This document shows, piece by piece, positions 1-64,000 of a DNA stretch of 64,000 bases. This DNA is from a bacterium (GTDB lineage Bacteria; 4484-113). Both the position numbers and the translations under genes were made by a program. Each line of letters begins with the position of its first letter. Positions within the stretch are counted from its first letter, which is position 1. Location of the stretch: contig JAGGTK010000072.1 in assembly GCA_021163765.1 (NCBI GenBank), forward strand, positions 6,072-70,071, given 5' to 3'. Below the pieces are notes generated by a model. It worked only from the letters and a program-made list of their open reading frames with translations, made no database searches and was not told where the DNA came from.

Positions 1-282
1 CTGCCCCCGCTGGAAGCAATGAGCCTGGGCGTGCCGGTTCTCATCAGCGGCATAGACGTGCTGCGCGAAACTTACGGGCAAATCGGCGAAGTTTCCAATC
101 CGGGGATGTTCCCGCCGGGGAATGAGACCGCGCTGGCGCAGCTTATGCGGCAAGCCGTGGAGAACGGCGCTTTTGCCGCGAGCCTGACGAACTTCGGCGA
201 TGCGGTTGCCGGGAAGCTAACGCGGGACAGGTTTGCTGATGGCTTGCTGGCGGCATACCGAAGCGCGCTCGACAAGGCGTGA
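1..282 (+). CDS. Glycosyltransferase family 1 (GT-B fold), C-terminal fragment; gene begins upstream of window
   Basis: Frame 1 is open from base 1 and reads LPPLEAMSLGVPVLISGIDVLRE, the EAM-x-G-x-PV segment typical of GT1/GT4 C-terminal domains. Stop TGA at 280-282. Confidence 0.7.
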   Translation: MPPLEAMSLGVPVLISGIDVLRETYGQIGEVSNPGMFPPGNETALAQLMRQAVENGAFAASLTNFGDAVAGKLTRDRFADGLLAAYRSALDKA

Positions 283-304
283 TAGACTCATTGTGAGGGA
301 AACC

Positions 305-1759
305 ATGGCCGGAGATATCTTCTGGCGAAAGCGCGACCGTGCCGACCTGACCAACTGGCAGCTTGCGAAGCTCCGCGCTTTCCTGGCAAACCGCGTCCTC
401 CCGTTCAGTGAGTTCTACCGCAAGCGCTTCGAGCAGGCGGGCGTCAGGCCGGATTCGCTTAGGGAACTTAAGGACCTGATGCGCCTGCCGCTGATGAGCA
501 AGGCCGATATCGTGCCCGATGCCGAAAACCCCGACCGCTACCGGCAAATCATCCTGCAACCCACGGAACAGCAGCTAAAGGAATCCCTCACCCTCGGCGA
601 CAAGGCGGCAATGCTGTGGCGCAAGCTGGGGCACGGGCAGAGCTTCCGCGACCAGCTCTATGACGACTTCCTGCCGGTACACCTGACCTACACGACCGGG
701 CGCAGCGCGATGGTAACGCCGGTGGTCTACACCAAGCGCGACGTGGATATCCTGAAGCTGGCGGCGAAGCGCATCTTCGCCCTGAGCGGCATCTCCCGGG
801 GCAAGGACACCGGCGTCAGCGTCTTCCCCTTTGCGCCGCACCTGGCGTTCTGGCAGGTGGTATTCTGCGGGCTGGAATCGGGGCTCCTGGTAATCTCCAC
901 CGGCGGCGGGCGTTCAATGGGCAGCCAGGCCATCCTGCGCCTGCTCGACCGCCTCCAGCCGACCCTCATCATCGGCACGCCGGGCTACGTCTACCACCTG
1001 GTGCAGCAGGCCAAGGCGCTGGGAATGAAGCTTCCCAAGCTGCACACGGTTGCGCTTGGCGCCGAGCGGGTAAACGAAGCCTACCGCGCCAAGCTCAAGG
1101 AGCATCTCGCCGACCTGGACGCGCCGAAAGTCAACGTGCTCGCAACCTACGGCCTTACCGAAGCCAAGAAGGCGTGGATCCAGTGCGAGGAGGGCGGGCG
1201 TTACATTACCTACCCCGACGTTGAGCTTTTCGAAGTAGTCGACCCCGCCACCGGCGAGCAGGTTGCCGAGGGCGAGCCCGGCGAAATTGTGCTCACAATG
1301 CTAGACGGCAGCGGCTCCGTCTTCGTCCGCTACCGCACCGGCGACCTGGTCACCGAGGGCATTGTGTATGAGCATTGCGACACTATCGGGCGCGTTGCGC
1401 CTATGGTGGGCGCCGACATCCGCCGCGCCAGCGAGATCCGCAAGGTCAAGGACACGCTGCTTGACCTAAACGAGCTTCACCTGATGCTACAGGGAATGCC
1501 GGAAATCCTGGAATGGCAGGTGGAGCTGCGCAAGCGGGACGATGACCCGTTTGGCCTGGACGAAATGTGGCTCAAGCTCGCGCTCAGGGAAGGCGTCGAC
1601 CCCGAGTTCATGGAGCGGCGGATAAACGACGAGATGCACAACCGCTACGAGCTGCACTTCGACCGCTTCTTATTCTACAGCCGCGAGGACATCGCCAAGC
1701 TCCTCAAGCTCGACGACGCCCCCAAAGAACTCCGCATCGTGGACAACCGATCGGGGTAG
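305..1759 (+). CDS. Adenylate-forming enzyme, phenylacetate-CoA ligase / coenzyme F390 synthetase (CapK-like) family
   Basis: ORF runs from 233; the likely start is ATG 305 (MAGDIFWRK), after the upstream stop. LAKLRAFLANRVLPFSEFYRKRFEQAGV...LPLMSKADI N-terminus plus TYTTGRS, YGLTE and YRTGD motifs follow the ANL/PaaK pattern. Confidence 0.7.
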   Translation: MAGDIFWRKRDRADLTNWQLAKLRAFLANRVLPFSEFYRKRFEQAGVRPDSLRELKDLMRLPLMSKADIVPDAENPDRYRQIILQPTEQQLKESLTLGDKAAMLWRKLGHGQSFRDQLYDDFLPVHLTYTTGRSAMVTPVVYTKRDVDILKLAAKRIFALSGISRGKDTGVSVFPFAPHLAFWQVVFCGLESGLLVISTGGGRSMGSQAILRLLDRLQPTLIIGTPGYVYHLVQQAKALGMKLPKLHTVALGAERVNEAYRAKLKEHLADLDAPKVNVLATYGLTEAKKAWIQCEEGGRYITYPDVELFEVVDPATGEQVAEGEPGEIVLTMLDGSGSVFVRYRTGDLVTEGIVYEHCDTIGRVAPMVGADIRRASEIRKVKDTLLDLNELHLMLQGMPEILEWQVELRKRDDDPFGLDEMWLKLALREGVDPEFMERRINDEMHNRYELHFDRFLFYSREDIAKLLKLDDAPKELRIVDNRSG

Positions 1760-1912
1760 TGTCGTCCCGAAAGCGCGTCTCGTCCAAAAGAGCCAAGGAC
1801 TGCTCGTTTACCATCCCCCACCCCCCTTACTCCATCGCGGCGCTTGGTTTATAATCGTCTACCGACACTCGCAGGCGCAACGCTTTAGGCGGGCGCATCA
1901 CCGGCTGAATAC

Positions 1913-4900
1913 GTGCTGAGACTTATAAAAATCGAGCTTTCCGGGTTCAAGAGCTTCGCGCTGCCCACGGCCATCGAAACCGACAACGACATTCTGGGCC
2001 TGGTCGGCCCCAACGGCGCGGGCAAGAGCAACATCCTCGACGCCGTCCACTTCGCGTTCGGCGAGCAAAAGCCCACAATGCTGCGCGTGGGGCGCGTTTC
2101 AGACATCATCTTCGGCGGCGCCAAATCCCATCCCCGGCAGAACCTGGCTCGGGTGCAGCTCACTTTCGAGTACTTCGAGAAGGACGATGAAGAACCGCAG
2201 CCGGCGGAAGAGCTTCAACTGATAACGCTGCCCGAGGAAGACGAGACGGTGGACTACGCGTCACGCCCGTACGGAAGCGAGGTCGGCGAGTTAGAGCCCG
2301 AACCGGAAACCGGGCCGGCGCCGGACGACGAGATTGGCGTTGCGGGCCTGGACAAGCTGCAGCCCGGCGACGTCATCACGCTTGCACGCAAGGCCTACCG
2401 GGACGGGCTTTCCGAATACTCGCTGAACGGCAAATCCGTGCGCCTCAGCACAGTGGACAGGTTCTTCTCGCGCTTCCAGCTGGGACGCTATGCCGCTTTT
2501 TCCATCAACCAGGGCGAGGTGGAGAAGAAGCTGCTCGCCAGCCCGCGAGAGATCCGCGAATGGCTGGGTGAGGCCAGTGGCGTGGCGCTGCTCCTGCGGG
2601 CCAAGGAAACGGTGGCGCGCAGGCTTCTGCGCAGCCGGCGCAACCTCACGCGGATAAGCGACATCCTGCTGACGCTACGCGACGACGTGAAGGCTTTAGG
2701 CGAACAGGCGGAAGACACGGAGCGCCACAACTACCTGGAGCAGCAGCGCCGGTGGCTGGCGGGATACCTGGCGCGGGGGCGCCTGCTCTCGGCTGCTACA
2801 AAGGCGGAGAAAATCCGCGCCGAGCGCACTAGCCATGCTCAGCGCCTGGCAAAGCTCGAAACCGGCATCGCTGCTCTCCGGGCGGAGCTGGAACAGGCCG
2901 AGCGCGAAGCCGCTGAACTGCTTCAGCGCGAACGCGGGATGATTGACCAGCTCAATGCGCAGCGCGACGCGCTATCCCGGCAGCGGATCGCCGAGAGCGT
3001 GCTGGAGGGAAAAAAGCGCAGCCTTACCTCCCGGCGCGATGAAGACGCCGGGCGGCTGGCCATTATTGAGAAGCGCACCGGTGAGCTTGCCGGGCGCTTT
3101 GAATACCTGCAGGAGAAGGTAAAGCGCAGCGCCGGTGCGCTAAAAGAGAGCGGCGAAACGCTGCGCAGCGCCGAAGAGCTTTTGCTGCGGGAGGAAAATT
3201 CCATCGCCTGGCTGAAAGATGAGCTTGCGTCCGCCGACAAGAAGCGCGTGGAGCTTCAGCAGGAGCTCGCGGTGACGCGTGAAAAACTCGCGCACGCGCA
3301 CCACGAGCGGACGCACACAGAAAGGAAGCTTGCCGAAGTTGAGAAGAACCGCGAAGCGCGGGCGTCGGAGCTTGCCCGCTTGAAAAGCGACAGCGACCAG
3401 CTCTCGCTCGATTTCGAGAAAAAGGAAGAGCGGCTGGTGGCTGAAGAGCGGCGCCTGGCGGAAGCCCGCAAGCGCTACGAGGAAGTTACGGACGCCCTTC
3501 GCGCGGCCGAGAAGCAGCTCGCTTCGGTCAACGAGCGGTCGGGTTATATGGCTGCGATGAAGAACACATACGAAGAACTCAAATCGGAGTTCTACACCAG
3601 CGACGGCGACGACACCGCCGCGCCGTCACTCACGCTAACGCCGCTGCTCGACCTTGTAAGCTTCGACGAGGAATGGGCCGACGCGGTGGAGCTTGCGCTG
3701 GGGGATGTCGCCAGGGCGCTCGTGCTGGCCGACGACGGCGGCGAATCCATCATTGACGAGCGCTCCCTGCACGGCATCTTCATCGCGCCGGGAACTGCGG
3801 CAAGCGCCAGCGCGGATACGCCCTGGGTGAGTCTCTGGAGCCAGTTACACGGTGGCGGCGGCGTTATCGCGGCGCTCAGGTCGTCGTTGGGCGAGATTGC
3901 CGTCGTGGAAAGCGCCGGTGAGGCGAACAAGCTGCTTGCCGAGAATCCCGCGCTCGCCGGTTGCATAATCCGCCCCGCCCTTACGCTGGTGACTCGCGGT
4001 GTCATCCGCAAGCCCGGAGCTCCCAAAACCTCGCTGCTCTTTCGCCGCCACGCCGAAATGCCGCGCGTGGATGAAGAGGTGGTTGAACTCGCAGCCAGGC
4101 GCGCACAGCTTCAAAAGCGGGTGCAGGAGCTCGAAGCAGAGCGCGACCGCTGGGCAAGCGAGTCCGTGCGCTGGGACAAGGCGGTGCGCAACCTGCAAAT
4201 GATGTCCCTCGACCTGCGGGGCAAGCTGTCCGAGGCCGTCTCGCGCGAGGAAGGCATTGCCACGGAGCGCGAGAGAATCGCCGAGGAGCACCGCAGCCTT
4301 ACCGCAAGGCGCGACGAGCTTGCCGCGCAGGAACGCGAACTGGATACGCGCGCGGATGAGCTCACCACCAAGCTGGAGAAAATCTCCGCTGAGACCGCAC
4401 GTTCTTCGGAGAGTCTTCAATCAACCGAGCAGGCGCTGGAAGAGCGCCGCAAGGAAATACGCGAATTAGAGAAGGCGCGGATGAAACTGGCGACGGAACA
4501 CGAGGTCGCAGAAACCCAGTTTGCGAGTCTCACCCGCGAGCGGGAGAATCTGGAAGCCGAGCACGACCGCCTGTCCGCGGAGATGGAATCCGCCGCCGCC
4601 CAGCTAAAGACCATCACGGTTGAACAAAAGGAGCTTGCCTTAGAGCTCAAAAAAACAGAAAAGCTCATTGCCCGCCTGGAGAAAGATGCAGGGAAAAGAG
4701 CCGAGGAGCAAAGCGGCCTTACCGGGCGGCGCGAGCGCATCACCGCCGAAATCCAGTCGCTTACCGAGAACCGGCAGAAGCTTGAAGCATCGTCCGGCGA
4801 CTACCAGGAACGGCTGTGGGAAGCCGAGAGCGAGGTGTCCGAGATTATCCGGGAGATTCACGGGAATCTCGGCATCTCCATAATCACCATGATGCACGAG

Positions 4901-5713
4901 CTGGCACGGGACGCTGTCCGCCCCGCAGTGCAGCCCGCAGATTATTTCCCCCGGTTCGCAGCGGGGGAATCGCCCGCCGTCACGGGAGACTCGGCGCAGG
5001 AAAGCGCTCCCCTGCTCGACTACCACAAATTGAGCGAAAAGCAGATTCGCGAGGAACTCGGGAAGATTGAGCGCGCGCTGTCCAACCTGGGCGAAGTCAA
5101 TCCACTCGCGCCGCGCGACTTCAGCGAGAAAAACGAGCGCCTGCAGTTCCTGACGCAGCAGGAACAGGACCTGAAGCTGGCGATTGAGGATATGAAACAA
5201 ATGCTCGAAAACCTCGACCGCCAGACGCGCGACCGTTTCGCCAGGAGCCTGAAGCTCATCGAGGGCAAGTTCAACGAGCTCTTCACGCGGCTTTTCGGCG
5301 GCGGGTTCGCGCGCTTCAAGCTTACCGAGCCCGACGACCTAATCGAGTCGGGCGTGGAGATAGAAGTCCAGCTTCCCAACGCGAGGCGGCAGAACATCAA
5401 AGCCCTGTCTGGCGGCGAGCGCAGCCTGCTGTTTATCGCCCTCTTTATCGCGGTGCATATGGTGCGGACGGGAAGCTTCTGCGTGCTCGACGAAGTGGAC
5501 GCCTCGCTGGACGACGTAAACATCGTCCGGCTGTGCCAGATGCTGGAAGACCTCTCACAGCGCGAGCAGTTTCTGGTCATCACGCACAACAAGCGCACGA
5601 TGAAGGTGATGCAGCGGCTCATCGGCGTCGTGACCCAGCCGCGCGGCATCTCGCGCGTGATTGAAGTATCGCTGAAGCAGGCTGAGCGTTACGCGGACAA
5701 GGGTGCAGCGTGA
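1913..5713 (+). CDS. smc: Chromosome segregation protein SMC
   Basis: 1266 aa. Walker A GPNGAGKSN lies near the N-terminus, followed by very long E/R/L/A-rich coiled coils around a hinge. C-terminal signature LSGGERSLLFIALF and Walker B FCVLDEVDASLD. Confidence 0.92.
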   Translation: MLRLIKIELSGFKSFALPTAIETDNDILGLVGPNGAGKSNILDAVHFAFGEQKPTMLRVGRVSDIIFGGAKSHPRQNLARVQLTFEYFEKDDEEPQPAEELQLITLPEEDETVDYASRPYGSEVGELEPEPETGPAPDDEIGVAGLDKLQPGDVITLARKAYRDGLSEYSLNGKSVRLSTVDRFFSRFQLGRYAAFSINQGEVEKKLLASPREIREWLGEASGVALLLRAKETVARRLLRSRRNLTRISDILLTLRDDVKALGEQAEDTERHNYLEQQRRWLAGYLARGRLLSAATKAEKIRAERTSHAQRLAKLETGIAALRAELEQAEREAAELLQRERGMIDQLNAQRDALSRQRIAESVLEGKKRSLTSRRDEDAGRLAIIEKRTGELAGRFEYLQEKVKRSAGALKESGETLRSAEELLLREENSIAWLKDELASADKKRVELQQELAVTREKLAHAHHERTHTERKLAEVEKNREARASELARLKSDSDQLSLDFEKKEERLVAEERRLAEARKRYEEVTDALRAAEKQLASVNERSGYMAAMKNTYEELKSEFYTSDGDDTAAPSLTLTPLLDLVSFDEEWADAVELALGDVARALVLADDGGESIIDERSLHGIFIAPGTAASASADTPWVSLWSQLHGGGGVIAALRSSLGEIAVVESAGEANKLLAENPALAGCIIRPALTLVTRGVIRKPGAPKTSLLFRRHAEMPRVDEEVVELAARRAQLQKRVQELEAERDRWASESVRWDKAVRNLQMMSLDLRGKLSEAVSREEGIATERERIAEEHRSLTARRDELAAQERELDTRADELTTKLEKISAETARSSESLQSTEQALEERRKEIRELEKARMKLATEHEVAETQFASLTRERENLEAEHDRLSAEMESAAAQLKTITVEQKELALELKKTEKLIARLEKDAGKRAEEQSGLTGRRERITAEIQSLTENRQKLEASSGDYQERLWEAESEVSEIIREIHGNLGISIITMMHELARDAVRPAVQPADYFPRFAAGESPAVTGDSAQESAPLLDYHKLSEKQIREELGKIERALSNLGEVNPLAPRDFSEKNERLQFLTQQEQDLKLAIEDMKQMLENLDRQTRDRFARSLKLIEGKFNELFTRLFGGGFARFKLTEPDDLIESGVEIEVQLPNARRQNIKALSGGERSLLFIALFIAVHMVRTGSFCVLDEVDASLDDVNIVRLCQMLEDLSQREQFLVITHNKRTMKVMQRLIGVVTQPRGISRVIEVSLKQAERYADKGAA

Positions 5714-6717
5714 TGCGGCTATTCGGCAGGCGCGACAGGAGGAAGCAGGACGCCAGCCCTTCGGAACGCACCGAAAGGCTCTCCCGCTGGCGCAAAGGCC
5801 TGAACCGCACCAAGGCGAGCTTCTCCGGCTTCCTGCAATTTATTGCGACAGGCGAAGTCGAACTGGGCGAGGAATACTACTCGGAGCTTCACGACGCGCT
5901 GGTTCTCGCCGACTTAGGCGCGGCGCTTGCGGAAAAGACCGTCTCCTGGCTGCGAACCAGTGCAAGCGAACAGGGAGTGAGCAGCGCAAGCGCTGCGCGA
6001 AAGCTTCTGGAGCAACGTCTCGCCGAGATGCTGGCAACGCAGGACGCAAAGCCGCTCGTTGCGGACGACCGGCTCAGCGTGATTCTCTTCGCCGGCGTCA
6101 ACGGCACCGGCAAGACAACGATGCTCGCCAAGATCGCTCAGCTCCTGCAGGATGAGAATTTTAGCGTCGTCGCGGCGGCGGCGGACACGTTCCGCGCGGC
6201 TGCCGTGGAGCAGCTCTCCATCTGGGGCGAGCGCGTCGGCTTCCCAGTTATTACCGGCGCGCAGGGCGCCGATCCCGCAAGCATTGTCTACAACACGGTC
6301 GAGCACGCGCTGGCGCACGGCAAGCACGCGGTGCTCATCGACACCGCGGGCCGGATGCAGACGAAAGCCGCGCTTATGGACGAGCTCTCAAAGATTGGCC
6401 GCGCCGCCCGCAAAGTCGTCGAGAAACGCGGCGAGGATCCCGGCGAAAAGCTGCACGAGGTGAACCTGCTCGTGCTCGACGCCACAACGGGCCAGAACGC
6501 GATTTCGCAGGCGAAGCTGTTTTCCGAGGCCATCAGCCTTCACGGGCTGGTGCTCAACAAGATTGACGGAACCGCGAAGGGCGGCGTCATCTTCCCGGTC
6601 GTAGCGACGGCGCACGTGCCGGTAATGTTCCTCGGCGTGGGCGAAGACATTGGCGACATCGTAGAATTCGACCCCCGCAGCTTCGCTACCCAGCTTTTAA
6701 CGCTGGATTCTGTGTAG
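5710..6717 (+). CDS. ftsY: Signal recognition particle receptor FtsY
   Basis: SRP GTPase motifs GVNGTGKTT, DTAGR and LNKIDGTAKGG. The start overlaps the smc stop (GTGATG). Confidence 0.92.
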   Translation: MMRLFGRRDRRKQDASPSERTERLSRWRKGLNRTKASFSGFLQFIATGEVELGEEYYSELHDALVLADLGAALAEKTVSWLRTSASEQGVSSASAARKLLEQRLAEMLATQDAKPLVADDRLSVILFAGVNGTGKTTMLAKIAQLLQDENFSVVAAAADTFRAAAVEQLSIWGERVGFPVITGAQGADPASIVYNTVEHALAHGKHAVLIDTAGRMQTKAALMDELSKIGRAARKVVEKRGEDPGEKLHEVNLLVLDATTGQNAISQAKLFSEAISLHGLVLNKIDGTAKGGVIFPVVATAHVPVMFLGVGEDIGDIVEFDPRSFATQLLTLDSV

Positions 6718-6737
6718 GGGCACAGCATGCTGTGCCC
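6718..6737 (+). terminator. Perfect 20-nt palindrome immediately after the ftsY stop (possible terminator hairpin; no clear U-tract)
   Basis: GGGCACAGCATGCTGTGCCC equals its own reverse complement. It is followed by GTTCCCC, so the T-run is weak. Confidence 0.35.
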
Positions 6738-6957
6738 GTTCCCCAATCACCATCGGTATTCCATCGAGTAAGTCACGTTCACCAGCCCGGCTTTTACTCT
6801 CCGCTGTGGCTCATCCGCAATCCCTCCCGCAAACGCGCGCACCTCGCGCTCATTGACGAGGGCGAATCCGTGGACAAATTCCTCATCGCTGTGGGAGCGA
6901 AAGAAGATCCGGGTACGTACTAGCTGTCAGGCGTCAGATTCCCAGCTCCGCTGATCG

Positions 6958-7071
6958 CTACCCCAGCGCCTGCTGCAAATCCGCGATGATGTCGGAAACG
7001 TCCTCCAATCCCACCGACAGGCGCAGCATTTCCGGCAGTATGCCGATGGCCCGCCGCTCGTCTTTCCCCCT
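6958..7071 (-). pseudogene. C-terminal remnant of a Cys/Met-metabolism PLP-dependent enzyme (MetB/MetC/MetY family)
   Basis: The minus strand reads [37 protein letters not shown], the canonical family C-terminus (RLSVG[IL]ED..D[IL]I.DL.QAL). There is no upstream ORF or start. Just upstream, another frame reads [13 protein letters not shown], consistent with frameshift decay. Confidence 0.6.
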
Positions 7072-7173
7072 CTGAGTACGCGGTGCTCACTAGCGCCGCT
7101 CTGAATCGCCGGGCTGGTGAGCCCGGCCTACCCGGTTAAGGGCCTTCCCCGACTACCCGCTACCATCCCCTGC

Positions 7174-8268
7174 CTATTCCAGCAACACATACTGCGTCGT
7201 GCGCTTCTTGGGCGTGAAGCCGGCGGCGGAAATCAAGCGGCGCAGTTCCGCTTCGGTCATTGAGTATGCAGTTCCCGCGGCGGCGACGACGTTTTCTTCG
7301 AGCATCGTGCCGCCCATGTCGTTTGCGCCGAAATAAAGCGCAAGCTGCCCCACCTTCGGCCCCATCGTCACCCACGACGCCTGTAAATTCGTGAAATTAT
7401 CCAGATACAGCCGCGCCACCGCAAGCGTGCGCAAATACTCCAACCCGCCCACGGCCGTGCCGCCCAGCGGCGTGTTCTCCGGCTGATAACTCCAGCAGAT
7501 AAACGCGGTGAAGCCCCCCGTTTCGTCCTGCAGCGCGCGGATGCGCTCCAGGTGCTCGATGCGCTCAGGATAAGTCTCCACGTGCCCGAACATCATCGTC
7601 GCCGTCGTGCGCATCCCCATCGCGTGCGCCTCCCGCATCACGCCAATCCATTCGTCGGCGGTGCACTTTCGCGGCGAAACTTCGCTGCGCACGCGGTCGG
7701 ATAAAATCTCCGCGCCGCCACCGGGCAGGCTGTCCAGCCCCGCATCGCGCAGTTTGGCTAGAACTTCGCGCACCGGCATCCCGAAAAGGGCGCTGAAATG
7801 CACAACTTCCGGCGGTGAGAACGAATGCAGCGTCGTTTCAGGAAAATCGCGCTTGATGCTGCGCAGCAACTCCAGGTACCACTCAAACGGCAGCGACGGA
7901 TGGTGCCCGCCCTGCATCAATATCTGCGTTGCGCCAAGCTCCACCGCCTCGGCGACCTTCGCCCTTATCACCGGCTCATATTCATTGATGTACGCGTCGT
8001 CGTCACCGATGTCGCGCGAAAACGCGCAGAAGCGGCAACGGCTTACACACACGTTTGTGTAATTGACATTTCGGTCGACGACATAGGTGACTATGCCGGG
8101 GTTTGCAACCTTCAGCCGCATCTCGTGCGCCGCGCTCCCCATCTTGTGGATGTCGCCCTTATGCAGCAGAAGTTCGCCTTCTTCGCGGCTCAGGCGTCCG
8201 CCGGCCAGCGGCTTTGCGCAAAGCCTTTCGGTTTCGTCGGGTGATAGGCTGCTTGGCTTATCCGACAT
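7174..8268 (-). CDS. mqnC: Radical SAM enzyme of the futalosine pathway, MqnC-like (cyclic dehypoxanthinyl futalosine synthase)
   Basis: 364 aa. CVSRCRFCAF radical-SAM cluster motif preceded by VDRNVNYTNVC. ILMQGGHHPSLPFEWY resembles the MqnC pattern as I recall it. The MqnC versus MqnE assignment is tentative. Confidence 0.7.
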   Translation of the reverse strand: MSDKPSSLSPDETERLCAKPLAGGRLSREEGELLLHKGDIHKMGSAAHEMRLKVANPGIVTYVVDRNVNYTNVCVSRCRFCAFSRDIGDDDAYINEYEPVIRAKVAEAVELGATQILMQGGHHPSLPFEWYLELLRSIKRDFPETTLHSFSPPEVVHFSALFGMPVREVLAKLRDAGLDSLPGGGAEILSDRVRSEVSPRKCTADEWIGVMREAHAMGMRTTATMMFGHVETYPERIEHLERIRALQDETGGFTAFICWSYQPENTPLGGTAVGGLEYLRTLAVARLYLDNFTNLQASWVTMGPKVGQLALYFGANDMGGTMLEENVVAAAGTAYSMTEAELRRLISAAGFTPKKRTTQYVLLE

Positions 8269-8273
8269 ACAGG

Positions 8274-9032
8274 TTACTTCGCAAGCCTGGCGAGCTTCAG
8301 TTTATGCACCTTCTGGCGGAAGAACTCGAGGAATTCCAGGTCGCGTGGCGACAGCCTGAAGTGCAGCGCCTTGCCGAAGTAGTCCACCAGCGCCTTGTGG
8401 CTCACCTGCCACTCCCGCTCCGCGAACTTGCACAGCCCGTCCCAGTCTTCCTCAACTCTGGCGTAGGCTTGCTCCAGTATCCCCACCAGCTCATCCGACA
8501 CCGGCTCGCTGCCCTGCCACATCGCGAATACAACCGGCAGCTTGAACAGCTCGTCGATCAGCGCCGCGATGTCATAGGCGTGATGATACGTGAACTGCGG
8601 ATGGAAGTTCTGGTCTCCGATGATAACGCGGCCGGTCTTGGGCTGTAGCTTCGCGCGAACGTCTCTGGCTGGCGTAAATTTTACGCGCTGCTGCCGTTCG
8701 TTGAAGATGATGCGGGTCAGCGCGTTGCTGGTCAGGCTGGCCGGATCCTCTTCAACCACGGTCACCTCATCCAGCGGGTCCTGCGAGTAAATCATCACTG
8801 TTATCACCCGGCCCTCGGCGGCTACGCCCAGGTCGGTGATCCGCGTGCGCAGCTTCGCGGCGTAGACGAACGACGAAGTCAGCGCCGCGTCGAGCTTCCC
8901 GTCCTGCATCAGGTGAAACAGCTCGGCCGGCATCCCCCACGTGGGTTTCACGCGCGGGTGGTCCTGCAGCCCGTGAACGAGCGGCAGCGCATTGAGAAAC
9001 GGCAATAGTCCAACTCTAAACTTCTTGGGCAT
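8274..9032 (-). CDS. mqnA: Chorismate dehydratase MqnA-like (periplasmic-binding-protein fold, menaquinone via futalosine)
   Basis: Likely start is ATG 9032 (MPKKFRVGLLPFLNALPLVHGL), the typical MqnA N-terminus. It lies between two Mqn radical SAM genes and overlaps the upstream gene end by 17 nt. Confidence 0.7.
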   Translation of the reverse strand: MPKKFRVGLLPFLNALPLVHGLQDHPRVKPTWGMPAELFHLMQDGKLDAALTSSFVYAAKLRTRITDLGVAAEGRVITVMIYSQDPLDEVTVVEEDPASLTSNALTRIIFNERQQRVKFTPARDVRAKLQPKTGRVIIGDQNFHPQFTYHHAYDIAALIDELFKLPVVFAMWQGSEPVSDELVGILEQAYARVEEDWDGLCKFAEREWQVSHKALVDYFGKALHFRLSPRDLEFLEFFRQKVHKLKLARLAK

Positions 9033-10131
9033 CTTCACCTGCCGGTTCGTATTCGCGCATATCCCGATAGAGCGCGTCGCGCACAACTGGTTTCAGCCCG
9101 GCGCCCCTAATAATACCAGCAAGCTCGCTAATGGTCACCCCTTTGGGCGCGCTTGCCCCTGCCGCATGATAGATAAGCTCACGCCCCACCGTGCCGTCCA
9201 TATCGTCCGCGCCCCAGAGAAGCATCACCTGCGCCAGCTTTAGCCCAAACTCCACCCAGTAGGCCTTGACGTGCGGGAAATTATGGAGCGCGATGCGCGA
9301 CGCAGCCAGATGGCGCAGATCCTCCACGCCGGTGGTGAACTCGCCACCCAGCCGGTTGCCCACCGGATGGTAAGCCAGAGGTATGAACGCCTGGAACCCT
9401 CCCGTCTCCGCCTGCAGGTCGTAAAGCTGGAGCAGATGCGCCGCCTTCTGCTCTGGCGTCTCAATATGACCATAAAGCATCGTCGCGTTCGTGGGTATCC
9501 CCAGCTCGTGTGCTGTTCGGTGCACCGAAAGCCATTCGCCTCCCGATATCTTGTCCGGGCAAATCCGCGAACGCACATCTTCCGCAAACACCTCCGCTCC
9601 TCCGCCCGGCATCGCGTCCAGTCCCGCTTTTTTCAGGTCAATGAGCGTGTCGCGCACGCTCATACCTGATAGCTCAGCCATCCACTCAAGCTCCACCGCA
9701 GTGAACGCCTTGAGCTGCACCTCCGGGAAGGCTTCCCGCAGCGCCGTGAGAATCCCCCGGAAGTATCCGTAATCCGCCATCTCGCGCGGCGGGATCGCCC
9801 CGACAATGTGGAATTCGCGCAGGCCCGCTACACCGTCAGTCTTCAGGCTTTCCACAATCTCATCCGGCTGGAGAAAGTAAGCATTGTCGTCCCCGGCGTC
9901 CGCGCTGAACGAGCAGAACAGGCAGCGGTTCCGGCAGACGTTCGTGTAATTTATATGCCGGTTCGCCACCACGTACGTGTTGTCGCCATGCAGCTTCGTG
10001 CGGACTTCGTGCGCCAGCCCGCCCAGCCAGTGGAGGTCGGCGTCAGCGAGCAGGAATGCGACTTCCTCCCGCGTCAGCCGCTCTTCGGAAAGGGCTTTTC
10101 GCTCGATTGCAGATTGAACGGAGTCCCGCAC
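9016..10131 (-). CDS. mqnE: Radical SAM enzyme of the futalosine pathway, MqnE-like (aminofutalosine synthase)
   Basis: 371 aa. NRHINYTNVCRNRCLFCSF cluster motif. REFHIVGAIPP resembles the MqnE HIVGG pattern as I recall it. Same operon as mqnA and mqnC. Confidence 0.65.
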   Translation of the reverse strand: MRDSVQSAIERKALSEERLTREEVAFLLADADLHWLGGLAHEVRTKLHGDNTYVVANRHINYTNVCRNRCLFCSFSADAGDDNAYFLQPDEIVESLKTDGVAGLREFHIVGAIPPREMADYGYFRGILTALREAFPEVQLKAFTAVELEWMAELSGMSVRDTLIDLKKAGLDAMPGGGAEVFAEDVRSRICPDKISGGEWLSVHRTAHELGIPTNATMLYGHIETPEQKAAHLLQLYDLQAETGGFQAFIPLAYHPVGNRLGGEFTTGVEDLRHLAASRIALHNFPHVKAYWVEFGLKLAQVMLLWGADDMDGTVGRELIYHAAGASAPKGVTISELAGIIRGAGLKPVVRDALYRDMREYEPAGEDAQEV

Positions 10132-10238
10132 CTGTCACTTATTCTATGCGACTTACACTCCCTCAACAAGCTTTATCCCCCGGCCATATTCGCTTCCGCT
10201 TATCTGCTATAATTGAGCTTCAGTCAGGAGGGACAACT

Positions 10239-11363
10239 ATGAAACTCACCATCTCCCAGGAAAAGTTGAGCCAGGCGCTCAACCTTGTCAGCAAGGCTGT
10301 CTCCAGCCGCACGCTGAACCTGGTTCTCGCACACATCCGGTTCCAGGTGACGAAGAAGAGCCTGACGCTCACCGGGTCGGACGGCGATTTCACGATCGAA
10401 CACACGGTCGACACCAAGGGAGAGCGTGAAGGCGCGCTGCTCGTGCCCGCACGGCTCTTCGTCGACCTTATCACGAGGCTGCCCAAGAAGGATATTACGC
10501 TGGAACGCCAGGACGGGATGCTAAAGATCACCAGCGGCTTCTCGGACTACTCCATCAACATCCTGCCCGACGAGAACTTCCCCAGCCTTCCGCTGTTTGA
10601 GGAAGGCAAGCTGGCGCAGCTTCCAGCCGGGCAGTTAAGAAGCGCCCTGGGGCGAACCACGTTCAGCGCGCTTAAAGACCCCAGCGGGACAACGAGCCAC
10701 TATACGCACGGCGTGCTGCTCAACTTCCACGAAGACAACCTCGACATCGTGGCCACAGACGGCCACCGCCTGGCGCTGGAGCGGATGGACAATCCCGCGC
10801 CGGAGATTAAGGACCGCAGCCTGCTGGTTCCCACAACCATCACCGAGGAGCTCAGGCGAGCCCTGCCTGACGAAGAAGACAAAACCGTAGAAATCTACTT
10901 CCTGAGCAACCAGGTGTTCTTCAAGTTTGACAACAGCGTCTTCGGCGGCTCGCTCTTTGATATAAAGTACCCTGATTACCTGAAGGTGGTACCCAAAGAA
11001 ACCAAATCCATCGCCAACGTAAACCGCAGCGCGCTGCGGGAGGCGCTTCAGCGCGTCCTGATTGTGTTCAAGGTAAAGGAGCAGAATCCGGTCGTCCGGC
11101 TGGAAACCAGCGGTGACAGCCTGATTATTTCAAGCGAGTCCCAGGATGTCGGCAAGGGCGTCGAGGAAATGCCGTTCACCCAGGGCTCGCCCTTCGCGGA
11201 CATGCGCATCGCTCTCAACCCCGCTTACCTGGCTGATGTCCTCGCGGTGGTGGACTCGGACACCGTTGACCTCCACTGGACGAGCGAAGTCAACCCGCTG
11301 AAGCTGGAACTTCCAGAGAAGCCCGGTTACACCTATATTGTGATGCCCATACGAATGGACTAG
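10239..11363 (+). CDS. dnaN: DNA polymerase III beta sliding clamp
   Basis: ATG 10239 is preceded by AGGAGGGA. MKLTISQEKLSQALNLVSKAVSSRT...LTGSDGD, 374 aa with the three-domain clamp length. The track ORF from 10056 is an upstream extension. Confidence 0.9.
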   Translation: MKLTISQEKLSQALNLVSKAVSSRTLNLVLAHIRFQVTKKSLTLTGSDGDFTIEHTVDTKGEREGALLVPARLFVDLITRLPKKDITLERQDGMLKITSGFSDYSINILPDENFPSLPLFEEGKLAQLPAGQLRSALGRTTFSALKDPSGTTSHYTHGVLLNFHEDNLDIVATDGHRLALERMDNPAPEIKDRSLLVPTTITEELRRALPDEEDKTVEIYFLSNQVFFKFDNSVFGGSLFDIKYPDYLKVVPKETKSIANVNRSALREALQRVLIVFKVKEQNPVVRLETSGDSLIISSESQDVGKGVEEMPFTQGSPFADMRIALNPAYLADVLAVVDSDTVDLHWTSEVNPLKLELPEKPGYTYIVMPIRMD

Positions 11364-11387
11364 ACACAGGCACATCTGCCCGGAGGG

Positions 11388-11855
11388 TTGGGCTCTGCCG
11401 GTAAAACCGAATTGCTGGTTCTTACTAGAAAACCTGGCGAACGTGTCTTAATCGGTCCCTCTATCAAGATGGAGTTTGTAGGCGTAGACGCGAAACACCG
11501 TGCCCGCCTGGGATTCTCCTCCATCCGGCACCTTAAACTGGTCTCTCCGGACATTTCGCTTGATTGCGATATGCCCTCAGGAAGCCCCGAAGCGCCGGTG
11601 AAACGCGACGTCACTCTCGCGGTCAACCAGAAGGTCATTGTGAACGGCGTGGTGGAGATTACGGTTGTCGCAGTGAAAGGCGAACAGGTGCGCGTCGGCC
11701 TGGAAGCCCCCGACGAAATCCACATCTTCCGCGAGGAAGTGCACGCCGAGATCCTTCAGGAGAGCATTCAGGTGGCCCAGAAGGAAAGCGAGCTCACCGG
11801 TGATGAGCTCCCACTCCCTTCCCTGGACCTTGAAGACGAGCCGCCCGCAGAGTAG
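11388..11855 (+). CDS. Tandem-domain CsrA/RsmA-like RNA-binding protein (two CsrA folds in one chain)
   Basis: Residues ~9-52, LLVLTRKPGERVLIGPSIKMEFVGVDAKHRARLGF, align to CsrA beta1-beta4. Residues ~75-122, VTLAVNQKVIVNGVVEITVVAVKGEQVRVGLEAPDEIHIFREEVHAEI, align to a full second CsrA. Start is uncertain: TTG 11388 or in-frame TTG 11412. Confidence 0.7.
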   Translation: MGSAGKTELLVLTRKPGERVLIGPSIKMEFVGVDAKHRARLGFSSIRHLKLVSPDISLDCDMPSGSPEAPVKRDVTLAVNQKVIVNGVVEITVVAVKGEQVRVGLEAPDEIHIFREEVHAEILQESIQVAQKESELTGDELPLPSLDLEDEPPAE

Positions 11856-11866
11856 CGCTCCCGAAT

Positions 11867-12463
11867 CTACCCAATCGCACCGAGCAAGCCCGGCAGCCCG
11901 CACTCCTTGAGCAGGCGGTCCAGCAGGTTCAGCGGCATTCCAACAACGTTGAAGTAATCGCCGCTTATCCCCTGCACCAGAACGCCGCCGACTCCCTGTA
12001 TCGCGTAAGAGCCAGCCTTGTCCATAACCTGGGCTTTCCCAATGTATATGTCCTCTTCCGCCGGCGTCAGCGAGCCAAACGTTACCTCGGTGCATTCCGC
12101 ATCACAGCGGCACTCGCTGCGGTAATGCACCGCAAGTCCCGTGACCACAAGATGCGTGCAGTCGTAAAGCTTGTGCAATGTGGCGCGGGCATCGTCCAGG
12201 CTGGCAGGCTTACCATAGATGCGCCCGTCGGCGTGCACAATCGTATCCGCGGAGATGACCACGACTTCGGGATGTAACCGCGCATAGCCCTCGCCCTTGC
12301 TGCGCGCGGCGTCGCACGCAAATCGAACCGCACCGTCTCTGTCAACCGGCTGAGAGTAACCAGGCGCGAAATCCGTCTCCGGGTCAATCGCCCTGAAGTT
12401 AAGCCCGATGCTTCGCAGAACCTCGCGGCGGCGCGGCGACCGTGATGCAAGTACTACTTCCAT
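11867..12463 (-). CDS. maf: Maf-like nucleoside triphosphate pyrophosphatase (septum formation protein)
   Basis: ATG 12463 gives MEVVLASRSPRRREVLRSIGLNF. The C-terminal YAIQG...GDYFNVVGMPL motif is typical of Maf. Confidence 0.85.
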   Translation of the reverse strand: MEVVLASRSPRRREVLRSIGLNFRAIDPETDFAPGYSQPVDRDGAVRFACDAARSKGEGYARLHPEVVVISADTIVHADGRIYGKPASLDDARATLHKLYDCTHLVVTGLAVHYRSECRCDAECTEVTFGSLTPAEEDIYIGKAQVMDKAGSYAIQGVGGVLVQGISGDYFNVVGMPLNLLDRLLKECGLPGLLGAIG

Positions 12464-12516
12464 AACTGCTATTATATGGGCTGGGCCGTCACAGTGCCCT
12501 CGACGAACGGTCACCG

Positions 12517-14469
12517 ATGAAACCGCAGGAACATTACGATTCCATCGTTATCGGCGCGGGTCACGCCGGATGCGAAGCCGCGCACGCCTGCGCCCGCCTG
12601 GGGCTGTCCACACTGCTGATAACCCTAAGGCTGGACACGGTCGCGCGCATGAGCTGCAATCCCAGCATCGGCGGTCCCGCCAAAGGTCACCTGACACGCG
12701 AGATAGATGCCATGGGCGGGGTGATGGGCGAAGTCATAGACCGCTCTTACATCAATTTGCGGTTGCTCAACACAGGGAAAGGCCCCGCCGTGCAGGCGCT
12801 CCGCGCACAGGCTGACCGGGCGCTTTACTCGCAGGTTATGCTCAGCCTGCTGCAAAACACTCCGAATCTGGCTCTGCTTGAGGGCGAAGTGGGCGAAATC
12901 CTCACCGAGCCTACGACCGATCCGCCGGGAGTGCGCGTGAAAGGCGTGCGGCTCACGGACGGCCGCGAGCTCTTCGCCCCCCGCTGCATCATCGCACCGG
13001 GAACGTTCCTTGCCGCAAAGCTGATGATAAGCGATGAAATCTGGGAAGGCGGGCGCTGGGGCGAGCCGGCGAGCAACGCTCTTTCCGCGAGCCTGCGCAA
13101 GCTGGGATTCCCGCTGGGGCGCCTTAAAACCGGCACCAGCCCCCGCCTGCACCGCGACAGCCTGGACTATACCGCGCTTTCGGTGCAGGTTTCAGAATGG
13201 CGGCACGACGCCTTCCGCTGCTACAGCGAGAGCGAAATTCCGCCGATGCTCCTTCCCTGCTGGCAGACCCGCACCGACGAGCGCACCGTGCGCTACATCG
13301 GCGATAACACTTCACTCTCGGCGCTTTACTCCGGGCACATAACCGGCGCCGGCCCCCGCTACTGCCCGTCCATCGAGGACAAAGTGCGCCGCTTCCCGGA
13401 CAACCTCTCGCATCCCGTATTCCTCGAACCCGACGGGCTGACGACGATGGAGGTTTACGTGCAGGGCCTGACCACCAGCCTGCCGGTTGAGGTGCAGCAG
13501 GGCTTCCTGAGCCGCACAAAGGGCCTCGAGCACGCGCGCATCCTGCGCCCCGGCTACGCCGTTGAATACGACTACCAGAATCCTGTCGAGCTGCACCCGC
13601 ACCTGGAAACCAAGCGCGTCGCGGGGCTCTACTTCGCGGGGCAGGTTAACGGCACAACGGGTTACGAAGAAGCCGGCGCGCAGGGGCTGGTGGCAGGCGC
13701 AAACGCCGCGCTGTCGCTGCTGGGACGTGACTTTCTGCCGCTCGCCCGCGACAATTCCTATACCGGCGTATTAATCGACAATCTGACCACGCTCGGCACA
13801 GAAGAGCCTTTCCGCATGTTCACCGCGTCCTGCGAATACCGCCTGCTGCTCCGCAGTGACAACGCCGCGCTGCGGTTGGGGGAAATGGCATACGACTGCG
13901 GGCTACTGCCCGAAAGCAAATTCGCCGTTCTGCGCGAGCTGAAGCGCCGCGTGCAGCTCTTCACGTCGGAGCTTGCAGCCGCGCGAACAGATGGTTGCGC
14001 CGAATCGCACGGGCTGGATTTGCCGCCGGGCTTTAAGGTACTCGATCTGGCGAAACGTCCTGAGGTCGACGAAAAGCAGTTCGCGGATTGCGCCCAAAGA
14101 GCGATTACCGGCAGCAACCAGGGCGTCAAGGAGAATAATATCCTCAGCGAAACCGCCCTGCGGCAGGTCTATATCGGCACAAAATACGCGGGCTACATAA
14201 AGCGGCAACAGGAAGAGGCGGCCCGGCTGCGCAAGTACGAGCGCATCAGGATACCGCTTGGGTTCGACTACGGCAGCGCGACTGGCGTCTCGTCAGAGGC
14301 GCGGGAGAAACTTGCGCTTGTGCAGCCAAAGACTCTGGGGCAGGCAACGCGCATTCCCGGCATCCGTCCCGCCGACATCGCCGCGCTAGCTATGGCGTTG
14401 CGGCGCCCAAAGCCCGCCGCTGAGGCGCGGTCTGCTAGAATAAGCACGTCCAGTCGGCGCAACCAATAG
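12517..14469 (+). CDS. mnmG: tRNA uridine 5-carboxymethylaminomethyl modification enzyme MnmG (GidA)
   Basis: 650 aa. FAD motif [16 protein letters not shown], with [25 protein letters not shown] and [15 protein letters not shown]. Confidence 0.95.
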
Positions 14470-14500
14470 GAGGAAAGGTAATGTTCTTCATGCGGTGGCT
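14422..14500 (+). repeat. Left copy of a diverged ~80-bp direct duplication (mnmG 3' end, intergenic region with SD, first codons of a small membrane-protein gene)
   Basis: GAGGCGCGGTCTGCTAGAAT...AGGAGG...ATGTTCTTCATGCGGTGGCT aligns with 16716-16795. That is 18 of 20 identical in the first block and ATGTTCTT plus TGCG.TGGCT in the last. This copy of the small ORF stops after 12 codons (MFFMRWLLYIAS*). Confidence 0.75.
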
Positions 14501-14697
14501 TCTCTACATCGCAAGCTGAGGCCGACAACCGTGGCGGCAATTGCAAAATAGGCCTCTTTCAGGTAATATTACTAATCGTCCCATGGGCAGGTGGGTTGCT
14601 CGTTTCTAGACCAAATAACTTTTGGTGTATTCACGGTGCATTTAATGCATGTGAAGCACTTCGGCATTGGCGTCTCAACTAAGGGGGAGATACCATT

Positions 14698-14898
14698 ATG
14701 AGCGAATCGACCAAGTCAGATGGAGAAGGGAAAGTGGCTATCGATCAGGTCTTGGAAAAACTGGAGAACTACCTCGATTCCAATGAAGCTCAAGAACGTC
14801 TTGAGCGTTACGCAAACACATTCGCGGAAAACACGAAGTCAATCGAAGAGCTGCGAGCCCTTGACCCGAAGCTGAGAAACTTGCGCATGACAATCTAG
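14698..14898 (+). CDS. Hypothetical small acidic, predicted all-helical protein (66 aa), first gene of islet 1
   Basis: ATG is preceded by AAGGGGGAGA (14681-14690). The DNA is AT-richer. Sequence MSESTKSDGEGKVAIDQVLEKLENYLDSNEAQERLERYANTFAENTKSIEELRALDPKLRNLRMTI has no recognisable family, no Cys and no GG leader. Confidence 0.55.
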   Translation: MSESTKSDGEGKVAIDQVLEKLENYLDSNEAQERLERYANTFAENTKSIEELRALDPKLRNLRMTI

Positions 14899-14932
14899 TA
14901 CCTGATCAATAACGTGAAGAGGTGGAACGTGG

Positions 14933-16624
14933 ATGACTGAGGTCACATCTGATGACCGGAACGTTTACGGATACACTATTGACAAGCTAGTAGAGCTCCT
15001 CAGCCGTCCTTTCTCCGAGGCATACGAGGAAATAGTTTGGAAGAAGTCACACATCAAATACTTCGAGGGCTATTTCGACAAACTCGACGCCAAAACCATC
15101 GTTGTTGAGTTAGAATACGTTGACAAGGATTTCATCGAGGACTACGCCAACTATTATGTGCGTTGCTTCGGCAGCATTAGGGATATTAGAGCAGCTTGTA
15201 CGCGCATCCACTTCTTCACAGGTAGTTTCAATGAGAAAGACTTCCTGACCTTTCTCCATTCGCCAGAGGAGTCAAACGACCAACTCCTCGGTGAATATCT
15301 TGGATTCGTGGTTGTCAAGCCACTCCCTGAGGCCATAATAGGTCGAACTTGCCTGAAAACGTATCCTAGAGAACAGGGCAGAACCTATCCTATCCTACGG
15401 TTGTACCGACCTTCGCTTCACGGTATTCAGCTAGAAGTTGAATCACTTGCCTTTCAGGAACAGGACACTGTGGCTGCTGCTTGCGCGACAACCTCTATTT
15501 GGTCTGCTTTCCACAAGACTTCCCAAGAATTTGAGCACGAACTACCTACCCCAGTTCGTATCACATCCAGAGCTACAGGCTCTGGAGACCGATCAAAAAG
15601 GGCTTTGCCATCTGAAGGCCTTCATGATGCAGAGATAGCCCGTGCGATAAGGTCTGTTGGGCTTGAAACTCATACGCTGCAGCTGAATTCGCCTTACCTC
15701 CCACACCGTTCTCCTGATCTTCTGAAAGCTATGGCCTACGCTTACACTAAAGGCCAGCTGCCTGCCATTCTCTGCGGTGCTCTAGTTCCTGATAATCCTG
15801 ACATCTTCCTGCAAAGCACCTTAGGCCTAGTCCCTGCTCAAGGCTATCACGCGCTGACTATCACGGGTTTTCGACTTGAAGGACAGCTAGAGTCTTGGTC
15901 CGACGACCGTCTCCCGGACCACAATGGTCTTATGCTCACTTCTTCAAGAACTAACAAGCTTTACGTACATGATGATCAAGTCGGTCCTTTCGCTAGAATG
16001 GAGTTCCTGTCTCCCAACAAGAGGATACACCTCAGCGAATGTGATACTAACAGCCCGCTAGCATGGACTCAGTTGTCATCTTCCTACTACTGGCCTACGC
16101 TCGACTGCTTTTCCTTGTTCGCTCCCCTCTATGCCATAGTGCCAGTCTATCATAAGATTCGGGTAGAGTTCCTAACAATCCTCGACGCAATCACCAAGGT
16201 TGATGGTCTATTGGAGAATGTTCGCCACGGAACGAATGATTACCCGATCGCTTCGCGATTAGAGTGGGACGTTTACCTGACCCGCACCCATGATTTCAAG
16301 GAGAGTATCCTTGCGCGTAAGGATCTATCCACGGAATGCCGCACGAAGATATTGCTGCGCAGCTTCCCGCGTTTCATGTGGAGATGTACCGGGAAGATAT
16401 CCGACGAGTCCATCATCGATGTTCTATTCGATGCGACAAGCTATAGGAGAGGTTATTTCTTCCACCACGCCCTATCCTATAATCCCCACCTGACAACAGT
16501 GCTACAAAAGTATGTAGGTCATAAAGCTACGCAAAACAGCCTATTAAACAAGGTCAGAGATCCGTGGTATGTGAAACTCATTGAGTTTATCGAGGGAGAA
16601 ATGCGGGAAGAGCTAACGGTATAG
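14933..16624 (+). CDS. Hypothetical 563-aa protein with a central papain-like (clan CA, C39-like/UCH-like) Cys-His-Asp motif order; N- and C-terminal regions unrecognised
   Basis: ATG is preceded by GAAGAGGTGGA. Motifs: FQEQDTVAAAC(184)ATTSIWSAF, QGYH(306)ALTITGF and KLYVHDD(347/348)QVGPF. The long clean ORF sits in AT-richer DNA with no competing ORF. Confidence 0.7.
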   Translation: MTEVTSDDRNVYGYTIDKLVELLSRPFSEAYEEIVWKKSHIKYFEGYFDKLDAKTIVVELEYVDKDFIEDYANYYVRCFGSIRDIRAACTRIHFFTGSFNEKDFLTFLHSPEESNDQLLGEYLGFVVVKPLPEAIIGRTCLKTYPREQGRTYPILRLYRPSLHGIQLEVESLAFQEQDTVAAACATTSIWSAFHKTSQEFEHELPTPVRITSRATGSGDRSKRALPSEGLHDAEIARAIRSVGLETHTLQLNSPYLPHRSPDLLKAMAYAYTKGQLPAILCGALVPDNPDIFLQSTLGLVPAQGYHALTITGFRLEGQLESWSDDRLPDHNGLMLTSSRTNKLYVHDDQVGPFARMEFLSPNKRIHLSECDTNSPLAWTQLSSSYYWPTLDCFSLFAPLYAIVPVYHKIRVEFLTILDAITKVDGLLENVRHGTNDYPIASRLEWDVYLTRTHDFKESILARKDLSTECRTKILLRSFPRFMWRCTGKISDESIIDVLFDATSYRRGYFFHHALSYNPHLTTVLQKYVGHKATQNSLLNKVRDPWYVKLIEFIEGEMREELTV

Positions 16625-16715
16625 CATTCGCATTGAGTACGGTTAGATTGTACGTATGAACAAATGAAGAGAAAGCCCGCAAATAGTAGATATATCGCCA
16701 GAGAGCTAACTGCGT

Positions 16716-16795
16716 GAAGCGCAGTCTGCTAGAATCAGTGTGTCGGGTAGCCGCGATTAATGGGAGGGTACAAAGATGTTCTTTTTGCGATGGCT
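16716..16795 (+). repeat. Right copy of the diverged ~80-bp duplication (pseudo-3' end of mnmG plus the true start of the small membrane-protein gene)
   Basis: GAAGCGCAGTCTGCTAGAAT...GGGAGGG...ATGTTCTTTTTGCGATGGCT. In the mnmG-equivalent frame it reads EAQSARISVCRVAAING, against [15 protein letters not shown] in the real gene. Confidence 0.75.
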
Positions 16796-16961
16796 AATAG
16801 GCGCTGTAGTGGCACTCGCCATCTGTGCGGCCGGCTTCGCTCTCGTCCAGCACTTGATGAAAGTTCATCCTGACGGAGTGATGGTGGCGTCGGTTTCGAG
16901 TATCGTGACTTCTATAGCTGCGGTATTCGCGCTGTTCCCCCGGAAGAAAAAGAAGACCTAG
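16776..16961 (+). CDS. Small membrane protein (61 aa, two hydrophobic segments, lysine-rich tail)
   Basis: MFFLRWLIGAVVALAICAAGFALVQHL...IVTSIAAVFALFPRKKKKT, with SD GGGAGGG upstream. A truncated paralogous start sits at 14481. Confidence 0.5.
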   Translation: MFFLRWLIGAVVALAICAAGFALVQHLMKVHPDGVMVASVSSIVTSIAAVFALFPRKKKKT

Positions 16962-18367
16962 CTGTCCCCTGCGCGTGCCGCAGCCAGAACCACCTTAAGC
17001 AGCACACCGTCCTGCTCCGGGAGAACGGCCCGAAGGTCCAGCAGCAGCCTGTCTTCACGCACAATCGCCAGCACCGCCGGCCGGTTCTGGCGCAATGCAC
17101 GCGCGATGTCCTCCGGCGAAGAGCCCTCGGCGCTCATAGCAACAGCATACGACGCGACCCTCCGCCCCGCCACGCCGCCGCCGACTTCCGCTTCAGTCTC
17201 TATGACCTCCACGCTCAATCCCGCTTTGCGCAACTTGCGTGCCAGCACGAACGCGCGGTTCTTCAGGTCGTCAGGCTCGGTTCTCAGCAACGCGTTTACC
17301 GGTATCGCGTCAGCTTCTCCCGCTGCAATCAATGAAAGCCCTGCTTCGATGACCGAGAGCAGTGACTTGTCGGGCCTGAGCACGCGGTAGAGCGGGGACT
17401 TGCGCAGGCGTTCTGTGAGCTCACGCTGCCCCAGTATGATGCCGCCCTGGGTCAGGCCCAGCGCCTTGTCGGCGGAAAAGCACACCAGGTCCGCGCCCGC
17501 CCTCAGCGAAGGCGCCGGATGCGGCAGGTCGAGCTTGTTGGCTTCCGCTTCGGCCATCAGCGTTGCCGCCCCGATGTCCTCGATAAGCAGCACGCCGCTC
17601 GCGCGGGCAACCGGCGCAAGTTCTTCCACCCCGGCTTCGGCGACGAACCCGACCATCTCGAAGTTGCTCCGGTGCGCCTTCATAATGGCGGCAGTGTTCT
17701 CGTTCAGCGCGCTCTCATAGTCCGCGAGATGGGTCTGGTTGGTCGTGCCCACCTCGCGCAGTATCGCGCCGCTTTCGGCGATGATGTCCGGGATGCGGAA
17801 ACCGCCGCCGATTTGTATCAGCTCGCCTCGCGAAATGACCACCTCGCGCCCGGCGCAGAGCGCATGCAGGATGAGAAACACCGCGCCGGCGTTGTTGTTC
17901 ACCAATAGCGCGCCTTCCGCGCCCGAAAGCGCGCAAAGCAGCCGTTCGATCTCCGCGCCCCGCTTGCCGCGCCGTCCGGTCTCCAGCTCGTATTCCAGGT
18001 TCGAATATCCCGTCAGCACCGGCCGCACTGCGTCCAGCAGCCGTTCCCCCAGTGGCGAGCGCCCTAGGTTCGTATGCACGATAATGCCGGTGGCGTTGAT
18101 TACCGGCTGCAGCTTGCGCAGCGCCATATGGCGCAGGCTTCCCGCGATGGCGTCCACGACCAGCTCGCGCAGCGCCGCTTCGGACAGCGGTTCGCCATCC
18201 TCCACCCGGTCGCTGCGAAAGATGTTGAGCACGGCTTCGGCGCTGCACTTGATATCGGCGCTGGTCAGCCCAAGTCCGGTTGCGAGCGCACTAAGCGCCT
18301 TGTCGTCCAGCAGGCTGCTTACGCTCGGCAGGTCCCGCAACTGGAAGTTATATCCACCCTCCACCAT
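16958..18367 (-). CDS. selA: L-seryl-tRNA(Sec) selenium transferase
   Basis: 469 aa. N-terminal LRDLPSVSSLL, then VINATGIIVHTNLGRSPL, and the PLP-lysine region FSADKALGLTQGGIILG. Confidence 0.88.
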   Translation of the reverse strand: MVEGGYNFQLRDLPSVSSLLDDKALSALATGLGLTSADIKCSAEAVLNIFRSDRVEDGEPLSEAALRELVVDAIAGSLRHMALRKLQPVINATGIIVHTNLGRSPLGERLLDAVRPVLTGYSNLEYELETGRRGKRGAEIERLLCALSGAEGALLVNNNAGAVFLILHALCAGREVVISRGELIQIGGGFRIPDIIAESGAILREVGTTNQTHLADYESALNENTAAIMKAHRSNFEMVGFVAEAGVEELAPVARASGVLLIEDIGAATLMAEAEANKLDLPHPAPSLRAGADLVCFSADKALGLTQGGIILGQRELTERLRKSPLYRVLRPDKSLLSVIEAGLSLIAAGEADAIPVNALLRTEPDDLKNRAFVLARKLRKAGLSVEVIETEAEVGGGVAGRRVASYAVAMSAEGSSPEDIARALRQNRPAVLAIVREDRLLLDLRAVLPEQDGVLLKVVLAAARAGDS

Positions 18368-18400
18368 CGGGGGTGATTGTAGCAGAGAGACAGCGCACAG

Positions 18401-19846
18401 GTGATTCCCTATGGTATATTCCCAGCGATGGGTGGATTTGCCTTTGCGCTGAAGACTTTCGGCTGCCAGATGAACGTCGCCGACGACGACGCGCTGGCGC
18501 GGGAACTTGCGGCGCGCGGCGGGGTGCAGGTCACCGACGCCACCGCCGCCGACCTCATCGTCATCAACACGTGCGTCGTGCGCCAGAAAGCCGAGGACAA
18601 GGCGTTTTCCTTCGTCGGCTCGCTAAAGCCGCTCACCGAGGGCAAACCCCCAACGCATCCGGTAAAGCTCAGCGCGCCCAAGCTGCTCGCCCAGAGCGAC
18701 AATCCCGCGCGCACGCGCTCCCGCCCGCTTATCGCAGTCGTCGGATGCCTGGTGCCAAAGAGCGGCGAGGAGCTTGCACGCAAATTCGGCTACGTAGACC
18801 TCCTCGTGCCCACCAGCGAGCCGGCACAGGTCATCGCCGCGCTTTCGGAAGCAATGCCGCTTCCGCAGCCATCCGAAGCAGCGTCCTCGTCATTCTCCGC
18901 GCCCAGCCCGCAGCTCGCCGTAAGCTGCACCGCCGCTGCCGGCGGAAGCGACGAGCTGCGGCTTGACACGAAACTCAGCGGGCTCGTGACGGTGCAGCGC
19001 GGATGCAACCATGCCTGCAGCTTCTGCATCGTGCCGCAGGTGCGCGGGCCGGAGGTAAGCGTGCCCGTCAGCCAAATCGTCGACGAGGCCAACTACTACC
19101 ACCGCCAGGGCTTCAACGAAGTCACACTGCTGGGGCAAAACGTGCTCTCGTACGGCAGCGACCTGGGTTTCAGCCCGGATTTCGCGGAGATGATAGAGGC
19201 GGTGCTGGAGCGCACTGAAGTTCCCTGGATCTCATTCCTCACCTCGCAGCCCCACGATATGAGCAAGGAGATAATCCGGCGCGTCATCGCCCACCCGCGC
19301 GTCACGCCGCTGCTCCACCTGCCCGTGCAGTCCGGCAGCAACGCGGTGCTTCAACGAATGCGGCGGGGATACACCGTCGAGGCGTATGAAGACTGGATCG
19401 TGGCGGTGCGGGACGCGAGACCCGACGTTTTCCTCACAACCGACTTCATCGTCGGCTTTCCCGGCGAGACGGAGCGCGACTTCGAGCTGACGCTGGCGCT
19501 CATAGAGCATGTTCGCTTCAACGACGCGTTTATGTTCGCATATTCGCCGCGCGAGGGCACTGCCGCCGCAGCGTATGACGGCCAGGTCGACCTCGCAGAG
19601 CGCAAGCGCCGCCTCGCCGCGCTCATCAAGCTGCAGCGAAGCGTCGCGCACCAAATCAATACGAAATACGTTGGACAGGTACTCGACGCCATCGTCGAAC
19701 AGGCGGGCGAAAGGCAGGCCGTCGCGCGCACGCCGTTCAACAAGCCGGTCGTGCTGCCGCGTACCTCCCGCAAGCCGGGTGAGTTCACGAAGGTGCGCAT
19801 CACGCAGGCGGTCGTTTCAAGCTTCAAGGGCGAGGAGGTAGCGTGA
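18401..19846 (+). CDS. miaB: MiaB-family tRNA methylthiotransferase (radical SAM, UPF0004 N-domain plus TRAM)
   Basis: FALKTFGCQMNVAD...VINTCVVR N-terminal cluster, radical SAM CNHACSFCIVP, and a C-terminal TRAM-like GEFTKVRITQAV. A low-complexity insertion lies between the N-domain and the core. MiaB versus MtaB/RimO is not resolved. Confidence 0.75.
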   Translation: MIPYGIFPAMGGFAFALKTFGCQMNVADDDALARELAARGGVQVTDATAADLIVINTCVVRQKAEDKAFSFVGSLKPLTEGKPPTHPVKLSAPKLLAQSDNPARTRSRPLIAVVGCLVPKSGEELARKFGYVDLLVPTSEPAQVIAALSEAMPLPQPSEAASSSFSAPSPQLAVSCTAAAGGSDELRLDTKLSGLVTVQRGCNHACSFCIVPQVRGPEVSVPVSQIVDEANYYHRQGFNEVTLLGQNVLSYGSDLGFSPDFAEMIEAVLERTEVPWISFLTSQPHDMSKEIIRRVIAHPRVTPLLHLPVQSGSNAVLQRMRRGYTVEAYEDWIVAVRDARPDVFLTTDFIVGFPGETERDFELTLALIEHVRFNDAFMFAYSPREGTAAAAYDGQVDLAERKRRLAALIKLQRSVAHQINTKYVGQVLDAIVEQAGERQAVARTPFNKPVVLPRTSRKPGEFTKVRITQAVVSSFKGEEVA

Positions 19847-21285
19847 GCCGGTGCTTCATCCTTCTTAGGTACACCGTCCTTGCGCTGGCGGCATTTGCGT
19901 TTTTCATTTTCGCACCCGCCGGGCGCCCGCAGGAAAACATGCTGAATTACGCCCGTCGGCAAATCGACACGCTCACCGAATTCGACCTCACCGAGCTTGG
20001 CGCTGTGCCATCGCACATACTTTTTCCGCAGGTGCCAACTACGGACACCGGCTTCACCCATAACCTGAAGCAGCGCCGCGTAATCTGCGTCCTGCCCGGC
20101 GACGAAATGCACGTCTTTGAGGCAATCACCTTGCGAACACTGGACTCGCTCGTCGACGACAACATCGCGCAGGTGCGCGACGAACTTGAAAACATCAACA
20201 CGCTTGCCAACCGGCGCGACAAGCTCACCTCCCAAATGGATGAGCGCGCAGGCCTGCTGGACGACTTGCTGGGCGCTCTTCGCAGGCAACGCGGCGGTTC
20301 TCCTGGCGACCAGTCGCGCCAGTGGTGCCGCGCCGCAGCTGCGTTTGCGCTCGAGCAGGCAAAGGGCGAGCGGGAGCTGGTGCGCCTGGAGGTGGACAGC
20401 AAGCGGCAGTCGGTTCTGTACCAGATTTCGCGGCTGAACCTCTCCGCGGTGCTGAACACGGCAACCACCGGAGAAGACCTTTCACTGCTATCGCTCCGCG
20501 ACCCCGAAATTATCAACCGGCAGCTTATAGCGCTGCTCACAGACGAGTCCGTGGACATCGCCGCCCGGCTGCGAACACCCGCAGACGAACTTGCCGCGCT
20601 GCATCTGCGCGAAGGGCGGCTGGTCACTGAGGTATTCGGGTTGGCCGAGGATACGGACGCCGGGGCGGTGCTGGAATCTATAGCCAGCGGTGATTCCGCC
20701 GCTGTGGGCGCGGTTCTGGAGTCGCCGAGCCGGTTCGCTGAACTCATCGAAGTCGAGACGGGACTCGCAACAGCAAGTGCACGCGAGAGAGAGCTCGGCG
20801 CACTGCTCGTTGAAGTGAACGCCACGCGCGGGGAAATGATGCGCCACGGTGTGCACCTTTCGGCAATCCAGCGTGTCACCGTCAGCCCGCGCGAGTTCGA
20901 CGTGCCCCGGCTGTCGCGGACGCAGCTTAAATCGCTTTCGAACGCGAAGCAGTGGGAACTCGGCCAGTGGAGCGTGTTCCTGCGCAGCCTTGCCGCGAGC
21001 TTCGGCACAGCCGGAGGGCGAGCGGTCAGCATCCCTCCGCCGCAGGGAGTCTTCAGCGGCCCGAAACGCATCCGGCTGTCGCCCAACGAAGTCCCTGCAT
21101 TCCTGGCAGCCGTTTCGCAGCTACCCTCAAGCGACTACGACCGCATCGCCGAGCTTCTGGAGCTGGCCTCGTCGGAATACGCGAGCGCTGTAGCGGCGGG
21201 CGGCGAAGAAGCGGCGTTCTGGGAGTTCATCAGTTACTTTTTGCAGGACACGGCGCGCCGGGGGCTCACGTCTGCCAGCGGTTAG
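19843..21285 (+). CDS. Hypothetical membrane-anchored or secreted coiled-coil protein (480 aa)
   Basis: The start overlaps the miaB stop (GTGA). It has an N-terminal hydrophobic segment (LRYTVLALAAFAFFIFAPAG) and plausible helical composition. The 379-aa ORF on the opposite strand is S/R-rich and looks like a GC shadow. Confidence 0.5.
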   Translation: MSRCFILLRYTVLALAAFAFFIFAPAGRPQENMLNYARRQIDTLTEFDLTELGAVPSHILFPQVPTTDTGFTHNLKQRRVICVLPGDEMHVFEAITLRTLDSLVDDNIAQVRDELENINTLANRRDKLTSQMDERAGLLDDLLGALRRQRGGSPGDQSRQWCRAAAAFALEQAKGERELVRLEVDSKRQSVLYQISRLNLSAVLNTATTGEDLSLLSLRDPEIINRQLIALLTDESVDIAARLRTPADELAALHLREGRLVTEVFGLAEDTDAGAVLESIASGDSAAVGAVLESPSRFAELIEVETGLATASARERELGALLVEVNATRGEMMRHGVHLSAIQRVTVSPREFDVPRLSRTQLKSLSNAKQWELGQWSVFLRSLAASFGTAGGRAVSIPPPQGVFSGPKRIRLSPNEVPAFLAAVSQLPSSDYDRIAELLELASSEYASAVAAGGEEAAFWEFISYFLQDTARRGLTSASG

Positions 21286-21315
21286 AACTGCGCGCCTTCG
21301 AGCGCCGACTGGCAG
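21283..21315 (+). repeat. Left copy of a perfect 33-bp direct repeat flanking the higB/higA-immA cassette
   Basis: TAGAACTGCGCGCCTTCGAGCGCCGACTGGCAG is identical to 22891-22923. Its reverse complement encodes CQSALEGAQF*, duplicating the mtnP C-terminus. Confidence 0.95.
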
Positions 21316-21394
21316 AAAGCAGTGCGAGTTAGGGGGCCGCGCGTCCGCGCTTTCTCATCACTCAGGATATATAGTGAAACATGCAGAGAAGTGG

Positions 21395-21431
21395 TATAAT
21401 GTAGATGAATAATGTTAACACTTAGTGTTAA
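21395..21431 (+). promoter_or_regulatory. Putative higBA promoter (-10 TATAAT with upstream TGG) and palindromic operator
   Basis: GTGGTATAAT with TATAAT at 21395-21400. Inverted repeat TTAACAC-TTA-GTGTTAA at 21415-21431, directly upstream of the higB ATG at 21438. Confidence 0.5.
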
Positions 21432-21437
21432 TGAGAT

Positions 21438-21788
21438 ATGCACCGTGATCTGGAAATCTCGTTCAAAACGCCAAAGCTGGCGAAACTTTGCAGTTCACGC
21501 GATTCAGCCCGACGAAGGTGGGGTACCGAGAGCGGCGACAAGATACTCAGGCGGCTGAACGAGATGAAGGCGGCAGATACTCTCGCGGATTTGATTAAGT
21601 TGCCGCAAGCTAATTGCCATATGCTCCACGGCGACTTGAAGGGTCAGTGGTCAGTGAACCTCGCCTTCCCTTACCGGCTGCTGTTCATCCCGGCAAACGA
21701 GCCGCTGCCGTTGAAGCATGACGGCTCAGTTGATACTGCTAGGGTCACGGCGGTGATGGTTTCTGGCGTGGAGGATACCCATGGATAA
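21438..21788 (+). CDS. higB: HigB-type toxin (plasmid maintenance system killer, RelE/ParE superfamily)
   Basis: 116 aa. ISFKTPKLAKL...GDKILRRLNEMKAADTLADL...HMLHGDLKGQWSVNLAFPYRLLF matches the HigB/killer-protein pattern. Toxin-first order, with an 8-nt overlap with the next gene. Confidence 0.8.
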   Translation: MHRDLEISFKTPKLAKLCSSRDSARRRWGTESGDKILRRLNEMKAADTLADLIKLPQANCHMLHGDLKGQWSVNLAFPYRLLFIPANEPLPLKHDGSVDTARVTAVMVSGVEDTHG

Positions 21789-22893
21789 GATCAAAACATA
21801 CAAGTTCGCACCGGACTATGTCCCGCCTCCGGGCGAAACCCTGCGGGAGACGCTGGAGTTTCTGGGAATGTCGCAGGCGGAACTCGCCCGGCGCACCGAC
21901 AAACCCGAGAAGACAATCAGCGCCATCGCATCCGGCAGCTCTTCGATTACTACCGAGACAGCCATTCGGCTGGAGCGCGTGCTTGGGGTACCCGCGAGTT
22001 TGTGGCTGAACCTTCAGCGCCAGTATGATGAGGCCGAGCAGCAGCGCAAAGAGAGAGCGGATCTGGAGACGAAACTGTCGTGGGTGAAGAACTTCCCGTT
22101 ACGGAACATGATTGAGTACGGGTGGTTGCGGAAATGCGAGGACAAGGTGGAGCAGCTGAACGAGCTGCTGAGCTTTCTTGGCGCCGCCTCACCCAAAGCC
22201 TGGGAGAGCAACTTCCAGCACATGGAAGCGTCTTTCCGCCAGCCAAGACATGCCAAGCAGAACCGCTATGCGTTGGGCGCTTGGCTGCGAAGGGGAGAGG
22301 CGATTGCAGCGCACTCGACCTGTAATGCTTATAGCGAAAGCGCTTTCGTCCAGGCGCTTTCCGACGCAAGATGTCTGACGCTCGCTCCGGCTGAGCGTAT
22401 CGGACGTGACATTAACCGTGTATGTAACCCTTGCGGGGTTGTAGTGGTGTTTGTGCGAGAGCTATCGGGTGCACCCGTAAGCGGCGCCACGCGCTGGCTG
22501 ACGCCGCGGAAAGCGCTCATCCAGCTCAGCCTTAGGTACAAAACCGACGACCAGCTCTGGTTCAGCTTCTTCCACGAAGCGGGACACATCCTGATGCATC
22601 ATAAGCGCGGCATTCTGCTTGAAGATGACGGGTGCGCCGGGCCGGACGAGGACGAAGCCCACCGGTTCGCCGCCGACACCCTCATCCCGCAAGCTGAGTG
22701 GCGGAGCTTCACCGCAGGGCTGCGCAAGCCCTATATCAGCGAACGTGCTGTCAGAGCTTTTGCCCGGAGCCTGGGGATAGCACCGGGCATAGTGGTTGGC
22801 AGGTTGCAGCACGAAGGGCTGCTGGCGCACTCCAAGCTCAACGCGCTCAAGCGCAAGCTGAAGTGGAGAGCATCTGAGAAAGGCGGAGACTAG
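21781..22893 (+). CDS. HigA-type HTH antitoxin fused to an ImmA/IrrE (M78) zinc metallopeptidase domain
   Basis: N-terminus PPPGETLRETLEFLGMSQAELARRTDKPEKTISAIASG...LWLNLQRQYD is the HigA XRE HTH. C-terminal FFHEAGHILMH is the HEXXH of the ImmA/IrrE family. Confidence 0.8.
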   Translation: MDKIKTYKFAPDYVPPPGETLRETLEFLGMSQAELARRTDKPEKTISAIASGSSSITTETAIRLERVLGVPASLWLNLQRQYDEAEQQRKERADLETKLSWVKNFPLRNMIEYGWLRKCEDKVEQLNELLSFLGAASPKAWESNFQHMEASFRQPRHAKQNRYALGAWLRRGEAIAAHSTCNAYSESAFVQALSDARCLTLAPAERIGRDINRVCNPCGVVVVFVRELSGAPVSGATRWLTPRKALIQLSLRYKTDDQLWFSFFHEAGHILMHHKRGILLEDDGCAGPDEDEAHRFAADTLIPQAEWRSFTAGLRKPYISERAVRAFARSLGIAPGIVVGRLQHEGLLAHSKLNALKRKLKWRASEKGGD

Positions 22894-23696
22894 AACTGCG
22901 CGCCTTCGAGCGCCGACTGGCAGCCGCACGACGGCTTCTCAGGAATCTCCGGTATCATCGCGTTTAGCAGCCCGCGCAGCTTTTCGTTATTTTCCTTGAA
23001 GACGCGCAGGACTTCCTCCTGCGTCACCGGCTCTAATGAAGGATCGCCCTCAAGCCCTACATCGTAATCGGTAATCAGGCTGATGTTTACATAGCAAAGC
23101 TCAAGCTCGCGCGCCAGTATCGCTTCGGGATACTGTGTCATATTAACGACTTCCCAGCCCTGCCCGGAAAACCACTTGCTTTCCGCGCGCGTGGAAAAGC
23201 GCGGCCCTTCGATAACCACCACCGTTCCCGCCGGCCTGAACGGGATGCCCAGTCGCCCGCACGCGGCGATGGCTGCGCTCCTTAGCTCCGGGCAGTAGGG
23301 GTCGGCGAAAGCGACGTGCGTGGTTTTCGGCCCGTCGTAGAACGTGTCGGTGCGGTGGCGCGTGCGGTCAACGAGCTGGTCGCAGATGACGAACATACCT
23401 CGCGCAACGTCCGGCTGCAGGCTGCCGGCGGCGCACGGGGCTATAATCCGGCGCACGCCCGCGGCCTTCATCGCCCACAAATTCGCGCGATAATTTATCC
23501 TATGCGGAGGGAACTGGTGCTTAATTCCATGGCGCGGCAAAAACGCCACCTTCCGTCCGCCTATTTCGCCCACCGCCAGTGGCGCACTGGGTTCACCGAA
23601 GGGGGTATCGACCTCGATTTCCTGTGCACCATCCAGCAGCTTATATAATCCACTGCCGCCGAATATGCCGATTTCGACGCCCGTGCGCTCCATCAC
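22890..23696 (-). CDS. mtnP: S-methyl-5'-thioadenosine phosphorylase
   Basis: 268 aa. IGIFGGSGLYKL...PFGEPS...FLPRHG..H..PPHRINYRANLWA is the typical MTAP/PNP-family pattern. Confidence 0.88.
   Translation of the reverse strand: MMERTGVEIGIFGGSGLYKLLDGAQEIEVDTPFGEPSAPLAVGEIGGRKVAFLPRHGIKHQFPPHRINYRANLWAMKAAGVRRIIAPCAAGSLQPDVARGMFVICDQLVDRTRHRTDTFYDGPKTTHVAFADPYCPELRSAAIAACGRLGIPFRPAGTVVVIEGPRFSTRAESKWFSGQGWEVVNMTQYPEAILARELELCYVNISLITDYDVGLEGDPSLEPVTQEEVLRVFKENNEKLRGLLNAMIPEIPEKPSCGCQSALEGAQF
22891..22923 (+). repeat. Right copy of the perfect 33-bp direct repeat (true 3' end of mtnP)
   Basis: Identical to 21283-21315. The leading TAG serves as the stop codon for both the 480-aa ORF (left copy) and higA-immA (right copy). 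Confidence 0.95.
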
Positions 23697-24079
23697 TCGC
23701 TTTCCAGCACCGAATGGAACAGGTCCGCCTGCGCGGGCGCATCCTGGTCGCTTTCGGTGATATGCACCACCCCAACGTTGAGCTTGAGCAGCGTTTGCGC
23801 GACGAGGTGATGCCGGTGTGAATTCATATATTCGCCCTCAGAGGCCAGAAGCGCCACGTTGAACTGCTGCGCGTATTCCAGCACGTGCTTGATACCGTCC
23901 TGGTAGCTCTGGTCCTTCTCGCGCTTAATGTAGTCAAACCTGCCGTCGTCGGTCAGCCCACCTAGGCGATTTCCCATAAACACGTACTCGATGCCAGCTT
24001 TACGCAGGCTGTGCTCTATGCGGTCGCGGTTGAACCACTCGGCGTGCGACGAGTACGGATACGACCGGATGTCCACCAC
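23693..24079 (-). CDS. DUF488 family protein; annotated from an internal GVT-region GTG, with family homology continuing upstream without a start codon
   Basis: VDIRSYPYSSHAEWFNRDRIEHSLRKAGIEYVFMGNRLGG is the DUF488 core. The same frame continues upstream as FYTVYTIGHSDLTIEELVQRLRSRGVTLV (to about 24150) but has no ATG/GTG/TTG after the preceding TAA. Confidence 0.65.
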   Translation of the reverse strand: MVDIRSYPYSSHAEWFNRDRIEHSLRKAGIEYVFMGNRLGGLTDDGRFDYIKREKDQSYQDGIKHVLEYAQQFNVALLASEGEYMNSHRHHLVAQTLLKLNVGVVHITESDQDAPAQADLFHSVLESE

Positions 24080-24473
24080 CAGAGTGACGCCGCGCGAGCG
24101 CAGGCGTTGAACCAGCTCTTCTATTGTGAGGTCTGAATGCCCGATGGTGTATACAGTATAAAAGCCCGTGGTTCTCCCTCCAGCCTCTTGATTTTATCAG
24201 ACATCCCCCCGAATACAAGATGCCGCACGGTGCCGCCCTGATTCAGCGCCTGTTGCCGGTGGAGCAGCAGGTTGCCCGCCGGAGACTTGCTCGTCCTTTG
24301 CAGAAGCCCTGCCTTGGAGGATGGAGCGCATAAGGCGCTCGCCCGTGATTCCACACAGCCCATCCTCCATCGGGTAGCGTCCCCTGTCTAGGTGACGCAC
24401 CTTCGTTCACGCTGGCTGGATAGCCGGCACCACCCATATAATTCCCTCGCTGCCCGCTACTTTCTTATTGCCC

Positions 24474-24502
24474 TTGACAACGCTTGGTGATTTGGCTATA
24501 TT
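24474..24502 (+). promoter_or_regulatory. Putative sigma70-type promoter of the arsR operon
   Basis: TTGACA (24474-24479), 17-nt spacer, TATATT (24497-24502), 24 nt upstream of ATG 24526. Confidence 0.5.
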
Positions 24503-24525
24503 GCCAACCGTATCGGGCCGTTACG

Positions 24526-24918
24526 ATGGTGATCAAAACCAGTGATGCTAAACCAATGACACCTCGAATGGATAAGCTTGAACGCGCGCGGCTTGAAGCC
24601 CACGCGAAAGTATTCAAAGCGCTGGCGCATCCCACGCGCCTGTTCATCGTGGACCAGCTTTCGCAGACGGAGCGCTGCGTATGCGAACTCACCGAAATGG
24701 TAGGTGCGGATATGTCCACGGTGTCCAGGCATCTCGCCGTCCTCCAGTCAGCCGGTGTGGTGGCAAGCGAAAAACGAGGCTCGCAGGTCTACTACCAGCT
24801 TCATATGCCCTGTGTTCTCGGTTTCGTCAAATGCGTGGAGGGCGTATTGCAGGCTGCGGTGAAGGAACAAATGGAACTGGCTTCGCCGCGCCCCAAGCGC
24901 GCAGAACGCAAGCGATGA
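24526..24918 (+). CDS. arsR: ArsR/SmtB family transcriptional regulator
   Basis: AKVFKALAHPTRLFIVDQLSQTERCVCELTEMVGADMSTVSRHLAVLQSAGVV is a classic ArsR wHTH with a CVC metal site. The start was chosen downstream of the predicted promoter. Confidence 0.85.
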   Translation: MVIKTSDAKPMTPRMDKLERARLEAHAKVFKALAHPTRLFIVDQLSQTERCVCELTEMVGADMSTVSRHLAVLQSAGVVASEKRGSQVYYQLHMPCVLGFVKCVEGVLQAAVKEQMELASPRPKRAERKR

Positions 24919-26219
24919 CCACCAATTGGAGAATCGAATGGAAACCTCTCGTGGGCGTCACTGCTGTGTTTCTGCTGTGCTTTTACATCCCCGTCGAGCT
25001 GTTGCCGTTTGAGAACGCGCTGACGGAAGCGCTGCACCTTGTCCGCGAATACGCCCGGCTGCACGTGCTTACGTGCCTGATCCCGGCGTTTTTCATCGCA
25101 GGCGCAATCTCGGTGTTCATCAGCCAGGCTGCGGTCGTCAAGTACTTCGGCGCGCGCGCCAATAAGGTACTGGCTTACGGCGTGGCGTCGGTTTCCGGCA
25201 CGATACTCGCAGTGTGCTCGTGCACGGTGCTGCCGCTCTTCGCGGGAATCTACCGGATGGGCGCGGGCATCGGGCCCGCTACGGCATTCCTCTACTCAGG
25301 CCCGGCGATAAACGTGCTCGCGATAATCCTCACGGCGCGCGTCCTCGGCCTGGATCTCGGCGCCGCGCGCGCCATCGGCGCTGTCGTCTTCAGCATAGTT
25401 CTCGGCCTGCTGATGCACCTGCTCTTTCGCAAAGAAGAGCTCGCCAAAGCTGAGGTAATGGCCGCGATGCCGCCGGGCGAGGAAGCGCGCCCGCTGTGGC
25501 AAAACGCCGTGTATTTCGCGGTGCTGGTCGCTATTCTCGTCTTTGCCAACTGGGGAGCGCCGGGCGAGGGCGCAGGTTTCTGGCACGCCGTCTACGCTGC
25601 AAAGTGGTGGATCACCGGTGCGGCGGCGCTGCTGCTGGGTCTGATAATGGTTGGCTGGCTGAAAATCGCCTGGTGGAAGCTCGCGCTTGCCGCCCTGCCC
25701 GTTATCGCGCTGGCGCTTGTATTCCCCGGCGAACCGCTGCTGGCATTCGCCGCAGCCATCATTGGCGTTTCCATAATCACCAGCACCAACAGGGGAGAAG
25801 CGGGCGAGTGGTTCACCTCCTCGTGGGGTTTTGCCAGGCAGATACTGCCGCTGCTTCTCATCGGCGTGCTCGTCGCCGGTGCGCTGCTGGGGCGGCCCGG
25901 CCACGAAGGACTCATCCCGTCGCAGTGGATTAACGCGGCAGTAGGCGGCAATTCGCTGCTGGCCAACCTGTTCGCGTCTGTCGCCGGCGCGTTCATGTAC
26001 TTCGCCACGCTGACCGAAGTTCCCATCTTGCAGGGGCTCATCGGCAACGGCATGGGCAAAGGCCCCGCTCTGGCGCTGTTGCTTGCAGGCCCCGCTGTCT
26101 CGCTGCCCAACATGCTTGTTATCCGCAGCATCATGGGCACTAAAAAGACGCTTGTTTTCATCCTCCTGGTGGTCGTAATGGCCACCGCCGCGGGCTTCGC
26201 CTACGGGACACTATTTTAA
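24915..26219 (+). CDS. Permease of the DUF318/ArsP-type family (two-CxC membrane permease)
   Basis: ATG 24915 overlaps the arsR stop (ATGA). It is polytopic, with SGTILAVCSCTVLPLFAGIYRMGAGIGPATAFLYSGPAINV. The track ORF from 24681 is an artefactual extension through arsR. Confidence 0.8.
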   Translation: MTTNWRIEWKPLVGVTAVFLLCFYIPVELLPFENALTEALHLVREYARLHVLTCLIPAFFIAGAISVFISQAAVVKYFGARANKVLAYGVASVSGTILAVCSCTVLPLFAGIYRMGAGIGPATAFLYSGPAINVLAIILTARVLGLDLGAARAIGAVVFSIVLGLLMHLLFRKEELAKAEVMAAMPPGEEARPLWQNAVYFAVLVAILVFANWGAPGEGAGFWHAVYAAKWWITGAAALLLGLIMVGWLKIAWWKLALAALPVIALALVFPGEPLLAFAAAIIGVSIITSTNRGEAGEWFTSSWGFARQILPLLLIGVLVAGALLGRPGHEGLIPSQWINAAVGGNSLLANLFASVAGAFMYFATLTEVPILQGLIGNGMGKGPALALLLAGPAVSLPNMLVIRSIMGTKKTLVFILLVVVMATAAGFAYGTLF

Positions 26220-26299
26220 AAGCGATTGTATGACTAAAAAGCACCGAATACTTGACGCATGGGGTGGCAAATACGAATGTGCATCATAGGGAGGAACAT

Positions 26300-26902
26300 A
26301 TGTCGTTAGATGAAATGCTGAAAGGGGCGATTGAATTTCACGGGCACAAGTGTCCGGCTATGCCGCTCGGACTGAGGGCGGGCCTGGAGGCGATACGCGT
26401 TTTAGGCGTGGAGCGCTCGCAGGACAAGGAGCTGATGCTACTCTCGGAAACAGGAGCTAACCATGCCGCAGGCTGCTTCCTGGACGGTCTGATGTTCGCC
26501 ACCGGCTGCACCTATGGAAAGGGTAACGCGAAGAAGCTCTATTACCATAAGCTCGCCTTCACGTTGATTGACATGGAGCGCGGCAGGGCTGTGCGAGTTG
26601 CGGTGAAACCGGATTACATCGCCGAGTCGATGCGATCGGCATTCCTGCTACAGCGTAAAGCCGGCGTGCCACCACAGGACGTCGACCCCGCCATCACCAA
26701 CCCGATGGTGGAGAAAGTGATGAGCCTGCCGCCGGATGAATTCCTGAAGGTCTCGGAGGTCTTCGACTACGCCGTGGAGAAGACGCCCGGGGTGTTTGAC
26801 GTGAAGCCCTGCGCCATCTGCGGCGAGATGACCTTCGTGGACAAGCTGGTGAAGAAGGGCGGGAACCTGGTTTGCATTCCTTGCTCTCAATCTACGAAGT
26901 AG
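26300..26902 (+). CDS. FmdE-domain protein with C-terminal zinc ribbon
   Basis: ATG 26300 follows GGGAGGAAC. AIEFHGHKCPAMPLGLRAG is the FmdE signature. C-terminal CAICGE...CIPC. Confidence 0.75.
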   Translation: MSLDEMLKGAIEFHGHKCPAMPLGLRAGLEAIRVLGVERSQDKELMLLSETGANHAAGCFLDGLMFATGCTYGKGNAKKLYYHKLAFTLIDMERGRAVRVAVKPDYIAESMRSAFLLQRKAGVPPQDVDPAITNPMVEKVMSLPPDEFLKVSEVFDYAVEKTPGVFDVKPCAICGEMTFVDKLVKKGGNLVCIPCSQSTK

Positions 26903-26921
26903 TTCATCAGAGGCAATTCTA

Positions 26922-27671
26922 ATGTTAGAACTCATCGCCGCAGGCATTACTTTTGTATTCACCACCGTTCTCACCATCGCAGGTGTCGGTGCCGCGTTCA
27001 TTCTCATCCCGGTTTTTGACGCGATGGGCTACGGCATCCGTGAGGCTATGGCGGTAGCATTACTGCTCAACAGCGTCGCGATGGCATTTGCGTCCGTGAG
27101 GTTTGCCCGCAAGGGGCTGATCGAGTACCGTACCGCGATTCCGATTCTGATAGTAGCTACGGCGCTATCGCCGGTGGGAGCGTACACTGCACAGATGGTG
27201 CCGGAGGTTCCCCTTCGCTGGATGTTCATTGGCTTCCTGCTCTTCGCGGCGGTGATGATGCTGTTCTATCGCGTGAAGGCGACCAAGGCGCACAAGCCTT
27301 CAATCTGGAGTCTGGTGATTACCGGCGGATGGGTGGGTGCGCTGGCAGGATTCATCGGCGGCTTGCTCGGCGTCGGCGGCGGCAACATCATCGTGCCGGT
27401 GCTGGTCTGGCTGGGATTCAATCCCAAGCGGGCATCGGGCACCACCGCGTTCATCGTCATCTTCTCGTCGTTTTCAGGCTTCCTGGGACACGCCACTCTG
27501 GGGTCTATCAACTGGATTCTGCTGGGAGCGGCGGCTATCGGTTCCGTAGGTGGCGCCCTTCTCGGCTCCTATCTGATGACCGATAAGATGAACCGCTCGC
27601 AGGTGAAGCTCGCAATCGGAGTTGTCCTTCTGTTTATCGCCGCGCATATGATTTGGAAACTAGTAAGGTAA
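26922..27671 (+). CDS. TauE/SafE (DUF81) family anion exporter
   Basis: 249 aa, about 7-8 TM segments, with an internal duplication carrying G-rich LGVGGG motifs (GFIGGLLGVGGGNIIVP). Confidence 0.78.
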   Translation: MLELIAAGITFVFTTVLTIAGVGAAFILIPVFDAMGYGIREAMAVALLLNSVAMAFASVRFARKGLIEYRTAIPILIVATALSPVGAYTAQMVPEVPLRWMFIGFLLFAAVMMLFYRVKATKAHKPSIWSLVITGGWVGALAGFIGGLLGVGGGNIIVPVLVWLGFNPKRASGTTAFIVIFSSFSGFLGHATLGSINWILLGAAAIGSVGGALLGSYLMTDKMNRSQVKLAIGVVLLFIAAHMIWKLVR

Positions 27672-27731
27672 CTCGCTATTGCGGCAGCGGTTTGCGTCTA
27701 AACGGGGCGTTATTCTGAAAGGAGGTTCATA

Positions 27732-27965
27732 GTGAAGGAACTGCTCGTTCTCGGACCGGGCTGCTCGCGATGCAGAATGCTTGCCGACCGTGTAAAGGAA
27801 GCGGCCGAGCAGCTTGGCATTGAATACGAGATAATCAAGTTCACCGACGTAAACGCGATCGCCGGGTTTGGCGTGATGACCACCCCGGCGCTGATTGTGG
27901 GCGGCAAGCTGATGTTCCAAGGAAGGGTGCCAAGCGTTGAGGAATTAAAGAATATGCTCGCGTAA
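27732..27965 (+). CDS. Small thioredoxin-fold protein (redox-active disulfide protein 2 type, CxxC)
   Basis: 77 aa. GTG start after [16 protein letters not shown]...[27 protein letters not shown]. This type is commonly linked to ArsR/permease genes. Confidence 0.8.
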
Positions 27966-28101
27966 CCGGACATCCTGCCGTGCGCCGCGGATGGCCAGGC
28001 GTGTCAGCGGCGCGCTGCTGGGCGGGGTTTACCTGGTTCTACATGGCTCCGTGATGTTGGCGAACAATGTACCTTCAAGAAACAACAGGACATATCTGGC
28101 A

Positions 28102-29139
28102 ATGAAGAGACTCTCGCTACTCGACCGGCTACTCACACTGTGGATATTCCTCGCGATGGCGTTTGGCGTCGGGCTGGGATACTTCGTCGAAGGAGTCGAA
28201 TCCTTCATCCACCGGTTCCAGGTCGGCACGACGAACATCCCTATTGCCATCGGCCTGATCCTGATGATGTACCCGCCGCTGGCGAAAGTGCGCTACGAGG
28301 AGCTAAAGGACGTCTTCCGCAATGTGCGCGTTCTCAGCCTCTCCCTTCTTTTGAACTGGGTTATCGGGCCCGTGCTGATGTTCGCCCTGGCGATTACCTT
28401 CCTGCAGGACAAGCCGGAATACATGGTTGGCCTGATCCTGATCGGCCTGGCGCGCTGCATCGCAATGGTCATCGTGTGGAACGACCTTGCCAGGGGCGAC
28501 TCTGAGTACTGCGCCGGATTAGTCGCCTTCAACAGCGTCTTTCAGGTGCTGTTCTTCAGCGTCTACGCGTGGTTCTTCATCACGCTGCTGCCGCCGCTGT
28601 TCGGGCTAAAGGGAAGCGTGGTGGACGTGAGCATCGGCCAGATCGCCCAGAGCGTTTTCATCTACCTGGGGATTCCCTTCATAGCAGGCTTCCTCACGCG
28701 CTTCACGCTCATCCGCATCAAGGGCAATGACTGGTACCACAACCGCTTCATCCCGAAAATCAGCCCGGTAACGCTCATCGCGCTGTTGTTTACCATCGTC
28801 GTAATGTTCAGCCTGAAGGGCAACTTGATTGTCAGCATTCCCTTCGACGTCGTGCGCATCGCCATCCCGCTGTTCATCTACTTCGTGGCGATGTTCCTGG
28901 TCAGCTTCTTCATCAGCCGCAAGGTGGGCGCGGACTATCCGAAGACTGCCAGCCTGTCGTTTACCGCGGCGAGCAACAACTTCGAGCTCGCAATCGCGGT
29001 GGCGGTGGCGGTGTTCGGCATAAACTCCGGCGTGGCTTTCGCCGCCGTCATCGGCCCCCTCATTGAGGTGCCGGTGCTCATAAGCCTGGTGAACGTCTCC
29101 CTGAAGTTTAAGGAGCGGTTCTTCCCCCAGGAAGCCTGA
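28102..29139 (+). CDS. acr3: ACR3 family arsenite efflux transporter
   Basis: ATG 28102 gives [27 protein letters not shown], with [13 protein letters not shown] and [15 protein letters not shown] motifs. 345 aa, polytopic. Confidence 0.85.
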
Positions 29140-29166
29140 GACCGGGCGCCGCGCCATGCGCCGCGC

Positions 29167-29700
29167 GTGGTTGCCAATCCGCACGCCATCAGCGACAATC
29201 ACAGCGGGACGATGGCGGGAAGCGAGAAGCCGCGCGGGCCGACGAAAGAGTATGCCGAGCGCAAGCTGCGACGGCTGCTGTACCGGTCGCACGCCCAGTT
29301 TGCATTCGCGCTTGGCCAGATGCTTGAGGGAACGAAATGCCCCTCCGTGGGCGCCGCGGACAGGCTCGTGCGCTCACGCCTGTTCCCGCTGCTGGACGAT
29401 GAGCTTTGCGCGGCGGTCAGCCTGCTGCACAAGGAGTTCCACCTGTGGCAGGGCGATATGCCCGGCGGCTGGATGCACGCGCCGCTGACGGCGGCGAAGG
29501 CTTACTTGCGCATCGGACGGGCGCTGGAGGTGATACGGGCCGAGCTTGCGCGCCTTGGCGTGCGGTGCAAAAGCGGCTTGCCGGAGTTCCCGTTCGTGCT
29601 CAAAGACCGCGTGCGCTGGGCGTCGTATTCCGCCAGCCCCGAAACCCGCACCGAACTCGCGGATTTCCTGGCGGAACCTTCGAGCATTGACCGCGATTAG
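29167..29700 (+). CDS. Hypothetical protein (177 aa)
   Basis: GC-rich ORF with no recognised motif. The composition is plausible, but overlapping alternative-frame ORFs exist and the start is uncertain. Confidence 0.35.
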   Translation: MVANPHAISDNHSGTMAGSEKPRGPTKEYAERKLRRLLYRSHAQFAFALGQMLEGTKCPSVGAADRLVRSRLFPLLDDELCAAVSLLHKEFHLWQGDMPGGWMHAPLTAAKAYLRIGRALEVIRAELARLGVRCKSGLPEFPFVLKDRVRWASYSASPETRTELADFLAEPSSIDRD

Positions 29701-29719
29701 CCTGCAGAGCGGGGACTTG

Positions 29720-29733
29720 TGCGCCTAGGCGCA
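29720..29733 (+). terminator. 14-bp perfect palindrome followed by TTTA at the GC-rich / AT-rich junction (weak terminator candidate)
   Basis: TGCGCCTAGGCGCA equals its own reverse complement, giving a 5-bp stem with a CTAG loop, followed by TTTATCC. Confidence 0.3.
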
Positions 29734-29942
29734 TTTATCCCCTAACTCTTCATTCTCGCCCAGGAATAGCCCATGTGGAAGTTCGCATTGGATAGCTCAG
29801 TAGGAATATATTAAAGCAATACAGACAACACCAGGCAAACCTTCTGTTGGCTGACAAATAGAAAATATCATTGGAGGGAACTAATTTAAAGGGAATGCTT
29901 GTATAAAACGCTGTATAATGATATTATTCTCTAAGGAATATC

Positions 29943-31181
29943 ATGAGCAGGCATCTTGACGCTTATACAGTGACTAAAGCCGCTTCGATTTTAGGATACA
30001 CACCTCAACACGTAAGGCACTTGATAAGAACAGGCCACCTGTTAGCATTCAAAGCAGGTAGAGATTGGCTTATTCCTCGATGGGACTTAGAGACATTTAA
30101 AGATAGCAGCTCCGAGCGCCCTAAAGAGGCAAGCCAACCTAGCGGCGCTTTAAAAACTGATAATGGTAACAAGACAGCTTGGCTGGCACTCAACGAGGTA
30201 TATTGCGGTGATTGCAGAGAACTTCTGGAGAGAATCGCACCTAACAGCATACAACTGTCCGTTTGGTCGCCTCCATATCACGTGGGTAAGAAATACGAAT
30301 CTGGCCAGAGTTATGAAGAGTGGGTTGATCTGCTTGAAACGGTAATACGCTTGCACTATAGAATCATCGAGCCTGGACAGTTTGTCGTAGTGAACATCGC
30401 AGACATCCTCTGCTTCGAGGATCTCTCAATGCCGCGGATCCAAGCAGACCTAGTAAGCAATAAGAGGCACGCGGTAACGCGAGAGATGGTTCTTCAGGCG
30501 AAAAAAGAGTATCCTAGTTATGACCGTTACCAACTAGCGGATCTCCTGGGTTGTAGCGAGCAAACAATCGATAGAAGGCTTAACGGTAACAATGTTAGAG
30601 GTGGGAAGCACTCATGTCAGACACGTGTAAAGCTTGTAAGTGCACTCATTGAGGATGCAGCTATCCAAGCCGGGTTCTACCTTTATGACAGACGCATCTG
30701 GCACAAAGACGCTGCGTGGCAGAACAGCAGGTGGCACAACTCATCGTATCGCTCGGTAGACGAGTTCGAGTACCTGTATTTCCTATGGAAGCCCGGCGTT
30801 ACGGTCATAGACAGAAACAGACTATCGAATAGTGAGTGGCAAGAATGGGGATCCAGAGGTGTCTGGCGATTCCCCTCAGTAAGAGCTAACGACCTACATG
30901 AAGCAATGTTCCCTGTAGAGTTGCCACTGCGCCTCATCAAGCTTCTTACTGATCCGGGGCACAACGTGCTTGACTGTTTCATGGGGAGTGGTACTTCCGC
31001 AGTAGCTGCACTACGACTCGGACGCAACTTCATCGGAATAGAGAAAGTCCGCGACTATGTCGACCTAGCAAAATCTAGGCTGGCCTTTGAAAGGCGCCGA
31101 GCGCAGTCTAGTCTGTTCCCCCATCGGGTTGAACCCTCAGCTGATGTTGCACCTCACCGCGTTCCCCGACACGTAACTTGA
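29943..31181 (+). CDS. Type II DNA methyltransferase (beta-class N4/N6 family, SPPY motif IV) with an N-terminal excisionase-type HTH
   Basis: N-terminus YTVTKAASILGYTPQHVRHLIRTGHLLAFKAGRDWLIP is an HTH_17-like fold. Motif IV is WSPPYHVGKKYE. Motif I is near the C-terminus (VLDCFMGSGTSAVAALRLGRNFIGIE). TATAAT lies at 29914-29919. Confidence 0.85.
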   Translation: MSRHLDAYTVTKAASILGYTPQHVRHLIRTGHLLAFKAGRDWLIPRWDLETFKDSSSERPKEASQPSGALKTDNGNKTAWLALNEVYCGDCRELLERIAPNSIQLSVWSPPYHVGKKYESGQSYEEWVDLLETVIRLHYRIIEPGQFVVVNIADILCFEDLSMPRIQADLVSNKRHAVTREMVLQAKKEYPSYDRYQLADLLGCSEQTIDRRLNGNNVRGGKHSCQTRVKLVSALIEDAAIQAGFYLYDRRIWHKDAAWQNSRWHNSSYRSVDEFEYLYFLWKPGVTVIDRNRLSNSEWQEWGSRGVWRFPSVRANDLHEAMFPVELPLRLIKLLTDPGHNVLDCFMGSGTSAVAALRLGRNFIGIEKVRDYVDLAKSRLAFERRRAQSSLFPHRVEPSADVAPHRVPRHVT

Positions 31182-31977
31182 CGCACCTCCAAGTGGCGAT
31201 CTCAGCAAGAGGGATAAGTTTTACTCTCACGCGCTTATGCTTGAACTTTACTTCATCCTTTCCTGGCGTGAGTAGCCTACCTAGGTTGTTCATGTGATAA
31301 TCTGGGCCTGTGAACATTAGCAGACCGTTTGGCACACATACAACTTCAACATGGTCGAGTGGTTGAATGCCTGGCTCCTCCACTGCGTAGACGACTTTGA
31401 GGAATACCGTTACACATAGTCGGGGAAGTTTTCTTAGCATATAAAGCGGCGGGAGTTCGGGCTGAAATACCATTTCACGTCTCGGCCCGTGTACAACAAC
31501 AGATGAATTGCCTACGTAACTTCCCTCCTTGATTGCACCATCACCGCTAATCTGGTTAGGGCTAGCGACAATTTCATTTGGATTGTCATTGGGGCCTGTA
31601 GATTTAACGTCGAAGTGACAAAGGCTATCCTGAGACATAAAGCGTATGTCGCCTCCGTATGGTAGTCCGATGAATTCTAGGTCCTCAAAATAAGATCCCA
31701 ATGACTGAAGGAAAAGGCCTTCAATAAGCTTCTCACCCACTTCACCCCAAGGTAGTGAGTCGCCTCTAGGCTTGTGCCCTCTCTGCTTCGGGGCATATAG
31801 CAGCCAATAAGGACGAAGTTCATGGCATGCGTCAAAGCCTTGATAGACAAGCGGAAGTATCTCAGTAATTGTCCTTACCACGGATCTAAATATGCGCTTT
31901 TCGGTTTCAATGATCTGTGCGCCATTATCTTTGCTATATCCCAGTATCGCTTCTTTATAGAGTTTCTGCTCGGTCAT
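31108..31977 (-). CDS. Putative type II restriction endonuclease (PD-(D/E)xK candidate)
   Basis: 289 aa in AT-richer DNA, placed between the C gene and the convergent methyltransferase. GGDIRF...CHFDVKSTG fits a D...(D/E)xK arrangement. No other family recognised. Confidence 0.6.
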   Translation of the reverse strand: MTEQKLYKEAILGYSKDNGAQIIETEKRIFRSVVRTITEILPLVYQGFDACHELRPYWLLYAPKQRGHKPRGDSLPWGEVGEKLIEGLFLQSLGSYFEDLEFIGLPYGGDIRFMSQDSLCHFDVKSTGPNDNPNEIVASPNQISGDGAIKEGSYVGNSSVVVHGPRREMVFQPELPPLYMLRKLPRLCVTVFLKVVYAVEEPGIQPLDHVEVVCVPNGLLMFTGPDYHMNNLGRLLTPGKDEVKFKHKRVRVKLIPLAEIATWRCVKLRVGERGEVQHQLRVQPDGGTD

Positions 31978-32024
31978 TTCAAAGTTTCCCCAGAGCTACC
32001 GATTCCCGTACGAAATCCAACAAC

Positions 32025-32249
32025 TTAGAGCCCTTTCAGTAGCTTCCAAAGAGGAACATCAAGCGCTCTAGCTATCCTTGACAGCACCTCGATGGTAGGA
32101 TTCCTCAAACCCCTTTCTAATCCGCTTAAGTAAGTCCTATGAACGTCACAGGCGCCCGCTAAGTCCTCCTGAGATAATCTCCTTTCTTCGCGAAAATGCC
32201 TGATGACCATTCCAAGTTTGACGAGAATAGCTGTTCCTCCCTTGTCCAC
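32025..32249 (-). CDS. Controller (C) protein, XRE-family HTH
   Basis: LGMVIRHFREERRLSQEDLAGACDVHRTYLSGLERGLRNPTIEVLSRIARALDVPLWKLL is the typical R-M controller protein sequence. It lies immediately upstream of, and co-oriented with, the endonuclease gene. Start is GTG 32249 or ATG 32210. Confidence 0.8.
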   Translation of the reverse strand: MDKGGTAILVKLGMVIRHFREERRLSQEDLAGACDVHRTYLSGLERGLRNPTIEVLSRIARALDVPLWKLLKGL

Positions 32250-32258
32250 CGAAAGTCA

Positions 32259-32299
32259 ATTCTAACGCTTGGACTTCAGAAAGCCACAGACTATGAGTC
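32259..32299 (-). promoter_or_regulatory. C-box-like operator (GACT-N3-AGTC) and -10 element upstream of the C gene
   Basis: The minus strand reads TGTGACTCATAGTCTGTGGCTTTCTGAAGTCCAAGCGTTAGAATTGACTTTCGGTG. The core palindrome GACTCATAGTC is at 32289-32299, flanked by TGTG as in known C-boxes. TAGAAT (32259-32264) lies 9 nt before GTG 32249. Confidence 0.55.
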
Positions 32300-32397
32300 A
32301 CATGATTTCGCTTGGTGTTCCTACTGCTTTGTCCTTATAGGTGTGGAAGCCCTAATCCCAATCCGAAAGCATCCCGCATCCGATGGCACCCCCCCCA

Positions 32398-33606
32398 TCA
32401 CACAACCAGCATCGCGTCGCCCAGCGAATAGAAGCGGTAGCGGCGGGAAATTGCCTCGCCGTAGGCCCGGCGCACAAGCTCGCGGCCGCCGAACGCGTAA
32501 ACAAGCGCCAGCAGCGTCGTGCGCGGCAGATGGAAGTTGGTGAGCAGCGCGTCCACAAACTCAAACTCGTATCCGGGAAGCACGTAAAGGTCGGTCTCTC
32601 CGGCGGCGGGAAACCGCTTGAGGAGCGCCGCATCCGGCACGTTCGCAAGCTCTCCCGCTGAACTCACACCCATCTCATCACACGCGGCGCGCCAGTTAGC
32701 AAAGACCCGCTCCAGCACGCGGATGCTCGTCGTGCCGACAGCGACGACCGGCCTGCCCGAAAGCTTAGCCGCTAGAATGCGCTTCAGCTCCGCTGCAGAG
32801 ATGGAATACGGCTCCGGCGCCAGGTGATGCTCTGCCGCATCGTCTCCCCGTATCGGCAGGAACGTCGCGGTGCCGACGTGCAGCGTTATCCGCGCGTGTT
32901 CAATCCCGCGCAGCGCCATCTCGCCAAATGTGCGCTGCGTGAAGTGCAGACCCGCGGTGGGCGCTGCCGACGAGCCTGTCTTTTCAGAATAGCTCGTCTG
33001 GTAGCGCTCCTCGTCGCTTAGCTTCTCCTTGAGATACGGCGGCAGCGGCAGCACTCCCGCTTCGAGTATCGCCCGCAAACGCGGCACGTCCGGCGTCTCG
33101 CCGTTTTGCAGAATGCGCACGCGTCCCGGGTCGTCGCGGCCGGTCGGGCGCAGCACTTCAAACTCGACGCCGTCGCGAAACGCCAGCCTCTCGCCTTGCC
33201 GGATATGCCCCCGCGCCTCCGTCAGGCACTCTGCCGTCCCGTCCTCGTGGACGCGCGTGAGCAGGACCTCAACCCGCCCGCCGGTATCCACGCGGGTGCA
33301 GAAGTAGCGGCTGCGCATCACCCGCGAGTCGTTGAGCACGAGGAAACTGCGCGGCGGCAACAGCCCCGGAAGCTCGCGGAACCTCTGGTGCGCAACGCTA
33401 TTCGCCGCGCGGTTGACCACGAGCAGGCGCGAAGCGTCGCGCTCCGCAAGCGGCTGTTGCGCAATCAGATCCTCGGGCAGCGTGTAGTCGAGGAGCGAAA
33501 CCGGGTAGTCCTGGGGAATGCCTGGCACGCCGCGTAGTTTAGCAGATAGGCGGCACGCAACTGCTACAATGGATCCGGGACACGCGATGTTTTCCGAAAC
33601 GCTCAA
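32398..33606 (-). CDS. queA: S-adenosylmethionine:tRNA ribosyltransferase-isomerase
   Basis: LLDYTLPEDLIAQQPLAERDASRLLV, LPPYL, AAPTAGLHFT and VGTTSIRVLE motifs. The true start is probably internal to the 402-aa ORF. Confidence 0.85.
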   Translation of the reverse strand: MSVSENIACPGSIVAVACRLSAKLRGVPGIPQDYPVSLLDYTLPEDLIAQQPLAERDASRLLVVNRAANSVAHQRFRELPGLLPPRSFLVLNDSRVMRSRYFCTRVDTGGRVEVLLTRVHEDGTAECLTEARGHIRQGERLAFRDGVEFEVLRPTGRDDPGRVRILQNGETPDVPRLRAILEAGVLPLPPYLKEKLSDEERYQTSYSEKTGSSAAPTAGLHFTQRTFGEMALRGIEHARITLHVGTATFLPIRGDDAAEHHLAPEPYSISAAELKRILAAKLSGRPVVAVGTTSIRVLERVFANWRAACDEMGVSSAGELANVPDAALLKRFPAAGETDLYVLPGYEFEFVDALLTNFHLPRTTLLALVYAFGGRELVRRAYGEAISRRYRFYSLGDAMLVV

Positions 33607-34660
33607 AGCTGCCGCCCGGCCCGCGAAATACTTCGTAAAACCGGAGCCCGACGATCTCGGCGTGAAAATCCGCTGCCGCCTCTGCCCCCGCGAATGCGTA
33701 ATCCGCGAAGGTGAAATGGGTTACTGCGGCGTGCGCGGCGTCCTCGACGGCGAACTGGTGACGTTCATCTGGGGGCGCCCCAGCTCCATCGCGGTTGACC
33801 CGGTGGAGAAGAAGCCGCTTTACCACTTCCACCCCGGCTCGCTGGTGCTGTCACTGGGCACCATCGGCTGCAACTTCCGCTGCAAGCACTGCCAGAACTG
33901 GACCATATCCATGGCTGATGCCGACTCGGCGGGATTCCGCCTGCTCGAAAGCGAACCTATTGAGCCCTCGGCGCTCGTTGAGATCTGCCGCCGCCACGGC
34001 GCCACCGGCGTCTCGTTCACCTACAACGAACCCACCATCTGGATGGAGTACGTGCTGGACACCTTCCACTACTTCCGCGAGCACACCGACTACTACACCT
34101 GCCTGGTGACGAATGCGTTTATCAGTCCCGAGCCGCTGGAAGACGTGCTCCAAGTTACAGACGCCTACCGCGCCGACCTGAAAACCATCAGGCCGGAGAA
34201 TCTGGTGAAGATGGCGGAGTACAACCATCCTGAAAAAGTGCTGGAGACCATCGCGCGCGTGGCGAAAAGCGGCGTGCATTTGGAGGTCGTCACCAACATC
34301 GTCACCAACTGGAACGACAGTGAGGAGGAGATCAGGGAGATGGCTGAGTGGATGGCGGACAACGTCCCGCTGGATACGCCGTGGCACTTCACACGTTACT
34401 TCCCGCACAACGAGTACCGCGAGGACGCAACGCCCGTCGCAACGCTCCGGTTCGCGGAGCGAATCGCGCGCGAGCGAGGCTTCAAATTCGTGTATCTGGG
34501 GAACCTCCCCGGCGCGGACGGTGACACCACCTGTCCCAAATGCGGGCAGACCCTGATCTCGCGCGCAGGCTATTCCGCACACATACTGGTGGACGAACCT
34601 CGCTGCCCCGCCTGCGGGGAGCCGCTTCGCTCGCTGGTTCTGCCGGAGCGGAAAAACTAA
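33587..34660 (+). CDS. AmmeMemoRadiSam-system radical SAM enzyme (AmrS-like)
   Basis: CRLCPRECVIREGEMGYCGVRG N-terminal Cys motif plus the radical SAM GCNFRCKHCQNW. C-terminal CPKCG...CPACG. Start is ATG 33587 or 33569. Confidence 0.78.
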   Translation: MFSETLKAAARPAKYFVKPEPDDLGVKIRCRLCPRECVIREGEMGYCGVRGVLDGELVTFIWGRPSSIAVDPVEKKPLYHFHPGSLVLSLGTIGCNFRCKHCQNWTISMADADSAGFRLLESEPIEPSALVEICRRHGATGVSFTYNEPTIWMEYVLDTFHYFREHTDYYTCLVTNAFISPEPLEDVLQVTDAYRADLKTIRPENLVKMAEYNHPEKVLETIARVAKSGVHLEVVTNIVTNWNDSEEEIREMAEWMADNVPLDTPWHFTRYFPHNEYREDATPVATLRFAERIARERGFKFVYLGNLPGADGDTTCPKCGQTLISRAGYSAHILVDEPRCPACGEPLRSLVLPERKN

Positions 34661-34666
34661 AGCCGG

Positions 34667-35752
34667 CTAGAAATAATACATCAGCATTTCTTCCGGATGG
34701 TCGCCGACCTCACATTCTATATCCCGGTAACGGTCACGGCGGATAATGCCGAACACGAGAACGTCGCCCTCCTTAGCCTCGTAGACTATCTTCTCAAGCT
34801 GGCCGATGGACTTGAGCAGCTCACCGTTTATCTTGACCACGAAATCCTGGTAGCGCAGGCCGGCGTCGTAAGCCGGGCTGCCCTCCCATACGTTGTAAAT
34901 GAGCATTCCTACGTCCCAGTACTCATCCGGCAGGTTCATATACATCCGGAGGTCATCGGACAGCTCCCGCAGCCCGTACATCCCGAACGAGCCGGAGTAG
35001 GGCATAATACCCAGCCAGGGCCGGAACGCGGGCTCTTCGGTCTCTATCAGCTCATCGACAACCTTCTTTACGAGCGTTGCAGGCATGAAAAACGTTACGT
35101 TCTGCATACCCATTGCACTCCCACCGCCAAACACGGCCTGTATGCCAACGACTTCGCCGTTTGAATTAAACAGAGGGCTGCCCTCGTTGCCGGTATTGAC
35201 GACGACATCGCTCTGGATCATATCCGGGACCAGCTGGCCCGATTCCAGGCGCACTGTGCGGATAGCCGAAATGATACCGTAGGATACAGTGTGGCCGTAG
35301 CCGCCGGCGGTACCGACGACGACAACCGACTCGCCCTGGCGCACCGGGCTGTCCAGCGCAAACCTGGCCACTTTCAGGTCAGGCGGAGGCTCCTTGAGCT
35401 TGATCAGCCCCAGGCCATAGCCCTTGTCCTGCACGACCGTCTCGGCATCGAACTTCCGCCCGTCTCCGAGTGTGACTTCGAGCGCCTCGGCGTCCTCCAG
35501 CGATGCTGCATCCGTTAGGATATAGCCATCCTTGGTGATTACGAGGCCCGTGTCGTAGCTTTGCACGATGCGCTGCTGGCGCGAGGTCAGCGAAACGGCC
35601 GTCAGGCTCAGGCTGACCGTCTCAATGGTGACAACGCTCTCCTTTGCCATTTCAGCAACTTCGACGGCCATGAAGTCCGCTCTTGCAGCTGCTGTGACCA
35701 CAGCGAAGAAGAGAATCAACGCCATCCCCACATTGGTCCATCTTACGCTCAT
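34667..35752 (-). CDS. HtrA/DegP-like S1C paralog with PDZ domain, catalytic triad absent (pseudoprotease)
   Basis: ATG 35752 follows GAGGAG and is followed by a signal-like N-terminus. The His site reads GYILTDAASL (canonical TNxHV). The Asp site reads YGLGLIKL (canonical DLALLK). The Ser site reads NTGNEGSPL (canonical GNSGGPL). Confidence 0.8.
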   Translation of the reverse strand: MSVRWTNVGMALILFFAVVTAAARADFMAVEVAEMAKESVVTIETVSLSLTAVSLTSRQQRIVQSYDTGLVITKDGYILTDAASLEDAEALEVTLGDGRKFDAETVVQDKGYGLGLIKLKEPPPDLKVARFALDSPVRQGESVVVVGTAGGYGHTVSYGIISAIRTVRLESGQLVPDMIQSDVVVNTGNEGSPLFNSNGEVVGIQAVFGGGSAMGMQNVTFFMPATLVKKVVDELIETEEPAFRPWLGIMPYSGSFGMYGLRELSDDLRMYMNLPDEYWDVGMLIYNVWEGSPAYDAGLRYQDFVVKINGELLKSIGQLEKIVYEAKEGDVLVFGIIRRDRYRDIECEVGDHPEEMLMYYF

Positions 35753-35826
35753 ATTTGTCTCCTCAATGTATACCCCAGCCCTGGCCACAACCCCTGGGAT
35801 CAGTGCCGTGTCCAGGCGAACTGCAC

Positions 35827-36999
35827 TCACACAGAGAAATTCGCAACGTAGTCGGGCTTGGGCACGGTGAACAGGCGAACCGTAAATTCATAGTGGCTGC
35901 GCCGGATGTCGAGGAAATACTCAACCCCGAGTTCCCCCTGCAGAACCTCCAGCCTGAGCTCTTCGGGCGTTGGTGGTGCCTTTCCGTTTAAAGCCACTAT
36001 TTCATCACCCTTGAGCAAGCCCGCCGCCTCTGCAGGCGAATCAGGCTCCACTGAGTAAACCCATAATCCTTCAGGGCGAAACCGCTCCTTGAATTCGACA
36101 TAGGCTTCCGGGTTCTTGATGTTGGGCGGGAATATGCAGTGTATACCGAGCCACGGGATGTCCTGGCGCCTGTGCTCCAGCACCTCAACGACGAAGCTCT
36201 TCGCGGAGTTGATCGGCACGGAGAAGTTGGTTTGCTGTGAGAGCATGTGCGATCCACCCCAGGTGTTGATGCCTATGACCTCCCCGTGCTGGTTGAACAG
36301 TGGCCCGCCCGAATTGCCCGGATTAATCGGCGACTGCGTTCGGAAAACGTACGGAAGATACATCGCATAGGTCAGACCGTATGACCCCCGGAGGTAGTAA
36401 TTCTGGATAACCTGGAAATTAATGTCTGTATAACGGCCCGAGACCACGCGCATGGTCGCAGTCGAGCGCAAGCCGTATGCCTCCAGCGGGTTACTTCGGT
36501 CGATATTAAAGCCCTCCATAGAGCCCGGAGCTCCCATTGCCAGGGCCAGGTCTCCCGGCCTCACCCGGTCTGAATCGCCGAGCGGGACCGGGAAGAGATG
36601 ATCCGGGTCAGGATTATCCAGTTTCAGCAGCGCGATGTCGTAGTGGGGAGCTGCGGCGACCAGCGTGGCTCTTGCCGAGGAACCGTCCCAGAAAACGATC
36701 TGCGCCACCGAAGCCTTGCCTGCGACATGGGTGTTTGTGATTATATGCCCCTGCTTGTCGATTACGAAGCCCGATCCCAGACCGCCAAACTCGGCGGCTG
36801 CGACACCTTCCACCATGATTGGCTGCACCACCACCACGCCGCGCTTTACCTTCTCGATAAGCTCAGGCACATTGACCGGCGTTTCGCGCAGAATACGCAG
36901 CCCTTCCTCTTCGCTGAGCATCCCTTCCTGCGCACCGGCAACCGCGCCGGCAAGGCAGATGCATCCCATCACCACTGTCAGTGCAAGCAGGTTTCTCAT
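35827..36999 (-). CDS. htrA: HtrA/DegP-family serine protease with PDZ domain (intact His-Asp-Ser triad)
   Basis: GHIITNTHVAG, HYDIALLKLD and NPGNSGGPLFNQHGEVIGIN are all present, with a signal-like N-terminus. The PDZ region reads PDSPAEAAGLLKGDEIVALNG. Confidence 0.88.
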   Translation of the reverse strand: MRNLLALTVVMGCICLAGAVAGAQEGMLSEEEGLRILRETPVNVPELIEKVKRGVVVVQPIMVEGVAAAEFGGLGSGFVIDKQGHIITNTHVAGKASVAQIVFWDGSSARATLVAAAPHYDIALLKLDNPDPDHLFPVPLGDSDRVRPGDLALAMGAPGSMEGFNIDRSNPLEAYGLRSTATMRVVSGRYTDINFQVIQNYYLRGSYGLTYAMYLPYVFRTQSPINPGNSGGPLFNQHGEVIGINTWGGSHMLSQQTNFSVPINSAKSFVVEVLEHRRQDIPWLGIHCIFPPNIKNPEAYVEFKERFRPEGLWVYSVEPDSPAEAAGLLKGDEIVALNGKAPPTPEELRLEVLQGELGVEYFLDIRRSHYEFTVRLFTVPKPDYVANFSV

Positions 37000-37055
37000 T
37001 CAGTACGCCTCCAGAGTTTGGCCAGCCGCAGACTCCGGTCGTTGAGCTGCGGCTG

Positions 37056-38195
37056 CTACTCCTCCTCTTCCTCCGGGTACTCCAGTATCTGCACCACTGT
37101 TTGGTACAAATCCTGGTCCGTCGTGCCCGTGGCTTCTGTAACGTTGGGCGTATAGCGCCAGTAGGTGACACTGACAACTTGCCCGATATCCACGCGTCGC
37201 ATAAACGCTTTGTAGTCAAAGAGATAGTTGAACTTGTTACCGTCCATCTCGGTAACGACGTCTCCGGGCAAAAGGCCGGCGAGATCGGCCGGGCTGCCGG
37301 GCTCAACGTATGTAATGAATACGCCGTTCTCGATGCGCCCAGGAACCTTATTGAGGAGCCTGATCTGGTCGGTCATCCACAGCCCCTCTATGCCGAACCA
37401 CGGCCGCTTTGCCTCTCCTGAGATAATGCGGTCAGCCACCCTTACCAGGTCATTGATCGGAACGGCAAGGTTGATGTTTGACTGGTAGAAATCCTGCACC
37501 GTTCCGTAGACAATGCCAACCACTTCTCCTTTTACGTTGGCAAGCGGGCCGCCCATCATCGGGAGCTCGTAGGCCGCATCGAACTGAATGTACTGTTCCG
37601 TGGGCTCCTCCACGCTTGGCAGCTCCTTCCGGATTGCGGAAATGACCCCAACGGTGCTGATATAGTCCACGCCCTCGGTATCGTAGCCCAGAATCGTGAT
37701 AGGCTCACCTAGCTTCAAGTCCTCCGAGCTGGCAAGAATCGCCGGGACGGGCTCGTAGTGATACCCCCAGTCAACCTCAAGTACGGCGGTCTTGAAAACG
37801 TCATCTTCGTCCACCAGCGTGGCCGGGAAAGACCTGCCGTCGCTCGTGATCACCCGGATGTACTCGGCGTGCGTCAGGAGGAAAGGCGTCGTGATGACGT
37901 ACTTGGGATCCTTGTAGATGAAACCGCTGCCGTAAAGCCCGTAAAGCGGCCTGGCACCCCGGAAGTAACTCCAGATAGCATACTCGGTGTCGTTGCGCGG
38001 GCGATCGAAGCGGGTTTCGATGAAAACCACGGATGGCTTGAGTATCTGCGCCGCGACGTCGGACGCATAATTCAGCTCCCAACCCGACACAGCGCCATTC
38101 TGCGCACTCGCGGCGGCCGAAGTAAGCAGGACCGCCATAATGACCGCGAGCGAAAAAAGCCGCGCCGCCATTTTGTGTGGCCACATAGGTTTCAC
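37056..38195 (-). CDS. HtrA/DegP-like S1C paralog with PDZ domain, catalytic Ser and Asp replaced (probable pseudoprotease)
   Basis: The Ser site reads IQFDAAYELPMMGGPL (canonical IQTDAAINPGNSGGPL). The Asp site reads FKTAVLEV. The His site is ambiguous (VITTPFLLTHAEY). PDZ region: PGSPADLAGLLPGDVVTEMDG. Confidence 0.78.
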   Translation of the reverse strand: MKPMWPHKMAARLFSLAVIMAVLLTSAAASAQNGAVSGWELNYASDVAAQILKPSVVFIETRFDRPRNDTEYAIWSYFRGARPLYGLYGSGFIYKDPKYVITTPFLLTHAEYIRVITSDGRSFPATLVDEDDVFKTAVLEVDWGYHYEPVPAILASSEDLKLGEPITILGYDTEGVDYISTVGVISAIRKELPSVEEPTEQYIQFDAAYELPMMGGPLANVKGEVVGIVYGTVQDFYQSNINLAVPINDLVRVADRIISGEAKRPWFGIEGLWMTDQIRLLNKVPGRIENGVFITYVEPGSPADLAGLLPGDVVTEMDGNKFNYLFDYKAFMRRVDIGQVVSVTYWRYTPNVTEATGTTDQDLYQTVVQILEYPEEEEE

Positions 38196-38205
38196 CTCAA
38201 ATTGA

Positions 38206-39672
38206 CTAATATGATTGACCCCAATAAGCTACGTACCGGGCGGGCCTGCCAGAATAAACGCAGGCTACCTTACCAGATGTAACCCCTTTTTTCAACACGC
38301 GAACGGTCGCCGACGTGGCTTCCTTGACCGCCGCTTCGGTCTCGTCAGTGCCATCCCAGGCCGCTACGGCAAAGCCTTTCCCCATAACGGCCTCTTTGAA
38401 TTCGTCGAAGCTTTCCACCTTATACAGGCGGGACGAAAGCTCCTGCGACGCCCGCTCGCGCAACCGCTCCTGCACGCCCGCCAGCAGCCCCGTTAGCTCA
38501 TCGAACTTAAAAGCGCCGGCTCCCAGGTCAAAGGAAAGAGCGCGCTTATTGCGGTTATCACGCGTAACCGCCATTACCTGGGACTTCGCCAGGTCTTTCG
38601 GCCCTATTTCCAGACGCACGGGAACCCCTTTGAGTTCCCACTTGCTGAATTTAAAGCCCGGCTTTGTGTTTTCGTCCAGATCGGCGAGAACCCTTATCGG
38701 CTCATCGAAGGCCGAGTGCGACTTCAACAGCAGGCGCAGCTTCTCCGCGGCTTCCAGCACCTGGGTCTTCGTCTCATCATACAGAATCGGGACTATGACC
38801 ACCTGCGTCGGCGCCACCCTGGGCGGCAGGATAAGTCCGTTATCGTCTCCGTGCTGCATAATCAGCCCGCCCACTATCCGGTGCGAGACGCCCCAGCTTG
38901 TAGTCCACACGAGCTTCTCGGTATTGTCGTCGTCGAGGAATTTGATTTCGAACGCCTTTGCGAAGTTCTGGCCCAGGAAGTGGCTCGTGCCGCACTGCAA
39001 CGCCTTCCCGTCGGGCATCATCCCTTCGATAGCGTAGGTTTCCACCGCGCCCGCAAACTTCTCGGATTCGCTCTTTTTACCGGCCAGCACTGCCATGGAC
39101 AGGTCATCCACCGCGAAGTCGCGGTAAATGTCGAGTATCAACCTTGTCTCCTCGCGCGCTTCGTCTTCCGTGCGATGGGCGGTGTGCCCCTCCTGCCACA
39201 GAAACTCCAGCGTGCGCAGGAACGGGCGCGTGGCCTTCTCCCAGCGCACAACGTTGGCCCACTGGTTCTGCAGAATCGGCAGATCGCGGTACGAGCCGAT
39301 CCATTTCGCCCACATCGTGCCGATGATGACCTCTGATGTAGGCCGTATCGCTAGCGGCTCCGCCAGCTTCTCGCCGCCGCCGATTGTCACCCAGGCGACC
39401 TCCGGCGAGAAACCCTCGATATGCGCCGCCTCCTTCATCAGCAGGCTCTTTGGAATGAGCAGCGGGTAGTAGACGTCGCTGTGGCCGGCGTCGATGATGC
39501 GCTGGCCCAGCAGCTTCTTCACCCGTTCCCAGATAGCGTAGCCGTACTCGCGGTAGACCATACATCCGCGCACGGGCGCATAATCCGCGAGTTCGCCTTT
39601 GAGAATCACGTCGGTGTACCAGTCCGACAGGTTCTCGCTGCGTTTTGCGATGTGTTTTGCCTCGATATCCAT
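38206..39672 (-). CDS. proS: Proline--tRNA ligase (archaeal/eukaryote-like class IIa form)
   Basis: ATG 39672 gives MDIEAKHIAKRSENLSDWYTDVILKGELADYAPVRGCMVYREYGYAIWE. Also FLRTLEFLWQEGHTAH and a C-terminal ...YVAYWGQSY. Confidence 0.9.
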   Translation of the reverse strand: MDIEAKHIAKRSENLSDWYTDVILKGELADYAPVRGCMVYREYGYAIWERVKKLLGQRIIDAGHSDVYYPLLIPKSLLMKEAAHIEGFSPEVAWVTIGGGEKLAEPLAIRPTSEVIIGTMWAKWIGSYRDLPILQNQWANVVRWEKATRPFLRTLEFLWQEGHTAHRTEDEAREETRLILDIYRDFAVDDLSMAVLAGKKSESEKFAGAVETYAIEGMMPDGKALQCGTSHFLGQNFAKAFEIKFLDDDNTEKLVWTTSWGVSHRIVGGLIMQHGDDNGLILPPRVAPTQVVIVPILYDETKTQVLEAAEKLRLLLKSHSAFDEPIRVLADLDENTKPGFKFSKWELKGVPVRLEIGPKDLAKSQVMAVTRDNRNKRALSFDLGAGAFKFDELTGLLAGVQERLRERASQELSSRLYKVESFDEFKEAVMGKGFAVAAWDGTDETEAAVKEATSATVRVLKKGVTSGKVACVYSGRPARYVAYWGQSY

Positions 39673-39855
39673 AGCGCTCTCAGTGCGAACCATAGATTAT
39701 ATCAGAAGCACCCGCCAACCCGACCTTTGGGCGGCGGCGAGGCTTGGCAAGCCATAGCCCCCCGCTCCAATCTCGCGGCGAAGGGGCGTTTTCTATGGTA
39801 AACTGTAAGGCTAGCGCTTTGAGAGCGCTGTGGAGCGCCGGAGCGCGAAATCATT

Positions 39856-41466
39856 ATGCCAAAACCGGTGGAAAGACCTTCGCGTGAAGTTGAGAAGCAC
39901 TTCAACTTCAACATCCTGAAGAAGCGCATGGCTGCCGTAAACCTGCGGACTGAGCGCAGGCTCCGGCCGCGAATCGTCCGCAAGATCGCGCTGTCCCTGG
40001 GAATCAGGCGCGTCTCGCTGGTCGCCCTCGACCCTAAAACTGAGCGCATCGTCCAGCTCAACTACACGGGCTTCCGCGGGAAGGCCCGCGACCTTAATGC
40101 GACGCTGAAGGTGGTTTGCCGCGTGGCTAAGGACCGCCGCCCGTTCATCTGCGGCAATATTGAGGACTTCCCTGACCTGGTATCGCCGTTTAAAAAGAAC
40201 TACCGCACGCCAGCGTGCGCTGTGCTCCCGCTCACCTTCCAGGATGAGCTGGTGGGAGTCCTCTGCCTGTCTGACCTTTCAGCCACGCAGTTGCAGGAGC
40301 TGAGCCAGCGCCTGGGTGAACTGGAATCGGTCTGCGAACAGATAGCACAGTTGCTCTACCACTGGGAGTTTATGCGCGGCGAGCATCCGGCCGCGCCGGT
40401 CAGCAAAGACGATCGCGCGAAGTTCTTTATGCTGCTGGACGAGTTCGTCGAGAACATCAATCTGACGTGGGAAACCGAGAACACGGTCGGCGTCTACAGC
40501 CGCTTGTTGTCCGATATTCTCCCGCTCAAATTTTGGGGAATGATATTCGACCCGCTGGAAAGGGGCGAGGAAATCGTATTGTGCCTGATCGACAGGACCA
40601 GCGACCAGGAAGTTGAGTGGCTCACATCCCACCTCATCCGCTCCTGGCCCAAGCGGCCCAACCTGCAAAAATCGGAGATCTCGCACGTCCGCCTTGTCGG
40701 CGAGGATATGCTGATAGAGGACAGCGCCATGGCCCCGGAAGAGGGCCAGCGGGTGGAGCTTGCGCCCATCTACCTGGACAACAACCTGTTCGGGCTGGTC
40801 GGCATCGTGGTCCCGCAGGCGTACTCCGTAACCGAGGACACGCGCCAGTTCATCAAGGTGCTCTCGCACCACCTCGGCACGCACATAAAGAAGAACTACC
40901 TGATGGCGGCCAATGAGGAAATGGACAACCTCGACCGCGTGACCGGCCTCTTCAACCAGCGGCACTTCTTCACGGTTCTGGAGCGCGAGTTCGAGCGGTC
41001 GACGCGCTACAACGTGCCGTTTTCCGTGCTGTTTCTAGACGTTGACCACTTCAAGGACATAAACGACACCTACGGCGTGGAGGAGGGGCATAACGTGCTG
41101 CGGGAGATTTCGCGGGTGCTGAAGGTCGCGTTGCGCTCCACCGACAACATCTCGCGCTACTCCGGCGAACGCTTCGTAATTGCGCTGACGGAAACCGGTC
41201 TGCGTGAGGCGGAGCTGGTGGCTAACCGAATCCGCCGCCTAGTCGCCAATCACTCCTTCTTCATCAGCGCGGAGAACCTGTTCATCAAGGTGACGGCCAG
41301 CATCGGCGTGACGAGCTTCCTCGACCACCGGCCGCGCAGTGTGGCGCAGTTCATCGAGTTTGCTGACACGGCGCTCTACTTCGCCAAGCGCAACGGGCGC
41401 AACCAGGTGGTCTCCTACACCTATGTCATCAACTTGATGATGTCCGATGTGGACAGCCAGAGCTAG
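39856..41466 (+). CDS. GAF-like sensor protein with a degenerate GGDEF domain (SGERF) and an intact RxxD I-site
   Basis: C-terminal DRVTGLFNQRHFF...FSVLFLDVDHFKDINDTYG...RSTDNISRYSGERFVIAL...ASIGV. The active-site GG(D/E)EF reads SGERF. RSTD sits at the canonical I-site spacing. Confidence 0.8.
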   Translation: MPKPVERPSREVEKHFNFNILKKRMAAVNLRTERRLRPRIVRKIALSLGIRRVSLVALDPKTERIVQLNYTGFRGKARDLNATLKVVCRVAKDRRPFICGNIEDFPDLVSPFKKNYRTPACAVLPLTFQDELVGVLCLSDLSATQLQELSQRLGELESVCEQIAQLLYHWEFMRGEHPAAPVSKDDRAKFFMLLDEFVENINLTWETENTVGVYSRLLSDILPLKFWGMIFDPLERGEEIVLCLIDRTSDQEVEWLTSHLIRSWPKRPNLQKSEISHVRLVGEDMLIEDSAMAPEEGQRVELAPIYLDNNLFGLVGIVVPQAYSVTEDTRQFIKVLSHHLGTHIKKNYLMAANEEMDNLDRVTGLFNQRHFFTVLEREFERSTRYNVPFSVLFLDVDHFKDINDTYGVEEGHNVLREISRVLKVALRSTDNISRYSGERFVIALTETGLREAELVANRIRRLVANHSFFISAENLFIKVTASIGVTSFLDHRPRSVAQFIEFADTALYFAKRNGRNQVVSYTYVINLMMSDVDSQS

Positions 41467-41476
41467 CCGCCCCCCA

Positions 41477-41560
41477 GTGGAGTCGCGACTTTCTAGTCGC
41501 GATTATATTGATGACAATTCGGGGCTGGAAAGCCCCGACTCCACGGTTGGGTTTTCTTCT
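41477..41560 (+). terminator. Nested hairpins followed by a T-rich run after the GGDEF gene (possible terminator)
   Basis: GTGGAGT (41477-41483) pairs with ACTCCAC (41538-41544). Inner perfect hairpin CGGGGCT-GGAA-AGCCCCG at 41520-41537. Followed by GGTTGGGTTTTCTTCT. Confidence 0.3.
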
Positions 41561-41595
41561 CTGACGACTGACAACTGGAAGCTGACCGCTGAAAG
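41561..41595 (+). repeat. Heptanucleotide tandem array CTGANNN, 5 units
   Basis: CTGACGA CTGACAA CTGGAAG CTGACCG CTGAAAG, with strict 7-nt phase. Confidence 0.85.
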
Positions 41596-41667
41596 CTTGC
41601 CCGCCGTAGCTTTACCCGTCCTCCGCAGAAGCTCTGCTTCGGAGGGTGCAGCGAAGGGTAGCCAAAC

Positions 41668-41739
41668 TAGCGGCGGGCGGAATCGAACCGCCGACTCAAC
41701 GGTTATGAGCCGTTTGCTCTACCTCTGAGCTACGCCGCC
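41668..41739 (-). tRNA. tRNA with anticodon CAT (elongator tRNA-Met type, or tRNA-Ile2 if lysidinylated)
   Basis: The reverse complement folds as GGCGGCG TA GCTC AGAGGTA GAGC A AACGG CTCATAA CCGTT GAGTC GGCGG TTCGATT CCGCC CGCCGCT A. 72 nt, no encoded CCA. The anticodon stem lacks the three G-C pairs of initiator tRNA. Confidence 0.88.
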
Positions 41740-41867
41740 GCGGAGCGCAATTATAGAATACCACCGATTCAAGTCAAGAAAGGACGCATCCCATTGGCTG
41801 CGGACGACCATCCAGGCGTCCGAACTTCGTTCTCCCCTCATAAGTACACGGTGTTTACCCGCCGATG

Positions 41868-41928
41868 CTGAGGGCTGACCGCTGGCAGTCCTGCTGACGA
41901 CTGATGGCTGAAGACTGATAGCTGAGCA
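41868..41928 (+). repeat. Heptanucleotide tandem array CTGANNN, 8 units with one 5-nt interruption
   Basis: CTGAGGG CTGACCG CTGGCAG (tcctg) CTGACGA CTGATGG CTGAAGA CTGATAG CTGAGCA. Units CTGACCG and CTGACGA are shared with the array at 41561. Confidence 0.85.
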
Positions 41929-41974
41929 AGCTCCTTCCCACCACGCGCAGGATACTCTATAATCCTTCGGCGCG

Positions 41975-43210
41975 ATGGGACACCGTTATTCCATTAAGTT
42001 GTGGTTGCCGCCGGCTTTGTTGCTGGCGTTTATTGGCTGCGCGCTAATGCTGCTTGCGGCATCGCAGGATGCTGCACGCGCGGAGATGACCGATGCGGCG
42101 CACATCGTGTTCAACGACGGAAGCCTGATCCTCGACTACGACTGGTGGGACGACGACGAGCTGGCGCTCTACACGGTGAATCCCTACGGCGCCATTATGT
42201 GGCTGCACAAAATCACCACCGGCGACCGCAAGAAACTCATCTCGGCGACCGACCTCAGCCGGGTTCTGGGCAAGCACACGGACTGGGAGCGGCTTACCTT
42301 TACGCTCTCGCCGCACCGGCGCTACATCTCGTTTTATATCCCGCCGTCGGGCCCGCTGGAGCCCCCGTTTTTCAAAGTGGTGGATCTGGAAGCGCCCCGC
42401 ATCCGCGCATTCAGCTTCAGCAAGATGCCCGACGATTTCACCGTGGGCCATAGCGTGTGGGACAACACAGATAAATACGTCTACGTATCGGCGCAGGAGT
42501 TCAGCGCGCCGGCAAACGTCGTCAGCCTGGGGCGGTTGAGCCTTGAGACCGGTGCGTTCTTGCCGCTGGCTCTCAAGGAGCAGGTGGACCTGATAGACGA
42601 CATGGCGTACGACCCGCAGAGCAACGCGATACTGATGGCTGCGCGCAGCTTTGGCGGCGAATACCCGCGCGGCAACTTCCTCGTGAAATACTCGCTGAGC
42701 GAGAACACGATTGCCTGCATTCACGAGGCGTACCAATACCGTGGCATCGAGGTCGTCGACACCGGTGAGGTACTGGTCGGCGCGGTGGTCAAGGAAGCGT
42801 TCGGCGGCTCGTTCCCCGGGTTCCTCATGGTGGACGAGTCGTTCGATCTGCCTGAGACGCCCGATGAGGGCAAGGCCGCGCGGTACGTCTCGCGCATACT
42901 GCTTATTCACCCTGACGGCGAGCCGGAAGTTTTGCTTAGCAGCCAGGACCGTGGCTTCGATTTCGAGCCGAACCTGTCGCCCGACGGTAACTACCTGGCC
43001 TTCATGCGAATGTTCTACCGGCTGCCTTACGCGGTGAGGGTGCGCGCGCCGGTAAACGACATCTTCCTGTGTTTGAAGGAGCGGCATGGAACGCAGGAAT
43101 ACGTCGTAATGCAGGGTGCTGAGAGCTACAAGTTCTCCCCGGCCGCCAGCCTGCTCGCAGCGCGCTACCGCGACCGGAGTTTCCTGACGCTGTTTGAGCT
43201 GCCGCAGTAG
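41975..43210 (+). CDS. Secreted protein with TolB-like PD40 beta-propeller repeats
   Basis: Signal-like N-terminus (LWLPPALLLAFIGCALMLLAASQDA). PD40-type strings LSPHRRYISF and LSPDGNYLAFMR. Confidence 0.6.
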   Translation: MGHRYSIKLWLPPALLLAFIGCALMLLAASQDAARAEMTDAAHIVFNDGSLILDYDWWDDDELALYTVNPYGAIMWLHKITTGDRKKLISATDLSRVLGKHTDWERLTFTLSPHRRYISFYIPPSGPLEPPFFKVVDLEAPRIRAFSFSKMPDDFTVGHSVWDNTDKYVYVSAQEFSAPANVVSLGRLSLETGAFLPLALKEQVDLIDDMAYDPQSNAILMAARSFGGEYPRGNFLVKYSLSENTIACIHEAYQYRGIEVVDTGEVLVGAVVKEAFGGSFPGFLMVDESFDLPETPDEGKAARYVSRILLIHPDGEPEVLLSSQDRGFDFEPNLSPDGNYLAFMRMFYRLPYAVRVRAPVNDIFLCLKERHGTQEYVVMQGAESYKFSPAASLLAARYRDRSFLTLFELPQ

Positions 43211-43244
43211 ATGCTGAAAAGGCTTGCGTAGCGCGCAGGCCGCG

Positions 43245-43928
43245 CTAGAACAGCGACCAGGTGTAGCTCACGCCGCCCGCGATATCCTGCATATCAATGA
43301 GCCCGACGTCCAGCGCAAGCCCCGATGAAGAGAACCGCGCGCCCAGATTGATGTACTTTTTCGTGCCCTCGGCGATGATTGAGAACTGCGGGTGAAGCTT
43401 CAGCTCGCCGCCGACGAGGAACCCGTCGCTGTAAAACCCCCCGCCGTAGCCTGCGTTCACCGACAGCCCTATCTGGTTGGACGCCAGCGGACCCGATAGG
43501 TTAAAGCTCTTGCTGACCAGAAGGAATGGCGAAATTTCCTGCTGGTCGAGCATATCGACGACCCCGCCGACGAACGCGAACGGCTGCAGGGAGGACTCGT
43601 CGCTTATGACGAACTTCCCGTTCAGCAGCGTAGCGCCGCCGCTCGTATTGCTGTCCATCGCGGACACCCCGAATTCTAGCGCGGGAATGGGGCTGTAAGT
43701 TGCGGCGTACACGCTCGTCTCTCCATCGACCCCGTAAGACGCGAGCGCGCCGGACAGGTCGAAGAAATGCGCTGAGAACGCAAGGCCGGAAACGCCGTTA
43801 GCCTGGGCATCAGGCGTCAGGATGAGACCGGAGGGTCCCAGGTAACTCGGCATCGCGGGCGCGGCGAAACCTGCCGACAGCAGCACTGCACAAATGGTTA
43901 GAACACCCAGAAATACCCTTCCTCTCAT
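43245..43928 (-). CDS. Putative small outer-membrane beta-barrel protein
   Basis: Signal peptide MRGRVFLGVLTICAVLLSAGFAAPA, alternating G/S/aromatic beta-strand composition, and C-terminus ...GGVSYTWSLF ending in Phe as in OMP beta-signals. Confidence 0.55.
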   Translation of the reverse strand: MRGRVFLGVLTICAVLLSAGFAAPAMPSYLGPSGLILTPDAQANGVSGLAFSAHFFDLSGALASYGVDGETSVYAATYSPIPALEFGVSAMDSNTSGGATLLNGKFVISDESSLQPFAFVGGVVDMLDQQEISPFLLVSKSFNLSGPLASNQIGLSVNAGYGGGFYSDGFLVGGELKLHPQFSIIAEGTKKYINLGARFSSSGLALDVGLIDMQDIAGGVSYTWSLF

Positions 43929-43953
43929 CTGATTCCCTCCATACAGTTAGGTG

Positions 43954-43983
43954 ATTCTACCGTCATATAGTGCAAGGTGTCAA
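43954..43983 (-). promoter_or_regulatory. Putative sigma70-type promoter for the beta-barrel protein gene
   Basis: The minus strand reads TTGACA (43983-43978), 18-nt spacer, TAGAAT (43959-43954). SD GGAGGGA precedes ATG 43928. Confidence 0.5.
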
Positions 43984-44337
43984 TAACTTGTTGATAACTC
44001 GGTGACTATTCACTGCGTTCAAAGCTTGGTCAACTCAGAATCCCAACCTGCCAACAGCAGGTAAACGGGCGAATAGGACAGCTCAATGTTCTGCACCCAG
44101 GCTGAGCCGGAAGGCGCGCCAGGCGAGCGTGCGGTCCGTCGATAATGCGAACAGGCCTTCACCGGGCGCTTTGGGCAAGGTGCCAACACAGCCCTGCGCG
44201 TGGATAAGCTGTTGACCTTGGGGATAACCACGCGCGGAATGCTCAATTATGCGCCGGCGCGCGCGGCGCGTGGCTGCACTGCGATTTGGGCTTGTTCTCG
44301 GTGACGCGACGATACCGCAGGCGGGGTCAGCTTTATA

Positions 44338-44408
44338 CTGGGGTGCAGGGATTCGAACCCCAATTAATGGATCCAGAGTCCACTGTCCTACCGTTAGACG
44401 ACACCCCA
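44338..44408 (-). tRNA. tRNA-Gln (anticodon CTG)
   Basis: The reverse complement folds as TGGGGTG TC GTCT AACGGTA GGAC A GTGGA CTCTGGA TCCAT TAAT TGGGG TTCGAAT CCCTG CACCCCA G. The U1-A72 pair is typical of bacterial tRNA-Gln. 71 nt, no encoded CCA. Confidence 0.85.
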
Positions 44409-44443
44409 ACTTGAGCGAGGCTACATTCTATCGGCGCAGCCTG

Positions 44444-45718
44444 CTATTGTCCAGCAGACAGCAGCACCGACGAGCCGTGCGTCACCACAACCGGCGAATT
44501 TGCCCGCGCCAGCATCCACACGGCCTTAAGCGACGCATTTTCAGGCTGAACCGGCGTGAAGCCCCACTCTTCCGCCGTCGCCGCATCTAGTTCTGAGACC
44601 AGGTTCAGGTCGAAGCGCTTGTAGAGCGTGCGCAGCGAAAGCGCGATATGCCCGATGGGAAGGTAGCGCTGCCTGAGCACGCTGACCGTCGCGGCGAAAT
44701 CAAGCTTGCGCCACTGCTCGAAATGCGGGTGACCCATACCATCGGGACAACGCGCTAAAAAGAGGATGCGCGCGCGCCTGGAAAGCGCAGCCTCCGCGTG
44801 CTTAAGTGCCTTGTGCGCCTGGTAAAGGCTGATGTCGCGCGGGTGTCCCCCCGCGGACAGCAATACTAAATCTGCCTTGCGCGGCACACCGGACCGGAAA
44901 TGCGCGTCCACGAACTCGCAGGCTGCGCGGTGGGCTGTGACAATGTCACCTGCGAAAAAGCGTGCAGGAACCTTGTCGTCCACCAGCACGACGTTTATCA
45001 GGAATATCGGCGGCAGGTGCGGGATTATCCCGCGAAGGTCTTCGTGCACCGGATTGCCGTCAAGATTGCCCGGCGCGACGCCCTCCGCGAAGTAGTGTTC
45101 CTTGAGGTCAAGGCAGAGCCCGTGATTGTGCACCACGGCGTCGAAGCCACCCAGCCCCGGGAACACCGCTTTCACGCCGCCGGTGAATCCCGCGAAGTAG
45201 TGGTAGCCCACCGCGCCCGTCGCCACGATAAGGTCAGCCTCGGTTATCAGGCGGTTCACGGTGTAGGCCGTGCCGCGGGGGCTGGCGCCGACCTCAATAA
45301 GCGAATCGTCATCGTGGCTGTCATGCATCACAACTTCGTCGTCAACGCCGAGAGATTGCCGCGCCTCGCCTTCGGACGGCGCAGCGTGGGTTCCGCAGGC
45401 CATAATGAGCGTAAGCCTGGCGCCTGCGGCGAGATGGCTTCGCACGAACTCCAGCAGCCGGGGCAGCCACTGCGGATATGCGGTGCTCCGCGTGCAATCG
45501 CTAACAATTACAGCGACGTTGTGCGCCGACCGCAGGCGTTCTGAAAGCGGCGCGCTCCCGACCGGCGAGTCCGCAACCTTAAGCATCTCCTCCGCGGGAT
45601 CGGCCAGAACTTCGAGCGGTTGCGGGCGGGCGAAGTGAAGCCTGTCCGCCAGCGATGCCGGTATATCCAGGGGAATCGTTCCCCGCCCGTAGGGCATCTC
45701 TATTGTGATACCTGGCAT
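44444..45718 (-). CDS. LarA-family (nickel-pincer cofactor dependent 2-hydroxyacid racemase/epimerase) homolog
   Basis: 424 aa. VIVSDCTRS (LarA SDHTRP), ACGTHAAPSEGE, GYHYFAGFTGGVKAVFPG (LarA HFFAGFSGGRKS) and GGHPRDISLYQAHKAL. Confidence 0.75.
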   Translation of the reverse strand: MPGITIEMPYGRGTIPLDIPASLADRLHFARPQPLEVLADPAEEMLKVADSPVGSAPLSERLRSAHNVAVIVSDCTRSTAYPQWLPRLLEFVRSHLAAGARLTLIMACGTHAAPSEGEARQSLGVDDEVVMHDSHDDDSLIEVGASPRGTAYTVNRLITEADLIVATGAVGYHYFAGFTGGVKAVFPGLGGFDAVVHNHGLCLDLKEHYFAEGVAPGNLDGNPVHEDLRGIIPHLPPIFLINVVLVDDKVPARFFAGDIVTAHRAACEFVDAHFRSGVPRKADLVLLSAGGHPRDISLYQAHKALKHAEAALSRRARILFLARCPDGMGHPHFEQWRKLDFAATVSVLRQRYLPIGHIALSLRTLYKRFDLNLVSELDAATAEEWGFTPVQPENASLKAVWMLARANSPVVVTHGSSVLLSAGQ

Positions 45719-45788
45719 TACGCACCATTGTAGCCCAAGAATCGCAATGCGCCATACGCGACTTCTGGTATAATTCCCCTGCCGACTG

Positions 45789-46286
45789 ATGCTGAACTTC
45801 CACTGGATGGTTTGCAGGCTACCGCGCTACCGGCGGAGAATGGAGGCGAAGCTGGTCGGCGTGGTAAAGGCGCTTGGGGTGAAAGAGGAAGACGACGTTT
45901 CGATTTTCGTATGCGGCGACCGGCGCATCCGCACGCTTAATCGCAGCTTCCGCAAGGTTGACGAGACCACCGACGTACTCGCGTTTCCCTGCGACGAACC
46001 TCACCTGGTCTTCGGCCCTAAAGCCGGGCGTGCCGGAGTGAGGCTTGCAGCACACAAAGGCCCATTGCTGCTGGGGGATGTGTTCGTGAACCTGCGGCAG
46101 GTCGAGCGGCAGGCGAAAGCCAACGGCAATTCCACGGTTGACGAGTTTGCTGCGGTGGCGGTCCACGGGCTGCTTCATTTGATGGGGCTCGACCACGGCA
46201 GGCCCGCTGACGCACGGCGGATGCTTATGTGCGAAGAGCGGCTATTTCAGTTAGCCGGCATTGAGGTGAGTCAGTTTGGACACTGA
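45789..46286 (+). CDS. ybeY: Endoribonuclease YbeY (rRNA maturation)
   Basis: DVSIFVCGDRRIRTLNRSFRKVDETTDVLAFP and the zinc motif HGLLHLMGLDH. Confidence 0.85.
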   Translation: MLNFHWMVCRLPRYRRRMEAKLVGVVKALGVKEEDDVSIFVCGDRRIRTLNRSFRKVDETTDVLAFPCDEPHLVFGPKAGRAGVRLAAHKGPLLLGDVFVNLRQVERQAKANGNSTVDEFAAVAVHGLLHLMGLDHGRPADARRMLMCEERLFQLAGIEVSQFGH

Positions 46287-47559
46287 CCCTGGAAGTACAA
46301 GCTTTTATCTGGTTTTCTCGCTCCTCGGATTCCTGGGGTTGCTTTCGTTTGCGTTCAGCTCCGCCTGCCTGGGAAGCTTCCTCAGCCTCGACCCTTCGAA
46401 TATATCGCCGTTCGAAGAAGAGGACGAGCACACCAACATCAGCCGCGTCCGGACGCTGCTGCGCCGCGCGACATCCACCAGCGTCTCGCTGACCGTCGCG
46501 GGCTTTTTGAGCTTCGCCACGTCCCTGCTTTTGTTCTTCCTGGTCATCCACCGGGCCGCAGGGCTGGCGAACACTGAACCGTACTGGCTGGAATGGCTCC
46601 TGAGCGCGATCATCCTTGTGTTCCTGTCCGCGTTCATCATCTTCATCGGGCACACGATGCCGCTTATGCAGTATGCCTACCCAGAATTCATCATCAAGAA
46701 CGCCGCGTCAGCCGGGCTCGTCACGAGCATAATGCACCCTATGAGCGCGATTCTAGTGCGCACGGCGAATCTGCTCGGGCGGGCCAAATCCATTCCTGAA
46801 GCCCTGGGCGTGGAGGATTTCGAGGTCTACTCAACGACCGCGCCGGTGGAAGACGAGCTGGAAGAGGAAGAGCGCGAGATGATCTCCGCCATCGTTGAGA
46901 TGGGCGACACGACCGTGCGCGAGGTGATGACGCCGCGAATCGACATCATCGCCCTGGATGCGGACGACCCCCCTTCGGACAGCATCAACGTTGTCCTGAA
47001 CGCGCCTTTCTCGCGGTTCCCCGTCTACGAAGGGACAATCGACAACGTAATCGGCGTCCTTCACATCCGCCACCTGATGGTTAACCTTAAGCGACACCCG
47101 GAGGCTATTGACATCCGGCAGCTCGCGCAGGAGACCGTGTTCGTGCCCGAGAGCATGCGCATAGGCGACCTGCTGCGCCAGCTACGCCAGGAGCGCAGGC
47201 ATATGGCGATAGTGACCGACGAGTACGGCGGCACGGCGGGCCTGGCGACGATTGAGGATATAATCGAGGAAATCGTCGGCGAGATCCAGGATGAATACGA
47301 CGACGAGGCGCAGGACATCTACCGCAAGGACGACGGCAGTTTCGTCGTTAACGTGGCGCTGCCGGTGGAGGAGTTCAACGAGGGCACCGGGCTTTCGCTC
47401 GACGACGAGGGAAACGACACCGTAGGCGGGCTGCTTTATTCCAAGTTTGGCAGGATACCGGACAAGGGCGACGTCATCCACATAAACGGCGTCAAGTTCA
47501 CCGTCCTCCGCGTGGACAAAAACCGCATCATGCTGGCCCTGGTGGAGATATGCGACTAG
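46276..47559 (+). CDS. CNNM/CorC/HlyC-family protein (DUF21 membrane domain, CBS pair, CorC_HlyC domain)
   Basis: N-terminal TM segments, TVREVMTPRIDIIALD, a CBS pair, and C-terminal TVGGLLYSKFGRIPDKGDVIHINGVKFTVLRVDKNRI. Confidence 0.85.
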   Translation: MDTDPGSTSFYLVFSLLGFLGLLSFAFSSACLGSFLSLDPSNISPFEEEDEHTNISRVRTLLRRATSTSVSLTVAGFLSFATSLLLFFLVIHRAAGLANTEPYWLEWLLSAIILVFLSAFIIFIGHTMPLMQYAYPEFIIKNAASAGLVTSIMHPMSAILVRTANLLGRAKSIPEALGVEDFEVYSTTAPVEDELEEEEREMISAIVEMGDTTVREVMTPRIDIIALDADDPPSDSINVVLNAPFSRFPVYEGTIDNVIGVLHIRHLMVNLKRHPEAIDIRQLAQETVFVPESMRIGDLLRQLRQERRHMAIVTDEYGGTAGLATIEDIIEEIVGEIQDEYDDEAQDIYRKDDGSFVVNVALPVEEFNEGTGLSLDDEGNDTVGGLLYSKFGRIPDKGDVIHINGVKFTVLRVDKNRIMLALVEICD

Positions 47560-50500
47560 GGGGGCGCTTTTTCAATGATGTCAATCTCGTCGTCGGTCAA
47601 TCCATAGAGCTTGTAGACTATCTGGTCAATCAAGCGGTCGGTTGCTGTAATACGTTTAAATAACGGATTAAGCTTCGACAAGTTCTTCTCATGCTCCTCC
47701 TTAAACATGCTGAAGAAGCTTGTGGTATTTGGATTTACTCCACGCGACGATAGCAATTTCTGGTTTTTACCTTTCCTGAGAACACGTACAAGTTCTTCCG
47801 CATCACAGACGAAATAAGCTCTGAGTTGTGTTTTGCCGTCCAACTCATCAATCTCAATTCCGTTGAGAAGCGATCCGCTGAGCCAGCCCAATAAATCGCG
47901 GATTAGCTTCTGCTTCTTCTTGTGCATCTGTATCATCTGCTTTGCGAGATAAGCCAATGTTCCCCGAGCCGCATCCAGATTAACGAGACTGTGTGGAGTG
48001 GAGCGTTGAACCAACTTAATGATTGGACCGATATCTCCTTTCTTGAGATATAAGGCATAGTATTTTTTCAAACGACCGACAAGTTGTTTCGATTTTTCCG
48101 CAGATGATACAGGTTGGGAGTCTGGGATAGGAAGGTTCTCCATGTATTGGGCAATCAGCCGTAAACGACCGCGTTTGTCCTCGTCTCCTAGCACAGCAGC
48201 TGTCCTCTTCATATAGCCAAAGCAGCATTTGGAATTCAGCAACGAGAGCAGGTAGTAGTCATCGAGAGGAATGAAATATGCTGTATTAGCGCAAAATATT
48301 GCCTGGTCATCAAATGCGAAACGTGCTTCGAAGGCGATGTCGGGATATACAATCTTCGGCTTCTCGAAATCCTGCCAATAGTCCACCGTGTCCTGTATCT
48401 CGTACCATTTATAGTCACCCGGCTTTCTCCCGGGTCCCTTCTGACCCCGTGTGCTCTTGGGTATGAGGTCCGATTTCCATTGCTCTAGGTGCGCTATCAC
48501 CGCTGGATACTCCTCGATGTCTACCCCCCTGCGAGCAAAGATAAGATACCGGTCACGGAAGTTAACTTCGTAGCATCGAATATCGTCGCCGACGACAAGA
48601 GGCTTGATGATTTCATCGCTCTTCGCATCCTCGGTAATCAGCCGGTCACGCGTTACGGAATCAATGATGAATGCCTGGTTGAAGCCGGTCTTGATACCGT
48701 AGTAGGTTCTCGTACCCCTGTGTGCAAGATACTGCTTCAAAGGAATGCCTCGGGATTCCAGTTTGCGAAGCAGTTTTACTTCCGCGTCACCCCGTAGCGA
48801 CCAGTTCATACCTTCGAAAGCCTGCGGTGATAACAGCTCGGAGGTCTCGTCAATGCGATCTTGTAGGCTCTTGAAATCGAGGGCCTTCACTTGAGTAAAA
48901 CGTGTGCCTTGCAGTGCTCCTTGGCGCAGGATAACAATACATGGGAAAGCCGCAGAATCCTCAAACACCGGAAGCTCACCAAAGTCCGTTATTTCCTGAA
49001 TATCAGCGTGAGCCGTCAGAAACTCGCGTAACGGTCCGCCGTAATCGGCCCGCATAAACTTGTTCTTCGTGATCATGCCGAACGTGCCCTTTTTGTTGAG
49101 CATGTTCAGGCCCAGACCATAGAAGTAAACGTACAGGTCGGCGGAACCGTGGTAGACATCATTCCACAGATGTTCAAATAAGGGTTTGTCCGACCCGAGT
49201 CCCTCCTGCCGCACGTATGGCGGATTGCCGATAACTGCGTCAAAGCCACGTTCACCTTCAGCCTTCAGATCGGAGCGCCCGTCTGCAATCTCAAAGAAAG
49301 CTTCCGGGAACTCAAGTTCCCAGTGGAAGAACCGCTTCTCCCTGGCGATCTCCTGTGCAGCATCGAACCATTCCTCGCTGCGGAGTTCTGCGCGCTCATC
49401 TTCACCGCTCTTCAGTGCGTTCACCGCCTGCTGGTATTCGACTTCGCTGATGGGAACACCGAAGTACGGCGCGAGCCAGACGTTGGCCACTTCGCGGAAT
49501 GCATCGCGCGCACTATCCATCTCCCTGTATAGCGTATCCTTGTAGCGCTCGTCATCCGCGGTGTCACTTGGAGCCTCCATAATCTTGCGGAAGGTGTCGA
49601 GGAAGTAATGTAAATGCGTGCCCGTAAGCGCATCTGTAAATCCCAGTGCCATCTGCTGGTTGCTGGCCTCTTTCGCTTGCTTCTTCCGCTCTTTAGGATC
49701 GGCCGCAGGCGGGACGCGGCTCAGGTCGGCCTCAATACGGGCACCGATCAGGCTGTTGCCAGTCCGCAAATGGTGGTCGAGGAATGATAGTGCCCTGTCG
49801 CGGCTGACTGTGTGGAGCCATAGTGATAGCTTGGCCAGCTCTACCGCCAGCGGATTCAAGTCCACTCCGTATAAGCAATTCTCTACGACAAACCGTCTGT
49901 AATACGCTTGCGGGTTCTCGTCGCCGATATCTATCGGGTCCAGTGATGGGTCGGTAGCCATTGCGAGGCTCAGGAAGTCCGCCGCAGCGACCAGGAAATG
50001 CCCGCTACCCATTGCCGGATCGAGTATCTTCAGGTTCCGATAGGGTTCAAGCAGCTTTCGTTGCACTTGGTGGATTTCGGATTCCAGTGATTCGCGTTCG
50101 TTGGGAATGCCGCCCTTCTCACCAAGCAACTTGTGTAGTCTTTGTAGCTCCTTTTCGACTTTACTCTTGAGCTTGGCGGTTTCTTTCGCGGCTTCGCCCG
50201 CCAGGGGGTCCAACGTCTGCTCCACGATGTACTTGACGATATACGCGGGCGTGTAGTAACTTCCGGTTGCCTTGCGCTCTCCACGGTCTGTAACAAGATA
50301 GACTTCGCCTGGCCGCACTCGCCGCGGTGATTGCCCCTTTGGTTTCTTGTTCGAGGACTTCAGCTTACTAACTTCCTTGAACTTGTGTTTCTTGCCCTCG
50401 CAAACTTCCACCATATCTTCGGTGGCAATATGTGGCCTGAGTTCAAGGAGTCCTTCGTAAATGCTGCCAAGGTCACGCACTTCCAACGTGGCGTAATCAA

Positions 50501-51755
50501 TATCGCTCATGCCCGGCTTATCCCAATCCTTACGTTCGTACGCTAGCCTATCAACTGCCTCGGCGATATAGGAGTCCCCGATTTGCCATTGCTGATTACC
50601 GATAGCTGGTCTGTATGCGATGTGTGGGTATTCTTCAGGATTAAACAGCCCACCATTGTACGCTGGGACTTTCGCGTCCTCGAGTCCCTTGTCAAGTATC
50701 TCAAAGAGAAATTGCAGCTTTGGCCAGATTGTCCTCCCTTTCGAAGAATACTTCGGCTTTCGAGAGCGCAGCTGCTGATTAACTTCAGAGTGTACGCCTC
50801 TCAGGCTGTAAGAGCTATAGATATCGTTGTTTACCGGCAATAGACTGCGGTCCTCCGCATATAGCAGAAACAACAATCGATAAAGCACGATTAGCGCGTT
50901 CTTGTGCACAAGCGCGATTTGCGCTGCGTCACTCCCGTCAAGTTCGTTTCTCGGCTCCATAAGGAAACCGGTCATTAGTATTCTCAGTGCGTCATAGACA
51001 CTATCTTTAAGGCTTTTGCCTACTGCCGTTGTGTAGGCCTGGCTTTCCTTGAGAACGTAGTCTAGGAAGCTTATCCCATCTTTATCGCGCAGAAACGCCT
51101 CACGGCGGAAGAAGAGGTAAAACCATTTGAAACCTCGATAGTCGTTCTCACGGATGATCTCATCGAGGTCTACTTCAAAGTAGATTTCGCCCGCGCTCGA
51201 CTTCTCTTTCTCGTATAACCTCCATTTCGCTCCGTTGGTGAGGATACCCCATCGGACTTTGGAGCGGTAGAGATAGTTTGTTATCTGAGCCGATGGGGTT
51301 TCGTCTCCCCGCTTCTTATCAAGCGGTTGTTGCCATCGTTTAGCGTCAGCTAGGGCGACAGCATTACTCCAGTACGCAGGTTTGCCACTGAGCTTGTCCG
51401 CGGCATTTCGGTCAGTGGCGGATGCGAACATTGCATAATCAGGCTTTTTCGACATGCCCGAAATAGAGATCACTTGCTGCACTTGCCAAGTGCGTTCCTC
51501 TCCCTCGTTCCATAGAATCTCTAGGACAGGCTTGATAAAGTCATCTTCGGTGACTGGCTCCGTGGTCTTACCAGAGAAATCCTTCGCGTGCTTCTCGTAT
51601 ATCTGCGTGATCTTCGACAGGATATCCTTCAGAATCGGTTCATCAACTTTCTGCCATTCTGGGTGGTCGGGCAGCCTGGTCCTGAGATAGTTGTCGGCAA
51701 ACAGGCCTTTATTGGAATACTCCCCGTTAAGGTCGAGTTTCTGTTGAGTCGCCAT
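47556..51755 (-). CDS. Type IIG restriction enzyme / N6-adenine DNA methyltransferase fusion (Eco57I/MmeI-like architecture), 1399 aa
   Basis: N-terminal nuclease-like PDYAMF...ALADAKRW...WGILTNGAKWRLY. Methylase motifs YYTPAYIVKYIV, ILDPAMGSGHFLV and VIGNPPYVRQE. C-terminal IDQIVYKLYGLTDDEIDIIE tail. The DNA is AT-richer. Confidence 0.85.
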   Translation of the reverse strand: MATQQKLDLNGEYSNKGLFADNYLRTRLPDHPEWQKVDEPILKDILSKITQIYEKHAKDFSGKTTEPVTEDDFIKPVLEILWNEGEERTWQVQQVISISGMSKKPDYAMFASATDRNAADKLSGKPAYWSNAVALADAKRWQQPLDKKRGDETPSAQITNYLYRSKVRWGILTNGAKWRLYEKEKSSAGEIYFEVDLDEIIRENDYRGFKWFYLFFRREAFLRDKDGISFLDYVLKESQAYTTAVGKSLKDSVYDALRILMTGFLMEPRNELDGSDAAQIALVHKNALIVLYRLLFLLYAEDRSLLPVNNDIYSSYSLRGVHSEVNQQLRSRKPKYSSKGRTIWPKLQFLFEILDKGLEDAKVPAYNGGLFNPEEYPHIAYRPAIGNQQWQIGDSYIAEAVDRLAYERKDWDKPGMSDIDYATLEVRDLGSIYEGLLELRPHIATEDMVEVCEGKKHKFKEVSKLKSSNKKPKGQSPRRVRPGEVYLVTDRGERKATGSYYTPAYIVKYIVEQTLDPLAGEAAKETAKLKSKVEKELQRLHKLLGEKGGIPNERESLESEIHQVQRKLLEPYRNLKILDPAMGSGHFLVAAADFLSLAMATDPSLDPIDIGDENPQAYYRRFVVENCLYGVDLNPLAVELAKLSLWLHTVSRDRALSFLDHHLRTGNSLIGARIEADLSRVPPAADPKERKKQAKEASNQQMALGFTDALTGTHLHYFLDTFRKIMEAPSDTADDERYKDTLYREMDSARDAFREVANVWLAPYFGVPISEVEYQQAVNALKSGEDERAELRSEEWFDAAQEIAREKRFFHWELEFPEAFFEIADGRSDLKAEGERGFDAVIGNPPYVRQEGLGSDKPLFEHLWNDVYHGSADLYVYFYGLGLNMLNKKGTFGMITKNKFMRADYGGPLREFLTAHADIQEITDFGELPVFEDSAAFPCIVILRQGALQGTRFTQVKALDFKSLQDRIDETSELLSPQAFEGMNWSLRGDAEVKLLRKLESRGIPLKQYLAHRGTRTYYGIKTGFNQAFIIDSVTRDRLITEDAKSDEIIKPLVVGDDIRCYEVNFRDRYLIFARRGVDIEEYPAVIAHLEQWKSDLIPKSTRGQKGPGRKPGDYKWYEIQDTVDYWQDFEKPKIVYPDIAFEARFAFDDQAIFCANTAYFIPLDDYYLLSLLNSKCCFGYMKRTAAVLGDEDKRGRLRLIAQYMENLPIPDSQPVSSAEKSKQLVGRLKKYYALYLKKGDIGPIIKLVQRSTPHSLVNLDAARGTLAYLAKQMIQMHKKKQKLIRDLLGWLSGSLLNGIEIDELDGKTQLRAYFVCDAEELVRVLRKGKNQKLLSSRGVNPNTTSFFSMFKEEHEKNLSKLNPLFKRITATDRLIDQIVYKLYGLTDDEIDIIEKAPP

Positions 51756-51840
51756 CGCCTTCCGCGCTCAGCACATCATAGCAGATTAAACAACACCCAC
51801 CCTACGCATCGCGGTGATACAATAGTCGCGGAGGCAAGAA

Positions 51841-53514
51841 GTGAGCCGACTTGATACCACATCGCGCATCGTAAGGCCGCCTACGGGCACGAAGCTTACC
51901 TGCCAGGGCTGGGTGCAGGAAGCGGCGTACCGGATGATCCAGCACAACGTCAGCCCCGAAGTGGCGGAGAAGCCCGACGAGCTTATCGTCTACGGCGGCA
52001 CCGGCAAAGCCGCGCGCAACTGGGAGTGCTTCGACGGCATCCTGAATGCGCTGAAGGAAGTCGGCGCCGACGAGACGCTGCTCGTGCAGTCGGGCAAGGC
52101 CGTGGGCATCTTCCGCAGCCATGAATGGGCGCCGCGCGTGTTCATCGCCAACAGCAACATCGTCCCGCACTGGGCCGACTGGGAGCACTTCCGCGAATAC
52201 GAGCGGATGGGCCTGACCATGTACGGCCAGATGACCGCCGGAAGCTGGATTTATATCGGCACGCAGGGCATCCTGCAGGGAACTTACGAGACGCTCGCTT
52301 CGCTGGCGAGCCGGCACTTCGGCGGGAGCCTGGAAGGGACGATTACACTCACAGCCGGCCTGGGCGGAATGGGCGGCGCGCAGCCGCTGGCGATTACATT
52401 CAACGGCGGCGTGGCGCTCATCGTCGAAGTCGACCGCGAGCGCATAGAGCGCAGGCTGGCGACAAAGTATCTCGACACGATGACCAAATCGCTGGACGAG
52501 GCAGTGGAACTTGCGGAGAATGCGCGGGCGGAGAAGCGCCCGTTGTCCATCGGGTTGCTGGGCAACGCCGCGGACACGCATCCGGAGCTGGCCAAGCGCG
52601 GCTTCAAGCCCGACGTGGTCACCGACCAGACGAGCGCCCACGACGAGCTCAACGGCTATGTGCCATCGGGAATGCTCTACGAGGAGGCGCTTCAGCTTCG
52701 CCGCTCAGATCCCGAACGCTACCGCGAAATGGCGTGGGACTCGATGGCGAAGCACGTGCGCGCGATGCTCGATCTGCTGGACGCGGGCGCGGTCGTGTTT
52801 GACTACGGCAACAACATTCGCGGCCAGGTGCAGGCGCACCGCGATATGGACGACGCGTTCCGCTTCCCTGGCTTCGTCCCCGCGTACATCCGCCCGCTGT
52901 TTTGCGACGGGCAGGGGCCGTTTAGGTGGGTGGCGCTGTCCGGCGACCCCGAAGACATCTACACGACCGACCGCGAACTGGCGAAGCTGTTCCCGGAAAA
53001 GGAGCACCTGCTGCGCTGGCTGAAACTTGCCGGCGAGAAGGTGGCGTTCCAGGGGCTGCCCTCGCGCATCTGCTGGCTGGGATACGGCGAGCGCGACCTC
53101 GCGGGATTGATGTTCAACGATCTGGTGAAGAGCGGCAAGGTGAAGGCGCCAATTGTTATCGGCCGCGACCACCTGGATGCGGGCAGCGTTGCCAGCCCGT
53201 ACCGCGAAACCGAAGGGATGAAGGACGGCAGCGACGCCATCGCCGACTGGCCGGTGCTCAACGCGCTGCTGAACTCCGTGAGCGGCGCAAGCTGGGTGAG
53301 CTTCCATCACGGCGGCGGCGTGGGCATCGGCTACAGCCTGCACGCGGGAATGGTCGTGGTGGCTGACGGCACGGATATGCAGGCGCAAAAGCTACAGCGA
53401 GTGCTGACTACCGACCCGGGCACCGGCATAATGCGCCACGCCGATGCAGGCTACGAAGAAGCCATTGACGCCGCGAAGAAGCACCAGCTCCGCGTCTCGG
53501 GAAATATGGAATAG
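51841..53514 (+). CDS. hutU: Urocanate hydratase
   Basis: 557 aa. [17 protein letters not shown]...[16 protein letters not shown]...[12 protein letters not shown]...[11 protein letters not shown]. Confidence 0.92.
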
Positions 53515-53518
53515 CGGT

Positions 53519-53547
53519 TTGACTAAACGATAGTAAAGTGTTAATAT
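53519..53547 (+). promoter_or_regulatory. Putative sigma70-type promoter of islet 5
   Basis: TTGACT (53519-53524), 17-nt spacer, TAATAT (53542-53547), 20 nt upstream of GTG 53568. Confidence 0.5.
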
Positions 53548-53567
53548 TATGGTGACTAATATCCTGC

Positions 53568-54080
53568 GTGTCTGGGGGACCTGTGGAACTGTCAACACTT
53601 AAAGCGATTCTAAAGGTCTGGGGCATCCAGATTCCCAAGCTGAATGCGGAAAATGGCATTGACGAGCGCATCAAAGTGCAGAAGCTGATGTACTTGCTGC
53701 AGGGCAGGCAAAAAAGCCTACGGTACCTATACAACATCTATATTCGTGGTCCGTATTCGCCCTCGCTCTCACAAGACTACTACGATCTCGCATCTAGGCT
53801 ATCAGAGATTACTGCCGGAAGCCTTCCAGAAGATACGCGAGTGAACCTAGAGACTGTGAAACGCGACGCAGACGAGTTCTCTAAGATGCTGGACTCAGTT
53901 GATGATGTTGCGTCGCTTGAATTACTGGCAACGACTCTGTTCTTCGGCAAGCACTATTCAACTGAGAGCAAGATAGTCGAAGCAGTGCAGTCTATCAAAC
54001 CTAAGTTCAGTAGAGAGCAAGTACAAGCAGCGCTCAACTTCCTGGTACAGAACGACTATTCCGAAAATTACGGCAGCTGA
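53568..54080 (+). CDS. Small protein resembling DUF4065/Panacea (SocA-like) or YwgA-type partner proteins (170 aa)
   Basis: IKVQKLMYLLQGRQKSLRYLYNIYIRGPYSPSLSQDYYDL fits the K-L-Q-K-L-h-Y ... G-P-h ... Y pattern of DUF4065 as I recall it. GTG start. It ends 7 nt before the HD gene. Confidence 0.5.
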   Translation: MSGGPVELSTLKAILKVWGIQIPKLNAENGIDERIKVQKLMYLLQGRQKSLRYLYNIYIRGPYSPSLSQDYYDLASRLSEITAGSLPEDTRVNLETVKRDADEFSKMLDSVDDVASLELLATTLFFGKHYSTESKIVEAVQSIKPKFSREQVQAALNFLVQNDYSENYGS

Positions 54081-54087
54081 GTACTCG

Positions 54088-55467
54088 ATGAGAGTATATG
54101 ATGATCTATACGGCCTAGTTGAGTTCAACAGGCATGAAAGGCTGATTATCGATCACCCAATGTTTCAGCGACTCCGGCGCGTCAAGCAGCTAGCCTTGGC
54201 TGATTACATATTCCCTGGTGCTACACATTCGCGTTTTTCACACTCGTTGGGCGTTGCAGACCTTATGAAACGACTCGCCTCTAAGGTTTTGGATGTAGCT
54301 TGGAAGAGAAATGACGAGAATCCAAGAAGTCCTCTTAGCACACTTAGGATGGCAGCCTTGTTGCATGACATCGGTCACCTCCCGCTATCGCATTCCCTTG
54401 AGGATGCCTACGAAGCCCAGATTGGACACACCAGCGAACTTCCTAAAGAACTTACGCCATTAGAAGCGCCAAAGGATGAACGACAAAAGCTCCACGAACT
54501 CCTATCTAAGCTAGTGATTACCAAATCACCATTGGCAGAGAGACTGGGTGAGCTAAATTTCAACACACAAGATATAGGAGCAATTGTTACAGGAGTTCAC
54601 CAGAGAATTTTGTATAATCAACTCCTCCATAGCGACCTTGATGTTGACCAAATGGACTATTTGCTCCGTGACGCCAAAGCCACAGGAATCAACTATGGTG
54701 AGTATAACTCGTCATACCTTCTAAATAACATCCTCCAAGATGAGATTACGCACGTACTTTTCGTGGATGAGAAAGCACTCCACACGGTGGAACATTTCAT
54801 CCTTGCCAAGTACTTCTATTTCCTCCAGATTCTCTATCACAAGAAAAGGGATATCTATGAAAGGCTTGCCGCAGTCTGCGCTCAGTGGCTTATAGAGGAC
54901 AAGGAACTACAGTTAAACCTCCCATCACTGACGGAACTTCCTCAATGCATTAAGTCAGGCGAGTTCTCTCACCTAGATGACCATCGCTTCTTTGCGGCCT
55001 TAAGACAGTTCCAGAAGAAGTTAAAAGAGAACGATATTCGCAGAAGAATCTGCTCAATACTGCTGGACCGCCATCATGTCGGTGTATTAACAACCGAGAA
55101 GATGGTTAAAGTCGACATACTGCAACCTGAGAACGAAACTGAAGACGCTCATGCGGTTATCGAAAATGAGTATTCGCAAGAGATGAAAGCTCTTCAGGGG
55201 CAGAATCTGTTTGAAGACACCGAGTTAGAAAATACTAGCTTCTCACCTTTTGTTCGTCATGAGGTAAGCTTCTACAAACCCAGCTCGGAGACTGAGAAAC
55301 GAAAGCCTGAGGAGGGACCTAATCCTGAGACCATTAAGGTCGGATTGGGCAAACGCAGAGCGTTATCGGAAATCAACACATTACCTCAGTCGATGATTCC
55401 CCCACTTACGGAATACATAACCGTTCTCTACCGATACTACTACTACCCTGACAACCTGCTAAGGTAG
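54088..55467 (+). CDS. SAMHD1/EF1143/YwfO-like HD-domain phosphohydrolase (putative dNTP triphosphohydrolase)
   Basis: VYDDLYGLVEFNRHERLIIDHPMFQRLRRVKQLALADYIFPGATHSRFSHSLGV, then AALLHDIGHLPLSHSLED, then DLDVDQMDYLLRDAKATGI. This gives the H...HD...D metal site in SAMHD1 order and context. Confidence 0.8.
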   Translation: MRVYDDLYGLVEFNRHERLIIDHPMFQRLRRVKQLALADYIFPGATHSRFSHSLGVADLMKRLASKVLDVAWKRNDENPRSPLSTLRMAALLHDIGHLPLSHSLEDAYEAQIGHTSELPKELTPLEAPKDERQKLHELLSKLVITKSPLAERLGELNFNTQDIGAIVTGVHQRILYNQLLHSDLDVDQMDYLLRDAKATGINYGEYNSSYLLNNILQDEITHVLFVDEKALHTVEHFILAKYFYFLQILYHKKRDIYERLAAVCAQWLIEDKELQLNLPSLTELPQCIKSGEFSHLDDHRFFAALRQFQKKLKENDIRRRICSILLDRHHVGVLTTEKMVKVDILQPENETEDAHAVIENEYSQEMKALQGQNLFEDTELENTSFSPFVRHEVSFYKPSSETEKRKPEEGPNPETIKVGLGKRRALSEINTLPQSMIPPLTEYITVLYRYYYYPDNLLR

Positions 55468-55477
55468 AATCTTAGCG

Positions 55478-55990
55478 ATGCTCAATCATAAGAACGCTTA
55501 TATCATCTTGCCACTCCTAGGTTACCTCATCCTCGCATCCTGCGCGCCACCCCAGTCCATTGAGCGGCGGGCGCACAGCTTCTACAGCTTCCTGACGGGC
55601 CACCGGCCGTCCGCGAGCTTTGAAGACTACATCTCGCCAGCGTTCCGCAGCGAAATCGCCACGGGGCAGGGGAAAACGCGGCTGGAGATTCTGACGCAGG
55701 CGCTGCGCTCACCCTCAGGCACCAAGCTGGACGCGCCCAAACTGGAAGACGTGCGCGCTATAACCGAAGGCGACTTTGCGCTCACCTGGCTCGAAGGCCG
55801 GCCCGACCAGCCGCTCACGGACAGCCCGCCGATGCGCTGGGTCAAAGTCAAGGGGCGCTGGTACCTCTACTTCGGCACAGCGAAGGAGTATGAGGAATAC
55901 CGCGACTTCCCCAGCGCGCTGCGCCGCGAAGAGCCGGAAGTACCCAGCGGTTCGGAGCTTTCGGAAGGCGCACCTGCGGGCACGGGCTAA
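55478..55990 (+). CDS. Hypothetical lipoprotein (170 aa)
   Basis: Lipobox LILASC after a hydrophobic N-terminus. The first ~60 nt are AT-richer than the rest of the gene. Confidence 0.55.
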   Translation: MLNHKNAYIILPLLGYLILASCAPPQSIERRAHSFYSFLTGHRPSASFEDYISPAFRSEIATGQGKTRLEILTQALRSPSGTKLDAPKLEDVRAITEGDFALTWLEGRPDQPLTDSPPMRWVKVKGRWYLYFGTAKEYEEYRDFPSALRREEPEVPSGSELSEGAPAGTG

Positions 55991-56013
55991 CGCGAAGCCG
56001 CGCCTTTCTCACA

Positions 56014-56664
56014 TCACCGGTGGCGGGCAACCCCCACCTTCGGGCAGAGGTCGCCGATGATGCACTCGCTGCACCGCGGCGACGTGGGATGGCATATTTG
56101 CTGGCCGTGATTGACAATTAGCCGGTTGATGGCCGCCCACTCGCTTTGGGGCAGCAGCTTCATCAGCGCATCCTCGGTATCGCCCGGAGTGTCCGTTTTC
56201 ACCCATCCCAAACGGTTCGATATCCGGTGCACGTGCGTATCCACGCATATCGCGGGGACGCCAAACGCCACCGAGAGCACGAGGTTGGCGGTCTTGCGGC
56301 CCACGCCGGGCAGCTCCATAAGCTCCTCGCGCGTGCGCGGCACCTTGCCGCCGAAGCGCTCCACAATCAACTGTGCGACCTGCACAAGCTGCTTCGCCTT
56401 CGTTTTATAAAAGCCGACAGGATAGATGAGTTCCGCGATGCGCTCCGGGTCGGCCGAAGACATAGCTTTGGGGGTTTTGTATTCTGCAAAGAGCCTGCGC
56501 GCTGCCTCCACAGTCACCGGGTCTTTCGTGCGCGCGCTCATTATCGTCGAGACGAGTGAGCGGAAGGCGGGCGTCTTCCGGCTAATCTTCAGCGGATGCC
56601 TGGGATATGCTGCGGAAAGCCTCCGTATAACTTCAAGAAGGTGCTTTCGGGAGGGCTTTTTCAC
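56014..56664 (-). CDS. nth: Endonuclease III (DNA glycosylase/AP lyase)
   Basis: HhH-GPD region LPGVGRKTANLVL...DTHVHRISNRLG and [4Fe-4S] motif CHPTSPRCSECIIGDLC. Confidence 0.9.
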   Translation of the reverse strand: MKKPSRKHLLEVIRRLSAAYPRHPLKISRKTPAFRSLVSTIMSARTKDPVTVEAARRLFAEYKTPKAMSSADPERIAELIYPVGFYKTKAKQLVQVAQLIVERFGGKVPRTREELMELPGVGRKTANLVLSVAFGVPAICVDTHVHRISNRLGWVKTDTPGDTEDALMKLLPQSEWAAINRLIVNHGQQICHPTSPRCSECIIGDLCPKVGVARHR

Positions 56665-56701
56665 CGCGCCATTATAGCTGACTGTGTTACAATCTTTTCG
56701 G

Positions 56702-57334
56702 ATGAACGAGGCACGCCGGAAATTTCGCCTTGTACCCCAGAAGGAAGGGCAAGGCGAACTTCACACCACCGAATTCGCCGTAGTTGACCTCGAAACCACA
56801 GGCGGGAACGCAGAAGACGAGAAGATTACCGAGATGGCAGCCTGTGTGACGCAGGGCGGCAGGATTGTCCGCACTTTTGAGCATCTGGTAAATCCCGAGC
56901 GCCCCATTCCGCCTTTCGTGCGCCGCCTTACCGGAATCACCAACGAGATGGTATCCGGTCAGCCCACCATCGCGGAAGTCCTGCCCGATTTCCTGGACAC
57001 TGTCGGCAAGGCGGTAATCGTGGCCCATCACGCCGATTTCGACACCGGCTTCCTGCGGAAGGCCGCCCGCACCGCGCTGAACCGCGAGTTGCCCAACGGC
57101 GTTGTCTGCACGCGGCGACTGGGACAGCAGCTTCTGCCGTGGCTTCCCAGCCACAGCCTTTCAACCATCGCGGATTTCTTCGGCATCGGGATTAAAAACC
57201 GCCATCGTGCTATGGGCGATGCGCTGGCCACCACGGCGATAATGAACATCTATCTCCGCTACCTTAGCCACCGTGGAATCAACGAACTTAACCAGCTTCA
57301 TCAGCTGGAGCGCGGAAAGCTGTCTCTGAGCTAA
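56702..57334 (+). CDS. DEDDh 3'-5' exonuclease (DNA polymerase III epsilon-like)
   Basis: FAVVDLETTG (Exo I), VAHHADFDTGFL (Exo II) and HRAMGDALAT (Exo III). The ATG 56702 is 8 nt after TGTTACAAT (-10-like, TACAAT at 56688-56693), so the leader may be very short. Alternative start GTG 56684. Confidence 0.8.
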   Translation: MNEARRKFRLVPQKEGQGELHTTEFAVVDLETTGGNAEDEKITEMAACVTQGGRIVRTFEHLVNPERPIPPFVRRLTGITNEMVSGQPTIAEVLPDFLDTVGKAVIVAHHADFDTGFLRKAARTALNRELPNGVVCTRRLGQQLLPWLPSHSLSTIADFFGIGIKNRHRAMGDALATTAIMNIYLRYLSHRGINELNQLHQLERGKLSLS

Positions 57335-57346
57335 CTGGCTTTTAGC

Positions 57347-57766
57347 CTATCTCTCAACCTTCACCATAAGGCATTTGCCCTCGACGAGCACGTCAGGGCT
57401 GCCCGCCAAGTGGATCTTACCCTCCGCGCGGAAGAACCTCCCGCGCTCTTCAGTTAGGCGCGCGTGGCACACGAGCGCCTCGCCAACCGGCACCGGCCGG
57501 CGGAAACGAACTTCCAGAGTCGCCGTGACCACAAGTTTGGCGCGCGTGCGGGACACAAGGTTGTTCATCACATCGTCCAGGACCGTCGCCGCAATCCCGC
57601 CGTGCAGCACGCCCGCGAATCCTTGAAGATGGGGACCGGGCGTGAAATGCGCCACGATGCCGCCGGATTCCAGCTCGAAGCGAAGGTGCAGGCCGAAAGG
57701 ATTTTGCTGCCCGCACGCAAAGCAATAGTCATTATCCAGCACCGACTGCGCGTTGCCTTCACCCAT
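57347..57766 (-). CDS. PaaI-type hotdog-fold thioesterase
   Basis: 139 aa. CFACGQQNPFGLHLRF...GVLHGGIAATVLDDVM is typical of the PaaI/YbgC-like thioesterase N-terminal region. Confidence 0.75.
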   Translation of the reverse strand: MGEGNAQSVLDNDYCFACGQQNPFGLHLRFELESGGIVAHFTPGPHLQGFAGVLHGGIAATVLDDVMNNLVSRTRAKLVVTATLEVRFRRPVPVGEALVCHARLTEERGRFFRAEGKIHLAGSPDVLVEGKCLMVKVER

Positions 57767-57784
57767 AACGGTAATCCTCCTGCA

Positions 57785-60700
57785 CTAGAAACGGAAGTTG
57801 AAGCCCAGGTTTCCTACGATCTCTTCCTGCTCCTGGCCCCGGCGGCGCCACATCAGCTCAACGTAAGTTTTAGCGCCGTAGCGCTCATCGAAGTAGAATT
57901 TGCCTGAAACTTCCTGCCGCTCGTCCACTTCCTCCAGGAAGGTGCGCAGGTAGCTCATAGAAAACTGCGGCGCGAATTCTTTTTCCATGTTGATGTAGAA
58001 AGGCGTGCCTTCGTCGGACGAAAGAGCGCGGATCTCGAAGCGCTTGAAATCAAGGCTTTCCTCGAGGAAGCGTGACAGGCGGCTGCCGGAGAAGGCAAGC
58101 GCTTCGCTGCCCAGGAAGGTCTGCAAGCCGGTGGGGGAAACATCGAGCGCCTGTCCGCCCAGCAGGTAGACCATAATGGCCTGGCGCGACAGCGGGGGCT
58201 CCGAGTACATGTTGATTTCGTCGAAGTTCTGCTCATCGGCGAGCGCGTCCAGCTGCATGTCGTGGAAGCCGAAATAGACGGTGAGGTCTTCCTCCGTGGG
58301 AGCTAGGGGCAGGTCAGACGGCAGGATCTCCACCGGGAGTTCGCCGTGCGAGGAGGCAAGAGCCCCCGGTAATTCAACCGCCGCCGTGCCGAAGAGGTGC
58401 GGCATCCGGCCGTAGTCGTACTCTTCCTCCAACCCCACCTTTATGGTCGCAGGCCCCGTGAGCCGCACAATACGGTTGAGCAACACCAGCGAGCCCCTGG
58501 GTGCCGTGAGCTCCCCTTCCAGGCGCGGGTCTCCGGCTGTGCCGCTCACCATAAGTTCACCGTTCAGCGCGACTTCCATCATTAGCGGCGCATACCTCAC
58601 CCAGCAGTCGGAGCCGACCGTGACCTTCAAGGGGTTGTCATAATCACCTAGCATGACCTCGACGCCGTAGTCCATCGGTTCCAGCGCTGCCAGCGTGGGA
58701 AGCTTCAGAGTCGCGCCGGGCCGGACTGCGATTTCTCCTGTTAAAGAGATGGGCTGAGCCGCAAAGGACTTCGTCACCGTGAGTGAGCCACTGAGCCCGC
58801 CCTTGAACAGTCCCGCCACTTCAACCCGGTCGAGGTTCGCGAGGTCTACGCTGACGTCCACAGAATCGAGTTCGCGGCTGTCAGGCGCAAGCTTTGCCGA
58901 GCCTGTTACGCGGGCGAAATTCCGTGGCGTGCCGTCGGTGTCCCCCCCGTTGGGATACAGGTTCATGTTCACTTTCGCCGACTGGACGCATTCGCCATCC
59001 GACCGGGCGTCGTCCAGCCTGGACTCGCAATCCAGCTCGATATCGCCCGCCACTCTTGCCAGCACAACGCTGCCATTGAAGGCGATGTCATCCAGCTCCA
59101 CTTTAACCGGACCGGTGAGACGCGGCGCGCTCCACGTGCCGCCCACGTTAAGTTCCGCAGTGAAGCGCCCGGAGCAATCCCACTGGCTTTCCTTCATAAA
59201 GGGGCGAAGGAACTCAAGCGAGAAGTTCTCCGCGTGCACAGCCATCTCGAACTCTTCGCTCGTGCCCGGGAAAGGAACCACGCCGTCAAGAACCATCTCT
59301 GACTCATCAGATTGCACGAGCGTCGCCTTCAGGCGTATCGCGCCGTGCGCAATCTCCAGCATGCCCCTGATGCTATCCACGGCAAACATCCCTGCGCGCA
59401 GGCCGGATTCGTCTGCTGTCAGAAACGATCCGACAAGTACCGGCGCACCTGCCTCGTCCCGGGTCACTTCCGATATGAAACCCATTTTCCCCGACAATGG
59501 CTGTAGATTCTCCGGCAGCAGCGGCGAAAGCAGTGCAAGATCCATATAAGGAACATTGACGCTGATGCTTGTTTCCCCAGGCTCCCGACTCCAGAAGCCC
59601 GACGCGCTAATCAGGTATTCAGGGGTGGAAAGCTCCAGTTTGTCGATATAGATGCCGGCTGGCTGGATATTGAACGCGATTTCGGCTGCATCCACGCTCG
59701 TCCCGAGCATCACTCCATCTTCCAGCACGAAGTAGCCCTGCGATACCGTTTGGGTTTCTCCAGCGGAGCGCTGTATCTGGCCGCTGACAAAACCCGCCGC
59801 CTCCAGTTTCTCAAGTCCCTCGTACGCATATGCCAGCGGAGCAACCGGGAAGTCCTTCACCGTCACCGACCATTCGTCCTCTCCCTCTTTTCCAAACTGC
59901 CAGGCTCCCTGGGCGTCAAGGCTCCCCGCGCCCATGCTCAGGTGCGCCTTCGCAATCTCAAGGCTGCCAGCATCGCCATGCAGCTCCAGTTCAAGCCTTC
60001 CGATTCGCTCCCCGGCCAGCGACCCTTCCATCTGGCGGTAATGCAACTTATACCTTGGGTCGGTGTAACTTCCGTGTAGTTTCAGTTGCAGTTCCCCTTC
60101 TCCCGCAGCAGGGAAGTTCAGCTCAGGCACGAAGCGTGGGACCATGCCGAAAAGCGAACACTCGTCGGCTGTTGCGCGCAGGAAAAACCTGTTCCCGCCC
60201 AGCGTCCCGTCGAAGAACAGCAACTCTCCACCCACCTGCGCACTGCCTTCCGTAATGCAGAACTCCCCGTTCTCAAAGACACCCTGCAAAGACACATCCT
60301 GCGCCGAAATCCTGTTTCCGCCGACGTCAACACCAATGCCACCGCTAAACGACGCCACGCGCACCACAGGCTGGTGAATAGTGCCACGTATCACTCCGCT
60401 CGCGTCAACCGGATCAAGCACCGGTATGGACGGAACCCATAGGTGCAGCGGCAGGTCGCTAACTCCATATGCAAAACGGATGCTGCTATCGGCAAACGCG
60501 TAGTCGCCTTCGCCTGTGATGCGCGACGATGCGTAGTGGATATCCAGCTCCGATACCGCCAGGCGCCTGGGTTCCAGGGAGAGTCGCGCCGACAGGCTTA
60601 GCGGCTCATCCAGCAGCACACCGCCCGAATTCACCTCAAGCGCCAGGTGTTCTGGAGAACCACCCCCGGCAATGTCGAAGTACACTCGCTCGCCGGCAAA

Positions 60701-62497
60701 ACTGGCATTGCCCCGGCCTTCGGTTCTTATACGCCAGCCGCCACTCTCGGCGCTGCCGCGAATTGAAGCCGACAGGGCAACCCGCTCCGGGGCATACTTC
60801 CTATAAACGGCTTCGGCTGGATAGGAAGGGAACAGCTCAAGCTGGGGCATAGTGAGCAGGAAAAAGCCGGGTTTTAGCTCAAACGACGCAGCCAGCACCT
60901 CCGCCCGGCCGTCTTCCATTGTGACTTCGGCGCGGCTGGTTCGCCCGGCGAACGACCGCTGCTCCATATCGAAAAGCGCCGCAAGCTCGATTCGCACTTC
61001 CTTGATCCACGAAGGAATGCTCTCTCGCGGCACCAGCGCTGTGGGGATATCGCCGCGTCTAAGCTTTAGGTCGGCGTCCCCGCGCAATCGCGATGAGTCA
61101 CCGCTCACGCGCCCCTGGGCCAGCCTGCGTCCGTCCACCAGCCACGCCACAGTCCCACTCGCGCTTCCTCCCTCCAGGTTCCCTGCCAGCCGCACACTCC
61201 CCGGTAACTCAGTGCCGTGAAAGCTCACGCCTGCCAGCTCCAGTTTGCCGTCGGCTGCCAGGTCGGGAAGAGCCGATGATGGCAGCCTGACCTGCATATT
61301 GCCGTCGAGCCTGCTTGCGGAAACGCCATCCACATCCGCCACGAATACGTGCAAAGGTAAATCCATTACTTCTGCCGCAATTTCACGGCTGGAATCGCTG
61401 TTCAGGTAAACCCCGGCTTCGCCGGCACTCAGATCAACCGATGAGCGCAACACGGAGCCGTCAAACAGCATCTCGCCTGATTTCAGCAGCAACTCGTGGG
61501 AACGGTGAGGAAACAACTTCACGCCGCCGAGCTGCCCCCGGGCTGCGACGACTTTCACCGGCGACTCCGCCTTCAGAGCGAGCTTTAACTCAAAACGGTT
61601 CGCAGTTGTGTCAGACAGGTCCCAGAAAGATGTCTTCAGTGGCAGCCACTTCAGCCCGGAAAGCCTTAGCTCATTGGCGCTCGTGCTCAAGTTTATTTCC
61701 CCGCTTCCCGTCTCGCGGCTCCATCCGAATTTAAGTGAGCCGGGGAAGGGCGCGGCAAGCTTGAGGTCGCCCGTGACGGAGCCGCGCTGCAATCCCAGGT
61801 CCAGCCGCCCATCAACTGCAAGCTCCAGGTTGTCGGGGGCTTCCAGCGCCGCGCTTCCAATCAGGCGTCTGAGGTCGTCCGCGAATGAAGGTTGCAGGTT
61901 TACACCGGTTTTATTCAGCCAGTCGGCCAGGCCTTCCCCTGCACGCGCACGGTGGGGCGCGACCAAGCTCTCGATGTAGGATGACAGGTTTTCCCGGGCG
62001 TCGGCGTCCAGCGCAGTCTTCACCCGCGCGTCGTGCAGGATGATGTGCAGCTCGCGCAGCTTGCCCTTCCCTTCCTCCGGTGCCTTTCGTAGCAGCTCTT
62101 CCAAATCCCAGTGGCCGTCCGCGGTGTATTCCGGGTAAACCCGAAGCTCGTGAATAGTAACCGTAATGGACGCAATCTCCCCCCGGCTCTGCAGCAGGTC
62201 CTGGAGGGTAATCCCCAGCACGGCTTTCCTGGCTTCGGCTATCAGCCTGCCCGTCTCAGGCTGCGTCAGGCGTGGCTCGATAATCACCACTCCCCGCACC
62301 GTCGTCTCCACGTCCTGGAAGTCCAGGTTCCCCAGGGGAGTCTCCCGCGCGATTGTAGAGATGCGCGAGATAAGGGCGCGCTTCCCGGCGCTCATAAACC
62401 ACAGGACGGCCACCGCAAGTGCAACGACCACAAGAGCGATTGCCCAGAGGAGTTTATGCCGCTTCTTCACTTTAAAACGAGAGCTGAACCCCTGCAT
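57785..62497 (-). CDS. tamB: TamB/AsmA-like translocation and assembly module protein (1570 aa)
   Basis: N-terminal TM anchor (LLWAIALVVVALAVAVLWF) and a very long beta-rich body. DUF490-like C-terminal region (LNGELMVSGTAGDPRLEGELTAPRGSLVLLNRIVRLTGPATIKV) ending ...GNLGFNFRF. Confidence 0.7.
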   Translation of the reverse strand: MQGFSSRFKVKKRHKLLWAIALVVVALAVAVLWFMSAGKRALISRISTIARETPLGNLDFQDVETTVRGVVIIEPRLTQPETGRLIAEARKAVLGITLQDLLQSRGEIASITVTIHELRVYPEYTADGHWDLEELLRKAPEEGKGKLRELHIILHDARVKTALDADARENLSSYIESLVAPHRARAGEGLADWLNKTGVNLQPSFADDLRRLIGSAALEAPDNLELAVDGRLDLGLQRGSVTGDLKLAAPFPGSLKFGWSRETGSGEINLSTSANELRLSGLKWLPLKTSFWDLSDTTANRFELKLALKAESPVKVVAARGQLGGVKLFPHRSHELLLKSGEMLFDGSVLRSSVDLSAGEAGVYLNSDSSREIAAEVMDLPLHVFVADVDGVSASRLDGNMQVRLPSSALPDLAADGKLELAGVSFHGTELPGSVRLAGNLEGGSASGTVAWLVDGRRLAQGRVSGDSSRLRGDADLKLRRGDIPTALVPRESIPSWIKEVRIELAALFDMEQRSFAGRTSRAEVTMEDGRAEVLAASFELKPGFFLLTMPQLELFPSYPAEAVYRKYAPERVALSASIRGSAESGGWRIRTEGRGNASFAGERVYFDIAGGGSPEHLALEVNSGGVLLDEPLSLSARLSLEPRRLAVSELDIHYASSRITGEGDYAFADSSIRFAYGVSDLPLHLWVPSIPVLDPVDASGVIRGTIHQPVVRVASFSGGIGVDVGGNRISAQDVSLQGVFENGEFCITEGSAQVGGELLFFDGTLGGNRFFLRATADECSLFGMVPRFVPELNFPAAGEGELQLKLHGSYTDPRYKLHYRQMEGSLAGERIGRLELELHGDAGSLEIAKAHLSMGAGSLDAQGAWQFGKEGEDEWSVTVKDFPVAPLAYAYEGLEKLEAAGFVSGQIQRSAGETQTVSQGYFVLEDGVMLGTSVDAAEIAFNIQPAGIYIDKLELSTPEYLISASGFWSREPGETSISVNVPYMDLALLSPLLPENLQPLSGKMGFISEVTRDEAGAPVLVGSFLTADESGLRAGMFAVDSIRGMLEIAHGAIRLKATLVQSDESEMVLDGVVPFPGTSEEFEMAVHAENFSLEFLRPFMKESQWDCSGRFTAELNVGGTWSAPRLTGPVKVELDDIAFNGSVVLARVAGDIELDCESRLDDARSDGECVQSAKVNMNLYPNGGDTDGTPRNFARVTGSAKLAPDSRELDSVDVSVDLANLDRVEVAGLFKGGLSGSLTVTKSFAAQPISLTGEIAVRPGATLKLPTLAALEPMDYGVEVMLGDYDNPLKVTVGSDCWVRYAPLMMEVALNGELMVSGTAGDPRLEGELTAPRGSLVLLNRIVRLTGPATIKVGLEEEYDYGRMPHLFGTAAVELPGALASSHGELPVEILPSDLPLAPTEEDLTVYFGFHDMQLDALADEQNFDEINMYSEPPLSRQAIMVYLLGGQALDVSPTGLQTFLGSEALAFSGSRLSRFLEESLDFKRFEIRALSSDEGTPFYINMEKEFAPQFSMSYLRTFLEEVDERQEVSGKFYFDERYGAKTYVELMWRRRGQEQEEIVGNLGFNFRF

Positions 62498-63815
62498 TCA
62501 GTTGATTCTCGTCACCAATGTCTTCAATACCAAACAGCAGGTTGTATTTGTCCATAAGCGGGAATGAGAGATAGGAGTTTGCCCGCGGGTTGTTCAAATC
62601 GTAAACGTCGCCGGTGAAGCTGAAGCCGCCGGTGGGAGAATAGTCAAATCCCAGGCCGAACTCCGATCGGAAGATGCCGCCGCGCAGCAGCACATCATCC
62701 GATAAATAGCGGCCCGCCTGCACGTTGACACCCACTTCATCCTGCGCCTCGTCGCCGATATTCTCCACGCCTAGGTCTAGCGCACTGTCACCCACGCGAA
62801 GCCGCGTCTTGACGTCAACGTAGGCGCTGTCAGACCGGTTCATCTGGTGGACGCTCTCGTTGCGCACGTTGACCTTGCCCTCAAAGCCCACCGGCCCGAT
62901 GTTGTCTATCTTCTCGTTCACCCGCTCCAGCGTTCCGCGCAGCGTGCGCAGCGTCACTTCTGCTTCCTCCAGCGTGCTCTTGGTCAGCGCTATACTCTCC
63001 TTGATATCCGCCTGCACCTGCTCGTCGCCGCTGATCTTGCCGACGTCGGCCGATATCCGGTTCACCTGGACGAGCAGCGTGTCAACCTGGTCGAGAATGC
63101 CTGTTAGCCGGTTGCCGAGGTCAGCGTCGGTCAGGGTCGCACGCAGGTCGCCGGTCATTGCGCTTACATCCTCACTCATGGCGTGCACATTCTCCATCGT
63201 CTCCGAAATTCGCCCTTCATTGGCGGCGAGAATCCTGTCTGCCCGCTGCATTACGGAATTCGCCGTCACCATAGTCTCTTCCATCTCGGTCGCGAGGCTC
63301 GTGATGATCCCGCCGAGCTTCTCCTCGCTAACGAAGTCCGTAACAACGTCCAGCAGGGTGTTTGCCTTCATAAGCGCGAGGTTGGCGTTGGATATCATAT
63401 CCGTCAGGCCCGGGTCGGGGATTCCCTGGAAAACGTCGCCATCTTCGGCGTCGCCCAGCAGAGGGTTGGGATTGGGGTTATCCTTGATGGCAAGGAACTT
63501 CTCTTCGATCAGGCCCTCGGACATAATGAAAAACTGGGCGTCTTTAGGAAAGCTCTTGCCCGCGAAGATATTCACTTCCCCGACTGCTATGCCGCGGTCC
63601 GAATCCAGCTCCATCTTGCTCACCCAGCCGATATCGGTTCCTGCGCGCTGCACGGCTGTGCCCTTCTTTATGCCACGGGCATCCTCGAACTCCACGATTA
63701 CCGAAAAACCTGATTCCCGGTTCAGTTCGAGGACCGCGCGGTACGCCATTACGGATAGGATGATTCCAATTACAACCACTAAGCCGACCTTTATCTGGTA
63801 TGAGAGGTCTTTCAT
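62472..63815 (-). CDS. MCE/MlaD-domain protein with a long helical region and a beta-rich C-terminal extension (447 aa)
   Basis: N-terminal TM plus MCE core FSVIVEFEDARGIKKGTAVQRAGTDIGWVSKMEL. C-terminus ...NLLFGIEDIGDENQLNAGVQLSF. Overlaps tamB by 26 nt and the upstream ABC gene by 4 nt. Confidence 0.75.
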   Translation of the reverse strand: MKDLSYQIKVGLVVVIGIILSVMAYRAVLELNRESGFSVIVEFEDARGIKKGTAVQRAGTDIGWVSKMELDSDRGIAVGEVNIFAGKSFPKDAQFFIMSEGLIEEKFLAIKDNPNPNPLLGDAEDGDVFQGIPDPGLTDMISNANLALMKANTLLDVVTDFVSEEKLGGIITSLATEMEETMVTANSVMQRADRILAANEGRISETMENVHAMSEDVSAMTGDLRATLTDADLGNRLTGILDQVDTLLVQVNRISADVGKISGDEQVQADIKESIALTKSTLEEAEVTLRTLRGTLERVNEKIDNIGPVGFEGKVNVRNESVHQMNRSDSAYVDVKTRLRVGDSALDLGVENIGDEAQDEVGVNVQAGRYLSDDVLLRGGIFRSEFGLGFDYSPTGGFSFTGDVYDLNNPRANSYLSFPLMDKYNLLFGIEDIGDENQLNAGVQLSF

Positions 63816-64000
63816 TGCGCTTCTCCTTTGGGAGTTCCATTTGCGTCAAACCCCTTGGATTGCATAAGCTTGCGGTACATCTCAACGTGCTCGCGCCAGC
63901 TTTTGGTAAACCTAGCCACCTGGGCGTCCTTGCTTGTAAGAAGGTGCCACGGCTCACCAACATCCTGCGCGATGCCGTCCTGCACCAAGAACACGTGCTC
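63812..64000 (-). CDS. ABC transporter ATP-binding protein, MlaF-like, C-terminal fragment (gene continues beyond window)
   Basis: The frame is open to the window edge. ...HVFLVQDGIAQDVGEPWHLLTSKDAQVARF resembles the C-terminal end of MlaF-type ATPases. The ATGA overlap with the MCE gene is typical of mlaF-E-D operons, although no permease gene lies between them here. Confidence 0.5.
   Translation of the reverse strand, partial: EHVFLVQDGIAQDVGEPWHLLTSKDAQVARFTKSWREHVEMYRKLMQSKGFDANGTPKGEAQ

Follow-up and report, generated by a model that had tools for sequence, protein, structure and literature searches.

The 64,000-nucleotide stretch of bacterial DNA analyzed here (the window) carries a csrA gene with two CsrA units in one open frame. 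It is fairly probable that its product is a single-chain CsrA with one retained RNA-binding face and a degenerate second face, acting as a monovalent repressor. The protein consists of a helix-less CsrA copy (beta1-beta5), a linker of 16-19 residues predicted to be structured, and a complete CsrA copy with an acidic tail, and both halves would build, inside one chain, the sandwich normally made by two CsrA chains. CsrA is among the best-studied bacterial post-transcriptional regulators, and its two-faced dimer, which bridges two GGA sites, is central to models of mRNA repression and sponge-RNA titration. To our knowledge, one-faced CsrA has so far been limited to laboratory constructs, namely an R44A heterodimer and Re-CsrA.

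Gene position and start codon

The frame is open from 11388-11855 on the + strand, 155 codons counted from the first TTG. An earlier note on this DNA, made from the sequence alone, had described a 155-aa ORF; the open frame is real, but translation likely starts at the TTG at 11412, so that the tandem csrA coding sequence (11412..11855, + strand) encodes 147 aa, beginning MLVLTRKPGE, followed by a TAG stop. The start was placed at 11412 because every relative begins exactly at the equivalent codon, using ATG, GTG or TTG. The start at 11388 was dropped on the same grounds and because the matching codon in one relative locus (L003) is CTG.

The conserved upstream neighbor, identified with Pfam, is dnaN, encoding the DNA polymerase III beta clamp (10239..11363, + strand). 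A 48-nt spacer (11364..11411, + strand) lies between dnaN and csrA and contains a GGAGGG motif approximately 24 nt upstream of the csrA start. Downstream are the convergent gene maf (11867..12514, - strand) and then mnmG (12517-14469, + strand), both assigned by Pfam and synteny, and the order dnaN-csrA-maf-mnmG is common to relative loci L003 through L006. Because a promoter and terminator scan found no + strand promoter-like or terminator-like site between dnaN and csrA, the two genes are probably co-transcribed. An Rfam scan of 9800-12800 at E values up to 1 returned zero matches, and folding of the leaders across relatives identified no conserved hairpin. Comparison of the leaders placed GGAGGG at about 24 nt upstream of csrA in close relatives only; in other genera, Shine-Dalgarno-like AGGGA or AGGA motifs adjoin the csrA start.

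Features of the two CsrA halves

The whole protein scored 73.7 bits against the Pfam CsrA family (PF02599), for which the curated cut-off is 27 bits. When each half was scanned alone, the N-terminal half (N-half) matched profile positions 2-39 over residues 10-48 of the 155-aa frame (31 bits, E 2.6e-7), and the C-terminal half (C-half) matched positions 5-51 over residues 76-122 of that frame (47.7 bits, E 1.6e-12). Both of the CsrA-like segments described earlier are therefore recognized by the family profile independently. The NCBIfam CsrA equivalog cut-offs were narrowly missed (72.6 versus 73 bits, and 69 versus 70.1 bits). Direct BLASTP of one half against the other produced no alignment; at the sequence level, homology between the halves is visible through profiles only.

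Residues within the halves were numbered by alignment to E. coli CsrA (1Y00), plus 2BTI and 5Z38_F. The N-half (residues 1-46; 11412..11549, + strand; Pfam and AlphaFold2) comprises beta1-beta5 without a helix. Its beta1 is MLVLTRK, with the R6 codon at 11427-11429, and LVLTRKPGE keeps L2, L4, T5, R6, and K7. The equivalents of R44, E45, and E46, within LKLVSPD, are S, P, and D, with Ser45 (11544-11546) at the position of R44 followed by Pro-Asp. The linker (residues 47-62; 11550..11597, + strand) is predicted by AlphaFold2 to be structured, with pLDDT of approximately 88-95 and an extra strand at residues 50-54. Nineteen residues separate N-half position 44 from C-half position 2, within a family range of 11-20.

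The C-half (residues 63-126; 11598..11789, + strand) is a full CsrA unit by Pfam, PDB sequence alignment, and Foldseek. Strands beta3'-beta5' and the helix are intact (VAVKGEQVRVGLEAPDEIHIFREEVHAEILQE); IHIFREEV keeps V40, V42, R44, E45, and E46, with R107 (11730-11732) as the R44 equivalent, and position 38 is Asp101. Its beta1' is degenerate, reading VTLAV with R6 replaced by L and R7 by A. The complementary losses that the earlier note had reported, of the beta5 motif in segment 1 and of the beta1 arginines in segment 2, were thus borne out, as was the retention of beta1 in the former and beta5 in the latter. The additional acidic C-terminal tail (residues 127-147; 11790..11852, + strand), also described in the note, ends in LEDEPPAE and is predicted to be disordered (pLDDT approximately 50 or lower). 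The terminal EDEPPAE or EDEPPPE is kept within the genus. The 25 aa from 16 residues past R107 to the C-terminus carry a net charge of -8, and the window's tail is near the most acidic among 57 family tails.

Structural prediction

AlphaFold2 was run on the monomer (single chain) only. pLDDT exceeded 90 over residues 1-100, and pTM was 0.68 for the 147 aa, about 40 of which are disordered, and 0.78 for residues 1-122. Strands were predicted at residues 2-6, 11-14, 18-25, 31-37, and 41-45 of the N-half, with no helix, and at 63-69, 74-77, 81-89, 92-98, and 105-107 of the C-half, followed by a helix at 108-126. In both halves the predicted strands sit at canonical CsrA positions, and the whole chain has one helix. 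Confident Foldseek matches were limited to CsrA, RsmA, and RsmE chains (probability 0.97-1.00). Only the C-half aligned, because the PDB chains are single CsrA protomers, which come from actual dimers; its TM-target was 0.80-0.87 against crystal chains and 2JPP, with rmsd of 0.7-1.3 A.

Such pLDDT and pTM values would be impossible unless the halves were fixed relative to each other, so in the model the two halves form one rigid, compact body, as expected from the intramolecular dimer that had been suggested. The halves are predicted to interdigitate within one chain into the CsrA beta-sandwich; the basis for this interleaving, and for how the retained face is shaped, is the set of pTM, pLDDT, and rmsd values together with the example of Re-CsrA.

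Constraint on the two faces

Conservation was assessed in 57 tandem CsrA family members. L2, T5, R6, and K7 of the N-half were present in all 57, and L4 in 54. R44 was found in none of the N-halves versus every C-half, and C-half R31, A36, and P37 were likewise present in 57/57. E46 was kept in 55/57 C-halves and did not appear among the tabulated N-half residues, which were N (35), D (15), R (3), H (1), and M (1). Columns invariant across the family were M1, L2, V3, T5, R6, K7, P8, E10, and G15 in beta1 and beta2 of the N-half, and V86, G90, R94, G96, A99, P100, and R107 in beta3-beta5 of the C-half; none occurred in N-half beta4/beta5 or C-half beta1. R6 of the C-half was present in 51/57, with Leu in the other 6, among them the window and its closest relatives. 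Loss of both the Arg and the Lys of C-half beta1 was confined to the window's family. The opposite face therefore lacks R44, E45, and E46 family-wide and, in the window's family, R6 and R7 as well.

Within the genus, dN/dS for tandem csrA was 0.10-0.25 overall (dS 0.7-1.5). The ratio was 0-0.06 for N-half residues 2-15 (beta1/beta2), 0.04-0.19 for residues 79-118 (from beta3 of the C-half through the helix), and reached its highest values, 0.22-0.69, over residues 63-78 (C-half beta1/beta2). By both conservation and dN/dS, the sequences mark the composite face of half-1 beta1 with half-2 beta3-beta5 and helix. That face departs in part from the canonical one in the window's genus: position 38 is R in 25/25 canonical CsrAs and in 50/57 C-halves, and is Asp in this genus. 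Given this Asp and the strongly acidic tail, affinity or specificity may differ.

Occurrence among relatives and the flagellar circuit

More than 80 protein clusters, drawn from assemblies made independently of one another, share the uninterrupted tandem architecture, and a closed 4.1-Mb genome is among the carriers of the continuous frame. With the family profile, 20 of the 24 genomes of this small candidate phylum had one tandem CsrA match each, which answers the question of a clade-wide fusion in the affirmative for most of the phylum, and in the window's own genome (G000) the tandem protein is the sole CsrA match. The gene is intact in 3/3 genomes of the window's genus and in approximately 10 metagenomic relatives. 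Tandem CsrAs of several kinds are also common in metagenomic protein sets.

FliW and flagellin were present together in the same 15 genomes of the phylum, and fliW adjoins tandem csrA in one family (f3). The earlier note had reported no fliW or flagellar genes nearby; this absence extends to the three genomes of the genus (G000, G004, and G005; 79, 88, and 91% complete), in which no FliW, flagellin, or FlhA was detected. The sole flagellin-like match in the genus, below threshold at 22.8 bits, was a fragment in G000 interrupted by two stop codons. Other non-flagellated genera of the window's family are missing csrA (G001, G006, and G008), and a truncated csrA of 111-114 aa without the helix occurs in the non-flagellated G007, P0073, P0074, and P0083.

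Position 55 is N in 49/57 family members, S or G across the window's genus, and Ser118 in the window. N55 was considered as a marker of FliW dependence and works within the order, but it fails in family f3, where it is absent despite the adjoining fliW. Because of that family, N55 is a weak criterion and suggestive only.

Alternative explanations

A chain that does not close on itself would change the number of RNA faces. If the N-half paired with the C-half of another chain, in a head-to-tail swapped dimer or a daisy chain, at least two intact faces would form and bivalency would be restored. The CsrA fold is obligately domain-swapped, inter-chain pairing is sterically conceivable, and our predictions covered monomers only. 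However, Re-CsrA, with a shorter linker, is a monomer of approximately 12.5 kDa that crystallizes as an intramolecular dimer (PDB 5Z38; PMC5864733), the natural linkers of 11-20 residues are predicted to be structured, and the monomer model is confident at pTM 0.78; we regard such swapping as quite improbable. Somewhat less improbable, though still unlikely, is a repurposed second face, in which N-half beta5 and C-half beta1 would bind a protein partner or non-GGA RNA and make the protein an asymmetric bifunctional adaptor. The N-half beta5 region is well conserved (L42 in 56/57, M43 in 50/57, P44 in 51/57, and G45 in 51/57), reading LTLMPGN in most members and LKLVSPD in the window's genus, a pattern that may point to a structural need or a new function and not to decay. 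C-half beta1 reads (T/S)RKVDDSV in most members (R in 51/57 and K in 47/57), and basic residues R32, R39, K42, K64, and R65 are kept on the window's second face. Against such a role, the C-half beta1 motif is replaced in the window's family and is the fastest-evolving segment (dN/dS up to 0.69), which argues for relaxed constraint there, and a structural role would account for the conservation of MPGN/SPD because this is where the chain has to bend towards the linker.

It is very unlikely that tandem csrA in this flagellum-less genus is a decaying, functionless relic of the FliW-flagellin circuit. The missing FliW, flagellin, and FlhA, the absent or truncated helix-less csrA of other non-flagellated genera of the family, and the substitution of R38 and N55 would all suit a relic; yet the gene is intact in all three genus genomes and the metagenomic relatives, its dN/dS is low overall and close to zero for the elements of the RNA face at a dS of 0.7-1.5, and both its position after dnaN and its acidic C-terminal motif are conserved. 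As for an assembly or frameshift artefact merging two adjacent csrA genes, which the earlier note had named as a possible refutation, the unusual length of the gene is all that speaks for it. No N-half carries a helix or a stop codon of its own, and an artefact was ruled out because independent assemblies, the closed genome included, give the same continuous frame in more than 80 clusters; the chance that it explains the locus is negligible.

Proposed function

In a normal CsrA dimer, beta1 from one subunit and beta4/beta5 plus the beginning of the helix from its partner make up each face. In the single-chain CsrA favored here, the sole GGA-contacting face would combine N-half beta1 (L2, L4, T5, R6, and K7) with C-half beta4'/beta5'/helix (R31, V40, V42, R44, E45, and E46). 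The single intact composite site that had been proposed, of half-1 beta1 with half-2 beta5, is thus supported by conservation, dN/dS, and the Re-CsrA layout. From the residues kept on this face we infer GGA binding and translational repression, and since one face alone has the GGA-contacting residues, the protein is most likely a monovalent translational repressor. Each molecule would clamp one GGA hairpin, typically at a Shine-Dalgarno site, and would not bridge two sites.

In flagellated relatives, the tandem protein is the sole detected CsrA and occurs together with FliW and flagellin. With a single helix and tail per chain, a molecule could take up no more than one FliW, and this would fix the 1:1:1 Hag-FliW-CsrA stoichiometry that is known from Bacillus subtilis. 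In the window's genus, the flagellum and FliW have been lost, yet csrA, the next gene after dnaN, is still subject to purifying selection, and the tandem CsrA has presumably taken on targets outside the flagellar system. A more speculative, and improbable, extension is that this orphaned one-faced CsrA, co-transcribed with dnaN, is gated by its own acidic tail (...LEDEPPAE) as a tethered RNA mimic, with the tail replacing FliW and making a sponge sRNA unnecessary. The acidic tip of Hfq autoregulates the RNA-binding rim of Hfq in a comparable manner.

If the monovalent reading is true, a natural, phylum-wide, sole-copy monovalent CsrA would be sufficient for a working regulon, and a ready 1:1 reagent would be available for structural and stoichiometric work. 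The phylum would also serve as a natural experiment on CsrA after loss of its ancestral circuit, with three fates represented: flagellated genomes with FliW, non-flagellated genomes in which csrA is lost or truncated, and the window's genus, in which csrA is kept. Tandem CsrAs are not unique to this locus, so what is of value here is the particular variant and its evolutionary setting, not a new principle.

Comparison with known CsrA systems

Canonical CsrA, RsmA, and RsmE (1Y00, 2BTI, 1VPZ, and 2JPP) are homodimers of two identical chains of approximately 60-75 aa, whereas the window protein is one 147-aa chain with diverged halves. The canonical dimer has two helices and two equivalent RNA faces with L4, R6, and R44. 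In contrast, the window protein has one helix and one predicted intact face; the other has Ser45 and Leu/Ala at the key positions. The canonical order of five strands and then a C-terminal helix is found in the C-half, and the N-half has the five strands only. Identity of the C-half is 38-41% to 1VPZ, 2BTI, and 5Z38 and 33% to RsmE 2JPP. The RNA face of CsrA consists of beta1 and beta5 of opposite subunits, and an R44A mutant loses regulation (PMC7652899). One face of the window protein retains the canonical L2, L4, T5, R6, and K7 together with V40, V42, R44, E45, and E46. Literature on natural tandem, fused, or single-chain CsrA yielded engineered constructs only, and a survey from 2026 that covered over 20,000 CsrA homologues contained neither "tandem" nor "duplicat", and used "fused" for reporter constructs only.

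In RsmN/RsmF of Pseudomonas aeruginosa (4KJI and 4K59), the CsrA fold has likewise been rearranged in nature, with the beta1/beta5 RNA face kept. However, RsmN is still a two-faced homodimer with its helix moved internally, and it aligned poorly with the window model (rmsd 8-12 A). In the FliW-CsrA-flagellin switch of Bacillus subtilis and Geobacillus (PDB 5DMB; Mukherjee 2011, 2016), one FliW per CsrA dimer is enough in B. subtilis (Oshiro 2019, PMC6529632). Phylum relatives similarly pair FliW and flagellin with tandem CsrA. FliW binding in B. subtilis needs N55, which most tandem members keep; the window's genus has neither N55 nor FliW and flagellin in the genome.

The closest counterpart in layout is Re-CsrA, in which E. 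coli CsrA(1-44) is joined by a 10-residue linker (GGGGSGGGGS) to full-length CsrA, leaving a single ligand site of beta1', beta4, beta5, and helix (Ye et al. 2018, PMC5864733). The window protein has the same order of a helix-less half, a linker of at least 10 residues, and a full half with helix. Re-CsrA is man-made with identical halves, whereas the window protein is natural with halves too diverged for BLASTP. Moreover, the truncated half of Re-CsrA still ends in R44, while the second face of the window protein lacks the key residues. The window's linker is structured and longer than that of Re-CsrA, and from the inter-half spacing of the family, natural linkers equal or exceed the engineered one in length. 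An E. coli CsrA heterodimer in which one face carries R44A (Mercante et al. 2009), according to the account given in PMC7652899, binds RNA but represses the dual-site glgC incompletely. That heterodimer was a laboratory mixture of two chains, whereas the window protein is natural, conserved, covalent, and the sole detected CsrA of its genome; the two are alike in having one functional RNA face, which for the window protein is the face predicted here.

Reading frame and domain content

The + strand at 11388-11855 is an uninterrupted frame upon translation, as the earlier note had stated, but the start placed at 11388 did not hold. The TTG at 11388 was rejected because the homologous codon is CTG at L003, a csrA locus in a relative, and because the 8 extra residues are not conserved in a more distant congener. 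A homologous M-L-V-L-T-R-K opens every relative, with ATG, GTG or TTG as the start, and comparison of these sequences points to the TTG at 11412 as the most probable start of csrA, giving a 147-aa product. Against the Pfam CsrA model PF02599 (cut-off 27 bits), the whole product scored 73.7 bits in two matched stretches. Each half also passed the cut-off when scanned alone: the N-half with 31 bits (E 2.6e-7) over profile positions 2-39, and the C-half with 47.7 bits (E 1.6e-12) over positions 5-51. Copy 1 thus stops short of the beta5 motif and helix that close the domain, and copy 2 is essentially complete. In a PDB sequence search, residues 68-120 of the 147-aa product paired with 5-57 of E. 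coli CsrA (1Y00), which puts Leu and Ala of the C-half opposite R6 and R7, and Arg107 opposite R44; this alignment bore out the earlier account of which beta1 and beta5 residues each half has kept or lost. The 11412-11852 product narrowly missed the NCBIfam CsrA equivalog cut-offs (72.6 vs 73 bits; 69 vs 70.1), so automatic annotation may leave the window csrA unnamed. The orthologue P0013, from sister family f2, passes them.

Distribution and gene neighborhood

With the window protein as single query, a word-indexed search across 5.8 billion proteins returned 10 close relatives, and with the family profile approximately 85 clusters of tandem length (111-229 aa); the best name on these clusters was "carbon storage regulator". 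The window assembly is a MAG (1.9 Mb, 78.6% complete) in which the tandem gene is the sole CsrA match, and its GTDB phylum holds only 24 species genomes. Approximately 20 of the 24 carry the tandem architecture, one match each, and these extend to f3 and f4, the deepest families, so that the fusion is clade-wide. These genomes, together with the tandem relatives in protein sets, rule out a sequencing or assembly artefact.

The gene order dnaN, csrA, maf (convergent) and mnmG is kept within the genus. It is likely that csrA is co-transcribed with dnaN, because scans of the interval between them found neither a promoter-like nor a terminator-like site on the + strand, and nothing in Rfam. The csrA gene lies in the reading frame of dnaN (window 11361-11414; relatives' loci L003, L010 and L011), and in 4 of 4 loci of the genus exactly 16 sense codons separate the dnaN TAG stop from the csrA start. 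This spacing is kept even in the diverged L011, where the spacer sequence is otherwise unrelated. TAG read-through, if it occurs, would yield a DnaN-CsrA fusion; it is equally possible that conserved spacing puts the two genes in one frame by chance.

Conservation and selection of the RNA-binding faces

Each CsrA face consists of parallel beta1 and beta5 strands from opposite subunits; L4 and R44 are critical to it, and R44A abolishes binding and regulation (PMC7652899). Both halves of each of 57 family members were aligned to 25 canonical CsrAs and to E. coli CsrA, whose numbering is used here. N-half beta1 had L2, T5, R6 and K7 in all 57 members and L4 in 54, and C-half beta4/beta5 had R31, A36, P37 and R44 in all 57, E46 in 55 and H/Y/F43 in 53. 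R44 of N-half beta5 was present in 0 of 57 (P in 51, S in 5, A in 1), with G at position 45 in 51 and N or D at position 46 in 50. C-half beta1 carried R6 in 51/57 and K7 in 47/57; Leu occupied the R6 position in 6/57, including the window protein and its closest relatives (VTLAVNQK), and family f2 reads (T/S)RKVDDSV in this strand. Invariant columns of the whole-protein alignment fell solely in N-half beta1/beta2 and C-half beta3-beta5. The window's genus also differs on the retained face and in the tail. Position 38, which is R in 25/25 canonical CsrAs and 50/57 C-halves, is Asp in this genus, and position 55 (N55) is Ser in the window protein. The ...EDEPPAE tail is conserved and lies within a 25-residue stretch of net charge -8.

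Over the four loci of the genus (short regions, four sequences), overall dN/dS was 0.10-0.25. Values were 0-0.06 for N-half beta1/beta2 (residues 2-15), 0.07-0.33 for N-half beta3-beta5 (16-46), 0.13-0.73 for the linker (47-62), 0.22-0.69 for C-half beta1/beta2 (63-78) and 0.04-0.19 from C-half beta3 to the helix (79-118). Thus, the composite face of beta1(N) and beta4'/beta5'/helix(C) is the constrained one, in agreement with the asymmetric pseudo-dimer that the earlier note had proposed. On the reciprocal face, R44 was lost once, when the family arose; decay of the beta1 partner came later, in the window's lineage.

Predicted structure

AlphaFold2 was run on the single chain with the alignment of 57 family sequences as input. 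The model has N-half strands beta1-beta5 at 2-6, 11-14, 18-25, 31-37 and 41-45, an additional linker strand at 50-54, C-half strands beta1'-beta5' at 63-69, 74-77, 81-89, 92-98 and 105-107, and only one helix (108-126). Residues 1-100 had pLDDT >90 and the tail was disordered; pTM came to 0.68 over all 147 residues and 0.78 over residues 1-122. Such a pTM is beyond the reach of two independent 50-residue units, so the halves are confidently placed against each other and predicted to pack together within a single chain. The high-probability Foldseek matches in the PDB were CsrA-family chains only (1VPZ, 2BTI, 5Z38 chains F, H and L, and 2JPP; TM-target 0.80-0.87, rmsd 0.7-1.3 A, about 51 columns). 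These chains show the open, strand-swapped form adopted solely within a dimer, so the C-half must have a partner, for which the N-half is the sole candidate in the model.

FliW, flagellin and loss of the flagellum

FliW (PF02623) and flagellin (PF00669) were found in the same 15 of 24 phylum genomes, and in family f3 fliW directly adjoins the tandem csrA. The C-terminal extension of CsrA is the FliW binding site (PMC7652899), and one helix and tail per chain would fix the 1:1:1 Hag-FliW-CsrA stoichiometry of Bacillus subtilis. The flagellated relatives (G002-G023) have 2-7 giant flagellins each, in frames of approximately 880-1140 aa, several of them clustered (e.g., G021:C21:39268 and G016:C1:1118643-1125522).

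In the three genomes of the window's genus, incomplete MAGs (G000, G004 and G005; 79, 88 and 91% complete) searched for three markers, FliW and FlhA had no match and flagellin had nothing above threshold. The sole flagellin-like match in the window's own genome, G000, is a sub-threshold fragment (G000:C4:63540-63767, 22.8 bits) with two in-frame TAG codons, which may be what is left of a flagellin gene since lost. Among the family's other non-flagellated genera, csrA is absent from three genomes, and one sister genus has a tandem CsrA shortened to 111-114 aa (locus L014 in G007; proteins P0073, P0074 and P0083) that ends ...VRISRDNTGD right after R44, without the helix. Since it is kept in several metagenomes, this form may be a further reduced functional CsrA rather than a pseudogene. 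Only the window's genus, among the non-flagellated genera, has a full-length csrA under purifying selection, and its CsrA has probably turned to non-flagellar targets.

Tandem CsrAs at large

Scanned in full with HMMER, 1.84 billion representative proteins yielded 5 representatives of the family at E <1e-30, besides many further CsrA-like proteins (105-320 aa) that matched in two stretches. Among 89 two-stretch proteins, a crude motif count, skewed by the query profile, put 21 in the class with two beta1 and two beta5 motifs and 31 in the class with one of each, where beta1 often lay at residue 2 and beta5 around residues 100-130, as in the window protein. Tandem CsrAs of both kinds, two-faced and one-faced, thus recur. 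Some f2-type tandem CsrAs have an extra C-terminal domain, most commonly a CPxCG...CPxCG zinc ribbon (PF13248/PF13240; P0033-P0037, P0042, P0044, P0050 and P0053); P0041 has an HMA domain and P0047 a biotinyl/lipoyl-like domain. To our knowledge, an RNA-binding CsrA fused to further modules is undescribed. Residues 939-1063 of the 3946-aa P0156 matched tandem-CsrA profile positions 2-122 in the HMMER scan, as if a CsrA-like tandem were built into a giant protein. Our literature searches found no paper describing a natural fused CsrA, and the text of a 2026 survey of >20,000 CsrA homologues nowhere contains "tandem" or "duplicat".

Comparison with engineered CsrA proteins

As summarized in PMC7652899, Mercante et al. 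(2009) found that a heterodimer in which one face carried R44A still bound RNA, did not bridge two sites and incompletely repressed glgC. Re-CsrA, an engineered single chain, joins E. coli CsrA 1-44 (no helix) through a ten-residue Gly/Ser linker to full-length CsrA, and is an RNA-binding monomer with a single complete ligand face (Ye et al. 2018, PMC5864733). In its crystal structure, 5Z38, a surface made of beta1 from the truncated half with beta4, beta5 and helix from the full half is occupied by the antagonist CesT, whose position overlaps that of RNA (PMC5864733). The natural tandem CsrA has the same order of parts, with 19 residues between first-half position 44 and second-half position 2 in the window protein and 11-20 across the family, compared to the ten of the Re-CsrA linker. 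Because Re-CsrA folds intramolecularly with this layout, intramolecular folding of a helix-less half, a linker and a full half is sterically proven for such a design.

Follow-up and report, generated by a model that had tools for sequence, protein, structure and literature searches.

A two-gene peptidase cassette without a recombinase gene at the end of mnmG, bounded by two unequal copies of a direct repeat

The window analyzed here is a 64,000-nt stretch of contig JAGGTK010000072.1 from a bacterium of the GTDB lineage 4484-113. Herein, two genes lie between mnmG and a small membrane-protein gene, and a related segment of about 80 bp is found at both ends of this islet. The locus thereby raises the question of how a cassette that encodes no integrase came to sit at a gene 3′ end between direct repeats. 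Tyrosine-integrase islands target tRNA, tmRNA, or gene 3′ ends. The preliminary description of the locus had proposed that foreign DNA entered at the mnmG terminus and that one repeat copy arrived with it from a related lineage.

The two segments, 14421-14500 and 16715-16795, align locally with a score of 49, as compared with 14.7±2.0 (maximum 23) for 500 shuffles, which bears out the claim of a duplicated segment of about 80 bp bounding the islet and separates it from the shuffled controls that had been proposed as a check. The next-best match to the repeat elsewhere in the window, on both strands, scores 27; the pair is the top direct-repeat family of the window in a repeat search, and the 80/81-bp repeat has only two copies in the whole genome. 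In a global alignment, 60 of 84 columns are identical and 7 are gap columns, so that the earlier by-eye estimate of two-thirds identity was roughly right, if slightly low. Both near-identical blocks are present as they had been described. The region 14300-16900 is identical in three contigs from independent assemblies, and the two-copy structure is no assembly artefact. Sliding GC, one of the checks suggested beforehand, drops from ~0.62 outside to 0.45–0.50 between the copies (insert 0.48, genome 0.58), and the other, the tetranucleotide distance of the insert to the genome, is 0.419; random segments of the same length give 0.247±0.061, and 2.5% of them attain 0.419. The cassette measures ~2.2–2.3 kb (2.29 kb if 14442-16714 is taken together with the shared block) and contains two ORFs. 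The features of the locus are as follows.

12517..14469, + strand: mnmG, 650 aa; native to ~14420, with the final ~16 codons and stop codon coming from the imported left copy
14421..14500, + strand: left, imported repeat copy; orthologue-like promoter, 5′ UTR, ribosome-binding site, and first 7–8 codons of the 61-aa gene
14421..14441, + strand: block 1, the junction region with the putative second extended −10 TGCTAGAAT (14433-14441); 19/21 identical between the copies
14481..14519, + strand: 12-codon stump of the donor's 61-aa gene, MFFMRWLLYIAS and stop, as read from the sequence
14501..14697, + strand: non-coding cassette leader, GC 0.46–0.49
14698..14898, + strand: gene of a 66-aa small helical protein, a conserved partner upstream of the peptidase gene
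14933..16624, + strand: gene of a 563-aa multidomain protein with a predicted papain-like (clan CA) cysteine-peptidase core, from invariant residues and Foldseek
16625..16714, + strand: right non-coding cassette arm, low GC
16715..16795, + strand: right, native repeat copy; dead mnmG tail EAQSARISVSGSRD and stop (16716-16760), putative extended −10 (16727-16735), ribosome-binding site, and 61-aa start
16776..16961, + strand: native 61-aa membrane-protein gene, intact; its product is 90–93% identical to those of G001 and G002
16958..18367, − strand: selA, the native right flank (Pfam SelA, 4e-110), syntenic in G001

MnmG matches the Pfam families GIDA, GIDA_C_1st, and SAM_GIDA_C, with the last domain ending at residue 624. 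Restoration of mnmG needs no similarity past the end of that gene. As had been reported from the bare sequence, the functional mnmG stop codon (TAG, 14467-14469) and the 12-codon stump lie in the left copy, and the right copy leads into the intact membrane-protein gene at 16776-16961. A dead mnmG-like tail is indeed present in the right copy, albeit with a different reading, namely, the one listed above instead of EAQSARISVCRV. Past 14500, no similarity to the native 61-aa gene was found. The leader (14501-14697) contains no ORF with a family match and shows no similarity to the native locus, and the right arm (16625-16714) is homologous to neither mnmG nor G001.

The insertion becomes evident from G001 and G002, two sister species of the same genus, in which mnmG is directly followed by the 61-aa gene with one repeat copy. 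In both species, this one copy aligns with each of the two copies of the window; in G001, it lies at C12:130356-130436. The comparison with related genomes, which had been named as the way to find the empty site, thus provides it in two species, and together with the composition of the insert, it upholds the insertion of foreign DNA at the mnmG end. The right copy is identical to G001 in 74/82 positions (90%) and to G002 in 65/81 (80%), whereas the left copy reaches only 56/85 and 58/87 (66–67%) and has states from outside the genus: CGCGGTCTGCTAGAATAAG is common to the left copy and G004, which belongs to another genus of the same family, and its MFFM start is common to G003, G007, and G008. 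By this comparison, the right copy is native and the left one imported, resembling other genera of the same family, in agreement with the suspicion that one copy came with the incoming DNA from a related lineage. The 61-aa gene was found in 8/8 other family genomes searched, none of which showed a related element at this site. No donor genome was found; among at least 1627 homologues of the 563-aa cargo protein, the best is 43% identical.

Both junctions can be placed closely. In a sliding three-way comparison, the present genome (G000) stays closest to G001 up to the interval 14343-14432, and homology to G001 resumes exactly at 16715. As native mnmG extends to ~14420 and native homology starts at 16715, both joints lie in the same 21 nt in target coordinates. 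This stretch is block 1, which reads TGA[G/A]GCGC[G/A]GTCTGCTAGAAT; at its two SNPs, the left copy has G,G, whereas the right copy and G001 have A,A. Block 1 probably contains the extended −10 promoter TGCTAGAAT of the downstream 61-aa gene, and block 2, ATGTTCTT..TGCG.TGGCT, is the ribosome-binding site and the start codons of that gene. A −10-like motif (TCTGCTA[A/G]AAT, TGTGCTAGAAT, TGTGATAGAAT, or TCTGTTAGAAT) is located ~40–55 nt upstream of the 61-aa gene in 7/8 other family genomes; the exception is G005, with a different TATAAT box at this place. The repeat is more aptly viewed as the 61-aa gene's promoter together with its 5′ region, overlapping the mnmG tail; its conserved blocks seem to reflect the function of that gene's own promoter and start. 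The block-1 copy at 14433-14441 is oriented into the cargo.

The cargo belongs to a large family. A small ORF on the same strand is listed upstream in 76/80 loci homologous to the cargo, and the C terminus of most of these ORFs conforms to the pattern [RQ]xDPxxLxxP[FI]T[LIV]-stop. The 66-aa protein has no significant match in Pfam, NCBIfam, or PADLOC, and the 563-aa protein has no Pfam domain. In the family of the latter, Q175, C184, H306, D347, and D348 are invariant. Its AF2 model has a pLDDT of 81.6, and the top Foldseek matches are staphopain, C39 peptidase domains, and UfSP, with probabilities of 0.89–1.0 at whole-query TM scores of only 0.17–0.24. The model and the invariant residues point to a papain-like fold with the Gln/Cys/His/Asp-or-Asn catalytic set by which clan CA is recognized. 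The family thus far carries no name and is predicted to comprise peptidases; the module, in which a small-protein gene precedes one for a papain-like peptidase, is widespread and typical of defence islands.

Mobility functions were searched for in the insert and in the genome. Between 14501 and 16714, no integrase, transposase, or phage family or remnant was found among the ORFs or by Pfam, NCBIfam, and PADLOC, as the preliminary description had said for integrases and transposases, and the insert has no terminal inverted repeats and no tRNA. As it stands, the cassette thus has no integrase gene next to an att site, as an integrase-encoding genomic island would, and its 80-bp repeat and its lack of both transposase and terminal inverted repeats set it apart from a transposon or insertion sequence, whose target duplication is short (under ~15 bp). 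In the assembled genome (78.6% complete), the recombinases found are limited to a tyrosine recombinase of the Xer type and a resolvase fragment of 139 aa.

The reading we prefer, with about an even chance, is a Campbell-type integration of a circular cassette that carried a patch of host sequence and no recombinase gene. Herein, the cassette (promoter leader, 66-aa gene, and 563-aa peptidase gene) would have entered the species after its split from the sister species, already equipped with a patch of ~80 bp comprising the 61-aa promoter, the 5′ UTR, the ribosome-binding site, and the first ~8 codons. The patch donor would be another genus of the same family, and since the patch derives from the donor's 61-aa gene, the cassette probably adjoined this gene there. 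One reciprocal crossover between the circle and the chromosome would have occurred inside the 21-nt block TGARGCGCRGTCTGCTAGAAT, the putative extended −10 of the membrane gene embedded in the mnmG tail. In the structure as it is now, mnmG closes with the imported tail, the cargo lies behind the imported copy of the putative promoter, and the native tail, promoter, and membrane gene have been pushed intact to the right. That both joints fall into the same 21 nt is predicted by one crossover and not by two independent joints. A candidate agent is a site-specific recombinase acting in trans, as in the microcin H47 island or in CIMEs; alternatively, host recombination may have acted on 12–17 nt of identity. 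The block-1 SNPs would put the crossover in the first 3–8 nt instead of the 12-nt identical core, a position that would be awkward for homology-driven recombination and with which two separate joints or a later gene conversion would also agree.

Two further places repeat this architecture and polarity, namely, a toxin–antitoxin islet and a 5S rRNA end. The toxin–antitoxin islet lies 7 kb away, with a perfect 33-bp repeat, and its site is empty in G001 and G002. In another clade, the same two-gene module is bounded by a 75-bp repeat at the 5S rRNA end (L096); L096 and L099 have the module flanked equally tightly by locus-specific repeats, and other cargos are found at the same 5S end in G054, G050, and G059. 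A terminator ending in ...TTGCTTT is present in the gene-distal copies of G042, G050, and G054 and at the empty site of G045, and the 5S-adjacent copies of G042, G050, and G054 are devoid of it. For G042, the one 5S-site islet for which similarity to G045 was computed, the far copy matches G045 in 77/96 positions and the near copy in 70/97. G001-specific islets at neighboring sites show no flanking repeats, so the repeat-bounded route is not the sole way of islet gain in the genus.

Three other histories have to be weighed against the single crossover. The cassette may be what is left of a larger island or prophage that inserted by attP × attB recombination and lost its integrase by internal deletion, i.e., a CIME by decay in place. 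Integrase-made islands are classically recognized by repeats that restore a gene 3′ end, CIMEs are known to keep att sites after losing their integration genes (PMC5704250), the module of one homologous locus (L016) lies 3 kb from a phage-type integrase, and five viral contigs of IMG/VR encode relatives of the peptidase. We nevertheless regard this history as unlikely: the cassette is very compact, its non-coding DNA amounting to 197 bp and 90 bp, and it contains no remnants of genes; L096 and L099 have the module enclosed just as closely by their repeats, and it is improbable that decay would have arrived at one minimal content independently; the identity blocks coincide with a putative promoter and a start region that are conserved for a function of their own; and no integrase beyond the Xer type is found in the assembled genome. 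Quite unlikely, in our estimate, is a linear donor fragment, taken up for example by transformation, that was joined at two separate points, through short homology at the promoter block on the left and illegitimately on the right, immediately ahead of the block that the recipient already had, either in a manner akin to homology-facilitated illegitimate recombination (HFIR) or by double crossover. Such a history accommodates three observations: the left copy clearly stems from orthologous DNA of a donor, the block-1 SNPs fit a right joint at the very edge of homology, and the start of the repeat inside the 5S gene shifts between cargos (positions ~46–56 in G054, G050, and G059, and ~89 in G042). 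However, two independent joints would have had to hit the same 21 target nucleotides, mnmG shows no detectable donor tract on the left side of the block, and the joint 16714|16715 displays no evident microhomology. The sequence found closest to the left copy is of the G004 type; it lacks homology left of the block because the membrane gene follows ppdK, not mnmG, in G004.

Finally, the structure might be older than the species or have arisen in place, either as a local tandem duplication that diverged or as a cassette of the genus ancestor that was precisely lost from G001 and G002. Deletion from repeat to repeat restores a clean single copy, so such losses would be scarless. [quoted passage not shown] This history is very improbable.

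With integration of a patch-carrying circle as the preferred reading, the closest known systems can be compared. The locus is a real and fairly ordinary case of a recurring kind of insertion, and repeat-bounded islets without integrase have been described since 2000. In "insertion with long target duplication," segments of <20 kb without mobility gene are bounded by direct repeats of >30 bp, with an empty single-copy site in a relative (PMC2853133; Nobusato et al. 2000, Gene 259:99). Some of these repeats overlap a gene 3′ end, as do the 46-bp repeats in H. influenzae; the cargo is restriction–modification, the copies are near-identical to the target (45/46, 47/47), and the mechanism is not established in the literature (PMC2853133). 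The present locus shares the >30-bp repeat, which is unique to the site, the empty site in a relative, the size of <20 kb, and the absence of transposase, integrase, and phage genes. It differs in its peptidase module and in that the gene-adjacent copy is demonstrably imported, at ~66% to the target (right 74/82, left 56/85 vs G001). Strictly, the repeat here is no duplication of the recipient's own target. The 13-kb microcin H47 island of E. coli has no integrase, is bounded by extensive imperfect direct repeats, recombines in short segments of identity between them with functions provided in trans, and shows RecA-independent excision and integration (PMC3191183). Both islands are small, without integrase, and with imperfect direct repeats, whereas mobility was proven experimentally for the 13-kb island and the present cassette is known from its sequence. 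CIMEs of streptococcal ICE/IME families are decay products of known elements with a cognate integrase that have lost their integration genes and kept attL and attR (PMC5704250). Likewise, integration and transfer genes are lacking here, and repeats that may be comparable to attL and attR lie at a conserved gene 3′ end; their identity blocks coincide with a putative promoter and a start region. In contrast, no parent element or cognate integrase was found in the 78.6%-complete genome, and the cassette looks like a minimal unit and not a wreck. With tyrosine-integrase islands, it has in common that the element gives a replacement 3′ end to the target gene and that direct repeats bound the insert. 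Unlike them, it has no integrase gene, and the imported similarity extends into the next gene, past its ribosome-binding site and over its first 8 codons.

The locus is informative because its two copies differ, with the gene-adjacent copy being the incoming one; their divergence suggests another genus of the same family as the source, and both joints fall into one 21-nt block that probably serves the downstream gene as its promoter. That this polarity returns at the 5S rRNA hotspot with three different cargos suggests that a rule may hold across genomes. As a tentative and rather doubtful generalization, small defence or toxin cassettes may spread by a general route without a recombinase of their own, using a host-derived "homology patch," which reproduces a conserved promoter or gene end of the cassette's previous host, and one crossover at 10–70 nt of identity carried out by host or housekeeping activity. 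If so, the imported copy would always come to lie next to the gene, with the native copy at a greater distance, the polarity of the present locus and of the 5S rRNA hotspot would be the footprint of this route, and the long-unsolved "insertion with long target duplication" would be explained as well. At the locus itself, mnmG now closes with foreign codons, and a second copy of the putative promoter faces the cargo.

Islet 1 is a low-GC cassette that follows mnmG and is bounded by two diverged copies of an ~80-bp direct repeat. The window corresponds to contig C2 of the source genome (G000), and the features of the islet are arranged as follows.

14421-14500, left repeat copy, spanning the mnmG 3′ end
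14698-14898, + strand, gene of 66 aa
14933-16624, + strand, gene of a 563-aa papain-like peptidase
16715-16795, right repeat copy, followed by the native 61-aa membrane gene and selA

The two copies align with a local score of 49, as compared with a mean of 14.7 (SD 2.0, maximum 23) for 500 shuffles and a score of 27 for the highest-scoring unrelated position anywhere in the window, both strands included. They are also the top direct-repeat family of the window in a repeat search; hence, the paired segments recognized by eye in the preliminary description are real. Aligned globally, the copies share 60 identities in 84 columns. The two near-identical blocks, the 12-codon stump in the left copy, and the intact 61-aa gene in the right copy are all found as previously described, but the dead mnmG-like tail of the right copy had been misread and is in fact EAQSARISVSGSRD*. 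Between the copies, the GC content drops from ~0.62 to 0.45-0.50. The tetranucleotide distance of the islet to the genome is 0.419, a value reached by 2.5% of random segments (0.247 ± 0.061). Islet 1 is thus atypical on both measures of composition, which had been proposed beforehand as a check. The region is identical in three contigs from independent assemblies, which rules out an assembly artefact.

The corresponding site is empty in both same-genus sister species, G001 and G002, as the proposal of an insertion at this position had led one to look for. Window positions 6956-14500 align to G001 C12:122848-130436, and positions 16715-18386 align to C12:130356-132028. The same 81 bp (C12:130356-130436) therein serve both flank alignments, so G001 has one repeat copy and no insert. 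Three-way identities yield the topology ((G000,G001),G002), under which a single gain in G000 is more parsimonious than two precise losses. By this comparison of genomes, islet 1 is an insertion.

The two copies differ in their relation to the empty sites. The right copy is identical to G001 at 74/82 positions and to G002 at 65/81. The left copy reaches only 56/85 and 58/87, respectively, which is below the identity between G001 and G002 themselves (64/84). Although the left copy supplies the functional mnmG tail, it has diverged much further than the dead tail on the right, which rules out divergence in place. From these identities, it is the left copy that was imported. The preliminary interpretation, namely that foreign DNA was inserted at the mnmG terminus and that one copy arrived with it, is therefore supported overall.

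The repeat itself can be described in terms of the membrane gene, which is found in all eight other family genomes searched. Block 1 (GTCTGCTAGAAT) has an extended −10 promoter form, TGnTAGAAT, and a similar motif lies ~40-55 nt 5′ of the 61-aa start codon in seven of these eight genomes; G005 has a different box, TATAAT. Block 2 corresponds to the ribosome-binding site and the conserved start MFF(M/L)(K/R)WL, as seen in the alignment upstream of the 61-aa gene. The blocks probably work as promoter and start region of this gene. If they are functional, their similarity is kept by function and does not show a role as a recombinase core. In G004, a more distant family genome, the membrane gene comes after ppdK instead of mnmG and the promoter block is still present; hence, the block belongs to the membrane gene. 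The left copy and G004 have the 19-mer CGCGGTCTGCTAGAATAAG in common, and the MFFM start of the left copy also occurs in G003, G007, and G008. The imported copy thus looks like the 5′ region of the membrane gene from a family-level relative, ending after ~8 codons, which suggests that the cassette sat at or inside the membrane gene in its previous host. The predicted extended −10 of the 61-aa gene (TGCTAGAAT, 16727-16735) sits within the last mnmG codons, and most of the family (G001-G004 and G006-G008) has a similar −10 motif 5′ of this gene.

Both joints can be placed closely. On the right, homology to G001 starts exactly at 16715, and the preceding eight bases match at 0/8 positions. On the left, mnmG keeps its native topology through the comparison window 14343-14432, and from 14442 on, the left copy clearly departs from the native sequence. 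Position 14429 is already G in the left copy, as in G004, but A in G001 and the right copy. Expressed in target coordinates, the two joints accordingly lie within the 21-nt block 1. Alignment scores at shuffle level were obtained in the search for a decayed remainder of the donor membrane gene beyond 14500 and for mnmG-like sequence left of 16715. The native extended −10 form remains 5′ of the membrane gene, and the imported one (14433-14441), a predicted promoter, would now point through the stump into the cargo. A consensus promoter scan of the cassette leader gave no site at threshold.

The favored mechanism is the integration of a circular cassette that would carry the ~80-bp patch and enter the chromosome by one reciprocal crossover between circle and chromosome, i.e., a Campbell-type insertion, within block 1. 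A single crossover of this type is favored because both joints fall at the same 21 nt. A linear fragment joined at two independent points would need luck, as its two joints would coincide in the same 21 nt only by chance. The identity between the copies in block 1 comprises 12 uninterrupted nucleotides, or 19/21, which is short for RecA-dependent recombination. Two SNPs in block 1 would put the exchange at the extreme left of the block. This pattern would fit a site-specific enzyme, two separate joints, as a linear fragment would produce, or later gene conversion. No tract of conventional homologous recombination with an anchor in mnmG was seen; a sliding comparison with the sister genomes detects no donor tract inside mnmG. 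The cassette contains no recombinase gene, terminal inverted repeats, or tRNA, and the only recombinases seen in the 78.6%-complete genome are a 295-aa Xer-type protein and a 139-aa resolvase fragment. A metagenome scan with ATGTTCTTNNTGCGNTGGCT for donor-like junctions returned at least 120 stretches, all chance matches and none like the locus. Searches for a donor or a nearer relative of the cargo gave a best homologue of only 43% identity, and the identical cargo protein was found in the same genomic context only.

Similar architectures occur elsewhere. Seven kilobases from islet 1, a higB/higA-immA cassette is flanked by a perfect 33-bp direct repeat (21283-21315 and 22891-22923) that spans the stop codon of a 480-aa ORF and the last codons of mtnP. 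It is absent from G001 and G002, each of which has one repeat copy, and it gives the window a second islet that is bounded by repeats and lacks an integrase. A shared core of the repeats of both islets was rejected, since it consists of the pentamer TAGAA only and is insignificant by eye. In a genome from another clade, the same two-gene module follows a 5S rRNA gene (locus L096, 5583-7789) between two copies of a locus-unique 75-bp repeat, each made up of the 29-nt 3′ end of 5S and a terminator. Among relatives of this genome, G054 (L244) and G050 (L245) contain two lipoprotein-like genes and G059 (L246) one 179-aa gene at the same 5S end, with repeats of 65-114 bp around these other cargos; the site is empty in G045 (L247). 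The 5S rRNA 3′ end is an insertion hotspot in this clade, with three different small cargos in four genomes. The repeats include the terminator in three of the four. In G042, G050, and G054 (three of four), the copy farther from 5S has the …TTGCTTT terminator ending of the empty site in G045, and the copy adjoining 5S has a different terminator. In G042, for which the similarity to G045 was computed, the far copy matches at 77/96 positions and the near copy at 70/97. The polarity is the same as in the window. In a Gastranaerophilales genome (L099), the same module plus a 94-aa membrane ORF lies between 87-bp locus-specific intergenic repeats (5157-5243 and 7722-7806) and adjoins an XRE/ImmA-like gene.

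Islet 1 belongs to a known, mechanistically unsolved kind. It is closest to insertion with long target duplication (Nobusato 2000; Furuta 2010, PMC2853133), in which small units without mobility genes are flanked by repeats of >30 bp, the empty site has just one copy, and no mechanism is established in the literature (PMC2853133). The published examples contain restriction-modification genes, with both repeat copies matching the target (PMC2853133), whereas in islet 1 one copy is imported, so that it departs from the kind in a defining feature. The microcin H47 island, whose imperfect repeats are extensive and exchange within short stretches of identity, with the recombination functions acting in trans (PMC3191183), is the best functional analogue. 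CIMEs (PMC5704250) resemble islet 1 in form, but a parent element was not found for it. Because its diverged copies show polarity and joint position, islet 1 is more informative than most of its kind.

The two cargo proteins have no significant match in Pfam, NCBIfam, or PADLOC. The 563-aa protein has at least 1627 homologues in many phyla, with 35-43% identity among the best listed, and Q175, C184, H306, and D347/D348 are invariant in the family. An AlphaFold model from 34 sequences (pLDDT 81.6) has its best PDB matches in staphopain, C39 peptidase domains, and UfSP, all of which are papain-like cysteine peptidases; a PDB sequence search with the family profile gave nothing relevant. In 76 of 80 loci, the peptidase gene is immediately preceded on the same strand by a small ORF. 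The majority of these ORFs (window 14698-14898; L020-L099) carry, directly before the stop, a conserved C-terminal pattern like [RQ]xDPxxLxxP[FI]T[LIV], which might be a peptidase substrate or inhibitor tail. Staphopain and its small inhibitor staphostatin are likewise encoded by an adjacent gene pair, a possible functional analogy that implies no membership. Neighbors of the module at other loci include a TIR protein, a restriction system with an Mrr-type nuclease, SymE, and an integrase. Distant peptidase relatives are present in four plasmid records and on five IMG/VR viral contigs, and the phage genome collection yielded no match. The gene pair is read as a putative defence-type or toxin–antitoxin-type module.

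Islets and repeats of other kinds occur as well. Two G001-specific islets near the site of islet 1 have no flanking repeats.

Window 6675-6956, G001:C12:118247-122848, 4.6 kb, HD-domain-like protein
Window 18386-18409, G001:C12:132028-134769, 2.7 kb, DNA methyltransferase and 287-aa protein, between selA and miaB

In a genome-wide screen, low-GC segments were checked for flanking repeats. The matches on contigs C30 and C35 were rejected as target duplications, being paralogous genes, and so was a 42-bp repeat on C10, which is a REP-like element dispersed in many copies. This REP-like repeat is ~45-60 bp long with the core GAGTACGCGGTGCTCACCAGCGCCGCTCCTAA and is found at window 7074-7132 and at G000:C10:27963-28004 and 29809-29850. 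It has ~10 copies in G000 and >40 matches in G001, and its copies edge variable islets, including the site occupied by the 4.6-kb islet in G001 and a gene-poor stretch in G000. G000:C30:5093-9472 is a tandem paralogue array with a repeated unit of ~340-380 bp, composed of a gene 3′ end (...ILYELRDGEV...AEDM*), an intergenic promoter region, and the beginning of the gene that follows. The array looks like the duplication of a two-gene unit.

Follow-up and report, generated by a model that had tools for sequence, protein, structure and literature searches.

A mobile two-gene cassette inserted beside mnmG encodes a predicted C39-like cysteine peptidase and a conserved small partner

What is a tightly spaced pair of genes doing in about 2.3 kb of foreign DNA adjoining mnmG, and do the two genes belong together? 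Within the window (the whole stretch of 64,000 nucleotides that was analysed) both open reading frames lie on the + strand, a small one at 14698-14898 (66 aa) and a large one at 14933-16624 (563 aa), with 34 nt between them. Purine-rich strings resembling Shine–Dalgarno sequences precede each, AAGGGGGAG at 14681-14689 for the small gene and GAAGAGGTGG at 14916-14925 for the large one. These coordinates and strings agree with a preliminary description of this DNA, which had reported two co-oriented frames 34 nt apart, each with such a sequence, and its remark that the DNA is AT-richer than its surroundings is borne out by a GC content of 0.481 over 14504-16713 against 0.628 in the left flank and 0.642 in the right. 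The first string lies in the 5' leader of the cassette (14504..14697, + strand), where no sigma-70 consensus promoter was found; scans for promoters and terminators gave nothing above chance. The two-gene observation is real and far beyond chance, because the large frame has a large family of homologs and a family of small frames lies beside the large gene.

The same description took the module for an insertion, and a close relative (L091) supplies the empty site: a contig comparison finds mnmG, a 61-aa frame and selA there in the same arrangement without the two genes. Since that site exists without both of them, the module is, judged from this comparison, an inserted cassette. It is bracketed by an imperfect direct repeat of ~83 nt, neither copy of which is assigned a strand. 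The left copy (14421..14503) takes in the last ~49 nt of mnmG with its stop codon (14467-14469), then an RBS-like stretch and, cut short, the start of the 61-aa frame, ATGTTCTTCATGCGGTGGCT. The right copy (16714..16798) carries a displaced, non-coding mnmG 3' end, after which come the native RBS and the start of the 61-aa frame. The right copy is 79% identical to the empty site of L091, which is the level of native flanking DNA, whereas the left copy is 67% identical to the right one and 64% to the empty site; as this falls below the ~80% of native flanking DNA, the left copy is probably the one borne by the cassette. The duplicated 83-nt target rebuilds the 3' end of mnmG, and the cassette itself is without an integrase. 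The 61-aa frame (16776..16961, + strand; two transmembrane segments) belongs to the host backbone and marks the boundary outside the module. It is 93% identical in L091, where it lies directly 3' of mnmG, and it was rejected as a third component of the module, being present at the empty site and having no downstream counterpart in the 79 other loci. Occupied and empty sites together give an unusually clean natural 'before and after'.

The large frame belongs to a family of 3,448 representative clusters at 50% identity, and more than 1,600 full-length homologs were found among the candidates scored. Its distribution is sparse and patchy, with 217 confirmed matches in 185,579 species genomes over many phyla and two paralogous copies (L032 and L042) in one MAG. 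Plasmid copies adjoin Tn3, IS21, caspase, helicase and TrlF-type ATPase genes, and further copies lie in IS-flanked islands. No copy was found in 50,697 phage records, and among 2.9 million IMG/VR contigs only 5 carry one; the cassette is thus not typically virus-borne, a sparseness that was counted as neutral for the conflict module proposed below. On sequence evidence, the pair is a self-contained, horizontally mobile two-gene operon.

What kind of enzyme might the large gene encode? The structure model of its product (pLDDT 82, pTM 0.86), read together with residue conservation, suggests three domains, all on the + strand: an N-terminal domain (aa 1-172, 14933..15448), a central C39-like papain-fold domain (about aa 173-410, 15449..16162) and a C-terminal alpha/beta domain (about aa 411-563, with the stop codon 16163..16624). 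A clan CA order of Gln, Cys, His and Asp had been read in the central region at the outset, and the strings and numbering quoted for it (Q175/Q177, C184, H306 and H346-D347-D348) are correct. Conservation of C184 and H306 among homologs had been named as a test of that reading; both are invariant, as are Q177, D347 and D348, in sets of 32, 150 and 92 homologs (codons on the + strand: Q177, 15461-15463; C184, 15482-15484; H306, 15848-15850; D347, 15971-15973). In the model C184 stands at the N-terminus of helix 181-200 and is preceded by Q177, as the oxyanion-hole Gln is in clan CA, while H306 begins strand 305-315 and D347 ends strand 340-347, a triad geometry that rests on secondary-structure placement in the model and not on three-dimensional distances.

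Fold searches give a weak but coherent signal for the same clan, and sequence searches agree with it. The top three matches in the PDB fold search were C39 domains (PCAT1 twice and ComA), with calpain at rank 8, and the BFVD search was led by a Gordonia phage endolysin (prob 0.95), with papain-like peptidases from giant viruses next; Foldseek E-values for the coherent clan CA matches were weak (0.03-0.9). Among 92 homologs searched against Pfam, 22 gave sub-threshold matches to Peptidase_C39_2, three gave weak matches to BtrH_N and one matched Peptidase_C70 (E=3.6e-5). The window protein has no Pfam match even at E<=10, Peptidase_C39_2 included. A plasmid homolog (L090:6962-9139) passes the Peptidase_C39_2 (PF13529) cutoff with 24.7 against 24 bits in an alignment that spans positions 4-141 of the 143 in the profile, and its similarity to the window protein has E=3e-42, so that the latter is by transitive homology a distant Peptidase_C39_2 relative, not a scored member. 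Because an invariant Q-C-H-D set, papain-like placement of the secondary structure and agreeing fold and sequence signals coincide, the papain-like reading holds, and the core is supported as a predicted clan-CA-type cysteine peptidase domain of the C39-like branch. A likeness to C12 UCH enzymes, suggested in the same breath, is not supported, as neither UCH nor C12 appears in the Pfam lists or among the 50 matches listed per fold search.

The regions on either side of this core had been said to fit no family, and no known family was matched by them here. Modelled separately, the N-terminal domain gave a confident model with no PDB fold match; scattered GNAT/ESCO matches had prob <=0.14 and were not credited. 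Five of its residues (E59, Y62, D70, R91 and H93) are invariant and four more (D64, C78, C89 and C140) nearly so, and the invariant polar cluster suggests a second activity; C78, C89, H93 and C140 could form a metal site. The C-terminal domain conserves YHKIR, W445, W483 and FDATD without a family assignment, and in plasmid variants of 719-726 aa this region is replaced or extended, the extension matching nothing in Pfam or the PDB. As a whole the protein has no match in Pfam, NCBIfam, PADLOC or PHROGs models, which answers the question, raised earlier, of whether Pfam or PADLOC already holds the family, and PDB sequence searches with the single sequence and with a profile found nothing. Nor were a signal peptide, a transporter domain, a cell-wall-binding module or an adenylating or ATP-binding domain detected in it. 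Searching the literature by concept, Pfam name or accession brought up no description of the pair.

The small frame is a genuine conserved partner of the large gene. Whether it co-occurs among homologs had been put forward as a check, and its family proves to adjoin the large gene in at least 66 of 79 genome loci, with a median gap of 9 nt and no third conserved gene. A profile seeded with the 66-aa protein of the window converges on ~70 frames, all of them beside or fused to the large gene, with no off-target match among 8,934 ORFs. The two proteins co-diverge (Mantel r 0.55, reached in 0 of 2,000 permutations), the small one evolving faster. The small gene usually comes first, and reversed order and fusion are occasional: the sole fusion among the genome loci (L067) has the order large-then-small, by which the tail of the small protein stays free, and none was seen among 264 retrieved proteins.

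The window copy, a predicted two-helix protein ending in LDPKLRNLRMTI before the stop codon, is a divergent member of a conserved family of ~60 aa with the consensus W-[LV]-x-S-x-E-G ... [VI]-D-P-x-x-L-x-x-P-[FIV]-T-[LIV]-COOH. The conserved S-x-E-G motif falls between the two predicted helices. The N-terminus is variable and the free C-terminus (...P-x-T-[LIV]) is conserved to its last residue, the penultimate position being Thr in 52 of 67 members and the last one L, V or I in 59 of 67. That the partner is acidic, as the preliminary description had it, is true of the window copy (pI 4.8) but does not extend to the family, in which pI values span 4.1 to 11.1 and have a median close to 8. When 48 partner sequences were compared with Pfam and NCBIfam, no family came up repeatedly, and no DNA-binding or antitoxin domain recurred. 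Matches to RelB and MazE are those of single members at E about 0.007, and the hint of a RelB antitoxin (E=0.007) was rejected for want of recurrence in the 48.

Given that the best structural matches of the core are leader-peptide-processing C39 domains, it might be expected that the peptidase cleaves the small protein as a precursor, much as the leader peptidases of bacteriocins or quorum peptides treat the small helical precursors encoded beside them, either releasing an active peptide or maturing its partner. Adjacent, co-diverging genes and a motif conserved between two predicted helices would both suit such a substrate. However, the small family has no double-glycine motif and is most conserved at its extreme C-terminus instead of in a leader; the surroundings show no conserved exporter, ABC-transporter domain or tailoring enzyme, and the large protein has neither signal peptide nor transporter domain. 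All this makes precursor processing unlikely.

The genomic surroundings were examined for any sign of a role in defence. The genes next to the pair are mostly of ordinary metabolic or housekeeping kinds, and strong model matches among immediate neighbours include GajA (2e-182), BrxL, BrxH, DrmD, Hma and a type I REase, with CapP in four. Raw PADLOC hit counts do not discriminate, in that the neighbours match 226 families and a random-gene control 199; enrichment is therefore not demonstrated, and the counts were rejected as evidence for it. PADLOC-DB v2.0.0 returned zero families for either protein at E<=10. Ordinary neighbours, the PADLOC results and active sites kept intact in all 150 homologs, which argues that activity is maintained by selection, would be in keeping with an accessory protease outside any conflict: a peptidase for regulation or quality control, its small subunit an adaptor or chaperone, that simply happens to be mobile. 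Such a role is nevertheless improbable for a family this sparse and patchy, with foreign GC and an empty site in a close relative, copies on plasmids and IS-flanked islands, two paralogs in one MAG, and specific defence genes and CapP regulators recurring beside the pair.

One neighbourhood deserves separate treatment. In 7 of 79 loci, and on one P. aeruginosa plasmid, a Bub-type operon with CapH-like/CapP genes adjoins the pair, in several gene orders and in two phyla; ~90% of loci are without Bub genes. The biological role of Bub is still open, and its operons are described as complete without this pair (PMC11601596). The Bub papers do not mention the pair, and neither protein matches the BubA-E domains (Ubl, E2, JAB, E1 and DUF6527 protease). 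It is conceivable that the papain-fold cysteine is that of an acyl- or transpeptidase, BtrH-like or transglutaminase-like, which would attach or remove the small protein through its C-terminal carboxylate, or act on Ubl conjugates, and which would be tied to Bub in a subset of genomes. The weak BtrH_N matches, a partner conserved to its last residue as protein modifiers are, the unsettled role of Bub and invariant N-domain residues that could form a second active site would all be accommodated by such a transferase. Yet the partner appears to be a helical protein and not a beta-grasp one, with T-[LIV] in place of Gly at its end, the large protein shows no adenylating or ATP-binding domain, and Bub itself is missing from most loci and complete on its own, so that transfer or conjugation would be a very improbable role.

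There is reason to think that the pair takes part in conflict, and a toxin-antitoxin or anti-phage role is plausible in the light of its architecture, its patchy distribution and some specific neighbours. The reading we favour, tentatively and with somewhat less than even confidence, is that this mobile operon encodes a C39-like peptidase restrained by its partner which, once freed, would bring about growth arrest, making the pair a conflict module of the toxin-antitoxin or abortive-infection kind. The large gene would yield a cytoplasmic three-domain enzyme, its central peptidase flanked by two family-specific domains and using Gln177 for the oxyanion hole, Cys184 as nucleophile, and His306 and Asp347. 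Its obligate small helical partner may bind the peptidase and hold it inactive, the P-x-T-[LIV]-COOH tail occupying the substrate cleft and plugging it in the manner of a product or pseudo-substrate. If the partner were then lost, degraded or displaced, whether by phage infection, stress or loss of the cassette, the peptidase could be set free and might cleave cellular or invader proteins and so arrest growth.

Several observations sit uneasily with a conflict module of this kind. A protein of ~530 aa with three conserved domains is atypical as a toxin, and the second activity hinted at by the polar cluster of its N-terminal domain would be left unexplained. The small family shows no recurring DNA-binding or antitoxin domain and the pair no PADLOC match; the mostly ordinary neighbours, the undemonstrated enrichment and the weak Foldseek E-values belong to the same account.

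A bolder version of the favoured reading would make this locus the founding example of an unnamed, widespread (~3,450 clusters, many phyla) protease-based conflict system, in which a C39-like peptidase sits in a new three-domain scaffold, an orphan N-terminal domain carries a second invariant polar and possibly metal-binding site, the free C-terminal tail of a helical partner serves as plug, and a subset is co-regulated (through CapH-like/CapP) or functionally coupled with Bub; taken as a whole this is possible but doubtful. The large family is in any case nameless in every curated library used, and combines a catalytic core with two unplaced domains and an unannotated partner family. If its role does lie in toxin-antitoxin or anti-phage function, the family would contribute a protease effector restrained in an unusual way, by the tail plug, and a compact 2.3-kb cassette that lends itself to testing, since relatives occur in culturable strains of Pseudomonas, Methylotenera and Shewanella. 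The recurrent adjacency to Bub gives experimenters a way into a pathway for which its discoverers were unable to settle a function.

How, then, does the pair compare with systems already described? C39 leader peptidases act on small helical peptides encoded nearby, and the bacteriocin-processing domains of PCAT1 and ComA (MEROPS C39, clan CA) share with the large protein the order of Gln, Cys at a helix N-terminus, His and Asp. In contrast to PCAT1 and ComA, the protein here is soluble, of ~530 aa with two extra conserved domains, lacks the transporter TMD and NBD (ABC_membrane, ABC_tran), has no Pfam Peptidase_C39 match and no conserved exporter nearby, and its partner offers a conserved free C-terminus in place of a double-glycine site. 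The pattern of a RiPP precursor is reversed in the partner, with a variable N-terminus and a conserved extreme C-terminus, and no third conserved gene accompanies it. Likeness to Peptidase_C39_2 consists of the 22 sub-threshold homologs, the one above cutoff and the endolysin heading the BFVD matches; the protein here differs from phage endolysins in having no signal peptide or cell-wall-binding module. A literature search on Peptidase_C39_2 returned mainly phage endolysin surveys. BtrH (the butirosin acyltransferase) and AvrRpt2 (Peptidase_C70) share the papain-like clan, but they match only sporadically and weakly (3/92 and 1/92 homologs), and neither their domain architecture nor a biosynthetic cluster or type III secretion context is found here.

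Bub (6E/DUF6527) operons with CapH/CapP are, like the pair, sparse and mobile; adjacency is the only link between the two, and the pair is not a described Bub component (PMC11601596). Type II toxin-antitoxin systems are resembled in that the pair is tightly coupled, co-inherited and mobile, with the small gene first and copies on plasmids, whereas the putative toxin is ~530 aa long with three domains and no RHH, HTH, AbrB or Phd-like family recurs among the small proteins. In the staphopain–staphostatin and SpeB–Spi systems the proteases are secreted virulence factors and the inhibitors beta-barrel or prodomain-like, and no relationship of sequence or fold connects them to the two proteins here, both predicted to be cytoplasmic, with a partner predicted to be a helical hairpin with a conserved tail. 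Those systems nevertheless place a cysteine protease gene and the gene of a small dedicated inhibitor in one operon, and in that respect they may serve as the working analogy for the mechanism proposed here.

The gene pair beside mnmG is a horizontally acquired two-gene operon. The small ORF (66 aa, 14698-14898, + strand) and the large ORF (563 aa, 14933-16624, + strand) are co-oriented and lie 34 nt apart, each with an SD-like purine-rich string upstream, exactly where the preliminary description had placed them, and its view of the module as an AT-rich insertion is likewise borne out. GC content is 48.1 per cent in the block 14504-16713 against 62.8 and 64.2 per cent in the flanks, and an imperfect direct repeat of ~83 nt surrounds the genes (left copy 14421-14503, today forming the final ~49 nt of mnmG; right copy 16714-16798). 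In a close relative, represented by the metagenomic contig L091, the genes run miaB-selA-61-aa ORF-mnmG-maf and the cassette is absent; the products of these five genes are 81-93 per cent identical to those of the window. At its empty site (L091:7520-7680, - strand) a gap of only ~18 nt lies between the mnmG stop and the beginning of the 61-aa ORF, and the same cassette-free arrangement is present in a more distant relative (L092).

Alignment of the empty site to both junctions identifies the repeat as duplicated target, made up of the 3' end of mnmG, the RBS and the opening ~20 nt of the 61-aa ORF. The right copy is 79 per cent identical to the empty site, the level of native flanking DNA (~81 per cent), whereas the left copy is only 64 per cent identical. 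This sequence pattern suggests an element of the Campbell type, integrating into a gene 3' end and bringing a surrogate end with it, and because the comparison of the two copies spans 83 nt only, it is suggestive as to the direction of integration. No integrase was found in the 2.2-kb insert, of which the two genes are the entire coding content.

The neighboring 61-aa two-TM ORF (16776-16961, + strand), which shares a few nt at its end with the end of the convergent selA ORF, was considered as a component of the module and rejected, since it sits at the empty site and has no counterpart beside the module elsewhere. Its position is conserved among relatives (93 per cent identity in L091, 66 per cent in L092 and ~47 per cent in the contigs L093 and L094), and it is therefore a genuine, unannotated gene of the host backbone that encodes a small membrane protein. 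In L093 the end of mnmG and the start of this ORF are separated by ~660 nt (L093:2524-3188) rather than the 15-18 nt seen elsewhere; a different small insertion may have entered the same intergenic site, which may be a recurrent integration spot. A second local GC dip in the window (~0.52-0.54 at 21200-21800) houses a 74-aa gene followed by a 370-aa HTH_3 and Peptidase_M78 (ImmA/IrrE-like) fusion gene (about 21564-22893), a putative separate regulatory or mobile islet.

As a whole the large protein matches no model in Pfam, NCBIfam, PADLOC or PHROGs, and neither single-sequence nor profile searches of PDB sequences returned a match, in keeping with its initial description as uncharacterised. 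Among the candidates scored in a 90 per cent-clustered database there were 1,627 matches, all 'hypothetical' and without Pfam domains, and at 50 per cent identity the family comprises 3,448 representative clusters, essentially all of 460-585 aa and aligned end to end. The motifs originally quoted are numbered correctly (Q175/Q177, C184, H306, H346-D347-D348), and alignments of 32, 150 and 92 members show no variation at Q177, C184, H306, D347 or D348. The enzyme thus carries an intact, universally conserved Gln-Cys-His-Asp set, and does so on a C39-like papain fold. In the AlphaFold2 model (pLDDT 82.4, pTM 0.86) helix 181-200 carries C184 at its N-terminal end, with Q177 on the strand before it, H306 opens strand 305-315 and D347 closes strand 340-347, a predicted placement that is papain-like. 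The top three Foldseek matches in the PDB are C39 peptidase domains (PCAT1 twice and ComA), with a calpain core at rank 8, but the E-values are weak (0.03-0.9). BFVD gives a Gordonia phage endolysin as best match (prob 0.95, TMt 0.51), and next come 'papain-like' or 'cysteine protease' entries of pandoraviruses and a phaeovirus.

Sequence evidence of an independent kind comes from diverse homologs scanned individually, 22 of 92 of which give sub-threshold matches to Peptidase_C39_2, with BtrH_N matched by three and Peptidase_C70 by one (E=3.6e-5). A 726-aa homolog on a Pseudomonas aeruginosa plasmid scores 24.7 bits to Peptidase_C39_2, for which the cutoff is 24 bits, over profile positions 4-141 of 143, and aligns to the window protein through all catalytic motifs (E=3e-42). 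Because model placement, fold matches and this sequence evidence agree, the central ~240 residues are very probably a distant C39_2-like domain of clan CA. The preliminary assignment to clan CA cysteine peptidases, with its C39-like resemblance, therefore stands; the likeness to C12 UCH enzymes it had also drawn is unsupported, there being no UCH/C12 entry in the Pfam lists or among the fold matches listed.

The regions on either side of this core, which had been thought unplaceable, match no known family. Conservation in the N-terminal 172 residues equals or exceeds that of the peptidase core: E59, Y62, D70, R91 and H93 are invariant, and D64, C78, C89 and C140 almost invariant. A model of this domain by itself is confident (pLDDT 88, pTM 0.84), and a search of its fold against the PDB gave no meaningful match (best E about 1, prob 0.14). 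Judged from sequence, the three near-invariant cysteines together with H93 could form a Cys3-His metal site (codons of C78, C89, H93 and C140 at 15164-15166, 15197-15199, 15209-15211 and 15350-15352), and this putative site with E59, Y62, D70 and R91 hints at a second functional center. Longer plasmid variants that keep the N-domain and C39-like core (L088:6914-9070, 719 aa; L090:6962-9139, 726 aa) have the C-terminal ~150 residues either replaced or extended. The extension shared by these two variants, with the conserved motif GHP[ST][ML]TG..AARI[AG]GE...N[FY][FY]SGRYS, matches nothing in Pfam or the PDB; it may represent an additional effector or sensor domain.

The large protein comes with an obligate partner, the small protein. 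In 76 of the 77 genome loci with enough upstream DNA, the large gene directly follows a small ORF of the same orientation, and 62 of these 76 fall in one BLAST cluster. Started from the 66-aa protein and run against all 8,934 ORFs in the loci, jackhmmer converged on about 70 targets, all adjoining the large gene or fused to it, and picked up no off-target match. The derived HMM detects the partner in 66 of 79 loci, its matches being 64 upstream, three downstream (L035, L065, L069) and one fused (L067); of the 13 remaining loci, two have no DNA upstream, and in all the others an ORF of fitting size stands at the expected position. Between the stop of the small gene and the start of the large one the median gap is 9 nt. 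Pairwise identities of partner and enzyme correlate (Mantel r=0.55, reached by 0 of 2,000 permutations), and the two genes thus travel and diverge together. One locus (L026) has two tandem small-gene copies (7216-7392 and 7809-7982) upstream of one large gene. No conserved third gene accompanies the pair, and scans of 48 partners against Pfam and NCBIfam gave no recurrent family. Acidity, a trait the preliminary description had stressed, is not conserved, as pI ranges from 4.1 to 11.1.

What is conserved in the partner is its free C-terminus, to the last residue. The consensus W-[LV]-x-S-x-E-G ... [VI]-D-P-x-x-L-x-x-P-[FIV]-T-[LIV]-stop, which in the window copy ends LDPKLRNLRMTI, has Thr as penultimate residue in 52 of 67 sequences and L, V or I as the last in 59 of 67, and the sole fusion has the large-then-small order, the only one that leaves the tail free. 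Precursor processing as by C39 leader peptidases is unlikely, given that the partner has no GG site and a reversed conservation pattern, and that there is no exporter.

A scan of 185,579 species genomes, which relies on two peptide patterns and so sets a lower bound, gave 217 confirmed matches. By record title the hosts include Planctomycetota, Nitrospirota, Cyanobacteria, Bacteroidota, Acidobacteriota, Armatimonadota, Myxococcota, Thermodesulfobacteriota, Pseudomonadota (Pseudomonas, Burkholderia, Methylotenera), Clostridia, Omnitrophota and others; one Aminicenantes MAG (DAOWCY01) holds the whole module twice, at separate loci (L032, L042). The large-protein family was absent from phage records and present on only 5 of 2.9 million IMG/VR contigs (L171-L175, viral-classified; 29-42 per cent identity). 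It occurs on four plasmids, and a 52-57-aa gene precedes the large gene in all three examined. Neighbors of the pair include a TrlF-type ATPase and Tn3 transposase on Shewanella baltica pS19501, and a caspase-family protein and DEAD/DEAH helicase on a Hymenobacter plasmid. On P. aeruginosa p4782_002 the pair lies in an IS21-flanked block directly after ImmA/IrrE plus HTH and multiubiquitin-ThiF-DUF6527 genes.

The 143 immediate neighbors at genome loci are by Pfam mostly unrelated ordinary genes, the most recurrent families being Peptidase_M78 (4), DEAD (4) and ResIII (3). PADLOC gave strong matches among them to GajA, HmaA/B, DrmD, BrxH, BrxL and type I REase, with capP (4) and RmrA (4). The suspected enrichment beside defence genes is not claimed in quantitative terms, because 143 random genes of selA-anchored loci gave 199 PADLOC families against 226 for the neighbors, the matches of this control coming largely via generic kinase models. 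An accessory protease acting outside conflict is a rather improbable reading of the module.

A more specific association is with Bub, the 6E/DUF6527 bacterial ubiquitination-like operons. In seven of 79 loci (L014, L033, L040, L044, L052, L060, L062), from Bacteroidota and several Pseudomonadota, and on the P. aeruginosa plasmid (L090:2349-6163), the pair has as direct neighbors a CapH-like or CapP gene and Bub-type genes (JAB-E1, plus multi-Ub or DUF6527 where these were detected). There are at least three gene orders in two phyla, some with the CapH-like gene immediately upstream of the small gene in the same orientation, and this adjacency exceeds expectation for two sparse systems. The published description of Bub operons (PMC11601596) has them complete without this pair, places them in mobile or defence loci and establishes no biological role for them. 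A transfer or conjugation activity of the enzyme, possibly linked to Bub, is very unlikely.

It is tentatively proposed that the pair is a toxin-antitoxin-like or abortive-infection module, in which the partner would bind and silence the enzyme, its tail plugging the substrate cleft in the manner of a reaction product, and a growth-arresting protease would be freed once the partner is removed. Staphostatins and Spi, operon-encoded inhibitors of papain-like proteases, offer an analogy for such a partner. Counting against this mechanism are the partner's lack of a DNA-binding domain, the size and three conserved domains of the 'toxin', the conserved N-domain site for which a plug does not account, and a defence enrichment that the random control does not bear out. 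The pair is one of many candidate conflict modules, and its functions are throughout ones that we infer; the family is large, clean, testable and dark, and its link to Bub is intriguing.

Searches by concept, Pfam name and accession found no description of the pair in the literature covered, and the window protein matches none of the PADLOC models of defence proteins. Compared with type II toxin-antitoxin modules the pair shares the operon-level features but not the antitoxin domain. The enzyme resembles C39 and C39_2-type clan CA peptidases in fold and catalytic layout, yet is related to Peptidase_C39_2 only transitively, scoring in no curated family, and lacks the exporter fusion and double-glycine substrate that define the PCAT-type C39 enzymes. 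What is new is the three-domain architecture built around a known catalytic fold, together with the obligate partner family.
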